Positions 1 to 32,000 are shown, numbered from the stretch's first letter. The stretch is 32,000 nucleotides of DNA from an uncultured Clostridia bacterium (GCA_937886445.1 CALGBY010000022.1:15845-47844); one strand, 5' to 3'. Numbers and translations: made by a program. The notes: generated by a model not told the origin, from the sequence alone.

Positions 1-135
1 GATGGTTCCGCTGAAGGCGTTGCCGCTTCCGTGAATGAAGATGGTAGCATCTCCGCCACCTTCTCTCAGGATCTGCTCACCCGCCTTGGCAATGAGCAGG
101 CTCTGTGCACCGTGATCAACGCCCCCGCGAAGTAA
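1..135 (+). CDS. 3' end of an unidentified CDS (partial, enters from window start)
   Basis: Frame 1 is open from the window edge to TAA at 133-135 (...NEQALCTVINAPAK*) and is followed directly by a terminator hairpin. Forty-four residues are too few to assign a family. Confidence 0.4.
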   Translation, partial: DGSAEGVAASVNEDGSISATFSQDLLTRLGNEQALCTVINAPAK

Positions 136-147
136 TGAACCAATATA

Positions 148-181
148 TCCGGATGGCGTAATGCCATCCGGACTTATTTTT
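148..181 (+). terminator. Rho-independent terminator
   Basis: Perfect 10-bp stem tccggatggc (148-157) / gccatccgga (163-172) with a 5-nt loop, followed by cttattttt. Confidence 0.75.
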
Positions 182-201
182 CTGAAAGGAAATACGCATC
201 C

Positions 202-1119
202 ATGGCTCAGTTAAGACGCAGAAAAATGCTGGAACAGGCAAAAAACCAGAATACCGCTGCCGCGGGCAGTGCCGATACATCGGAGCTGATCGCGCAGCTG
301 CTTGCCGCCGCGGCGCAGAACAGGCAGACCGATGAAGAGAACGCCCGTAAACGGGATGACGGCGGCACGCAGATCAACCTTACGGAGCTTTTCTGGCGCG
401 TGGTAGCCAAGTTTGGGTGGATCGTGCTGGGAGCGGCTCTGGGCACGCTTATCATGGCGGTGTTTGCCTATGCGTTCTACGTGCCCAAATATACGGCTGT
501 AAGCAAGCTGTATATCGTGAATAACAGCAATTCTGTGATCAATATGAGCGACCTGCAGATCGGTACCGCCCTCACAACGGACTATACCGAGGTGTTCAAA
601 ACGCACGAGGTATCTGAAATGACCATGGATATACTGCGTGATGAATACGGCGTGGAAGGCTACAGCTATACCGCTCTGCAGGGGATGCTTACCGTAAGCA
701 ACCCTGCAAGCAGCCGTGTGCTGTACCTTACCGTGCAGCATAAGGACGCCAAGCTTACGCAGCAGGTGGCGGATAGCTTTGCCCGTGCCGGGCAAAAGTT
801 CATCACCGAGCGTATGCGCACGGATGAGCCTACCAGCTTTTCTGTGGCCATGATCCCCGGTACCCCCTCCACTACCAGCAAAACCAAGCTGGTCATCATC
901 GGCTTTGCCGTGGGCACGCTGATTGCGTTTGGCATCATCTTTTTGCGGTTTATGATGGATGATAAGCCGCGTACGGCGGAGGATATTTACAACTGCAGCG
1001 GCCTTTCCACGCTGGGCACCATCCCGCTGGTGGCCGCGGAAAAAGACAACCTGAAGCGGGAAAAGAAACAGCGCGACCGGAGCAACCGGAAGCACGGAAA
1101 GGGGAATAAGCATGAATAA
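202..1119 (+). CDS. Wzz/CpsC-type chain-length determinant (tyrosine-kinase transmembrane modulator)
   Basis: 305-aa ORF with two TM helices (WIVLGAALGTLIMAVFAYAF and LVIIGFAVGTLIAFGIIFL) flanking a ~150-aa loop. It has a basic C-terminal tail and an 8-nt ATGAATAA overlap with the downstream BY-kinase. This is the classic CpsC/CpsD split arrangement. Confidence 0.85.
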   Translation: MAQLRRRKMLEQAKNQNTAAAGSADTSELIAQLLAAAAQNRQTDEENARKRDDGGTQINLTELFWRVVAKFGWIVLGAALGTLIMAVFAYAFYVPKYTAVSKLYIVNNSNSVINMSDLQIGTALTTDYTEVFKTHEVSEMTMDILRDEYGVEGYSYTALQGMLTVSNPASSRVLYLTVQHKDAKLTQQVADSFARAGQKFITERMRTDEPTSFSVAMIPGTPSTTSKTKLVIIGFAVGTLIAFGIIFLRFMMDDKPRTAEDIYNCSGLSTLGTIPLVAAEKDNLKREKKQRDRSNRKHGKGNKHE

Positions 1120-1831
1120 GGTGGAGATCAAAAAATTCCCCAAAGCGGAATACTCGGTAAATGAAGCGTTCAACACGCTTGCTACCAATATCTCCTACTG
1201 CGGAGATGATATACGCGTAATAGAGCTTACCAGCCGCTACCAGCATGAGGGCAAAAGCTTTGTCACCATGAACCTGATGCGCACCTTTGCCAGCTTTGGC
1301 AAAAGCGTGGTGCTTGTGGACGCGGACCTGAGAAGAAGCAACCTGATAGCCAAATACCAGATGGTGTTTGGCAGGGAAAAGCCGCAGGGCCTGGCGCAGT
1401 ATCTGGCCGGCCTGTGCAGCGCGGAAAGCATAGTGTACGAAACCAACATTGAAGGTGCTTATATTGTGCCCGTGGGCAGGCTGGTGAGCAATTCGCTGCA
1501 GCTGCTCAAAGGGGAGCGCTTTGGCCAGCTGATAGATATGCTGGCGGAAAACGCGGATATAGTGTTGATAGATACACCGCCCGCCGGGCTGATCGTGGAT
1601 GCCGTGGAGATCGCCAAGCAGTGTGACGGCGCCATGATCGTAGTGGATTACGGTGAGGGACATAAACGGGAGATAAATGATATTTCGGAAAACATCAGCC
1701 GCACCGGCTGTCAGATGCTGGGCGCTGTGATAAACGCCGTGGATATGAGTGCCTATACTAATAGGAAGTATTACTATTCCGGCAAGTATTACCGCCGCTA
1801 TTATCACGGCGCGTATGACAGTAAGTACTGA
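1112..1831 (+). CDS. BY-family protein-tyrosine kinase (CpsD/CapB/EpsB-like)
   Basis: Walker A-like HEGKS, Walker A' VLVDADLRR and Walker B IVLIDTPP are present. The C-terminal Tyr cluster has 10 Tyr in the last 25 residues (YTNRKYYYSGKYYRRYYHGAYDSKY). Confidence 0.9.
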   Translation: MNKVEIKKFPKAEYSVNEAFNTLATNISYCGDDIRVIELTSRYQHEGKSFVTMNLMRTFASFGKSVVLVDADLRRSNLIAKYQMVFGREKPQGLAQYLAGLCSAESIVYETNIEGAYIVPVGRLVSNSLQLLKGERFGQLIDMLAENADIVLIDTPPAGLIVDAVEIAKQCDGAMIVVDYGEGHKREINDISENISRTGCQMLGAVINAVDMSAYTNRKYYYSGKYYRRYYHGAYDSKY

Positions 1832-1885
1832 ACATTTACTGACGGTCGATATATGGGTATATATATCCTGTATTAAGGAGCGGAT

Positions 1886-2074
1886 ATGAAGGATTACAAC
1901 TTGGAAGCACAGGCTTTGCCGGAAAATGAACTCAGAAAGAAATATGCTGAACTGTGTGAGGCGTATGACAAGATGAGCGATGATCTTCTTTTTCTTGATT
2001 GGCAGATAAGGTCTCTCAAAGAAGAATTGAGTGCTATGTCAGAGCATTCAAAGAATTTGCAGGGAAGGCAATGA
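1886..2074 (+). CDS. Small hypothetical coiled-coil protein (62 aa)
   Basis: AAGGAG RBS lies 6 nt upstream of the ATG. The sequence is heptad-like and charged with no TM helix. It sits exactly where GC content drops after the kinase gene. Confidence 0.45.
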   Translation: MKDYNLEAQALPENELRKKYAELCEAYDKMSDDLLFLDWQIRSLKEELSAMSEHSKNLQGRQ

Positions 2075-2080
2075 TAAGCG

Positions 2081-3427
2081 ATGAAAAAGGCAACAAGGGT
2101 CTCCATTGTAAAGCTTTTTAATGTATTGACAGTAGCTATACCGTTTGCTGCGGTATGGTTTGGTTATTATGCCGATCATACGTTCAACTATATCGGTTAT
2201 CGTACCCGCTCCATCGTAATGATCCTTTACTTTATTGCCTATCTCTTTTTGACAAAAACGTATGACGCGTTGTTGATTTCCTATTCACGCATTCGGGATA
2301 TGCTTGTTAATCAGGTACTTTCGATATTGTTGACAGATACGGTCATGTTTGTGATACTGTGGATACTCAGCTATCATTTTCCCAATATGCTGCCGGCGTT
2401 GCTGTGCCTGCTGTTGCAGATAGTTATTGCCTGCCTGTGGTGCATCTTTAGTCACCACTGGTATTTTGTATGCTTCAAGGCGCAAAAAACACTTGTGCTT
2501 TATGATACGCGTGAGGGCTTGGAAAAACTGATAGATGAATACGGGCTCGAAAAAAAGTTTGAAGTTATTGCAGTAAAGCAGATCAATGCAGCACTTGATG
2601 ATCCGGATGTATTGAACGGTATAGAAACGGTATTCTTTTCCGGCATACACAGCCATGAGCGGAACATCATTTTGAAAAAGTGTGTAGAAAAAGGAATCAC
2701 AGCCTTTGTTATACCCCGGCTTGGAGATTCCATTATGAGTGGGGCAAGCAAGCAGCATTTGTTCCATTTGCCAATGCTCCGGGTAAACCGTTATACACCC
2801 GGTTTGGGATACAGAGTGGTTAAGCGTAGCTTTGACATCCTTATTTCCGGGGTTATGCTGCTTCTGCTTTCACCTTTAATGATCGTGTTGGCGTTGTTTA
2901 TCAGGAAGGATGGGGGCCCGGCCTTCTACAAGCAGACAAGATTGACAAAAGACGGGAAACTTTTCAAGGTGATCAAATTCCGCAGTATGCGTGTGGATGC
3001 CGAAAAAGACGGAGTGGCCAGACTGAGTACAGGTGAAAACGATGATCGCATTACAAAGGTAGGTCATTTCATCCGCGCCTGCCGTATGGATGAGCTTCCC
3101 CAATTGATTAATATCTTAAAGGGGGATATGAGCATTGTTGGCCCGCGGCCTGAACGACCGGAAATTGCTGCCGAATATGAAAAAGAGATGCCGGAGTTCA
3201 GATTGCGTCTACAGTGCAGAGCAGGCTTGACAGGCTATGCGCAGGTTTATGGACAGTATAATACTACGCCATATGATAAGTTGAACATGGATTTGATGTA
3301 TATCAGCAGTTATAGTTTGATGAATGATTTAAGGATCATTCTTGCTACTGTGGGGATTCTTTTCCAGCGAGAAAGTACTGAAGGTATTGCCGAAGGACAA
3401 ACTACAGCATTGAATACAAAAAAATGA
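2081..3427 (+). CDS. Polyprenyl-phosphate glycosylphosphotransferase, large WbaP/CpsE/EpsL type (priming transferase)
   Basis: N-terminal multi-TM block, a central Rossmann-like segment and a C-terminal bacterial sugar transferase domain. Hallmark motifs are KRSFDI..., KFRSM, DDRIT..G.F.R....DELPQL.N.L.GDMS.VGPRP. Confidence 0.9.
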   Translation: MKKATRVSIVKLFNVLTVAIPFAAVWFGYYADHTFNYIGYRTRSIVMILYFIAYLFLTKTYDALLISYSRIRDMLVNQVLSILLTDTVMFVILWILSYHFPNMLPALLCLLLQIVIACLWCIFSHHWYFVCFKAQKTLVLYDTREGLEKLIDEYGLEKKFEVIAVKQINAALDDPDVLNGIETVFFSGIHSHERNIILKKCVEKGITAFVIPRLGDSIMSGASKQHLFHLPMLRVNRYTPGLGYRVVKRSFDILISGVMLLLLSPLMIVLALFIRKDGGPAFYKQTRLTKDGKLFKVIKFRSMRVDAEKDGVARLSTGENDDRITKVGHFIRACRMDELPQLINILKGDMSIVGPRPERPEIAAEYEKEMPEFRLRLQCRAGLTGYAQVYGQYNTTPYDKLNMDLMYISSYSLMNDLRIILATVGILFQRESTEGIAEGQTTALNTKK

Positions 3428-3557
3428 AGAGAATATCCAGTTTTGTGAGATGGTACAGTATCAGGGAATCAGTTCACATTATTCTTGAAAATCGTATGTC
3501 ATATTGGATTTTGATTCTTTGATTTTTACGAGAAAGCAAGTAATGGAGCAGTAATTT

Positions 3558-4784
3558 ATGAAAGAAAAGAACAAAAAAGACATACTTTTTCTGTGCCAGT
3601 TTTTCTATCCTGAATACAATTCGTCAGCAACGTTGCCTTTTGATACGGCTAAGCATCTTGCTGCAAATGGCTTTACTGTTGATGCGCTTGTAGGATATCC
3701 TAAGGAATATACAAAGGGAGAAGACTTCCCAATAGATGAAGTTGTAGATAATGTCGGTATTCATAGAATCAAGTACATAGAACTTGATCGCAAGAAGAAA
3801 ATCAATCGTTTGATAAATTACTTTTCATTTACATGCGCGGCATTATTCAGAATTGGAAAATTGAGGAAGTACCATACGGTTATTGTTTATTCAAATCCTC
3901 CGGTTCTTCCAATAGTTCCTATTCTTGCAAAAAAGCTTTTCAAAACAAAGTTTGTTTTTGTTGCCTACGATGTCTATCCGGAGATTGCCTATGCATCTCA
4001 AACGCTCTCTCCGGGGAGTTTGATTGACCGGGTAATGACAAGGATTAATCATCATCTTTATAAGCATGCTGCTTATGTGGTAGCGTTGACTGATGAGATG
4101 AAAGAGTTTTTACTCAAGAAGCGCCCAGAGCTTGATTCTGAACGGGTAACTACAATTGCAAACTGGGCTCATGAGAAGGAAGTTAGTCCGGATCATGCTG
4201 CCTATCAGCGCTTTGGATATGTGGATGGACAGTTTGTTGTTTCATACTTTGGAAATATGGGCACGTGCCAGGATGTTGAAACAATGATGGGTGCAGCTGA
4301 AGCATTAAGAGACAATGATAGCGTCAAGTTCTTGATTGTTGGGCATGGAAATAAAAAGACAAGTGTAGAAGAACGAGCTAGAAATCTTAGAAATGTGCAG
4401 GTTATTGACTTTTTGACAGGAAAAGATTTTGAACAAGCTGTTGCAATTTCGTCCTGCTGTATTGTTAGTCTGGAAAAGGGATTAATGGGTGCATGTGCTC
4501 CTAGTAAATATTATAGTTACCTTCAGGGCGGTCAACCCATACTCGCGGTTGTTGAGGACGGTTCATATCTTGCTGAGGAGGTCATAAAGGAAAGCATTGG
4601 ATATGGTATCGAGGTGGGTGATGTTGCAGGGTTAACTAAGGTAATTATTAGTATGGTAGGGGATAGAGAAGCATGCAGAATCATGGGGGAAAAAGCCAGA
4701 GAGATGTATCAAAGAAAATACGCTATTGATATTGCACTTGAGAAATATGTACAAGTGTTCAAAAGTATTGTGGGGAATAGATAA
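3558..4784 (+). CDS. Glycosyltransferase, GT4 (WcaI/WbuB-like)
   Basis: 408 aa with N-terminal ILFLCQFFYPE..., typical of the WcaI/WbuB GT-B subgroup, and a C-terminal GT1/GT4-type Rossmann half. A role as the L-FucNAc transferase is only an inference from its co-location with fnlABC. Confidence 0.8.
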   Translation: MKEKNKKDILFLCQFFYPEYNSSATLPFDTAKHLAANGFTVDALVGYPKEYTKGEDFPIDEVVDNVGIHRIKYIELDRKKKINRLINYFSFTCAALFRIGKLRKYHTVIVYSNPPVLPIVPILAKKLFKTKFVFVAYDVYPEIAYASQTLSPGSLIDRVMTRINHHLYKHAAYVVALTDEMKEFLLKKRPELDSERVTTIANWAHEKEVSPDHAAYQRFGYVDGQFVVSYFGNMGTCQDVETMMGAAEALRDNDSVKFLIVGHGNKKTSVEERARNLRNVQVIDFLTGKDFEQAVAISSCCIVSLEKGLMGACAPSKYYSYLQGGQPILAVVEDGSYLAEEVIKESIGYGIEVGDVAGLTKVIISMVGDREACRIMGEKAREMYQRKYAIDIALEKYVQVFKSIVGNR

Positions 4785-5815
4785 TGAAAAATGATGACAA
4801 TCGTCAATCAAATTTTGACTGCCTTAGATTGGTGTGTATGGTGATGGTAGTGTCCATGCACTACTTTGGATGGGGCGGACTTAATAGTTCAACAGAAACA
4901 AGTCGAATGAACTTTGTTCTAGCCAGTGGTATCGGAGTGTATTGCAGAGTTGCTGTGAACTGTTTCTATATGATTACTGGATATTTTATTGTTCCTTGTT
5001 CTCAAGATATAGACTTTCGGAGAGCATCAAAAAAGGTTTTAGCGCAGTATAGCAAGTTGTGGGTATACTCGGTCCTTTTGTTTGTAGGTTGCTGTGCAAC
5101 TGGGATAGCGGAGTTTTCATGGGATGAACTGGTCCAATCATTTTTCCCTATTATGACAAATCAATGGTGGTTCATGACGATTTTCATGGCCCTTCTGTGC
5201 ATCAAGCCGTTTATCGGTAAGTTACGCTCTTTGTTGAATGACAAAGAATTGATAGCACTACTAGGGATTATTGCATTCTTTGATACTCTGCAAGCAATAG
5301 TTGGCCGCAATGCTTTTAGGGAACAAGGTACAGGGATTATGCATGCAGTCTTCATGCTTCTATTGGGTTATGGAGTAAAAAAGTTGCCTGTGCTTCAGCT
5401 GAGAAAATGGTGTTCTGCTGTGCTCTACTTTGGCATATGCTTGATTGCAGGCGTTTTTGCTTTGGTCGGAAGAAAATTCTTCCAAATGGATGATGCTGTT
5501 GTACTCTATTATAATTCTCCATTTATTGTGATAGCAGCAATTGGTTTCTTTAATTTATTCCGAACTTGGAATTGTTCATTTACCTGGACGACACGTATAG
5601 CACCTTATGTATTGGCTATTTATTTGATAAATGATCATCGCCTAATGGAGAAGAACTTTTATGAAAAAGTTTTACACTGTAGTAATTATTATGAAAGTGG
5701 AATGATGATTCTCCATTGGGCAGTCAGTGTACTCTTGTTTGTTGCTGGTGGTTTATTGATAGACTTTACTCTTGAAAAAATGAAGAGTTATTTGATGAAG
5801 GTATTTCTGAGGTGA
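4784..5815 (+). CDS. Acyltransferase family 3 membrane O-acyltransferase
   Basis: 343 aa and polytopic. The N-terminal NFDCLRLVCMVMVVSMHY motif is typical of acyltransferase_3 proteins. It has a 1-nt TAATG overlap with the upstream GT. Confidence 0.8.
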   Translation: MKNDDNRQSNFDCLRLVCMVMVVSMHYFGWGGLNSSTETSRMNFVLASGIGVYCRVAVNCFYMITGYFIVPCSQDIDFRRASKKVLAQYSKLWVYSVLLFVGCCATGIAEFSWDELVQSFFPIMTNQWWFMTIFMALLCIKPFIGKLRSLLNDKELIALLGIIAFFDTLQAIVGRNAFREQGTGIMHAVFMLLLGYGVKKLPVLQLRKWCSAVLYFGICLIAGVFALVGRKFFQMDDAVVLYYNSPFIVIAAIGFFNLFRTWNCSFTWTTRIAPYVLAIYLINDHRLMEKNFYEKVLHCSNYYESGMMILHWAVSVLLFVAGGLLIDFTLEKMKSYLMKVFLR

Positions 5816-6672
5816 AGATAGTGAATGATATAACTGCAATAATTCTGACTAAGAATGAGGAAGTTAATATAGCACGTTGTATTAACTCTGTTAAAAGTTT
5901 TGTTGATCGAATTTGTGTGGTAGATAGTGGAAGCACAGACCGAACAATAGAAATTGCGAATGAACTTGGAGCTGAAATATTTGAGCATATTCCGTTTGAG
6001 CATTACGCAAGGCAATTTAATTGGGCATTAGATCACGTGGATGTAAAGACCAAATGGGTATACCGAATTGATGCTGATGAGGTTGTTCCCCCTGAACTTG
6101 GCGCAGAATTGGTAAAGGCTTGTTCAGAACATCATGACGACGATGTGAATGGCCTTGTAATGAAATTTAAGGTACATTTCATGGGAAGATTTTTGACTCA
6201 TGGTGGTATTTATCCGTTCTATAATCTAACAGTGTTTAAGAACGGATACGGTCGTTATGAGGACAGAGCTATGGGAGAACACATTGTGCTTTCTGAGGGA
6301 CGGACGATTGATTTGCAGAACGATTGCCTCCATTATGATTTTAAGGATCTAAACTCTTGGATTAATAAGCATAACTGGTATGCAACCCGTGAAGTGGCTG
6401 ATTATATGGCTACCTTGGCAAAGAAACAAGTAGATACTGAACTTTATCATGAAGCTGAGAAAGCAAAAAGACTGCGCGATGGTTTTTATTATAAACTCCC
6501 GAAATTTTTCCGTGCCAGATTGTATTACTGGTACAGGTACTATATAAAGCTGGGTTTTTTGGATGGTGAAGCGGGAAGAGTTCACGCATTTCTTCAAGCA
6601 TACTGGTACAGATATTTGATTGATGCGAAAATTGTGGAGCAGGAGTTGATGAATAAAGATGTTAAGGGTTAA
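5812..6672 (+). CDS. Glycosyltransferase family 2 (GT-A)
   Basis: GTG start overlaps the upstream stop. Motifs: ITAIILTKNEE.NI..C, VVDSGSTDRT, and DADE as the DXD-type motif. Confidence 0.85.
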   Translation: MKIVNDITAIILTKNEEVNIARCINSVKSFVDRICVVDSGSTDRTIEIANELGAEIFEHIPFEHYARQFNWALDHVDVKTKWVYRIDADEVVPPELGAELVKACSEHHDDDVNGLVMKFKVHFMGRFLTHGGIYPFYNLTVFKNGYGRYEDRAMGEHIVLSEGRTIDLQNDCLHYDFKDLNSWINKHNWYATREVADYMATLAKKQVDTELYHEAEKAKRLRDGFYYKLPKFFRARLYYWYRYYIKLGFLDGEAGRVHAFLQAYWYRYLIDAKIVEQELMNKDVKG

Positions 6673-7276
6673 TTTTGGATTCTTTATCAATAAACTGTTA
6701 CGATTGCTGAACCGTCCTGCGCTGAGATACTGTCAAATTGATAAGTTGGCAAAAGTAGGTACTGGTTCTAACTGTATTGGTGTGAAAATGGGGCGCTACA
6801 GTTATATGGGTAAGAATAATTCTGTGGCTAATGCCACCATTGGTTCATTTTGCTCCATTGCGAGTTATTGCGCAATTGGGGGAGGGAGTCATCCTCTGGA
6901 CATGGTGTCTACATCTCCGGTGTTTTATGAGGGAAGGAATGTATTTAGTCAGAACTTCAGTAACATCAAAGCGGGGATTAATAAGCCAGTCAGTATCGGA
7001 AATGATGTTTGGATTGGGGAAGGGGTGTTTATCAATGACGGAATCACCGTGGGGGACGGAGCAATAATCGGAGCTCATAGTGTGGTTACACATGATGTTC
7101 CGGCTTATGCAGTAATGGCTGGTGCCCCGGCAAAAGTGTTGAGATACAGATTCCATGAGGAAGAGGTTCGGAAGTTAATAGAACTTAAGTGGTGGGATTG
7201 GCCGGAAGAAGAACTTAAGAAATACGGAAATAGATTTTCCTCACTTAGTGAGGTATTAGGAGATAAAGTAAAATGA
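6659..7276 (+). CDS. Hexapeptide-repeat (LbH) acetyltransferase, XAT/CatB-Vat-like
   Basis: Left-handed beta-helix repeats (IGNDVWIGEGVFINDGITVGDGAIIGAHSVV) plus a C-terminal RYRF....I..L..WWDWP motif characteristic of XAT-class acetyltransferases. Confidence 0.85.
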   Translation: MLRVNFGFFINKLLRLLNRPALRYCQIDKLAKVGTGSNCIGVKMGRYSYMGKNNSVANATIGSFCSIASYCAIGGGSHPLDMVSTSPVFYEGRNVFSQNFSNIKAGINKPVSIGNDVWIGEGVFINDGITVGDGAIIGAHSVVTHDVPAYAVMAGAPAKVLRYRFHEEEVRKLIELKWWDWPEEELKKYGNRFSSLSEVLGDKVK

Positions 7277-8433
7277 AAATACTGCATGTTTGCTTGGGCT
7301 GCTTTTATATTGATAACTATTCCTATCAAGAGAATATGCTTCCAAAGTTCCATAAGAATATGGGATATGATGTGGAAGTAATAGCTTCTACTCTATCTTT
7401 TGATGAGCATGGTAATGGATGCAATATTGCCTCCCGTATTTATGACAACGAATATGGAATTAAGGTTACTCGACTGCCTTATAGGAAGAGTATGCCTAAT
7501 AAAGTAGGCAAGTTCTTGAGATTATATGAAGGTTTTGAGGAGGCGCTGGTCAAGGCAGAACCAAACATAATATTTGTTCATGGCTGTCAGTTTTGCGACA
7601 TCGGTAAGATTGTTAAGTATGCTAAAGTGCACAAAGTAGTTATCTATGTTGACAATCATGCGGATTTCTCAAACAGTGCGACAAACTGGCTATCGAAGCA
7701 TGTTCTTCACAAGGGCCTTTGGAGAAAGTGCGCCCAAAGTATTGAGCCATATACTAAGAAGTTTTATGGAGTGCTTCCAGTTCGAGTGGATTTCCTTAAG
7801 AATATTTATAAATTGCCCCCCGATAAATGTGAGCTTTTGGTGATGGGAGCAGATGATGAACTTGTTCAAAAAGCCAAATCTTCGGATGCACGGAAGAGAA
7901 TCAGAGAACAGTATGGGATTAGTGAGGATAATTTTCTTATCCTCACTGGCGGTAAAATAGATCAATGGAAGACCCAGACATTATTGCTGATGCAGGCAGT
8001 TCAGAATATTCAGAATGAACGCCTTCGTCTCATTGTCTTTGGATCAGTCACGCAAGAACTCACGGATCAAATAAAGGCACTGGCAGATGGCATTAAGACC
8101 CAATATATTGGCTGGATTCAATCGAAATGCTCGTATGAATTTTTTGAAGCTGCCGATCTTGTCGTTTTTCCCGGTCGGCATAGTGTGATGTGGGAACAGG
8201 TTGTCGGCCAAGGTAAACCAATGATTGTAAAGGATTGGCCTGGAACACACCATGTGGATCTCGGAGGTAATGTGAGATTCTTGACGAAAGATAGCATTGA
8301 AGAAATTCAAGCCGAGATCGAGTTTATGCTGCATAATCCGAAAGAGTACAGGGTAATGAGAGAGGTAGCAGAAGAAAAAGGCGCTAAGGAGTTTTCGTAT
8401 GAAGATATTTCAAGAAGAGCGATCGAGCAATAG
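7273..8433 (+). CDS. Glycosyltransferase, GT-B fold (GT1/GT4-like)
   Basis: 386 aa with an ATGA overlap with the upstream gene. It has N-terminal MKILHVC... and a C-terminal nucleotide-sugar-binding half. The family call is by general pattern only. Confidence 0.7.
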   Translation: MKILHVCLGCFYIDNYSYQENMLPKFHKNMGYDVEVIASTLSFDEHGNGCNIASRIYDNEYGIKVTRLPYRKSMPNKVGKFLRLYEGFEEALVKAEPNIIFVHGCQFCDIGKIVKYAKVHKVVIYVDNHADFSNSATNWLSKHVLHKGLWRKCAQSIEPYTKKFYGVLPVRVDFLKNIYKLPPDKCELLVMGADDELVQKAKSSDARKRIREQYGISEDNFLILTGGKIDQWKTQTLLLMQAVQNIQNERLRLIVFGSVTQELTDQIKALADGIKTQYIGWIQSKCSYEFFEAADLVVFPGRHSVMWEQVVGQGKPMIVKDWPGTHHVDLGGNVRFLTKDSIEEIQAEIEFMLHNPKEYRVMREVAEEKGAKEFSYEDISRRAIEQ

Positions 8434-9643
8434 ATATCGAAAGCCGAAGATTGATCTGCTTGATATAGTAGTAATATTATTCCTTTTTTCGGCCCCAGTT
8501 CTAAATATCTTCTTGTACTTAACAAAAAAGACTAATCTTTCAGGACAATTGGCAGTTATTTACATTATAGTTGCAATTGCGGTTGCAATAGTCTCGATTT
8601 TTATAGGCCGAAAATTTATCCCAATGAGCGCACTTTGGGAGATTGTATTTCTCTTTTTAATACTGGTAGATTTTTTGATAACAAAAAACAGTCATTCATC
8701 ACAAGTTGCCAGATTCGATTCCGAATTAAAACTATATATTGCGACTATCCCATCAGTGGTTATGATAACTCTTTGCTTATTCTGGTGGGGGAAAAAAGAT
8801 ATTAGTCTTTTGCTGGTATTTGGTTTGGACTTGTTATTAACAATTGTGTGCAGCCTGGTACTAGTAAATAGTACAGGTGTTACTACTGCTGGACTTATGC
8901 TAGATTCTAGCGGTTTTCTATACCAAAATACCTCTTATTATGCGGCATATACTCTAGGGATGACTGTCTTCATGATTCAGGAACAGAAAAGAAATTTATC
9001 AATTAGAATACCAAAGATTGTTTTGTTCCTCCTTGTTCCGATACAGATTGGAATATGCTTTATGGCCGGAGGAAGGGGAGGAATTATACTTATTCTAGTG
9101 GTTCTATTGTGGGCTTTTTTTTCAGAGAAAAGAAATATAGAGAAGTTGGTATTAACGGTTTGTTTTGTTATTATAACTGTAGTTGCTGTTATCTATTTTG
9201 TTCCTGTTTTGATGAGAATAATTGGAGTGGACTCAACTGGATATGAAAGAACAATAATGCTTTTGACAACAGGAATAAGCGACCAAGGGCGCGAAGCATT
9301 ATGGGCTAATTCCATAGAAGCATTTAAAGAACGTCCGATTTTTGGTAATGGGATTGGTTCGGTCTTCTACTTGTTTAATAGTTATTCTCATAATATGTTT
9401 GTAGACATCCTTTGTGAAAAAGGTGTTGTTGGTCTGTTGATAGTAGTATCTGTGTTCATTTTGTATGGTATGCGTGTTTTAAAACTCTATAAAGCAGGAT
9501 CAATCTTCAGGTTTATGTTTATGGTGTTCTTGTGCGGTTTCACAATGAACCTGTTTAGTGGATATGTTTGGGTCAACCAACAAATTCTGTTGCCAGTAAC
9601 GGCAACGCTTGTTTTTCCAAAGTCATTTAAATTCGAGGTGTGA
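8399..9643 (+). CDS. wzy: Wzy-type O-antigen/EPS repeat-unit polymerase (O-antigen ligase-like domain)
   Basis: 414 aa with about 10-12 TM helices. A periplasmic/extracellular loop carries ...REALWANSIEAFKERPIFGNGIGS...YSHNMFVDILCEKG, typical of the Wzy_C/O-antigen ligase family. Confidence 0.75.
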   Translation: MKIFQEERSSNRYRKPKIDLLDIVVILFLFSAPVLNIFLYLTKKTNLSGQLAVIYIIVAIAVAIVSIFIGRKFIPMSALWEIVFLFLILVDFLITKNSHSSQVARFDSELKLYIATIPSVVMITLCLFWWGKKDISLLLVFGLDLLLTIVCSLVLVNSTGVTTAGLMLDSSGFLYQNTSYYAAYTLGMTVFMIQEQKRNLSIRIPKIVLFLLVPIQIGICFMAGGRGGIILILVVLLWAFFSEKRNIEKLVLTVCFVIITVVAVIYFVPVLMRIIGVDSTGYERTIMLLTTGISDQGREALWANSIEAFKERPIFGNGIGSVFYLFNSYSHNMFVDILCEKGVVGLLIVVSVFILYGMRVLKLYKAGSIFRFMFMVFLCGFTMNLFSGYVWVNQQILLPVTATLVFPKSFKFEV

Positions 9644-9646
9644 TTT

Positions 9647-10741
9647 ATGAATGAGAAAAATAGACCGAGAACAAGACAATCAAATTTGGAACTTTTACGA
9701 ATTATCGCCATGTGTATGGTTGTTGTAATGCATGCTCTCGGACACGGAGAGGCATTAGGAAAAACAAGTTTTGGAAGTATACAGTATATTTTACTATGGA
9801 TGATAAGTACACTTTGCCAAGTGGCAGTTCCTTGTTTTGTCTTGATAAGCGGATACTTTCTATGCAAGTCCGATTTCAAGCCTTCGAGGATAGTACGACT
9901 AGTAATACAAGTACTTTTTTATACCATAATTTTATTATTAGTAAGGATATTGTTTATTGATAAATCGGTTTCTACTACAGATATTCTCCATGCATTTTTT
10001 CCAATAACAAGTGGAGAATACTGGTTTATAACACAATATTGTCTTTTGTTATTAATATCACCGCTGCTGAATCGTATAATAAACACCATTTCGAAAAAGG
10101 AATATAAATTTTTGTTAATCGGATTAACTGTCACGTTTAGCATTATCCCAACTTTCCTATTTTGGGCAAAAGACAATTTTAGCGATGGTTATAATCTTCC
10201 ATGGTTTACTTTATTATATTTTCTGGCGGGGTATATAAGACTTTATGGTACAAAAATTCGTCATGGGATGAGTATATACTTCCTGTCTTCGGTTATATGT
10301 GTTGGCAGCCGACTTGTGATTGGATCAATCGCATATAGAATTACTGGATCATATACAGGAGCAGGATTGTTATATAATGGAAATTCGATACTCATATTGA
10401 TTTCTTCTATCTCACTATTTTCTGTTTTCTTGAAATTAAATATTCATCGAGAAAGAATTGCAGCTATGATTAATACCATAGGCTCTTGTGTAATTGGTGT
10501 GTATCTTCTTCACAATAATACAGCGATAAGAACGGAACTATGGAAATTGATAGATCCTGCTAAATATATTGATGGTAGTATTGTTGTGGAAATTCTGTGG
10601 GTTCTATTAGGATCACTAGTCATTTTTTGTGTAGGTGTATTTGTTGAGTGGCTGCGAAGTTTATTGATGAAAGTTCTAAAAGAACAACGTATGATGGAGA
10701 AGATAGATGAGAAAGGCGCAGTGTACTATGGAAAACATTGA
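9647..10741 (+). CDS. Acyltransferase family 3 membrane O-acyltransferase (second copy)
   Basis: 364 aa and polytopic. N-terminal SNLELLRIIAMCMVVVMH is the canonical acyltransferase_3 signature. Confidence 0.8.
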   Translation: MNEKNRPRTRQSNLELLRIIAMCMVVVMHALGHGEALGKTSFGSIQYILLWMISTLCQVAVPCFVLISGYFLCKSDFKPSRIVRLVIQVLFYTIILLLVRILFIDKSVSTTDILHAFFPITSGEYWFITQYCLLLLISPLLNRIINTISKKEYKFLLIGLTVTFSIIPTFLFWAKDNFSDGYNLPWFTLLYFLAGYIRLYGTKIRHGMSIYFLSSVICVGSRLVIGSIAYRITGSYTGAGLLYNGNSILILISSISLFSVFLKLNIHRERIAAMINTIGSCVIGVYLLHNNTAIRTELWKLIDPAKYIDGSIVVEILWVLLGSLVIFCVGVFVEWLRSLLMKVLKEQRMMEKIDEKGAVYYGKH

Positions 10742-11084
10742 TGTAGCAAACTTAATCACCATTTCCCATAATATCCATTTCCCAATCGAAACTATAAGAT
10801 GCAGGAAAATGGACAAGATATGTATCATGTATCAGACGGTATTCAATTGTTTGAAATGCAGTAAATAGAACGGGTCACTCAAAAAAATTTCTTGTTCATA
10901 TAGATGAGTTTATTTAATATTCATGGGTTGAATGGGTTGAGATGATTTGCCGTATTATGTACATAAATTTTCAGACAGTCTTCCCTGAGTTCCCAAGGCA
11001 TGCTTCTGAGGGTTTTATAGAGCCGTTTGGGTATGCAATCGAGCTGAAGATAATGCCTTCTTACTATTCTGTAAATTGAGTATT

Positions 11085-11112
11085 TTGATAATGTTCAGCG
11101 TTTTCTTAGAAT
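11085..11112 (+). promoter_or_regulatory. Putative sigmaA-type promoter for wzx and downstream genes
   Basis: TTGATA (11085-11090), a 16-nt spacer, then TAGAAT (11107-11112), at the 3' end of a 381-bp non-coding gap. It lies only ~10 nt before ATG 11123, so it would favour the GTG 11150 start. Confidence 0.3.
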
Positions 11113-11122
11113 AATTCGTCAA

Positions 11123-12577
11123 ATGCGTCAGAGGTGTAGAGTGGACAAGCGACTAGGAAAAAATATAATTCTCAATGTTGGGTATAACATTTTGTCTATA
11201 ATTGTCCCATTTATAACTGCTCCCTATTTGGGAAGAGTTTTGGGAACTGAGAATATTGGTGAATATACATATGTGTATTCTGTGGCCTCGTATTTTGTAA
11301 TGTTTGGCCTGTTAGGAATTAGTAATTATGGAACTAGGGAGATTGCTAGAGTTAGGGATAATCGAGTAAAACGCAGCAAAACTTTCTGGGAAGTATATTG
11401 TATGCAACTAATGACGGGCGTCATCGCATTACTTTGCTATTTTGTGTATGAAAGCATGATAAAGCATAACAATGGAATTGGTTGTTATATCATGGCGTTC
11501 TATGTTGCAACATCTGTGTTAGATTGTACCTGGTACTGTTCCGGCGTAGAAAAGTTTAAGAATATAGTTGGCAGAAACGTAATTATTAAGCTAAGTAACC
11601 TTGTGTGTGTTTTCGCCTTCATTCACCAGCCAGATGATTTGAATATTTATTTTTTCGTCATGGCTTTAAGTTATTTCTTTAGCGCACTTATCCTTTGGCC
11701 CACTATTTTGAAGGAAGTTGATCATTATAAACCGGATTGGAAATCGATAATAAGGCATTTTAAGCCCAATGTATATTTGTTTATTCCTGCAATTGCAGCA
11801 AGCATCTATCAAATAATGGATAAAGTTATGATCGGTGCAATTGCAAACAAGTCTCAATTAGCATACTATGAGTATGCGGATAAGATTCTTAATATACCCA
11901 ATATTGTGTTTGGTGCTATTGGTGCTGTAATGCTTTCAAGAATGACAAATGTATTGGAACATGGTCAGTCTGAATATAAGAGTTTGATTAGCTACTCAGT
12001 GGACTTATCAATGATTATTTCTGTTGGATTTACTTTCGGAGTATTCGCAATTAGTGATGAGTTGGTGGCTGTGTACTACGGCGCAGATTATATTGAATCG
12101 GGTTCGATACTAAAGGTTCTATGTCCAACAGTAATTTTCTATGGGTGGAACAATGTAATACGTATGCAATATATAATTCCGAACAACCTTAATTCAGTAT
12201 ATATTACATCAACTATTGCTGGAGCAATTGTCAATCTATTATTGAACTGGTTTTTCATCCCTCGATATTCTGCTCTTGGAGCAACAATCGGAACGATAGC
12301 TGCACAGGTTACCATTTTGTTGATTTATACGATGAAAATAAAAAAGTCGCTTCCATTTACAGAATATCTTCGGAAAAATGTGTTTTTGTTTGTTAATGGA
12401 TTAATAATGTGCACCGTTGTCATTCTGCTTCAACAGACACATCCTGCAACAGTAAAAGGATTAATTCTCGACGTTGTTGTTGGAATAGGGGTTTATTTTG
12501 CTTTATGTTTTACATACGGATTAACAAACAGGCAACATTTGATAAACCAAATTGTCAGATATCTAATTAGGAGGTAG
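11123..12577 (+). CDS. wzx: Wzx-type polysaccharide flippase (MOP superfamily)
   Basis: 484 aa with about 12-14 TM helices and N-terminal KNIILNVGYNILSIIVPFITAPYLGRVLGTENIG, typical of polysaccharide biosynthesis/Wzx proteins. The true start may be GTG at 11150. Confidence 0.85.
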   Translation: MRQRCRVDKRLGKNIILNVGYNILSIIVPFITAPYLGRVLGTENIGEYTYVYSVASYFVMFGLLGISNYGTREIARVRDNRVKRSKTFWEVYCMQLMTGVIALLCYFVYESMIKHNNGIGCYIMAFYVATSVLDCTWYCSGVEKFKNIVGRNVIIKLSNLVCVFAFIHQPDDLNIYFFVMALSYFFSALILWPTILKEVDHYKPDWKSIIRHFKPNVYLFIPAIAASIYQIMDKVMIGAIANKSQLAYYEYADKILNIPNIVFGAIGAVMLSRMTNVLEHGQSEYKSLISYSVDLSMIISVGFTFGVFAISDELVAVYYGADYIESGSILKVLCPTVIFYGWNNVIRMQYIIPNNLNSVYITSTIAGAIVNLLLNWFFIPRYSALGATIGTIAAQVTILLIYTMKIKKSLPFTEYLRKNVFLFVNGLIMCTVVILLQQTHPATVKGLILDVVVGIGVYFALCFTYGLTNRQHLINQIVRYLIRR

Positions 12578-12581
12578 TACG

Positions 12582-13406
12582 ATGAATTGTGCATTTCTGC
12601 TTTCCACCTGTGATTCATACGAGGATACGTGGGACCCCTTTTTCAGATTGGTTAGCAAATATTGGATATCTATTCCAATGAAGGTATATATCAATACTGA
12701 AACAAAGCAGTATGTTCCCACGGTGAAACTTCCTTTTGAGGTAATATCCTGCAATACTTCTTCTTCAATTCAATGGAGTAATCGTCTATTGCATGTTCTC
12801 GATATGATTCAGGAAGAGTATATATTCATGGTGCTTGACGATTTTTTTCTTCGAAGCCCTGTCAAAGATGAGTATTTTGACCAGTTATTAAGGATGATGG
12901 ATAATGATCAAAGTATTGCAAGCATTCAACTAAAAGCAGCTCGGTTAATACAAGAAGGGAAAAAAGAAGTAGTTAATAACTCGGAACTCGAAATATCTGA
13001 AATTGATAAAAATGGATGGAAGACTCATTTTGTTCCGACAATATGGAGAAAGTCTATATTGAAAAAGTGGCTTCGGAAGCATGAATCAATTTGGGGATTT
13101 GAACTATATGGCTCACAACGAGCACGTTTCTGGAATTATAAAGAAAAGGTACTTGCAGTTGATTCGCCAGTCATTTTTGATTATCTGTGGGTGGACGGAT
13201 GCTCGGTTATTGTTAATGGAAAATGGCTCGTAGCACCTGAGGTTGACACTTTTTTCCCCAATAACGGAATTGATATTGATCTAAGTTTACGCGGAAGAAT
13301 TACTCTTGAGGAGTACAGAAGTAGAACATTAAAAGATACAATCAAGAAGTTATCATTTGGAGAATTTGTTAAGAAATCAATTAATAGGGTGCGTTCAATA
13401 TTTTAA
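12582..13406 (+). CDS. Uncharacterised soluble protein, possible GT-A-like transferase
   Basis: AGGAGG RBS. 274 aa with no TM helix and a VLDDFF segment resembling a DXD motif. I cannot place the family from memory. Confidence 0.55.
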   Translation: MNCAFLLSTCDSYEDTWDPFFRLVSKYWISIPMKVYINTETKQYVPTVKLPFEVISCNTSSSIQWSNRLLHVLDMIQEEYIFMVLDDFFLRSPVKDEYFDQLLRMMDNDQSIASIQLKAARLIQEGKKEVVNNSELEISEIDKNGWKTHFVPTIWRKSILKKWLRKHESIWGFELYGSQRARFWNYKEKVLAVDSPVIFDYLWVDGCSVIVNGKWLVAPEVDTFFPNNGIDIDLSLRGRITLEEYRSRTLKDTIKKLSFGEFVKKSINRVRSIF

Positions 13407-13561
13407 AGTGTTAGGAGAGAATCGGAGATATGGAAAGTTATGAGATGGTACAGACTAGCTATATAGGAATCATAAAGTAGACTTGTGTGCGAACATGTAC
13501 ATTGCTGTCGCTGATGGATTATTGGGTCGAATATATTTTGGCTGGAAAATGGAGAATCAAA

Positions 13562-14008
13562 ATGAAAATCGTAGTTGCAGGTACCGGATATGTAGGACTA
13601 TCACTGGCGGTTCTTCTATCCCAACATAATGAGGTCATCGCAGTAGACATTGTTCCAGAAAAGGTTGATAAGATTAACAAGTAGCAAAGTCCAAACTCTT
13701 TGTGGAACGTTGAGAACGAGTGCTCGATTACCGTCGGTGTTTATCGCTTAACTATGAAGGCCAACTCCGATAACTTCCGTCAGAGCAGCATACAAGGCGT
13801 AATGAAGCGCATAAAGGCCAAAGGGGCAACTGTCATAATCTATGAGCCCACGCTTCCAACTGGCTCCACCTTCTTCGAATCTCTTGTCGTGAACAACATT
13901 GAGAGGTTCAAGAAGAGTTGTGATACGATTATTGTGAATCGGTATGATACCGTTCTCGATAATGTAGAAACCAAAGTTTATACAAGAGACCTGTTTAGGA
14001 GAGACTAA
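13562..14008 (+). pseudogene. ugd: UDP-glucose 6-dehydrogenase relic (internal in-frame deletion plus nonsense codon)
   Basis: The N-terminus [40 protein letters not shown] (GxGxxG Rossmann) ends at TAG 13682-13684. The same frame then continues ...QSP... directly into the extreme C-terminal domain ([30 protein letters not shown]...VYTRDLF). That leaves about 149 codons against about 390 for intact Ugd. Confidence 0.8.
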
Positions 14009-14034
14009 TTTTCATTTATGGAGGTAACAAACCA

Positions 14035-15081
14035 ATGAGCGCATTTAGCGGGGCAACATTAATGATTACTGGTGGTACCGGTTCCTTTGGTAATACTGTA
14101 CTCAAACACTTTCTGGATACAGATATTGGCCAGATTCGAATCTTCTCACGTGACGAGAAGAAGCAAGATGACATGCGTCATCTGCTTCAGGCTACGCATC
14201 CGGATACCGCGAAGAAGGTCAAGTTCTTTGTCGGCGATGTCCGTGATCCACGCTCTATTTCTGATGCAATGCCGGGGGTTGACTACATTTTCCATGCTGC
14301 TGCACTAAAGCAGGTCCCGTCGTGTGAATTCTTCCCGATGCAGGCAGTAAAAACCAACGTTGAGGGCACGGACAACATGCTGCATGCTGCCATTGAGAAC
14401 AAGGTAAAGCGCGTTGTGTGCTTGTCTACCGATAAAGCTGCGTATCCGATCAATGCGATGGGTATTTCCAAGGCCATGATGGAGCACGTTATCTATGCCA
14501 ATGCCCGTGTGGCTGCTGAGCGCGGTGATACCACTATCTGCTGTACCCGCTATGGCAACGTGATGTGCAGCCGTGGTAGCGTTATCCCGCTGTTCATTGA
14601 TCAGATCCACGCTGGTAACCCGATTACCATTACAAATCCCAATATGACTCGCTTCTTGATGAACCTGGATGAGGCTGTAGATTTGGTCAAGTTTGCATTC
14701 GAGCATGCGAATCCGGGTGACCTGTTCATTCAGAAGGCAGATGCGAGCACAATCGGTGATTTGGCGAAAGCTGTGCAGCAACTCTTTGGTGATACCGGCA
14801 CCAATATTATTGGCACACGTCATGGTGAGAAACTCTACGAGACCTTGATGACCAAGGAAGAGAGACTTCGTTCTGAGGATATGGGCGGTTACTATCGCGT
14901 GGCAGCTGACAGCCGCGACCTGAACTATGATAAGTTTGTGGTCAGAGGTGAAGTTCATACCGAGTCTGATGAGGCGTACACTTCACATAATACCGAGCGC
15001 CTAGATGTCGAGGAAACTGTGAAGAAAATTCTTACAACCGAGTATGTGCAGGAAGAACTGAAGGGTATTCGGCATAATTAA
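14035..15081 (+). CDS. fnlA: UDP-N-acetylglucosamine 4,6-dehydratase/5-epimerase (FnlA/CapE/WbjB type)
   Basis: GGAGGT RBS. Motifs ITGGTGSFGN, IRIFSRDEKKQDDMR and AALKQVPSCEFFPMQAVKTNV. 348 aa. It is co-located with CapF- and CapG-type genes. Confidence 0.85.
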   Translation: MSAFSGATLMITGGTGSFGNTVLKHFLDTDIGQIRIFSRDEKKQDDMRHLLQATHPDTAKKVKFFVGDVRDPRSISDAMPGVDYIFHAAALKQVPSCEFFPMQAVKTNVEGTDNMLHAAIENKVKRVVCLSTDKAAYPINAMGISKAMMEHVIYANARVAAERGDTTICCTRYGNVMCSRGSVIPLFIDQIHAGNPITITNPNMTRFLMNLDEAVDLVKFAFEHANPGDLFIQKADASTIGDLAKAVQQLFGDTGTNIIGTRHGEKLYETLMTKEERLRSEDMGGYYRVAADSRDLNYDKFVVRGEVHTESDEAYTSHNTERLDVEETVKKILTTEYVQEELKGIRHN

Positions 15082-15300
15082 GCCCTTTCTGATCTGCCTA
15101 GTAAGCTTTCTTGCTTTGGCTACGAATGCTAAATTTACGCGCAAAAACAAACGTGGATCATTTGTTCTTAAATGGAATCCTCAGAAAGTGAAGTGCAGAA
15201 TGTTTACTTCGATAGCATTACTATTGGTGGGCACGGGGATCAATGGGCGTATTTGTTACATGATAGCGATCAAGAAAGACGAACCGCAGAAATGATATAG

Positions 15301-15425
15301 GGATTGTACCCGCAGGGCTTAACCCTGGTACGTCCACCACAAGCCCGGAGAAATCCGGGTATTGCCGCACTGAACCTAACAACCTCCACGTGGTGTGCGG
15401 TGGGCAGGATGTGATAATTATCCTG
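15301..15425. other. Cluster of four adjacent stem-loops (candidate structured RNA or mobile-element remnant)
   Basis: Hairpin A, 15301-15335: GGAT/GTAC/CAGGG arms. Hairpin B, 15344-15359: CCCGGA-GAAA-TCCGGG, a GNRA tetraloop on the + strand. Hairpin C, 15365-15400: CCGCAC...GTGCGG enclosing the palindrome CCACGTGG. Hairpin D, 15405-15425: CAGGAT-9nt-ATCCTG. There is no convincing ORF. The element lies inside a ~400-bp insert between fnlA and the fnlB relic. Confidence 0.3.
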
Positions 15426-15483
15426 GCTAATCGTTAGTGGTTTGAAAATGTACATTTATTGCTAAAGTCAGTAGAATGTACAT

Positions 15484-15725
15484 ATGAATATATTGGTAGC
15501 TAGTGCGAAGGGAATGATTGGAACTGCCTTGGTAAACAACCTAAAAAATGTTTGTGAAAACAAAAAATACTAGTCTGAATATCCAGATCAATGAGATTTA
15601 CGAGTATGATATCAATAACACAATTTGAACTAGGTTTTATTGCCCCATGGCTTATTTCATTTTCAATCTCAATGGCGAGAATCAACCAAGGAGAATAAAA
15701 GACTGGCAGCTATGCCTTTGCAGTG
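15484..15725 (+). pseudogene. fnlB: Decayed 5' fragment of a second fnlB/capF allele
   Basis: MNILVASAKGMIGTALVNNLKN matches 19 of 22 residues of the intact FnlB N-terminus (MNILVTGAKGMCGTALVNNLKN). TAG falls at codon 30 (15571-15573). EIYEYDINNT (10/10 identical) follows in a +1-shifted frame from 15593, then AYFIFNLNGENQP (compare ADFVFNLAGVNRP) and GSYAFA (compare GNFGFA) in further shifted frames. Confidence 0.75.
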
Positions 15726-15823
15726 TCGAATAGAGCATCTGCCACGCTACGTGGATGCCGAAGCAGGAACAGCATCAATAACAGAGAATATCAGTAAAGA
15801 TATATGAACGGAGGTAAAGCAAA

Positions 15824-17005
15824 ATGTCTTTTACATGGAAGAATAACGGAGCAATCAAGTGCATGATCGTGTGCGGAACGCGCCCGGAAATCATACGGCT
15901 GGCTGCGGTGATCAAGCGCTGCCGGGAGTATTTTGATACCTGCGTGGTTTATACAAACCAGAACTGGGATAAGAACCTTTCTACCGTGTTCTGGCAGGAT
16001 TTTGAGCTGCGCAATGAGACGGGTGAGTTTGGCCCTGATATTCTGCTGCATGTGGTGGGCAAGCATCTGGGCGAGACCTGTGGCAACATTCTTGCGCAGA
16101 CCTATGAGCTGATGGCGGATCTGATGCCGGATGCCGTGTTGGTGTTGGGCGATACCAACAGCTGCCTGAGCGCCATATCAGCCAAGCGCCTGCATATCCC
16201 CATCTTCCATATGGAAGCCGGTAACCGTTGCAAGGATGAGTGCCTACCGGAAGAGACTAACCGCCGCATTGTAGACGTGATATCCGATGTGAACCTGTGC
16301 TACTCCGAGTTTGCCCGCAAGTATCTGGCGGATACGGGGCTGCCTAAGGAGCGTACCTACCAGACCGGTTCTCCTATGGCGGAAGTGCTGCGGATGAATC
16401 TGGAAAAGATAGAGGCTTCTGATGTACTGGAACGCATGGGACTGGAGCCTAATAAGTATATCCTGCTTTCCGCTCACCGCGAAGAGAACATCGATACAGA
16501 GAAGAACTTTACTTCTCTGTTTACCGCCATCAATGCGCTGGCTGAAAAGTATGATATGCCCATCCTGTACTCCTGCCATCCGCGTTCCAGAAACCGTTTG
16601 GAAAAGAGCGGCTTCAAGCTGGATCCCCGTGTGCGCGTGAATGAGCCGCTGGGCTTTAATGATTACAACAAGCTGCAGATGAACGCCTTGGCTATTGTTT
16701 CCGATTCCGGCACACTGCCCGAAGAAAGCAGCTTCTATCTCTCCATCGGTCATCCCATTGCCGCTGTATGCATCCGCACCTCCACCGAGCGGCCGGAAGC
16801 GCTGGAGGCCGGTGACTTCGTTCTGGCCGGTATCGGCACAGAGGAATTGCTGCAGGCAACTGATATGGCAATCGATATGAAGCAGAAAGGTATTCTTGGC
16901 AAGCCCTGCCCGGATTATACCGATGAAAACGTATCCATGAAGGTGGTACGTATCATTCAGGGCTATGTGAACGTGGTAAACAAAATGGTGTGGAGGAAGT
17001 ATTGA
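15824..17005 (+). CDS. fnlC: UDP-2-acetamido-2,6-dideoxy-L-talose 2-epimerase (FnlC/CapG, non-hydrolysing UDP-GlcNAc 2-epimerase family)
   Basis: GGAGGT RBS. Motifs CGTRPEIIRLAAVIK and HMEAGNRC....PEE.NR, with the typical 2-epimerase length (393 aa). It is adjacent to fnlA and fnlB. Confidence 0.85.
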   Translation: MSFTWKNNGAIKCMIVCGTRPEIIRLAAVIKRCREYFDTCVVYTNQNWDKNLSTVFWQDFELRNETGEFGPDILLHVVGKHLGETCGNILAQTYELMADLMPDAVLVLGDTNSCLSAISAKRLHIPIFHMEAGNRCKDECLPEETNRRIVDVISDVNLCYSEFARKYLADTGLPKERTYQTGSPMAEVLRMNLEKIEASDVLERMGLEPNKYILLSAHREENIDTEKNFTSLFTAINALAEKYDMPILYSCHPRSRNRLEKSGFKLDPRVRVNEPLGFNDYNKLQMNALAIVSDSGTLPEESSFYLSIGHPIAAVCIRTSTERPEALEAGDFVLAGIGTEELLQATDMAIDMKQKGILGKPCPDYTDENVSMKVVRIIQGYVNVVNKMVWRKY

Positions 17006-18198
17006 TGAATATTCTGGTAACCGGCGCGAAGGGCATGTGCGGAACTGCTCTGGTAAACAACCTGAAGAATATCCGTGATAACAAGAACCGCACCCGCCCG
17101 GGCATAAAGATAGATGAGATCTATGAGTATGATATCAATAATACGCCGGAGCAGCTGGACGCGTTTTGCAGCAAGGCGGATTTTGTGTTCAATCTGGCTG
17201 GCGTGAACCGCCCCACTGATCCTGAGGACTTTAAAAAAGGCAACTTCGGCTTTGCCTCCACGCTGCTTGATACCCTCAAAAAGCACGGCAGCAAGGCTCC
17301 GGTGATGCTGTCTTCATCCATTCAGGCTACGCTGATCGGCCGCTATGACAGCGATTACGGCAGAAGCAAGCTGGCCGGTGAGGAACTGTTTTTTGACTAT
17401 GCCAGAGAAACAGGTGTGAAGGTGGCGGTCTACCGCTTTCCCAACCTGATGGGCCATAGCCGCCCGAAATACAATTCTGCCGTATCCACCTTCTGCTGGG
17501 CTGTGGCAAATAATGAACCCTTTACCGTGAATGACCGGAATGCCATGGTGGAGCTGCTGTACATTGATGATCTGGTGGAGGGCATGTTTGATCTGCTGGA
17601 GGGCAGGGAACAGCACTGCGAGTATGATGGCCTGCAGCCTGTAATGAAGAGCGATGGCCACTACTGTATTGTGCCGGTTACGCATAAGGTAAGCCTGGGC
17701 GAGATCGTGGACCTGCTGGAGCAGTTCAAGCAGCAGCCGGTATCCCTCATGATGCCCCCAATGCCCGAAGGTAGCTTTGCCAAAAAGCTGTTCTCCCTGT
17801 ACCTTTCCTACCTGCCCGCGGAAGCGATCAAGTACACCATGAAGATGAATTGCGATGCCCGCGGAAGCTTTACCGAGCTGGTACATACCAAGGACTGCGG
17901 ACAGGTATCCATCAACATCAGCAAACCGGGCATCACTAAAGGCCAGCATTGGCATAACAGCAAGTGGGAGCAGTTCATTGTGGTGCATGGCCACGGCTTG
18001 ATACAGGAACGCAACATCAACACCAATGAAACGGTGGAGTTTGAGGTGTCCGGTGACAAGATAGAAGCCATTTACATGATCCCCGGCTGGACGCACAATA
18101 TCATCAACCTGAGCGATACAGAGGATCTGGTAACGGTGATGACCTGCAACGAGATTTTTGATCCCGCTCATCCCGATACCTTTGGGGAGCCGGTATGA
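17005..18198 (+). CDS. fnlB: Bifunctional SDR reductase/cupin protein (FnlB/CapF type)
   Basis: ATG 17005 overlaps the fnlC TGA by 1 nt, with GGAGGAAG RBS at 16992-16999. N-terminal SDR domain (ILVTGAKGMCG) and C-terminal cupin (DARGSFTEL...GITKGQHWHNSKWEQFIVVHG). The ORF-track start at 16990 (GTG) is less likely. Confidence 0.85.
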   Translation: MNILVTGAKGMCGTALVNNLKNIRDNKNRTRPGIKIDEIYEYDINNTPEQLDAFCSKADFVFNLAGVNRPTDPEDFKKGNFGFASTLLDTLKKHGSKAPVMLSSSIQATLIGRYDSDYGRSKLAGEELFFDYARETGVKVAVYRFPNLMGHSRPKYNSAVSTFCWAVANNEPFTVNDRNAMVELLYIDDLVEGMFDLLEGREQHCEYDGLQPVMKSDGHYCIVPVTHKVSLGEIVDLLEQFKQQPVSLMMPPMPEGSFAKKLFSLYLSYLPAEAIKYTMKMNCDARGSFTELVHTKDCGQVSINISKPGITKGQHWHNSKWEQFIVVHGHGLIQERNINTNETVEFEVSGDKIEAIYMIPGWTHNIINLSDTEDLVTVMTCNEIFDPAHPDTFGEPV

Positions 18199-18411
18199 TG
18201 AGCGCAAAACAGTGATCAATGTTCCGGAAAGCGTTTGTGGGGTTGCGGCATCCGTTCAGTAAAGCGCGCGGTGACGGAACTAAAGCATCTGCAGCGGCGC
18301 GAGGCAGAGAAACATGAGAAAACCGATCTCGCGATGCAGTATATAAGGAAAGACGTACATATATCAGGATTAGTGTGATTTCAACCAACAACAGAAAGTG
18401 AGGCGCAGTCA

Positions 18412-19446
18412 ATGAATATTTTGGTTACCGGTGGTGCAGGATATATCGGCTCTCATACAATAGTGGAACTGATAAGCGCCGGACACGCTGTTGTGGTGGT
18501 TGATAATCTTGCTAATTCTTCAAAAGAATCGATCAGCAGAGTGGAAAAGATCACCGGTGAGCACATCCCTTTTTATCAGGTGGATATACGTGATAGAAAT
18601 GGTCTGGAGGGTGTATTTGCCCGGCATCACTTTGACTGCTGTATCCATTTTGCGGGGTTGAAGGCGGTAGGCGAATCCGTTGTTACGCCGTGGGAATACT
18701 ATGAAAATAATATCAATGGAACGCTTGTGCTGCTTGATGTAATGAGAAAGCACGGGTGTAAAAACATCATTTTCAGTTCATCTGCTACGGTTTACGGTGA
18801 TCCTGTGCTGATACCCATAATGGAAGAATGCCCAAAGGGCAAATGTACAAATCCGTACGGCTGGACAAAGTGGATGATAGAGCAGATCCTCATGGATATG
18901 CACACAGCGGATATAAAGAAAATGGATGCCCATCCGTGGAACATTGTGCTGCTTCGCTACTTTAATCCCATTGGTGCTCATGCATCCGGGCTGATAGGCG
19001 AAGACCCGAATGGCATTCCGCAAAACATAATGCCGTATATCACGCAGGTGGCAGTGGGAAAGCTGGAAAAGCTGCATGTATTTGGAAATGATTATGATAC
19101 TCCTGATGGCACAGGCGTTCGTGACTATATTCACGTTGTAGATCTTGCCCGGGGGCATGTGGCAGCCCTGAAGGCGATAGAAGCAAACTGCGGTGTGGAG
19201 ATATTCAACCTGGGAACCGGAAAAGGATACAGCGTGCTTGAAGTGGTACACGCATTTGAAAAGGCGACCGGTATGAAAGTGCCATATGTGATAGATGCAA
19301 GACGCGCAGGAGATATCGGGACCTGCTACTCGGCACCCGGTAAGGCAATGCATTATCTGGGATGGAAAGCAGAGTATGGCATAGAGGATATGTGCCGGGA
19401 TAGCTGGAACTGGCAAAGGAATAACCCGAACGGGTATAGGAAATAA
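18412..19446 (+). CDS. galE: UDP-glucose 4-epimerase
   Basis: MNILVTGGAGYIGSHT, the YxxxK context (NPYGWTKWMIEQIL) and the RDYIHVVDLA motif. 344 aa. Confidence 0.9.
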   Translation: MNILVTGGAGYIGSHTIVELISAGHAVVVVDNLANSSKESISRVEKITGEHIPFYQVDIRDRNGLEGVFARHHFDCCIHFAGLKAVGESVVTPWEYYENNINGTLVLLDVMRKHGCKNIIFSSSATVYGDPVLIPIMEECPKGKCTNPYGWTKWMIEQILMDMHTADIKKMDAHPWNIVLLRYFNPIGAHASGLIGEDPNGIPQNIMPYITQVAVGKLEKLHVFGNDYDTPDGTGVRDYIHVVDLARGHVAALKAIEANCGVEIFNLGTGKGYSVLEVVHAFEKATGMKVPYVIDARRAGDIGTCYSAPGKAMHYLGWKAEYGIEDMCRDSWNWQRNNPNGYRK

Positions 19447-19456
19447 ACCAACTGTG

Positions 19457-19577
19457 TGATCCCCGGATGGATGCACAGTATCATTGACCTGAGCGATACG
19501 GAGGATCCGGTGACGGTGATGACCTGCAGAGAGATGATTGATCCTGGCTATCCGGATACCTTTGGAGAGCCGGTATG
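19457..19577 (+). pseudogene. fnlB: Diverged duplicate of the last ~40 codons of fnlB (relic)
   Basis: Hand alignment of 19457-19579 against 18077-18199 is gap-free with 18 mismatches in 123 nt (~85% identity). It translates IPGWMHSIIDLSDTEDPVTVMTCREMIDPGYPDTFGEPV*, compared with IPGWTHNIINLSDTEDLVTVMTCNEIFDPAHPDTFGEPV*. There is no upstream coding continuation. Confidence 0.85.
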
Positions 19578-19641
19578 ATCACAAAGGAAACAAAGTAATT
19601 TCTGTACTGATCTGCAAATGCTGCGGAGATTGGAGGAGCAT

Positions 19642-20043
19642 ATGATGCGGCCTGAAACGCAGGAAATGAAACTGCGCATATGGGAAGAACGGGTGATCGA
19701 TTGCCGCAGCAGCGGTAAAAGCGTGAGAAACTGGTGCAAGGAGCACAATATTGACTATTCCACCTATTTCAGATGGGAAAAGCAGGTACTGGAAACAAGC
19801 ATGTCCAAAGCCGGCAATAAGGTGGCGTTTTTGGAGCAGGCATTAAGCAAGAAACAGAATGAAGCTGCAAAGATACTGGATGACACTATTGGTTCACCAG
19901 AAGGTGCGGATGATAAAAAAGAACATATGGTGAGCTTCCGCGCGAATGATATGGTGTTTTCGGTGCCAGAAAACGTGCCTACAGCATTTTTGACAAGATT
20001 ACTGGAGGCTGCTTCACAGGCAGACAGGCACACGGCCAAATGA
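19642..20043 (+). CDS. IS66-family TnpA (Orf1)-like HTH accessory protein, orphan
   Basis: GGAGGAG RBS at 19632-19638. N-terminal pattern ...CRSSGKSVRNWCKEHNIDYSTYFRWEKQV (HTH) and C-terminal ...MVSFRANDMVFSVPENVPTAFLTRLLEA, both typical of IS66 Orf1. No tnpB or tnpC follows. The stop overlaps the VanZ start (ATGA). Confidence 0.65.
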   Translation: MMRPETQEMKLRIWEERVIDCRSSGKSVRNWCKEHNIDYSTYFRWEKQVLETSMSKAGNKVAFLEQALSKKQNEAAKILDDTIGSPEGADDKKEHMVSFRANDMVFSVPENVPTAFLTRLLEAASQADRHTAK

Positions 20044-20522
20044 GGAAATGCATTGCCTTTATATTGCTGATTTGCTGCGCGGTATGCATATTGCTGTTTT
20101 CTATGCAGAACGCGGAAAAATCGGGCATAACATCCGGCAATGTAAGCAGGATCATCGCGAGAGTGATCACCCGCGGCTTTGATGAGCTATCCGCGCCGGA
20201 GCAGCAGCGGAGAATAGATGAGATCAACCCGTATGTGCGAAAAATGGCGCATTTTTGCGAGTTTGCACTGTTTGGCGCGTTGGCGGTGCTTTGCTTTTTC
20301 AAGGCGGAGCGCAGAAAAAGATCGCTGATCATCTCGCTGTGCGCGGGGGCGTTGCTGGCGGTATGCGATGAAACGCTGCAAACGAGTGTACCCGGCAGAT
20401 ATGGCAGCCCGGTGGATATGCTGATAGATACAGCCGGGGTGACCGCCGGAGCAATGCTGATCTGGATAGCCCTGAACCGTTCAAGCAAAAAAGGATCTAC
20501 CCCCTGCAAAGAAAAAGATTGA
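20040..20522 (+). CDS. VanZ-like family membrane protein
   Basis: 160 aa with 4 TM helices. Motifs FSMQNAEKSG..S, RKMAHFCEFALFGAL and DETLQ..VPGR.GS..D.LID..G are typical of VanZ-like proteins. Confidence 0.8.
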   Translation: MRKCIAFILLICCAVCILLFSMQNAEKSGITSGNVSRIIARVITRGFDELSAPEQQRRIDEINPYVRKMAHFCEFALFGALAVLCFFKAERRKRSLIISLCAGALLAVCDETLQTSVPGRYGSPVDMLIDTAGVTAGAMLIWIALNRSSKKGSTPCKEKD

Positions 20523-20533
20523 GGTGCAGCATT

Positions 20534-23500
20534 ATGCCATCATATGTATGTGACATTTGCGGAAAAAAGTTTCTCGATTTATCAGGCAGCGGCGAGGTGG
20601 TATGCCCGCATTGCGGATACCTTGTGCAGGCTGTGCAAAAGGCCGCTGATGAAGAGAATCAGGCTGGAAAGATAGATATGGTGCTAAAGGGCACCCATAA
20701 GGATGAAGCCGATGCCGTGAGCAGCACCGGTAAGCTTGACCTGAAAAAGAATGACGCGGCCGGGCAAAAGGATGAGAAAGACGTGCAGGAAAGCGCACGT
20801 CTTGATTTGCATAAAAGCGTTGTAACTGAAGCGGATAATGCAGCGATAAATTCTGCCGCGGCGCTTATGAACGCCGGAAAGAAGAAGCTGGAAAACGAAT
20901 ACGAAGAGGAAGAAAAGGCCGAGCTGAAAAAGAAGAAAAGGCGTAAGAAGGTTGTTGTGGCTGCCTGCAGTGTGCTTGCGGCAGGCGCTGTTGCGGCGGC
21001 CGGGCTTGCGATAACGAATAAGAAACGCAACAGATCACCGCAGCAGACGCGCTACGCGCAGGCCATTGAAAACTGCGGAAACGGAAAATACGATGACGCC
21101 ATACAGGAACTGGAAGCGCTGGAAAACGAACAGTATGCCGATGCGGGCTATCAGCTGGAACGTGCCCGCTACCTGAAAGCGCTGGAAATGCTGAAGAGCG
21201 GCCGGTACAGCGAGGCAATAGAACTGCTGGATACGGTAAAAACCTATACCGATGTTACGGAAAAACGCAATAAAGCTGTGTATGGCAAGGCGCTTGAGAT
21301 GGCAGAGCAAGGCGACCGTAAGGGCGCGATCAGCCTGATGGACAGCCTTGGAGAATGGCAGGACGCCGCGGTGCAGAAGGAACGCATCACGCTGGAGGAA
21401 GCGGATGCCTGCATAGCAAGCGGCAGGTATGATGACGCGGCAGCCTTGCTTGACGCGCTGGTGGATAGAGAAATTGCCGCTGAACGGATGAACGCGCTTA
21501 CCTATGCCAGGGCGGACACGGCGCATGAGGAAGGGCGCTGTGCCGAAGCGGCGGAGCTGTACCGCGGCCTGGCCGACTACAGCGATGCTGAGCAGAAGCT
21601 GCACCGCTGCGCGGGAGATAAGCTGTATGCGGAGGGCAGCCTCGCGGAAGCCTACGGCGAATATATGGCAGCGGGTGAAGCGTATTTCACGCGCGCGAAG
21701 GATTACGCGCAGAAGTATACCGAGGCGTGGATGCTGCGTGATAACGAAAAATATATCGACGCGGCAGAGCAGTTTATACGGCTGGGTGCGTATGCGGATA
21801 GCCACAGCCAGGCGGAAGAATGCCGCATTCTTGCCGCGCGGGAGGCGATAGCCGCCTATGACGCGGATAAAGCATACAGCTATCTGGAAGGCATAGAAAG
21901 CGCGGAAGCGGTAAGCATCCGTACGCAGATAGAGAGCTATCGCCATGCCGGTGAATACGCGGAGAAAGGCGATATGCTGAACGCGGCAAATGAGTATACC
22001 GCGCTGAACGGCTTTTGCGACGCGGATGCGAGAGCGGATGAGTGCTATGCCGCTGTGTGCGCGGAGGCAGATAAGCTGCGCGATACAGGCGATATAGCCG
22101 GGGCATATGAGGTGTATTGCACTTTGCCTGAAGGCAAAGACGGAGGAAAGGCTGCCGCAACAGATGCCGCATACAGCAGGGCGGAACAGCTGTTTGCCGC
22201 GGGCGATTATGAAGGCGCGCGGCAGGAATATACCGCGCTTGGAAATTTCAAAAACTGCACAGAACAGCTGACCGCGTGCTGTTTGAACATTGCCGCGCGG
22301 TATGCTGAGGCAGGAGAATGGACAAAGGCGGAGGCGGAGTATGTGAAGGCATCCGCCTATACCGATGTATCCGCGTATATGGATGAGCTGCCGATGAACA
22401 AGGCCGAAAAGGTAAGAGCAGAGGGCAGATTGACTGAAGCGCTTGAATACTATCTGCAGGCTGAACGCACCAAAGAGAATAAAGAGAAAATATACACGCT
22501 TGCGCAGGAACTGGACGCGGCGGGAAACAGCGAAGCGGCGCTCAGGGCCTACAGCGCTGTAAAGGGCTACAGAAACAGCGATGACGCGATAAACGCCATA
22601 CTGTACGCGAATGCGGAAAAGCAGTATTCAAAGGGGCAGTATGACGAGGCAAAGGCAGGATACATTGCGCTGGCGGGCTATAAAGACAGCGCGGAACGGG
22701 CTGAAGACTGCGATGCAGCGAAGGCGGGCGAACTGATCGCACAGGGAGATATCGAGGCCGCGGAAGGCATACTGCTTGCGATGAGCGACCGGGAGAAGGC
22801 AGCAGAAATGCTGAATGAATGCGCGTACCTGAGAGCAGAGGCGCTGTTTGCCGAAGGCAGGCATGCGGAAGCAAAGCAAGCTTACGCAGCGCTTGGAAAT
22901 TATAAAAACAGCGCTGAAAGGATCAACGCCTGTGACAGAGCCCTGATGGGCGCGGAGTATGATGCTGCCCGGGAGCTTTTGACAAATGGCGATACAGAAG
23001 GCGCGAGACAGGCCTTTTCCGCTTTGCAGGGTAGGATGGATGTGAGCGCGGAGCTTACGGAATGCGACTATGCTGATGCTTCCGCGCTGCTTGCATCAGG
23101 GGATCTCGCAGGCGCGAAAGTGGCTTTTGAAGCACTGGGCGATTATAAGGACAGTGCGGAAAAAGCGGCTGAGTGCGGGCAGATCATGCTGAATGAGGAA
23201 TATGCCGCGGCAAAGGAATTGCTTGAAAACGGTGATATTGAAGCGGCAAGGAAGGCCTTTGGCGCCTTGCAGGGCAGGATGGTTGTGAGCCGGGAGCTTG
23301 CGGAATGCGACTATATGGATGCTTCCGCGTTGTTTGCATCAGGTGATCACGCGGGCGCGAAGGCGGCTTTTGAAGCATTGGGCGATTATAAGGACAGCAA
23401 GAGCATGGTGGATGCCTGTATTGAAGAAATGACGGGTGATCAGTACCGCAATGCAATGCGCCTGATGGAAAAGGAAAATTATTTTGACGCGGAGGTGCTG

Positions 23501-25138
23501 CTAAAGAGCATCAGCAATATAAGATGCGTGGACAGCGAAATAGCGCAGTGCAGATATCTGCGTGCTGAAAAGTATTTTGAAAAGGGTAAGTACAGCGATG
23601 CCGAAGCGCTGTACGCACAGATGGAAGGATATGAAAACAGCAGTGAGCGCCTGACAGAGTGCAGAATAAAAATGGCCGAAATGAAAGCGGATGACGCGCG
23701 GCAACTGATGGAAAAGGGCAATACTGAGGAGGCCAGACAGCTGCTTTGGAGCATTGCGGACAGGATAGATATAAGCGCAGATATGGCGGAATGCACCTAT
23801 ATCGACGCGAAAAAGTGCTTTGACGACGGGGATATCGATCGGGCGGAGGCACTTGCCGAAGAAAGCGGAAACGCGAATGCGCTGCTGCTGATAACAGAAT
23901 GCAGAAAAACACGCGCGCGGAGATTTGCTGAAGCGGGTGACGCAGAGGGTGAGCTGAACTGCTGGCTTTCGCTGTGCACATACACTGAGGCGGAAAATGC
24001 GCTGCTTGCACGCGCCGGTGAATATGAAAATGACGGGAACACCGGATATGCCGCGGCCTTGCTTGCCGGAATGAAGGGCAGCGAAAAGGCCGCGGAGACA
24101 CTGTATGCTATGGCGGAAAACGAGTACAGCAACGGTAACGCGGATATGGCGTTTGCTCTGCACAGCATCAACGCGGAATATGAGCCTTCACAGCAGCGAA
24201 TGCTGCAGCTTGTTGACAGTACAGACAGCGTATCTGTGTATAGTGCCGCAGAAAAAATCGGATCAGACGGCGACAGAGCGGCAAAGCTGTTTTCGGAATG
24301 CTATACGAAAGCAGCAGAACAGAGATTCAGCGATGCCATGCAGCTGATGGACAGTGGAAAATATGCTGAAGCGATAGCCATTTTGGAAAATGTGGAAGAT
24401 ATTGCGGAAGCAAAAGAGAAACTGAATGAATGCAAACTGATGCAAGCCAGACAGCTGCTGAGCGATGAAAAATATCTGCAGGCATATAAACTGCTGAAGG
24501 AACTGGGAGATTTCGGAGACGCTTATGAAATGATCTGCCGGGACGACAGGCTGCTCTATCTTGATAACCGCGTGCTGAAGGCTGATTTACTGAGGAACGT
24601 AGGGGATACGGTGCTGTTTGGTAGATATGTGTATGACGGCATTGATGAGAATGACGCGGAGCCTGTGCAGTGGATTGTGATGAGCAACGACGGGGAAAAG
24701 GCGGTACTGATAGCGAAACAGACGGTCGAAATGCTTCCGTTTGACGAGAAAGGACGTAACGACTGGGAGAGAAGTACGATTCGGGAATGGCTGAATGGCG
24801 AATTTATCCGCAGCACATTCAATGATGATGAGCAGTTGCTTCTGCTGGCTGATGATAATGAGGACTTTGTATCGATACCTGCAAGAATCGAAGCAATAAG
24901 CTGGCTTGAAGGAAATGGAATGATGGCATGCGTTCCTTCCGGGCATGTGATGATGCAGTATGAGCCTTTCGGTTATGTTGAAGGCATCAGTAACTGGTGG
25001 CTGAAAGACGCGGGCTATACGGATAAACGTGTTGTGACTGTGAACGCGCAGGGAAGGATCTATGAATACGGCAATGCCGCAGACGCGGAGTGGGTTGCTG
25101 TGAGACCTGTGATATGTGTGAAGGTCACACAGAAATAA
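20534..25138 (+). CDS. Giant membrane protein: N-terminal zinc ribbon, single TM, about 30 TPR-like repeats, C-terminal DUF6273-like domain
   Basis: ATG 20534 lies 7 nt after GAGGTG; the ORF-track TTG at 20519 is less likely. CDIC...CPHC forms a zinc ribbon. A KKKKRRKK stretch precedes the TM helix VVVAACSVLAAGAVAAAGLAI. Degenerate 32-41-aa repeats then follow with the form (G/N)G(D/N)x(E/D)xAxxxFxxLG(D/N)YK(D/N)Sxxxxx(E/A)C. The C-terminus, GDTVLFGRY...PVQWIVM......WERSTIREWLN..F....F......WWLKD......VRPVICV, matches the DUF6273 pattern. Confidence 0.85.
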   Translation: MPSYVCDICGKKFLDLSGSGEVVCPHCGYLVQAVQKAADEENQAGKIDMVLKGTHKDEADAVSSTGKLDLKKNDAAGQKDEKDVQESARLDLHKSVVTEADNAAINSAAALMNAGKKKLENEYEEEEKAELKKKKRRKKVVVAACSVLAAGAVAAAGLAITNKKRNRSPQQTRYAQAIENCGNGKYDDAIQELEALENEQYADAGYQLERARYLKALEMLKSGRYSEAIELLDTVKTYTDVTEKRNKAVYGKALEMAEQGDRKGAISLMDSLGEWQDAAVQKERITLEEADACIASGRYDDAAALLDALVDREIAAERMNALTYARADTAHEEGRCAEAAELYRGLADYSDAEQKLHRCAGDKLYAEGSLAEAYGEYMAAGEAYFTRAKDYAQKYTEAWMLRDNEKYIDAAEQFIRLGAYADSHSQAEECRILAAREAIAAYDADKAYSYLEGIESAEAVSIRTQIESYRHAGEYAEKGDMLNAANEYTALNGFCDADARADECYAAVCAEADKLRDTGDIAGAYEVYCTLPEGKDGGKAAATDAAYSRAEQLFAAGDYEGARQEYTALGNFKNCTEQLTACCLNIAARYAEAGEWTKAEAEYVKASAYTDVSAYMDELPMNKAEKVRAEGRLTEALEYYLQAERTKENKEKIYTLAQELDAAGNSEAALRAYSAVKGYRNSDDAINAILYANAEKQYSKGQYDEAKAGYIALAGYKDSAERAEDCDAAKAGELIAQGDIEAAEGILLAMSDREKAAEMLNECAYLRAEALFAEGRHAEAKQAYAALGNYKNSAERINACDRALMGAEYDAARELLTNGDTEGARQAFSALQGRMDVSAELTECDYADASALLASGDLAGAKVAFEALGDYKDSAEKAAECGQIMLNEEYAAAKELLENGDIEAARKAFGALQGRMVVSRELAECDYMDASALFASGDHAGAKAAFEALGDYKDSKSMVDACIEEMTGDQYRNAMRLMEKENYFDAEVLLKSISNIRCVDSEIAQCRYLRAEKYFEKGKYSDAEALYAQMEGYENSSERLTECRIKMAEMKADDARQLMEKGNTEEARQLLWSIADRIDISADMAECTYIDAKKCFDDGDIDRAEALAEESGNANALLLITECRKTRARRFAEAGDAEGELNCWLSLCTYTEAENALLARAGEYENDGNTGYAAALLAGMKGSEKAAETLYAMAENEYSNGNADMAFALHSINAEYEPSQQRMLQLVDSTDSVSVYSAAEKIGSDGDRAAKLFSECYTKAAEQRFSDAMQLMDSGKYAEAIAILENVEDIAEAKEKLNECKLMQARQLLSDEKYLQAYKLLKELGDFGDAYEMICRDDRLLYLDNRVLKADLLRNVGDTVLFGRYVYDGIDENDAEPVQWIVMSNDGEKAVLIAKQTVEMLPFDEKGRNDWERSTIREWLNGEFIRSTFNDDEQLLLLADDNEDFVSIPARIEAISWLEGNGMMACVPSGHVMMQYEPFGYVEGISNWWLKDAGYTDKRVVTVNAQGRIYEYGNAADAEWVAVRPVICVKVTQK
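22931..23416 (+). repeat. Tandem duplication, 2 x 243 bp (2 x 81 codons), inside the giant gene
   Basis: Cys codons at 22931, 23174 and 23417 mark exact 243-bp periodicity. The units are 53/80 identical at protein level (about 80% in the central 67 residues) and are clearly more similar to each other than to neighbouring repeats. Confidence 0.85.
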
Positions 25139-25157
25139 TGATTTGGAGGGAGAATGT

Positions 25158-25484
25158 ATGACTGGAAAAGTGTGCGCTAAATGCGGAAGAAAGTATCTGT
25201 CATTTGACGATAATGACGGGAGCATATGTGAAGCATGTACAGCCAAAGCTGCTATGGCAGATTCCGGTACCGAATCCGAAAAAGAAGGACAGCAGAATGC
25301 GCAGTCACATAATGTGGAAACGCATTTTATCAAGTTTGAAGACGCATACGCGAGTGAAATGCGCGAAGACAGAAAACGGGAAAGAAAGATGAAAAGGGCA
25401 CAGATCTTTTTCGTGATCATTGTAATTGTGATAATAGCATTGATTGTTATGTTGGAACGGTCTCTCACAGGTACTGTGGAGTAA
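25158..25484 (+). CDS. Small zinc-ribbon, C-terminally membrane-anchored protein
   Basis: GGAGGGAG RBS before ATG 25158. CAKCG...CEAC forms a zinc ribbon. An acidic/polar linker and a basic stretch RKRERKMKR precede the TM helix IFFVIIVIVIIALIVML. It has the same topology as the N-terminus of the upstream giant protein. Confidence 0.6.
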   Translation: MTGKVCAKCGRKYLSFDDNDGSICEACTAKAAMADSGTESEKEGQQNAQSHNVETHFIKFEDAYASEMREDRKRERKMKRAQIFFVIIVIVIIALIVMLERSLTGTVE

Positions 25485-25500
25485 ACGCAGGAGGTTTGTC

Positions 25501-26625
25501 ATGCTTAAAAGGCATATGCGCTTTTTTGATGTATGCTGTGTATGCATATTGATTTTCAGCCTGACCGGAGTACAGGCGGAATCGGATAAATATGCGGATC
25601 CACAAAGGAAGATCGTGCTCTCTTTTATTGGCGACTGCAATTATGGCGACGTGTATTACAGAATGGATGAAAGCGATTCACTGAAGAATGTGATATCCGA
25701 GCACGGTGATGAATGGCTGTTTTCCGGGGTGAAAGATATTTTTCTTGATGATGACGCAACATTTATGAATCTGGAAGCAATATGGACGGACAGAACATAT
25801 CAAATGGCGTCAAAAAACAACAATATTATTGGCAGCAAAACCTATGTAAATCAATTGATCAAAAACGGTATTGACGCTGTAAATACGGCAACAAATCATT
25901 GTATGGACTTTGGTCAGATCGGGTATGATGATATGATGGATGTACTGGATCAGGCCGGAATCACTCACTTTGGCACAATAACAGGAAAAACAGATATACT
26001 TGCCGTGTACGAAACAAAGGGTATCAGGATAGGCGCGCTGGGCTACTCTTTGCCGCAGGATTACGATATACCCAAAATTCGCGGGAGAATCAGGCAGCTG
26101 AGAGAAATGGGATGTGACCTTGTGATCGTGAGTCTGCATTGGGGTACCCAGGCAAAAAACGGTGATATGAAAGCTACAGCCCTTGAAAGCTGGCAAACCG
26201 GGTATGCAAAAGAAGTGATCGATGCCGGCGCAGATGTGATATGGGGACACCATCCCGGTGTGCTGCAGCCGATCATGATCTATAAAGGAAAACCTGTGTT
26301 TTTCAGCACCGGAACTTTTGTTTCCGGCATCATGACAGATGTGATCCGCTATACAGGGGTATTTCAGCTACAATATGTGACGGATGAAAATGGCGCGCCT
26401 GTGCTGGAATCGCTGCAGGTGATCCCGTGTATAACAGGTGAACGGGGAGACTATCGGGTGTCTGTGCTGGAGGACGAAGCGGAAAGAGAAAACTGCTTAA
26501 GCATGTTGATAGGGAAAAAAGATATTGCCGAAATGCAAAACCTTCCTGATGAGTTTATTACAGACGGTAACTTTTTGTTCAATTTTATGTCCAATAACGA
26601 AGAAAACATAATAACCGAAGACTGA
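25501..26625 (+). CDS. CapA/PGA_cap family (metallophosphatase-fold) exported protein
   Basis: AGGAGG RBS before ATG 25501. Signal peptide MLKRHMRFFDVCCVCILIFSLTGVQA. Motifs SFIGDCNY, NLE, ATNHCMDFG, VSLHWGT and WGHHPGVLQP are typical of CapA. Confidence 0.85.
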   Translation: MLKRHMRFFDVCCVCILIFSLTGVQAESDKYADPQRKIVLSFIGDCNYGDVYYRMDESDSLKNVISEHGDEWLFSGVKDIFLDDDATFMNLEAIWTDRTYQMASKNNNIIGSKTYVNQLIKNGIDAVNTATNHCMDFGQIGYDDMMDVLDQAGITHFGTITGKTDILAVYETKGIRIGALGYSLPQDYDIPKIRGRIRQLREMGCDLVIVSLHWGTQAKNGDMKATALESWQTGYAKEVIDAGADVIWGHHPGVLQPIMIYKGKPVFFSTGTFVSGIMTDVIRYTGVFQLQYVTDENGAPVLESLQVIPCITGERGDYRVSVLEDEAERENCLSMLIGKKDIAEMQNLPDEFITDGNFLFNFMSNNEENIITED

Positions 26626-26665
26626 CTGCATAAAAGCGGTGGTATGTGTTTTTGATATGAGAAAC

Positions 26666-26702
26666 GGGGCGGCTGCAGGATTTATGTTCCTGCAGCCGCC
26701 CC
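26666..26702. terminator. Bidirectional rho-independent terminator between convergent genes
   Basis: 14-bp GC-rich stem ggggcggctgcagg (26666-26679) / cctgcagccgcccc (26689-26702). It is flanked by an A-rich run upstream and ttattttt downstream. Confidence 0.7.
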
Positions 26703-26707
26703 GCGGC

Positions 26708-27811
26708 TTATTTTTCGGCCGGAGCCTGCTTCGCGATGGAGGAATTTTTGTAGGCGGGGTCTTCGGAAATGTCCTCAAGCATCGTGATGAAGGGGGGAAT
26801 GACAACGGTATCATCCTTACCGGTCAGCTCCTGCTTCAGGATGGCCTGCTTTTTCCAGAAGGGATAGATATCCACCTCGTAATAGTGGCCGTCCCAGGTG
26901 AAGCAGTAGCGTGTTTTGCGCAGCTGGTGGTAGGTGGTATCAGCCTCCATCAGCAGCCTCAGGTATTCAAATTCGCTCAGGCGCTGTTCCAGCTCGATAC
27001 GCTTTCCGTCGGCTCCGGGGCGCTTGGTGTTTTTGAAATAAATGTAGCTGCCGTTCAGGCCGCGCTGGCGCACGCGGATCTTTTCATCGGGGCCGGAGCG
27101 CAGATAGGTCTGTATGATCTCCACCTTGCGGCAGGAGGGATCGTTTTCCAGCTTTTCCGCATCAGGCATGGAAATGAGGAATTTTTTGAAGGTGTCGTAG
27201 GGCAGAGGCTCGCCGAGGAAAGCGGAGATCTCGCTGATGAGCCGGTGCATTTTCTGATCAAAATCCGTCTCGTTGCCGATGACGCGCAGATGGGGATGCC
27301 CCGTCCAGGCGGCGATCAGCCTGTTATCCAGCTCCACAGCCTGCTCCGGCGTTTCTGTGCGCGCCACATTGTTGGCAAGCGTATAAAAGGCTTCCTTGCC
27401 CTTCGCGGCGGTTTCCAGGAAGAAAACGGCGTCATAGCTGTCGCGCAGCTCCGTTTCATCGCGGTGCACCGTGCGCAGCACCTGGGCAAACTCGCTGTCC
27501 GTCATATAGGCGCGGTTATCGATCGCGCCGCGGTCGCACACGATGAGCAGCTTTTCATCGCTCATGTGCCGGGCACCCTGCTCAAATATGCGCTCCTTTT
27601 CCAGCTGCAGCTTCATCTGGCACTTCTGGTAGTCCACATTGTGGATCACCGTCCACGGCGCGAGGCCGCCGCCGATCAGTTCGCTGGCGGTCTCGGGCAC
27701 AAAAAGCACCTTATAGCCCTTTGCGGTGAAGGCGTTCTGGATCCAGCTGAGCGCTGTGGTTTTGCCCGCGCAGGGGCCGCCTGTGATCACGATTTTGGTA
27801 ATTCTGCCCAT
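26708..27811 (-). CDS. AAA_28 (NadR-like P-loop ATPase) - CYTH domain fusion protein
   Basis: Start set at ATG 27811 (MGRITKIVITGGPCAGKTT, Walker A) with GGAGGA RBS. The C-terminal half shows CYTH features: FKKFLI, IIQTYL, IRVRQRG, RIELEQ, RKTRY, YEVDIY, DISEDPAYKNSSIA. The ORF-track N-terminal extension to 27967 starts at GTG without an RBS. Confidence 0.8.
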   Translation of the reverse strand: MGRITKIVITGGPCAGKTTALSWIQNAFTAKGYKVLFVPETASELIGGGLAPWTVIHNVDYQKCQMKLQLEKERIFEQGARHMSDEKLLIVCDRGAIDNRAYMTDSEFAQVLRTVHRDETELRDSYDAVFFLETAAKGKEAFYTLANNVARTETPEQAVELDNRLIAAWTGHPHLRVIGNETDFDQKMHRLISEISAFLGEPLPYDTFKKFLISMPDAEKLENDPSCRKVEIIQTYLRSGPDEKIRVRQRGLNGSYIYFKNTKRPGADGKRIELEQRLSEFEYLRLLMEADTTYHQLRKTRYCFTWDGHYYEVDIYPFWKKQAILKQELTGKDDTVVIPPFITMLEDISEDPAYKNSSIAKQAPAEK

Positions 27812-28135
27812 ACTGTCCTCCGGCTCAGAAACGGCGGCTGTTCCAGCATTCGTTGATGCTGCTGCCGTCCCGGTATGTGTTTTTTTCTTCGTCCGCGGAA
27901 GGTCTGCTTTCCGCTTCTTCCTTTTGCCTGCGCAGCCTTGCCTGCTTTTCAAATGCGGAAGGCACACGGCGCGGTCTTTCGGCCGTGCTGTTCTTATCTG
28001 CCATGCGATTTCCTTCCCTTGCTGTTTTACGGTCTATTATAGCCCCTTTTGCATGCGCATTTCAAGCCCTTTGCGCTTTTTTTGCAGGGCAGCTCCGCAA
28101 GAAGATATGCCGCGCAGAAAGAACGGCTGTCACGG

Positions 28136-28164
28136 TTGATTTTCCGCGGATGATCTGTTAAAAT
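28136..28164 (+). promoter_or_regulatory. Putative sigmaA promoter with extended -10
   Basis: TTGATT (28136-28141), a 17-nt spacer, then TGtTAAAAT (extended -10, hexamer 28159-28164), about 50 nt upstream of ATG 28216. Confidence 0.5.
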
Positions 28165-28215
28165 GGTATGCAAAGATACAGGCTTTGCAAATACATAAAT
28201 AAAGGAAAAACGGAA

Positions 28216-29601
28216 ATGAAATACGATGTCTGCATCATCGGCGCCGGCCCCGGCGGGATCTTTACCGCGCTGGAGCTGGTTAAAAACGCGCCGGAACTGA
28301 AGATCGCCGTGCTTGAAAAGGGAAACGAACTGGAAAAAAGAAAGTGCCCCATCGACGGGGTGAAGATCAAAAGCTGCGTACACTGCGAAAACTGCGCCGT
28401 GATGAACGGCTTTGGCGGGGCAGGCGCGTTTTCAGACGGCAAGTATAACATTACCAACCAGTTTGGCGGTACCCTGCATGAGCTGATCGGGCGTGAAAAG
28501 GCGCTGGAGCTGATGCGCTATGTGGACACTGTGAACATGCTTAACGGAGGAGAAGGCACGCGCCTTTATTCCACGGCGGATTCCGATGTGAAAAAGCTGT
28601 GCCTGCAGAACGGGCTGCATCTTCTGGACGCTTCCGTGCGCCATCTGGGAACGGATAAGAACTATATCGTGCTTTCCAGCCTGTACACGCAATTAAAGGA
28701 TAAGGTGGATTTCTATTTCCGAACACCTGCCGAGCGGCTTGAAAAATGCGAAAACGGCTACCGGATATACGCGAAGGACCGCTGCTTTGAGTGCGAAAAA
28801 TGCGTGGTCTCCGTGGGACGCAGCGGCAGCAAATGGATGGAAAAGGTGTGCGGAGAGCTGCATGTGCCCACCCGTTCGAACCGTGTGGATATCGGCGTGC
28901 GCGTGGAGCTGCCCGCTCAGGTGTTTGAGCATCTTACCGATAAGCTGTACGAAAGCAAGATCGTGTACCGTACCGAAAAATACGGCGATCTTGTGCGTAC
29001 CTTCTGTATGAATCCGCATGGCGCGGTCGTGCACGAAAACACAAACGGTATCGTGACCGTGAACGGGCACAGCTATGAAGACCCCGCCCTGCATACCGAC
29101 AACACCAATTTTGCCCTGCTGGTGGCCAAGCACTTTACCGAGCCCTTCAATGATTCCACCGCCTACGCGGAATCCATCGCCCGGCTTTCCAATATGCTGG
29201 GAGGGGGCGTGATCGTGCAGCGCTTCGGAGACCTGACACGCGGCCGCCGCAGCACACAGAGCCGCATTGATGACAGCTTTACAAGGCCTACGCTCAGCGC
29301 TACCCCGGGAGATCTTTCTCTGGTAATGCCCAAGCGCATCCTGGACGGCATCATCGAAATGATCTTCGCGCTGGATAAGATCGCCCCCGGTACGGCCAAT
29401 GACGATACGCTGCTGTACGGGGTGGAGGTGAAATTTTACAATATGCAGGTGGAAACGAACGGGGATCTTGAAACCTGCCATAAGGGGCTGTATGTGATCG
29501 GTGACGGCAGCGGCGTGACGCATTCCCTCAGCCATGCCAGCGCGAGCGGCGTGTATGTGGCGGGAAAGATAGCCGGCAAGGCGCGCGATGATCGTCGTTA
29601 A
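28216..29601 (+). CDS. FAD-dependent oxidoreductase (COG2509-like uncharacterised dehydrogenase)
   Basis: MKYDVCIIGAGPGGIFTALEL is a dinucleotide-binding GxGxxG motif, and C-terminal GDGSG...A.ASG is typical of this family. The start at 28216 is preferred because the predicted -10 lies at 28159-28164, so the TSS would fall at or beyond ATG 28168. Confidence 0.8.
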   Translation: MKYDVCIIGAGPGGIFTALELVKNAPELKIAVLEKGNELEKRKCPIDGVKIKSCVHCENCAVMNGFGGAGAFSDGKYNITNQFGGTLHELIGREKALELMRYVDTVNMLNGGEGTRLYSTADSDVKKLCLQNGLHLLDASVRHLGTDKNYIVLSSLYTQLKDKVDFYFRTPAERLEKCENGYRIYAKDRCFECEKCVVSVGRSGSKWMEKVCGELHVPTRSNRVDIGVRVELPAQVFEHLTDKLYESKIVYRTEKYGDLVRTFCMNPHGAVVHENTNGIVTVNGHSYEDPALHTDNTNFALLVAKHFTEPFNDSTAYAESIARLSNMLGGGVIVQRFGDLTRGRRSTQSRIDDSFTRPTLSATPGDLSLVMPKRILDGIIEMIFALDKIAPGTANDDTLLYGVEVKFYNMQVETNGDLETCHKGLYVIGDGSGVTHSLSHASASGVYVAGKIAGKARDDRR

Positions 29602-29640
29602 CGAAAACAGTATGTTTCTGTAAGAACGGCTATATAAATG

Positions 29641-29676
29641 GCCGCTGCAGCATTTCTTCTGCAGCGGCTCTTTTGC
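29641..29676 (+). terminator. Rho-independent terminator
   Basis: Stem gccgctgcag (29641-29650) / ctgcagcggc (29659-29668) with an 8-nt loop, followed by tcttttgcttt. Confidence 0.65.
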
Positions 29677-29830
29677 TTTCCGCGGGTTTATCCCGGGCAA
29701 TACCGCACAATTCGTCAGCACGCTGAACGATGTCTTTTTCACCATCTTGCAGAAATTTCAATTTACCGCTTGTAAACCTTCAATTTCTGCAGGCGAATCT
29801 GATGAAAAATTCACTCGCCATCGCACTAAC

Positions 29831-30721
29831 TCATTTGTGCGGTATAACCCTTGCTTTTTTGCGTACCGGCATCAGCTCGATATAGCCGCGTTCTCCGCGG
29901 GGCTCAAGCTGGATACGGGGGTTTTCCGTATCCCATTCATAGCCGATAAAGGCGGGATCGTACTTCTTTTCGGCATTCCGGATCTCCTGTATCGCCTGTT
30001 CGTAATCCTCATCCCGGAAGGGCTCGCCGCGGAACATAAGGTATTCCGCTTCGGGAAGCGTGATCACATCAAAGCCCTCCGGAACAGGGCCGTCATAGCC
30101 GATCTCCGCCTCCACGCCCTGCACATACTCGTTTTCGGCGGGACAGCGCAACTTTTCAGGCAGAAAAAGACATACAGGCTCCCCGCAGAGCGATCTCATG
30201 CTGGTAAGCAGCCCCCACACATCGCAGCCTACCTCCTCGCAGTAGGAAAAATACTCCTTCGCGCGTACGCCGCGCTTCAGGATCACTTTTCTTTCTTCCT
30301 TGCGGATCAGCTGCACAAACACCGTTCTTGTTTCACTCATCTGCTTTTTTCCTCCTTTGCTTTCAGCCAGCCAGGGGGTAAACAGCCACAGCGGAACGGG
30401 CGCGCGCGCGTATTCACCCGGATTGCAGCCAAACTCCGCCCGAAAGGCGCGCTGATAGCCTTCCGGCGAATTGTATCCCATATCCAGCGCTGCATCCAGC
30501 ACACTGCCCCTGCCGTCTCTCAGGATCAGGGCGGACCTTGAAAGCCGCAGCCGCCGGATATAGTGCGCGGGTGACAGACCGAGTACGGCAATAAACAGCT
30601 TTCTTGCGTAGGCCGGTGCATAGGCAACGCTTTTCGCGGCATTGTCAAATACATTTTCTTCACCGATGTGCCCGGCAATGTACTGCTGTATTTTTCTGAC
30701 CGCCGCCTCTCTTTCAGCCAT
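29831..30721 (-). CDS. AraC-family transcriptional regulator with GyrI-like effector-binding domain
   Basis: Start at ATG 30721 (MAEREAAVRKIQQYI...) sits 6 nt after GGAGGTG. N-terminal AraC HTH (...YARKLFIAVLGLSPAHYIRRLRLSRSA..., GYNSPEGYQRAFRAEFGCNPGEY) and a C-terminal ~150-aa GyrI-like domain. Confidence 0.85.
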   Translation of the reverse strand: MAEREAAVRKIQQYIAGHIGEENVFDNAAKSVAYAPAYARKLFIAVLGLSPAHYIRRLRLSRSALILRDGRGSVLDAALDMGYNSPEGYQRAFRAEFGCNPGEYARAPVPLWLFTPWLAESKGGKKQMSETRTVFVQLIRKEERKVILKRGVRAKEYFSYCEEVGCDVWGLLTSMRSLCGEPVCLFLPEKLRCPAENEYVQGVEAEIGYDGPVPEGFDVITLPEAEYLMFRGEPFRDEDYEQAIQEIRNAEKKYDPAFIGYEWDTENPRIQLEPRGERGYIELMPVRKKARVIPHK

Positions 30722-30824
30722 GACGCTCACCTCCTTCGCCCGAAGCATAGCACAGCCGCCTTCCTTTTTTCCCGACTTTTTTTGACAACCTTTCACCTGG
30801 AGCGGTTATTTTCCTTCAGGTCGT

Positions 30825-31334
30825 TCAGTCGGGAACAGCGGCTTCGGGGAAGCGCTCTCTCAGGTAACGGTTTGCCTCTTCGCGCGAGGTAAAGATGAAC
30901 ACCTGTCTGTCTTTCGCGTTTTCAAGCATGCGCAGCACACCGGGTCGGGAGTTCGCCCGGTATTCCATTACGAAACGCATAAATTCCTCATCCTCCTGCT
31001 CGGGCTCCGACCAGGGCAGGTCATCATGCTTTGTGCCCATTCGCTGCCGTATGCCGCTTATGCAGATATCGGTGCCGTAATCAAGAAAGTACACGGTGTC
31101 GCATCTGTCAAAGCGCAGCTGCATGGTGCCTGCGTAATTGCCGTCCAGGATCCAGCTTTCGTTTTCCATTACGGCAAGCTGGCGGCGGATCAGCTCCTCT
31201 CTGCCGACATTCGTGCGGTCGCTGTTCCAGTACATCCGGTCCAGATGCCATACCGGCGTGCCGCTGTATTGGCCGAGCAGCTTTGAAAAACGGGATTTTC
31301 CGCTGCCCGGGCAGCCGATGACCATTGCTTTCAT
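30825..31334 (-). CDS. P-loop NTPase, adenylate-kinase/topology-modulation (FlaR)-like
   Basis: MKAMVIGCPGSGKSRFSK (Walker A) with WILDG and YFLD motifs. 169 aa. GGGAGG RBS. Confidence 0.75.
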   Translation of the reverse strand: MKAMVIGCPGSGKSRFSKLLGQYSGTPVWHLDRMYWNSDRTNVGREELIRRQLAVMENESWILDGNYAGTMQLRFDRCDTVYFLDYGTDICISGIRQRMGTKHDDLPWSEPEQEDEEFMRFVMEYRANSRPGVLRMLENAKDRQVFIFTSREEANRYLRERFPEAAVPD

Positions 31335-31385
31335 ATCTGTACCTCCCTTCGGCAGAAATGCCGGTGACTGTGTGAAACAGGCTGA

Positions 31386-31421
31386 TAAAAAGCACCGGAC
31401 CGGTCAAAATGCCCGGCCCGG
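31386..31421 (-). terminator. Rho-independent terminator of the aminopeptidase gene
   Basis: On the minus strand: CCGGGCCGG - 9-nt loop - CCGGTCCGG (9 bp including one G-U pair), followed by TGCTTTTTAT. Confidence 0.55.
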
Positions 31422-31437
31422 CGGTATCATATGCTTA

Positions 31438-32000
31438 TCAGGCGTTCAGCATGAAGGCTTTATACGCTTTGACGGCCTCGTACAGGTCCGCCTTGCTGAT
31501 GATCTCCTCGGGAGCGTGCATGCTCAGCACGGCCACGCCGCTGTCGATCACTTCCATACCGTAAAGAGCGCAGATATAGGCGATGGTGCCGCCGCCGCCC
31601 ACATCCACCTTGCCAAGCTCCGCTGTCTGCCAGTTGACGCCGTTGTCATCCATGATCACGCGCAGACGGCCGATGAACTCGGCATTGGCATCGTTGCTGC
31701 CGCTCTTGCCGCGGCTGCCGGTGAACTTATTGTAGCATACGCCGCGCCCCAAAATGGCGGCGTTCTTCTTTTCAAAGGCGGATGCGTACAGGGGATCATA
31801 GCCCGCGGATACATCGCAGGAGAGCATACGGCAGTTTTTGAGCGCGCGGCGCAGCGTGAGCTCGCTGTAGGCGGGGCAGGTGAGGTTGATCATTTCCGCC
31901 ACGGCGTTTTCAAAATAGCGGGCGCGCATACCGGTGGCTCCCACGCTGCCGATCTCTTCCTTATCGGCCAGTAGGCAGCAGCAGGTGTATTTGGGGATAT
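31438..32000 (-). CDS. M18-type aminopeptidase (ApeA-like), C-terminal part; runs off window end
   Basis: The frame stays open to the window edge (...CCCLLADKEEIGSVGATGM...). Motifs DKEEIGS, GKVDVGGGGTIA and LSMHAPEE resemble zinc aminopeptidase family M18. The subfamily call is from memory only. Confidence 0.65.
   Translation of the reverse strand, partial: IPKYTCCCLLADKEEIGSVGATGMRARYFENAVAEMINLTCPAYSELTLRRALKNCRMLSCDVSAGYDPLYASAFEKKNAAILGRGVCYNKFTGSRGKSGSNDANAEFIGRLRVIMDDNGVNWQTAELGKVDVGGGGTIAYICALYGMEVIDSGVAVLSMHAPEEIISKADLYEAVKAYKAFMLNA

Follow-up and report, generated by a model that had tools for sequence, protein, structure and literature searches.

Two fnlB remnants at the joints of a probably mosaic L-FucNAc-type locus in an uncultured gut Firmicute

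The fnlABC (capEFG) genes encode the UDP-L-FucNAc pathway, as in Pseudomonas aeruginosa O11 and the cap5/8 loci of Staphylococcus aureus. The window analysed here, a 32,000-nucleotide stretch from an uncultured relative of Ca. Pullichristensenella among the gut Firmicutes, carries the same three adjacent enzyme types, a 4,6-dehydratase/5-epimerase, an SDR + cupin reductase and a 2-epimerase, but in the order fnlA-fnlC-fnlB, together with galE, two fnlB fragments and a ribozyme candidate (Table 1). Profile matches upheld the gene identities proposed in a first-pass annotation of the sequence for the FnlA-like protein, the 2-epimerase, the SDR + cupin FnlB/CapF protein and GalE. FnlA (485 bits against 730) and WbcJ/FnlB (313 against 500) score below the NCBIfam equivalog cut-offs, so the exact sugar product is not certain. 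The intact fnlB, whose start overlaps the fnlC stop by 1 nt, encodes the two-domain FnlB/CapF architecture (PF01370 + PF14667), and because its top family match, NF047837 (WbcJ), stays under the 500-bit cut-off, its naming rests on this architecture and on the neighbouring fnlA and fnlC. The galE gene is a second genomic copy, the other being on contig C70.

Table 1. Features of the fnl locus, in window coordinates.
Feature	Position	Strand	Remarks
ugd remnant	13551..14008	+	5′ start and last ~100 codons, middle deleted; another scar
fnlA, UDP-GlcNAc 4,6-dehydratase/5-epimerase-like	14035..15081	+	TIGR04130 485 bits, best match; equivalog cut-off 730
Spacer	15082..15363	.	Perhaps a faint PglD-like acetyltransferase N-terminal trace, ~15215-15270
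HDV-like self-cleaving ribozyme candidate, F. prausnitzii family	15364..15438	+	RF02682 40.6 bits
fnlB 5′ relic	15484..15721	+	Codons 1-84 (fnlB nt 1-251); decayed, AT-rich; between fnlA and fnlC
fnlC, non-hydrolysing UDP-GlcNAc 2-epimerase type	15824..17005	+	Intact; PF02350 242 bits
fnlB, FnlB/CapF-type SDR + C-terminal cupin-like	17005..18198	+	Intact; PF01370 79 bits, PF14667 150 bits
Spacer before galE	18199..18411	.	Just the last 36 nt common to leaders of related galE genes
galE, UDP-glucose 4-epimerase	18412..19446	+	TIGR01179 441 bits; between two copies of the fnlB 3′ end
fnlB 3′ relic	19457..19578	+	Last 40 codons and stop; gap-free, decay by substitutions only
Orphan IS66-family TnpA-like gene	19618..20043	+	NF047593 41.6 bits, cut-off 28; overlaps vanZ start

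The GC content is 52.3% in fnlC and fnlB, 53% in the flanks and 48.8% in fnlA. Nucleotide homology of the fnlA region to its nearest relatives ends at 15077-15082, and the spacer that follows had no DNA match in 300 genomes of the family or in ~165 fnl loci. The PglD-like trace in this spacer reached profile scores of 0.4-1.2 bits (E ~0.02), which is not significant.

Between fnlA and fnlC, a tblastn search of the window with intact FnlB matched two linked pieces with a joint E of 5e-14, one at 15484-15564 (FnlB residues 1-27, 78% amino acid identity) and one at 15569-15709 (residues 30-77, 48%), and a whole-genome search had the same outcome; the nucleotide alignment carries the relic out to 15721. 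The first-pass annotation had described an AT-rich fragment with a stop and at least two frameshifts, and the alignment to fnlB bears this out with an in-frame TAG at 15571-15573, indels of -2, -7, +4, -9, -1 and +2, of which five are frame-shifting, and 35.3% GC against 49% in the matching part of the intact gene. The closest of 160 intact fnlB genes is 75% identical to the 5′ relic; the resident fnlB is ~72% identical, with six indels, and unrelated alleles are equally far. The GC of the relic is unlike that of either neighbour and lies 3.8-4.2 sd under the prediction from the adjacent fnlA.

After galE, 19457-19578 is 85% identical to 18077-18198 with 0 gaps, including the TGA stop and one base beyond, and aligns to FnlB residues 358-397 (tblastn E 1.8e-15), in agreement with the gap-free, ~15% diverged copy of the last ~40 codons reported at first pass. 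Both relics match FnlB far better than does a generic SDR, represented by GalE (E 1.7e-4, 25% identity). The stop and indels, the changes at conserved sites, the clade switch between fnlA and fnlC described below and the GC breaks at the relics all mark the fragments as true fnlB leftovers where the parts of a mosaic locus meet, as had been proposed.

The 3′ relic is most similar to the fnlB of the window itself, at 84%; the 159 other genes compared reach 80% at most. Outgroup polarisation assigned 16 of the 19 differences to the relic (codon positions 4:4:8), although the outgroups are only 76% identical and the third-position calls are noisy. Eight of the ten amino acid changes in the relic hit sites that ≥90% of homologues conserve, its branch in the maximum likelihood tree is 0.18 long against 0.037 for intact fnlB, and an AU test did not reject it as sister to the resident gene (p = 0.35). 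Proximity to the resident fnlB and the 16 differences on its own branch thus indicate a copy that decayed in place, not a foreign allele, with ~6 excess third-position differences leaving room for a parent allele ~5% off the resident one. The earlier argument that the divergence speaks against a recent local duplication holds insofar as the repeat is not recent, but the 15% is mostly decay of the relic itself.

The two relics do not overlap and are correctly ordered and oriented for the ends of one gene, which would fit a single insertion-deletion that swapped the middle (codons ~85-357) of one old fnlB after fnlA for fnlC-fnlB-galE. We consider this very improbable on the grounds of composition and divergence. 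Across 160 intact fnlB genes, GC in the 5′ part and GC in the 3′ part are correlated (r = 0.85), and 35% GC at the 5′ end predicts 37% ± 3.5% at the 3′ end; the 3′ relic has 54%, higher than predicted, which puts the pair 4.8 sd off the line. Decay of the 3′ relic had no AT bias (7 GC>AT against 8 AT>GC changes), and it differs from the resident gene without any indel, whereas the 5′ relic has six and is ~72% identical. No intact homologue closely matching both relics was found among the 160 genes. The GC mismatch therefore indicates that the relics are not halves of one gene and points to leftovers of two separate events. The earlier deduction of two donors from base composition survives as two events, but a second foreign fnlB donor appears unnecessary.

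The ~165 related loci are a biased sample, consisting of the 80 best matches per collection to the window's FnlB. In this sample the order fnlA-fnlC-fnlB (ACB) occurs 64 times and fnlA-fnlB-fnlC (ABC) 46 times, so that fnlC before fnlB, at first regarded as a departure from the canonical order, is the commoner arrangement among the most similar loci. Each gene tree shows at least 5-7 switches of order. The window FnlA sits in a set of six that comprises four ABC loci, one ACB locus and the window itself, FnlC lies in a clade of 47 ACB and 7 ABC loci, and FnlB groups with two ACB loci, L023 and that of a genome of the same genus, G001. The G001 locus is arranged fnlA(beta)-fnlC-fnlB, has neither relics nor galE, and is ~77% identical in nucleotides. 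Compared with G001, GyrA is 79.7% identical in amino acids and 76.7% in nucleotides, FnlC 91% and ~80%, and FnlB 84% and 76%, while FnlA is just 64% identical in amino acids. Because its GC equals that of the flanks and its distance to G001 matches that of GyrA, fnlC-fnlB looks like the resident module; the GyrA-like identity fits vertical descent but is no proof of it, since fnlB-family genes often move between gut Firmicutes. The gene fnlA looks like the incoming side because it belongs to a clade that normally precedes fnlB.

These comparisons bear on the first-pass proposal that fnlC-fnlB and/or galE were delivered by means of an fnlB homology anchor, with the relics as two foreign or displaced alleles. 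The relics do bracket the fnlC-fnlB-galE block and differ in composition, and the excess third-position differences of the 3′ relic would permit a slightly different allele. We nevertheless find this proposal unlikely, as the outlier in GC and in distance to G001 is fnlA, the 3′ relic most resembles the resident gene, and the left joint could not have been anchored by a donor of ACB order, which has no fnlB sequence before fnlC. Nothing shows homology at the 5′ joint, which looks illegitimate; an fnlB anchor could still have served the galE event. If fnlB-fnlC had been duplicated in tandem in situ and parts had then been deleted (A-B-C-B-C to A-dB-C-B), the stub before fnlC and the new order would be explained without foreign DNA, in a family whose gene order has switched several times. 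Such a stub should have started out identical to the resident fnlB, yet it is as distant as unrelated alleles and 14 GC points lower, and the FnlA and FnlC clades differ in their usual order, which makes this account quite improbable.

At the right joint, direct repeats flank galE and its leader; the upstream copy completes fnlB and the downstream copy is 5′-truncated and ends on the same base. This arrangement has the shape of a Campbell-type insertion-duplication. De Vries and Wackernagel reportedly described homology-facilitated illegitimate recombination (HFIR) in 2002. In both processes, as here, an insert lies between direct repeats of the homology segment, one completing the gene and the other truncated at its 5′ end, although the repeats in the window are natural and old instead of laboratory constructs, and the circle is one that we infer. 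A younger parallel occurs in Anaerococcus tetradius ATCC 35098 (L096), where fnlB is followed by an inserted tagD-like gene and then by 140-145 nt that repeat the fnlB 3′ end with 97-98% identity. Catenibacterium mitsuokai DSM 15897 has an fnlB 5′ stub, and fragments of fnl genes occur in ~5 further loci. No related locus was found to have fnlB followed by the window-type galE; the closest galE homologues (91% and 85%) directly precede vanZ, without a relic.

Given that the genome is a metagenome assembly of 143 contigs (89.5% complete) and that the exact GalE is found on one contig only in the protein collection, the repeats might be mis-joins in a strain-chimeric contig. We give assembly or binning artefacts next to no credence. 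The longest exact stretch common to the two fnlB 3′ copies is 16 nt, so the repeat is too diverged for a k-mer assembly join; mis-joins do not make frameshifted relics, and the cultured A. tetradius and C. mitsuokai strains carry the same architecture and the 5′ stub, respectively.

We therefore favour, with a probability of roughly 0.55, a locus patched together by at least two separate recombination events that left the relics behind as neutral debris. Genome and metagenome scans turned up neither a sister strain nor a pre-insertion state, the best FnlB relative being 86% identical, so the order and direction of events are what we infer. At the left joint, a lineage that already had fnlC-fnlB, like its same-genus relative, would have had its resident fnlA and everything to the left replaced by a foreign stretch. 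The end of this stretch would have comprised an fnlA of the type that precedes fnlB, a spacer with the HDV-like ribozyme and the first ~250 nt of an AT-rich fnlB, and it would have joined without homology ~100 nt upstream of fnlC, after which the redundant, cut-off fnlB decayed. The 5′ relic looks like the cut end of the fnlA-bearing cassette or of an earlier one, and its lack of a close parent (≤75%) and its GC unlike that of its neighbours suggest that it may stem from an older, third event. At the right joint, galE and its 212-nt leader would have been placed directly after fnlB, duplicating the last 123 nt of the gene. One homologous crossover with a circle carrying the fnlB 3′ end and galE would be expected to give this product, as would homologous invasion on one side combined with illegitimate joining at the far end; the upstream copy would then have stayed in the working gene while the downstream copy drifted by ~13% in substitutions.

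Bentley et al. (2006, PMC1391919) describe the cps loci of Streptococcus pneumoniae and its relatives as mosaics with Wzx/Wzy and an AT-rich serotype-specific core, sugar-pathway genes of near-genomic GC, and disrupted transposase genes at the edges. The locus studied here shares all of these features, but it belongs to a different phylum-level lineage and its scars lie inside the L-FucNAc gene set itself. A recombination scar is ordinary in this setting, capsule loci being known mosaics in which gene stubs are expected at joints. The value of the present case is local: it dates events in the capsule locus of an uncultured gut lineage and suggests their order, indicates that two mutually recombining orders of the L-FucNAc gene set are in circulation among gut Firmicutes, and adds two natural examples of apparent insertion-duplication at one conserved gene end, the fnlB 3′ end.

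A more useful by-product is the likely HDV-like self-cleaving RNA, an intact candidate just upstream of the 5′ relic. The match to RF02682 covers the full model length as a single copy with an E of 5.7e-6 in the whole genome, 3.4 bits under the gathering threshold of 44, and a model built from 17 relatives scores the segment at 66 bits. The sequence and alignments can be read as P1 (GCCGCAC/GUGCGGU, with a G.U first pair at the cleavage site), P2 (CUAAC/GUUAG), P3 (ACC/GGU) and P4 (CAGGAU/AUCCUG), with GG after P1 available for P1.1 and GGCUAA holding the catalytic C position, which gives the helices and core of a nested double pseudoknot. Across 17 family copies, 97.5% of cells pair, with compensatory change at 7 pairs.

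In 13 related fnl loci, relatives of the ribozyme occupy intergenic positions 36-40 nt downstream of fnlC or ugd and 25-45 nt ahead of a glmM-like, hydrolase or VanZ gene; a scan of 150 genomes from the window's family yielded none. All 13 loci are of the fnlA-fnlB-fnlC type, with fnlA 87-89% identical, which ties the left block to that lineage. The published member, drz-Fpra-1 of Faecalibacterium prausnitzii (Rfam RF02682), is located in front of glmM (Webb 2009 and Passalacqua 2017, cited in PMC6765202). The candidate resembles it in the family model, the helices with the G.U at the cleavage site and the GGCUAA core, and a glmM-like gene often follows its relatives in fnl loci; the window copy itself precedes a dead fnlB stub instead of glmM. 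The candidate suggests that this ribozyme family recurs as an element between the genes of polysaccharide operons. Tentatively, the 742-nt fnlA-fnlC scar may not be all dead, with a structurally kept ribozyme between two decayed genes that would cut the operon transcript upstream of fnlC-fnlB, in a family whose members would mark the boundaries between genes in other gut Clostridia with fnl-type polysaccharide operons. If so, the published glmM ribozyme would be one instance of a wider role in operon processing. As a second and independent part of this tentative reading, the conserved fnlB 3′ end may be a repeated landing site where integrating circles add single genes, galE in the window and tagD in A. 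tetradius.

Upstream of fnlA, the NCBIfam UDP-glucose 6-dehydrogenase match of the ugd remnant is limited to residues 298-388, and by blastn the remnant matches the complete G001 ugd at its 5′ end and at its 3′ end.

The window carries a Wzx/Wzy-type polysaccharide locus, and the host is a 143-contig metagenome-assembled genome, 89.5% complete, from the same family as Ca. Pullichristensenella. The flanks have 53-54% GC, the variable core 38%, fnlA 48.8%, fnlC and fnlB 52.3%, and galE 47%. As a mosaic capsule locus it is ordinary (cf. PMC1391919), with two features that merit follow-up, a candidate ribozyme and an apparently repeated insertion-duplication at the end of fnlB. Fragments of ugd are also found next to the fnl genes of two other loci (L031 and L073), there as 3′ pieces. 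The two decayed fnlB pieces reported by the first-pass annotation, one between fnlA and fnlC and one after galE, are real. In searches of the window, intact FnlB matches 15484-15564 and 15569-15709 (E = 5e-14) and 19456-19575 (E = 1.8e-15), while a whole-genome search recovered these pieces and no further fnlB. Pairwise nucleotide alignment places the 5′ relic on fnlB nucleotides 1-251, with indels of -2, -7, +4, -9, -1 and +2; codon 30 reads TAG. The 3′ relic aligns gap-free with 18077-18198 at 85% identity, through the stop codon and one base more; the longest exact run shared with the intact end is 16 nt, and the repeat is therefore not a k-mer mis-join.

Features of the window and of fnl loci collected from other genomes and metagenomes (L-numbers)
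Feature	Location	Remarks
Wzz-like, tyrosine-kinase-like, initiating transferase, glycosyltransferase, acyltransferase, wzy and wzx genes		left of ugd
ugd, internal deletion	13551-14008	5′ start and last ~100 codons left, middle gone
fnlA	14035-15081	
fnlA-fnlC gap		742 nt
Spacer before 5′ relic	15082-15483	
Ribozyme candidate, window	15364-15438 (+)	46 nt upstream of fnlB-stub ATG
5′ relic of fnlB	15484-15721	
fnlC	15824-17005	
fnlB, intact	17005-18198	
fnlB-galE spacer	18199-18411	213 nt
galE	18412-19446	followed by 3′ relic
3′ relic of fnlB	19457-19578	
Orphan IS66 TnpA-like gene	19618-20043	after 3′ relic, then vanZ
PglD-like acetyltransferase	L110:4190-4762	and 46 other loci, e.g. L033:5416-5982, L049:789-1352
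fnlB 3′-end copy region	L096:6001-8060	Anaerococcus tetradius ATCC 35098, NZ_GG666297.1
Independent fnlB 5′ stub locus	L049:1-7194	Catenibacterium mitsuokai DSM 15897
Copies of fnlB nt 403-509	L158:4457-4563, 5028-5134	metagenome contig
fnlA 5′-end copy	L058:2992-3046; L152:2993-3045	
Ribozyme candidates	L033:8454-8523; L050:10745-10814, 11874-11942; L054:8458-8527, 10288-10358	
Ribozyme candidates	L061:11269-11338; L118:12684-12752; L130:11233-11311; L132:6300-6369, 7427-7496	
Ribozyme candidates	L160:8455-8525; L162:8422-8491, 10001-10082; L164:8455-8524	
Ribozyme candidates	L169:4038-4107, 5617-5698; L175:8455-8522; L176:8422-8491	

The divergence of the 3′ relic had been read as a sign of allele replacement or cassette insertion rather than recent local duplication; a closer look at the differences does not point to a distant donor. 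The relic is most similar to the intact fnlB of the window (84% over 120 nt), and the 159 others reach at most 80%. We polarised the 19 differences between relic and intact gene with the 12 closest homologues, which places 16 on the relic branch (4:4:8 by codon position) and only three on the intact branch. The relic-branch changes show no AT bias (seven GC-to-AT against eight AT-to-GC). Of the ten amino-acid replacements, eight affect sites with at least 90% conservation among homologues, seven of them introducing residues unseen there, and the terminal branches of the maximum-likelihood tree are 0.18 for the relic and 0.037 for intact fnlB. Nearest relative, polarity, conserved-site changes and branch lengths thus indicate that the 15% divergence is mainly decay of a copied resident, or very close, allele. 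The 120-nt tree does not join the two as strict sisters, a relation that the AU test leaves unrejected (p = 0.35), and given an excess of ~6 third-position differences, the parent allele could have differed by up to ~5%.

The right joint consists of a full fnlB, a cargo gene (galE) and a 5′-truncated copy ending at the same base. A single crossover between the chromosomal fnlB and a circular DNA bearing the fnlB 3′ end and the cargo would yield this layout; a one-sided homologous invasion whose far end joined illegitimately would give the same product. The cultured A. tetradius has the same arrangement, with fnlB, a tagD-like cytidylyltransferase gene and a fnlB 3′-end copy of 140-145 nt at 97-98% identity, and it appears to be a natural insertion-duplication that is young, younger than that of the window. 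The starting points of the repeats in the two loci, fnlB nucleotides 1053 and 1072, are less than 20 nt apart and fall in the most conserved stretch of the gene. As for the cargo, the closest GalE proteins (91%, 85% and 83%) are encoded elsewhere, on the right-hand margin of polysaccharide loci, the two closest with vanZ directly after galE. None of these three contexts has a fnlB relic after galE, and the leader common to the window galE and related galE genes spans only 36 nt. At 19618-20522 of the window, the last 4 nt of the IS66-family TnpA-like gene coincide with the start of vanZ, with no tnpB or tnpC downstream, and no homologue of this orphan lies within 6 kb of fnlB among ~165 fnl loci.

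When every locus was compared with itself, about six proved to contain short pieces of fnlA or fnlB. In C. mitsuokai, a fnlB 5′ stub that spans codons 1-64 and contains a stop lies in the order fnlA, pglD-like, stub, NTP-transferase, vanZ, InsA-like IS remnant, fnlC, fnlB; its sequence is unrelated to the 5′ relic of the window, and the locus looks like an end-to-end fusion of two polysaccharide loci. In locus L158, an internal 107-nt stretch of fnlB recurs twice upstream of fnlB, at 82-85% identity to the resident gene. Loci L058 and L152 mirror the fnlB 3′ duplication: about 1.3 kb ahead of fnlA, each carries a copy of 53-55 nt of the fnlA 5′ end at 94-100% identity.

Base composition separates the 5′ relic from the 3′ relic. 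Across 113 loci, the GC content of fnlA and that of the fnlB 5′ region are closely correlated (r = 0.91), and the 5′ relic, at 35%, is 3.8-4.2 standard deviations lower than the adjacent fnlA predicts. From the 5′ relic, a GC of 37% is predicted for the 3′ region; the 3′ relic has 54%, 4.8 standard deviations higher. The relics are therefore not two ends of one gene, and the proposal that they are scars of two events stands. The 3′ relic decayed without AT bias, which makes an AT-rich parent allele a more likely source of the low GC in the 5′ relic than change in place. The stub may predate the neighbouring fnlA or be foreign to it. Among 160 intact fnlB alleles there was no close parent (top identity 75%). 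Assignment to a clade failed, with mean identities of 66% to alleles of fnlA-fnlB-fnlC order and 67% to those of fnlA-fnlC-fnlB order.

The first-pass annotation had suggested that fnlC-fnlB and/or galE was delivered into the locus; for fnlC-fnlB, comparison with G001, a genome of the same genus, points the other way. GyrA is 79.7% identical in amino acids and 76.7% in nucleotides between the two, and FnlC (91% and ~80%) and FnlB (84% and 76%) match what vertical descent would predict, whereas FnlA is only 64% identical in amino acids. The G001 locus has the order fnlA-fnlC-fnlB, intergenic distances of ~10-70 nt, no relic and no galE. As the FnlC and FnlB identities are like that of GyrA, FnlA is the outlier and the GC of fnlC-fnlB is that of the genome flanks, fnlC-fnlB is probably the resident module, and the left side, comprising fnlA, spacer and fnlB stub, the incoming one. 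We infer this from comparative data, since genome and metagenome scans turned up no FnlB above 86% identity and hence no sister strain. The homology of fnlA and fnlC to relatives does not continue past the genes themselves (limits at 15077-15082 and 15829), with no sign of a homologous crossover at the left joint.

The order fnlA-fnlB-fnlC, earlier called canonical, is one of two common arrangements. In 160 loci gathered from species genomes and metagenomes by FnlB scans, plus the loci of relatives, fnlA-fnlC-fnlB occurs in 64 and fnlA-fnlB-fnlC in 46, counts biased by sampling the best matches to the window FnlB. FnlA splits into two deep groups, 80-92% (alpha type) and ~64% (beta type, as in G001) identical to that of the window; fnlB comes next in 43 of 50 loci of the first, and fnlC in every locus of the second. 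The window FnlA falls in a starred tree set of six rows (four fnlA-fnlB-fnlC, one fnlA-fnlC-fnlB and the window itself), FnlC in a starred clade made up of 47 loci with the order fnlA-fnlC-fnlB and seven with the other order, and FnlB with G001 and L023, both fnlA-fnlC-fnlB. Gene order switches at least 5-7 times on each gene tree, and hybrid loci are therefore recurrent.

Two metagenome contigs (L110 and L111) have the gene combination of the window with an intact PglD-like acetyltransferase gene, and no relic, between fnlA and fnlC. This 190-aa protein (PglD_N and hexapeptide repeats) is regularly encoded directly 3′ of alpha-type fnlA, before fnlB or fnlC, which suggests an N-acetylated amino-sugar pathway variant in such loci; the gene has been lost from the window. 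DNA searches with both spacers against the host genome, 300 family genomes and ~165 fnl loci stayed at chance level. The acetyltransferase fills the slot downstream of fnlA in many loci; in the spacer after the window fnlA, its profile gave a match of just 19 residues (~1 bit), which was not taken for a relic. Proteins that flank ribozymes in other loci (FnlC, Ugd, PGM, hydrolase) gave no credible match there.

A much better fold is predicted for the segment 15290-15490 than for shuffled sequences (z = -4.6). No Rfam family reached its gathering threshold in the window; in E-value mode only, RF02682, the Faecalibacterium prausnitzii HDV-like ribozyme, matches over the full model with 40.6 bits, just short of the threshold of 44 (E = 5.7e-6 whole-genome). 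The match is the sole copy in the host genome, and a search of 150 other genomes of the family gave none. By reading, the helices are P1 GCCGCAC/GUGCGGU (first pair G.U), P2 CUAAC/GUUAG, P3 ACC/GGU and P4 CAGGAU/AUCCUG, with a GGCUAA core. Models built from this candidate found 18 further copies in 13 of ~165 loci, every one on the coding strand, and all 13 loci are of the fnlA(87-89%)-pglD-fnlB-fnlC type, so that the candidate would tie the left block to this locus type. Across 17 aligned copies, 97.5% of cells pair, with compensatory changes in seven pairs; the alignment sets the window P2 one column off, and P2 covariation lies outside this automatic count. The fold is intact between decayed genes, which suggests that the predicted ribozyme is still under selection. 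Most copies lie 36-40 nt past the stop of fnlC or ugd, sometimes two per operon, and typically 25-45 nt ahead of genes for a glmM-like phosphohexomutase, an alpha/beta-hydrolase or a VanZ fusion; an F. prausnitzii HDV-like ribozyme is described upstream of glmM (PMC6765202). Four genomes with such loci carry one to four copies each, mostly inside the fetched fnl locus, and one of them has two extra copies elsewhere on the same contig.

Follow-up and report, generated by a model that had tools for sequence, protein, structure and literature searches.

A five-gene cell-envelope block encoding a giant TPR-like, DUF6273-bearing membrane protein and a CapA-like protein in an uncultured Clostridia bacterium

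DUF6273 has been described as a C-type-lectin-like, DGR-diversified receptor-binding domain of phages, and its structure has been solved (PMC10743442, PMC11792537, PMC12237041). In the phage proteins that carry it, which include tentaclins and Faecalibacterium prophage targets, these domains have been proposed to bind ligands as heads carried by extended supports (PMC10743442, PMC11792537). The same Pfam family is represented in bacteria by a domain at the N-terminus of Thomasclavelia ramosa IgA peptidase (IgAse/ThomasA, 9qa6), which lies outside the cell in a Gram-positive gut bacterium, has been described as a C-type-lectin-like core bearing large decorations, and is not needed for IgA cleavage (PMC12237041). 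The PGA_cap family, to which CapA/PgsA belongs, has a characterized enzyme, the lasso-peptide epimerase MslH (PMC10406935). VanZ families are linked to lipid-linked envelope precursors, with the VanZ-2 family of the lipocone superfamily predicted to act on lipid-carrier-linked ones, and have been reported beside peptidoglycan and exopolysaccharide (EPS) genes (PMC12419801).

Here, we analyze a block of five genes from an uncultured Clostridia bacterium in which members of these families lie side by side. The block is part of a 32,000-nt stretch of DNA (GCA_937886445.1 CALGBY010000022.1:15845-47844), hereafter the window, from whose first letter all positions are counted. According to the original prediction, none of its modules has an established function except by analogy. 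This is outdated, as DUF6273, PGA_cap (through MslH), and VanZ all have published descriptions or predictions.

Layout and surroundings of the block

All five genes lie on the + strand, with coordinates identical to those of the public gene calls: an HTH gene (19642-20043, 133 aa), a VanZ gene (20040-20522, 160 aa), the giant gene (20534-25138, 1534 aa), a small zinc-ribbon/TM gene (25158-25484, 108 aa), and a CapA-like gene (25501-26625, 374 aa). Their boundaries and junctions agree with the tight same-strand packing that had been claimed from the sequence. The HTH stop overlaps the VanZ start in an ATGA at 20040-20043, the VanZ stop (TGA, 20520-22) is separated by 11 nt from the giant's ATG at 20534, and the two remaining gaps measure 19 nt (giant to small gene) and 16 nt (small to CapA-like gene). 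GGAGG-type ribosome-binding sites precede the starts of the last three genes. The block ends, as proposed, at a bidirectional terminator, an unstranded stem-loop at 26665-26703 (16-bp stem in which 13 pairs are GC; -42.6 kcal/mol; z = -7.0) that is common to the block and the convergent AAA_28 gene. No terminator-like site inside the block rose above chance level, a promoter scan gave a signal no better than chance, and an Rfam search of the whole window returned no match. Because no gap exceeds 19 nt, two genes overlap in an ATGA, and there is no internal terminator, co-transcription is likely, and the block is probably one transcription unit.

A second strain (contig L005) keeps the five-gene order, with all frames intact and identical lengths. 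Across the block genes, dN/dS between the two strains is 0.13-0.29 (HTH gene, 0.125; giant, 0.137; CapA-like gene, 0.19), indicating purifying selection, and 29 of 1202 residues of the giant differ. A Pfam scan of the window's ORFs identifies a Wzx/Wzy EPS locus upstream, so the block does adjoin an EPS locus as originally noted. A duplicated 3′ remnant of a CapF-like EPS gene at 19457..19579 (+), 85% identical to 18077-18199, marks the recombination junction at which the block and the variable EPS cassette meet. In the second strain, the CapF-like gene terminates at this junction and galE is absent. Recombination scars were also found near the block.

The claim that an HTH gene precedes the giant holds, with the refinement that its product is specifically IS66 TnpA-like (NF047593, 41.6 bits versus a cutoff of 28; HTH_Tnp_1, 25.4 bits versus 24.1). 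Neither tnpB nor tnpC (DDE transposase) was found after it; VanZ and then the giant follow instead. The gene was present at 0 of 80 CapA loci, one of which (L109) contains an HTH_Tnp_1 ORF on the opposite strand. By these criteria, it is an orphan IS66 TnpA-like gene and a species-specific addition.

The VanZ-like membrane protein expected before the giant matches PF04892 well above cutoff (72.8 bits versus 30.1, E 5e-20; NF037970, 68 bits), and its translation contains RKMAH and DMLID, which fit the VanZ-2 motifs RKxxH and DxxxD as defined in PMC12419801. In motifs, Pfam match, and EPS neighbors it is like the VanZ-2 family, whereas its being translationally coupled with an IS66 TnpA-like gene is a feature of the window and not a described context. 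VanZ genes occur near CapA at 2 of 80 loci, 5-6 kb away, and near DUF6273 at 1 of 52 metagenomic loci (L108, 0.5 kb upstream of the DUF6273 gene). With this single case, and absence from the relative L118, VanZ was rejected as a conserved DUF6273 partner.

The giant protein and its small companion

The cytoplasmic part of the giant (20534..20944, +) comprises a zinc ribbon (residues 1-27, with CxxC at residues 6-9 and 24-27), a charged, acidic and basic low-complexity linker, and the stretch KKKKRRKK at residues 130-137. Matches of this part to FYDLN_acid, Zn_ribbon, and SCO2400 are weak and all under cutoff. A hydropathy scan places a single TM helix at 20945..21013 (+, residues ~138-160). 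Because the basic stretch sits N-terminal to the helix, an N-in/C-out topology, that of a type II membrane protein, is supported. Two homologues (P0003 and P0004) begin with lipoprotein signal peptides, in agreement with extracytoplasmic repeats and DUF6273, as are the signal peptides that open the DUF6273-CapA fusions.

Beyond the membrane helix, a repeat HMM delineates a TPR-like alpha-solenoid array (21077..24535, +, residues ~182-1334) in which 23 units, each 37 or 44 aa long, are recognized (16 at E < 1e-3), with the consensus C-x-Y..A..L...G....A...F..LG.YKDS. The array that had been described is therefore real, but it consists of these units rather than of some 30 repeats of 32-41 aa, and the strict G[DN]YK[DN]S motif, which had been ascribed to every repeat, is limited to a few of them. 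Tandem Repeats Finder detected no DNA-level repeat; the protein repeats are therefore old and diverged. Each repeat has one conserved Cys, positioned inside the long helix and not in a loop, which argues against regular disulfides. An AF2 model of residues 691-1129 is all helical (pLDDT 92.4). Its top Foldseek matches are TPR superhelices with prob 1.0 but TM of only 0.13-0.22 and large rmsd. TPR models stay below cutoff on the giant (TPR_16, 20.3 versus 32.7; YbgF, 68 versus 90; BamD, 50 versus 81), and its units are 37 or 44 aa long versus 34 for TPR. As modeled, the stalk is TPR-like, with an overall geometry different from that of TPR.

The C-terminus of the giant carries a DUF6273 domain with a C-type-lectin-like fold (24614..25135, +), the pattern that had been recognized from the sequence alone and that is now confirmed by Pfam, a custom HMM, and predicted structure. 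PF19789 reaches 38.0 bits against a gathering threshold of 23.5, with just profile positions 23-58 aligned, and an HMM built from homologues assigns DUF6273 to residues 1361-1534 (E 1e-45). When the model of this head (pLDDT 85.5) was searched with Foldseek, the only significant match among solved structures was the IgA peptidase 9qa6 (E 6e-5, prob 1.0); 19 phage proteins in BFVD matched at E < 1e-3 (best 3e-9), many of them named DUF6273. Only the fold search succeeded in this respect; when the PDB was queried with the sequence of the C-terminal domain, nothing meaningful came back.

The head thus shares its Pfam family with the ThomasA domain, to which its sequence identity is ~12%, but their placement differs: DUF6273 is N-terminal to the metallopeptidase in the sortase-anchored ThomasA and C-terminal on a membrane-anchored, TPR-like stalk in the giant. 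Phage DUF6273 proteins have both family and fold in common with the head, but are supported by Ig-like or tail-fiber domains rather than TPR-like repeats. They also owe their diversification to a retroelement and are variable at the C-terminus of the domain, whereas the giant gene is conserved between strains. In a sensitive blastn search, 24701-25138 did not recur elsewhere in the window as a possible DGR template repeat, and no reverse-transcriptase family was found among the scanned window ORFs. With no template repeat in the window, we rejected the giant as a DGR target; its few differences between strains and low dN/dS show that it is not diversifying.

We also rejected the notion that the giant is an orphan. 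A word-index homology search gave 5 distant matches, a homology search with the C-terminal 334 aa just 6, and a scan of genome contigs with the giant as single query none, while exhaustive HMMER recovered ~13,400 related clusters (50% identity). Relatives of the giant combine TPR-like "GxYxDS…C" repeats with DUF6273; the alignments A1 and A5 are too divergent for pattern-based locus searches. In some relatives, a DUF6273 ectodomain with or without TPR-like repeats is joined via one TM helix to a Ser/Thr kinase, TIR_2, or BlaR1-M56 domain, and TIR_2-bearing paralogues include a tandem cluster in L001. A zinc ribbon is the N-terminal cap in 19 of the best 149 relatives. The layout of these relatives is that of PASTA Ser/Thr kinases and BlaR1/MecR1, which are likewise single-pass proteins with Pkinase or Peptidase_M56 as the other module; their ectodomain family is different, however, and the giant's cytoplasmic side has only its zinc ribbon and disordered linker. 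Coupling to kinase, TIR, and M56 domains would mark the ectodomain as a ligand-binding module. Transmembrane binding or signaling, as suggested in the original prediction, is consequently a reasonable reading for the family, but for the giant itself Pfam and NCBIfam recognize no output domain.

The small protein consists of a zinc ribbon, a basic stretch, and a TM helix at residues 77-100 with ~8 external residues beyond it, sequence features that bear out its giant-like topology with almost no ectodomain. Its ribbon is 33% identical to the giant's N-terminus (9 of 27 residues). Its homology cluster has 2 members, and a small zinc-ribbon/TM gene lies near CapA at 0 of 80 loci. We regard it as a lineage-specific product, added in this species.

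The CapA-like protein and its link to DUF6273

The last gene encodes an exported CapA-like protein, as anticipated. It matches PF09587 (PGA_cap) at 158 bits versus a cutoff of 27 (E 3e-46) and carries a cleavable signal peptide. Its fold, that of a calcineurin-like metallo-enzyme, is matched by the MslH structures 8gq9 and 8ith at E 1e-11. Residues D45, E92, N132, H133, D136, H213, and H250, none of which varies in alignment A2, are the equivalents of MslH Asp11, Glu44, Asn87, His88, Asp91, His259, and His295. Although family and fold are those of CapA/PgsA and MslH, CapA/PgsA is membrane-anchored rather than furnished with a cleavable signal peptide, identity to MslH is low and partial, and the window has no lasso-peptide cluster. 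Neither PgsB (Mur-ligase-like) nor PgsC was found among the window ORFs scanned with Pfam, and poly-gamma-glutamate capsule synthesis was rejected on this ground.

The closest homologues of the CapA-like protein outside the species, with 42-49% identity, are DUF6273-PGA_cap fusions from Christensenellales-like genomes. Among the 119 listed CapA homologues that do not come from the species itself, roughly 26 have this DUF6273-linker-PGA_cap architecture (610-650 aa), in which a signal peptide is followed by an N-terminal DUF6273 on a Pro/Thr linker, and such fusions are present at 24 of 80 related CapA loci. A gene for a NAGPA phosphodiester glycosidase lies directly downstream at 23 of these 24 loci, followed by an Lgt-like gene; the Lgt-like gene is found at 23. 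At the remaining fused locus, the NAGPA and Lgt-like genes lie ~5 kb upstream, and one contig ends too early. Both partners are absent at the window's CapA-like gene, which in a tree forms a divergent long branch outside the fused and the solo clades alike. The window protein departs from 80 relatives at 14 of the 77 positions whose conservation among them is 95% or more (the next most deviant sequence at 7). With these deviations, which include S47N, N131T, E217Q, H253G, and N272T, its activity may be altered or weakened.

One further locus (L010) contains a split version, in which a [repeat-DUF6273] gene lies immediately upstream of the gene for a 374-aa CapA. Where the fusions are one secreted protein, the window has two proteins with the small gene between them. 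The giant's DUF6273 is 19-34% identical to the free-standing type and 14-21% to the CapA-fused type. Since it resembles the free-standing type, the adjacency is not a simple gene split, and descent from a split DUF6273-CapA fusion was rejected for this difference in subtype. The fusions and L010 lend independent support to a functional connection of the CapA-like enzyme with the giant's C-terminal domain.

A CapA-like gene was found near DUF6273 at 0 of 52 metagenomic loci. It was also absent from the contexts of four distant repeat homologues (three with DUF6273) and two further DUF6273 homologues, all six read from precomputed Pfam annotations. By these neighborhoods, the block is not a conserved five-gene unit, an outcome that the original prediction had named as refuting it. 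Only the DUF6273-PGA_cap pair recurs, fused or, in L010, split, and the HTH, VanZ, and small zinc-ribbon genes do not accompany either member of the pair. The five-gene arrangement is species-specific, made of known but uncharacterized parts, and not a new conserved machine.

Possible roles of the block

We tentatively favor, while holding it somewhat less probable than even, a reading in which the giant is a surface binder or receptor with a long stalk and a lectin-like tip, expressed together with an enzyme that acts on an envelope polymer. The block would have been put together within the lineage out of cell-envelope genes of four kinds. Zinc ribbon and charged linker would be cytoplasmic, one helix would cross the membrane, and the TPR-like stalk of ~1,150 residues would bear the C-type-lectin-like DUF6273 at its tip. 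The stalk may take this tip out across the wall and across the EPS layer that the neighboring locus produces, and the tip could bind a glycan or peptide ligand. DUF6273 and the exported CapA-like enzyme may act on the same surface polymer, with the binding module here on the giant and not on the enzyme as in the fusions. The VanZ-2 protein is predicted to act on lipid-carrier-linked envelope precursors, and the HTH and small proteins would be the species-specific additions.

A more elaborate and rather improbable version is a split, capsule-spanning module for sensing and remodeling, in which the effector-less giant signals or is regulated via the small protein and the CapA-like enzyme remodels the polymer that is sensed. 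The giant may then be an effector-less member of an unrecognized Firmicutes class of single-pass receptors with kinase, TIR, and BlaR1-type outputs. If the favored reading is right, the locus would be a simple case, free of effectors, within a very large, unstudied surface-protein family of gut Firmicutes (the ~13,400 clusters). In the DUF6273 literature searched, this domain appears neither as an ectodomain in transmembrane proteins of the kinase, TIR, and BlaR1 types nor as the targeting module of secreted CapA-family enzymes beside NAGPA and Lgt-like genes. Either point could help to assign a substrate to many 'CapA family' proteins that are unrelated to poly-gamma-glutamate. Since the five-gene arrangement is species-specific, less is to be gained for the window itself.

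The lineage-assembled binder has to be weighed against a chance array of five co-directional neighbors with separate jobs, in which VanZ and HTH proteins serve EPS or peptidoglycan, the giant is an adhesin or receptor, the CapA-like protein a secreted enzyme, and the small protein a membrane peptide. The lack of cross-genome co-occurrence save for DUF6273-PGA_cap fits such an array, as do the known occurrence of VanZ families beside EPS and peptidoglycan genes (PMC12419801), the subtype of the giant's DUF6273, and the scarred junction with the EPS locus. We nonetheless consider it unlikely, if worth serious consideration: the short gaps, ATGA overlap, and lack of an internal terminator make co-transcription likely, the order is kept in the second strain, and the fusions together with L010 make it unlikely that DUF6273 and CapA are adjacent by pure chance. 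Lower in probability, and in our judgment improbable, is a signaling device whose DUF6273/TPR ectodomain senses a polymer or ligand while the giant and small ribbons pair and control the HTH protein or envelope enzymes. Here, relatives couple the same ectodomain and one TM helix to kinase, TIR_2, or BlaR1-M56 domains, many such receptors have a zinc ribbon as their usual cap at the N-terminus, the small protein resembles the giant's cytoplasmic module, and lectin-like domains have a precedent as sensors of signaling proteins (PMC7517822). However, the giant lacks a recognizable output domain, the small protein is conserved nowhere else, the two ribbons share so few residues, and an IS66 TnpA-like protein is not a known response regulator.

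We regard as very improbable that the giant is an anti-phage surface sensor or decoy, its lectin-like head detecting or trapping phage in parallel to TIR-bearing relatives. Those relatives could, by analogy, be abortive-infection receptors, and both the TIR_2 paralogues with their tandem cluster and the frequency of DUF6273 in phage tail and receptor-binding proteins speak for the idea. The giant, however, has no TIR or other effector domain, is not diversifying, and is accompanied by neither template repeat nor reverse transcriptase in the material scanned. PADLOC, run on six proteins, produced only two marginal matches to unrelated models (E 0.002 and 0.004), and a known defense system was rejected for want of a meaningful match. 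Least probable of all is a decaying remnant of mobile-element activity in which the HTH gene, small gene, and divergent CapA-like gene are becoming pseudogenes. The orphan TnpA-like gene, the nearby scars, and the long branch of the CapA-like protein, with its loss of residues conserved in the subfamily, are what such decay might leave, but frames are intact and of equal length in the second strain and the equivalents of MslH catalytic and metal residues are kept. Pseudogenization was rejected on the low dN/dS of the HTH, CapA-like, and giant genes.

The five-gene block and its products

Five genes on the plus strand make up the block: an HTH (TnpA-like) gene (19642-20043, 133 aa), a VanZ gene (20040-20522, 160 aa), the gene for the giant protein (20534-25138, 1534 aa), a small zinc-ribbon/TM gene (25158-25484, 108 aa) and a CapA-like gene (25501-26625, 374 aa). 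The tight, co-directional packing described in the original prediction is evident in the ORF listing, in direct reading of the sequence and in public records. The first two genes overlap at an ATGA, an 11-nt gap separates VanZ from the giant gene (with a GAGGTG that overlaps the VanZ stop), and gaps of 19 and 16 nt, with GGAGGG and AGGAGG ahead of the respective starts, precede the last two. All five products are recorded identically in public collections, so these gene calls are not idiosyncratic. Promoter-like and terminator-like matches within the block did not exceed chance level, and Rfam found no element in the window. The predicted strong terminator is also present, as a 16-bp hairpin (26665-26703, 13 GC, -42.6 kcal/mol, z = -7.0) that closes the block between convergent genes and is followed by a short T-run. 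The product of the convergent gene (26708-27967, minus strand) is an ATPase of the AAA_28 family that has a long C-terminal extension; the gene is kept in a second strain of the species with zero non-synonymous changes and is unrelated to the block.

The first gene had been read simply as HTH. The gene itself stands, and the generic label does not: with the NCBI equivalog model for TnpA, the accessory protein of IS66, its product scores 41.6 bits, above the cutoff of 28, and neither tnpB nor tnpC follows it. It is intact and under purifying selection, without a conserved partner. The VanZ protein scores 72.8 bits against the Pfam VanZ model, and its RKMAH and DMLID correspond to RKxxH and DxxxD, the motifs by which a lipocone analysis recognises VanZ-2; the same analysis predicts that VanZ proteins act on lipid-carrier-linked head groups (PMC12419801). 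The small protein, as predicted, mirrors the layout of the giant, with a TM helix at residues 77-100 and approximately eight external residues; the zinc ribbons of the two proteins have 9 of 27 residues in common.

The giant protein and its relatives

The N-terminal architecture initially proposed for the giant is confirmed: CxxC pairs at residues 6-9 and 24-27 are followed by a charged linker with KKKKRRKK at its end and then by a single TM helix (approximately residues 138-160). Beyond the membrane, a repeat HMM seeded on ten regular units of the giant delineates 23 units (E < 1e-3 for 16), alternating between 37 and 44 aa with the consensus C-x-Y..A..L...G....A...F..LG.YKDS; at the DNA level, the giant gene has no tandem repeat. 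The AlphaFold model of residues 691-1129 (pLDDT 92.4) is wholly helical, with long and short helices alternating. Foldseek matches this model to TPR superhelices with a probability of 1.0 and a TM of only ~0.15, so the modeled array appears to be TPR-like with a different overall curvature. Each unit carries one conserved Cys (seen in giant residues 726-1087), approximately seven residues into its long helix, and this Cys is kept at the same helix position across distant homologues (consensus DSxxxxxECxY). Because the model places a single Cys per unit within the long helix, regular disulfides look unlikely.

Of the Pfam assignments expected for the giant, DUF6273 holds (38 bits, above the cutoff, partial), and TPR-type Pfam/NCBIfam matches all fall below their cutoffs. 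The model of residues 1290-1534 (pLDDT 85.5) comprises the final helices and, after them, a domain of mixed alpha/beta type. Its sole significant match among solved structures is the Thomasclavelia ramosa IgA peptidase (E 6e-5), in which DUF6273 is the N-terminal domain, whereas it is C-terminal on the giant. The model also matches nineteen predicted phage proteins, many of them named DUF6273. This domain has been reported to be C-type-lectin-like (PMC10743442, PMC12237041); it is dispensable for IgA cleavage by the IgA protease (PMC12237041), and in Faecalibacterium phages it bears the variable region of DGR targets (PMC11792537). No DGR template repeat was found in the window.

A word-index homology search returned merely five homologues of the giant, at 21-26% identity. 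Exhaustive HMMER searching with residues 335-1534 recovered 13,414 representative clusters at E ≤ 1e-3 (3,705 at ≤ 1e-10 and 240 at ≤ 1e-30), ruling out that the giant is an orphan; it joins a large family that is catalogued but uncharacterised. The best 149 relatives (430-3183 aa) carry repeats and/or DUF6273 behind varied N-termini, including approximately 63 signal or lipoprotein peptides, 19 zinc ribbons and 52 longer cytoplasmic regions before an internal TM helix. Two relatives, P0191 and P0258, have the exact layout of the giant (zinc ribbon, charged linker, TM helix and GYKDS repeats). In others, Pfam identifies cytoplasmic Ser/Thr kinase domains (P0177, P0221) or TIR_2 domains (P0155, P0270), and P0002, P0005 and P0006 likewise carry a TIR_2 annotation. 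Metagenomic loci add BlaR1 Peptidase_M56-DUF6273 proteins and tandem arrays of zinc-ribbon-kinase-DUF6273 genes (receptor-like proteins at L094 1702-11831, L098 1-10636 and L108 8261-10609). These receptor-like proteins, together with P0177, P0221, P0155 and P0270, have one to four ectodomain copies of DUF6273, connected by one TM helix to a Ser/Thr kinase, TIR_2 or BlaR1 Peptidase_M56 domain.

Because it is joined to kinase, TIR_2, M56, zinc-ribbon and signal-peptide N-termini alike, the giant-type ectodomain appears to behave as a portable extracellular binding module, of which the giant is a version without an output domain. The domain combinations further point to an unrecognised receptor family of gut Firmicutes; lectin-like domains have precedent as the ligand-binding part of signalling proteins among cyanobacterial DGR targets (PMC7517822). 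At one locus (L001 2677-16588), four consecutive genes encode TIR_2 proteins, two of them with DUF6273, adjoining Band_7-like genes. This paralogous cluster might be a defence locus; for the block itself, PADLOC gave no convincing match.

The CapA-like protein and the DUF6273-PGA_cap association

An exported CapA-like protein and a VanZ-like membrane protein had both been anticipated, and the former matches PGA_cap at 158 bits (Pfam) behind an N-terminal signal peptide. Among the 119 CapA homologues listed from other species (42-49% identity), approximately 26 are fusions of 610-650 aa, consisting of a signal peptide, DUF6273, a Pro/Thr linker and PGA_cap. We compared 80 CapA loci from Christensenellales-like, 'Limiplasma' and uncultured Clostridia genomes, and 24 contain this fusion. 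In 23 of the 24, the next gene downstream encodes a NAGPA phosphodiester glycosidase, and a gene for an Lgt-like polytopic protein is likewise present in 23; at one locus both genes lie ~5 kb upstream, and one contig stops ahead of the Lgt-like position. Examples are found at L007 5146-9085 and L010 7762-11918, and in Christensenellales-like genomes the set is frequently downstream of an RluA-type pseudouridine synthase gene. The set is a conserved operon of these genomes, as yet uncharacterised. L010 holds a split version: a gene for GYKD-type repeats and DUF6273, with a run of N in place of its 5′ end, sits directly upstream of a 374-aa CapA gene, followed by NAGPA and then the Lgt-like gene. 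The 24 fused loci and this split arrangement support a functional association between the DUF6273 and PGA_cap families.

Four points qualify this association. The DUF6273 domain of the giant is 19-34% identical to free-standing domains, compared with 14-21% to the CapA-fused subtype, and NAGPA and Lgt-like genes are absent from the window. In the tree, the CapA-like protein of the window falls outside the fused and solo clades alike, on a long branch. It deviates at 14 of the 77 positions that are ≥95% conserved in the 80 relatives (7 in the next most deviant sequence). Five replacements (S47N, P73L, N131T, E217Q and H253G) affect residues invariant in all 80 relatives, and a sixth, N272T, a position conserved in 79. 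Equivalents of the catalytic and metal-binding residues of MslH, a characterised PGA_cap family member (PMC10406935), are retained. Such replacement of conserved residues around an intact catalytic and metal-binding core suggests altered specificity or weakened activity. Among the window ORFs scanned with Pfam, none encodes a PgsB/PgsC-type protein.

Conservation and interpretation of the block

Within the species, the block is maintained. In another sample, HTH-VanZ-giant is found on one contig (96.8% nucleotide identity) and small-CapA-AAA_28 on a second (98.9%), and the giant shows zero indels over 1202 residues between strains. The dN/dS values against the second strain are 0.125 for HTH, 0.29 for VanZ, 0.137 for the giant and 0.19 for CapA.

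Across species, the five-gene block is not conserved. No CapA-like, VanZ or small zinc-ribbon neighbor accompanies four distant repeat-protein homologues of the giant (three with DUF6273) or, in precomputed Pfam annotations, two further DUF6273 homologues. The original prediction had treated the five genes as a unit, and these homologues without CapA-like or small genes, an outcome it had itself named as refuting, contradict it for the unit as a whole. Its proposed neighborhood comparison gave the same answer: 52 metagenomic DUF6273 loci (402 kb) contain zero PGA_cap genes, and none of the 80 CapA loci has the small zinc-ribbon/TM gene. The HTH homologue is also absent from all 80; the small zinc-ribbon and TnpA-like proteins are species-specific. 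VanZ occurs 0.5 kb upstream of a DUF6273 gene in one of the 52 loci, an arrangement not kept in its relative L118, and in two of the 80 CapA loci, 5-6 kb away on the opposite strand.

The block is most likely a lineage-specific operon of envelope genes. Building on the observed topology signals, folds, fusions in relatives and purifying selection, we propose that the giant positions a lectin-like DUF6273 head at the tip of a long TPR-like stalk beyond the membrane. By our estimate from typical TPR geometry, the stalk would span some tens of nanometres, enough for the wall and an EPS layer. The CapA-family metallo-enzyme, probably co-expressed with the giant, may act on the same surface polymer, because relatives of this enzyme have a DUF6273 module of their own and are encoded next to a phosphodiester glycosidase gene. 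The main rival is that the five genes are mere neighbors with separate roles. For VanZ this is readily accommodated: VanZ genes are documented adjoining peptidoglycan and exopolysaccharide genes, and VanZ-1 is found fused to HTH domains (PMC12419801), so its placement beside an EPS locus is an expected context that needs no tie to the giant. The transmembrane signalling device first proposed is less probable: kinase, TIR_2 and M56 relatives have a layout of that kind, but the giant has neither an output domain nor any conserved partner. With the gene arrangement around the giant not conserved, the significance of these findings lies mostly in the family-level observations and less in this locus.

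The adjoining EPS locus, noted from the outset, is of the Wzx/Wzy type and occupies the 19 kb upstream of the block. It encodes Wzz-like and tyrosine-kinase-like proteins, a priming transferase, glycosyl- and acyl-transferases, Wzy and a flippase, as well as an FnlA/CapE-like protein, a 2-epimerase, a CapF-like protein and GalE. Positions 19457-19579, immediately ahead of the block, repeat the 3′ end of the CapF-like gene (18077-18199) as a 123-nt copy with 85% identity. On the second-strain contig L005, which lacks galE (18412-19446), the CapF-like gene stops at the same spot; recombination at this junction seems to have exchanged the EPS cassette. The center of the locus (2000-14000) has 34-43% GC compared with 50-58% in its flanks, typical of a horizontally exchanged serotype-specific cassette. 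Within it, two short ORFs (13487-13684 and 13700-14008) resemble, by eye, N- and C-terminal parts of UDP-glucose 6-dehydrogenase, and the pair (13487-14008) is probably an internally deleted pseudogene.
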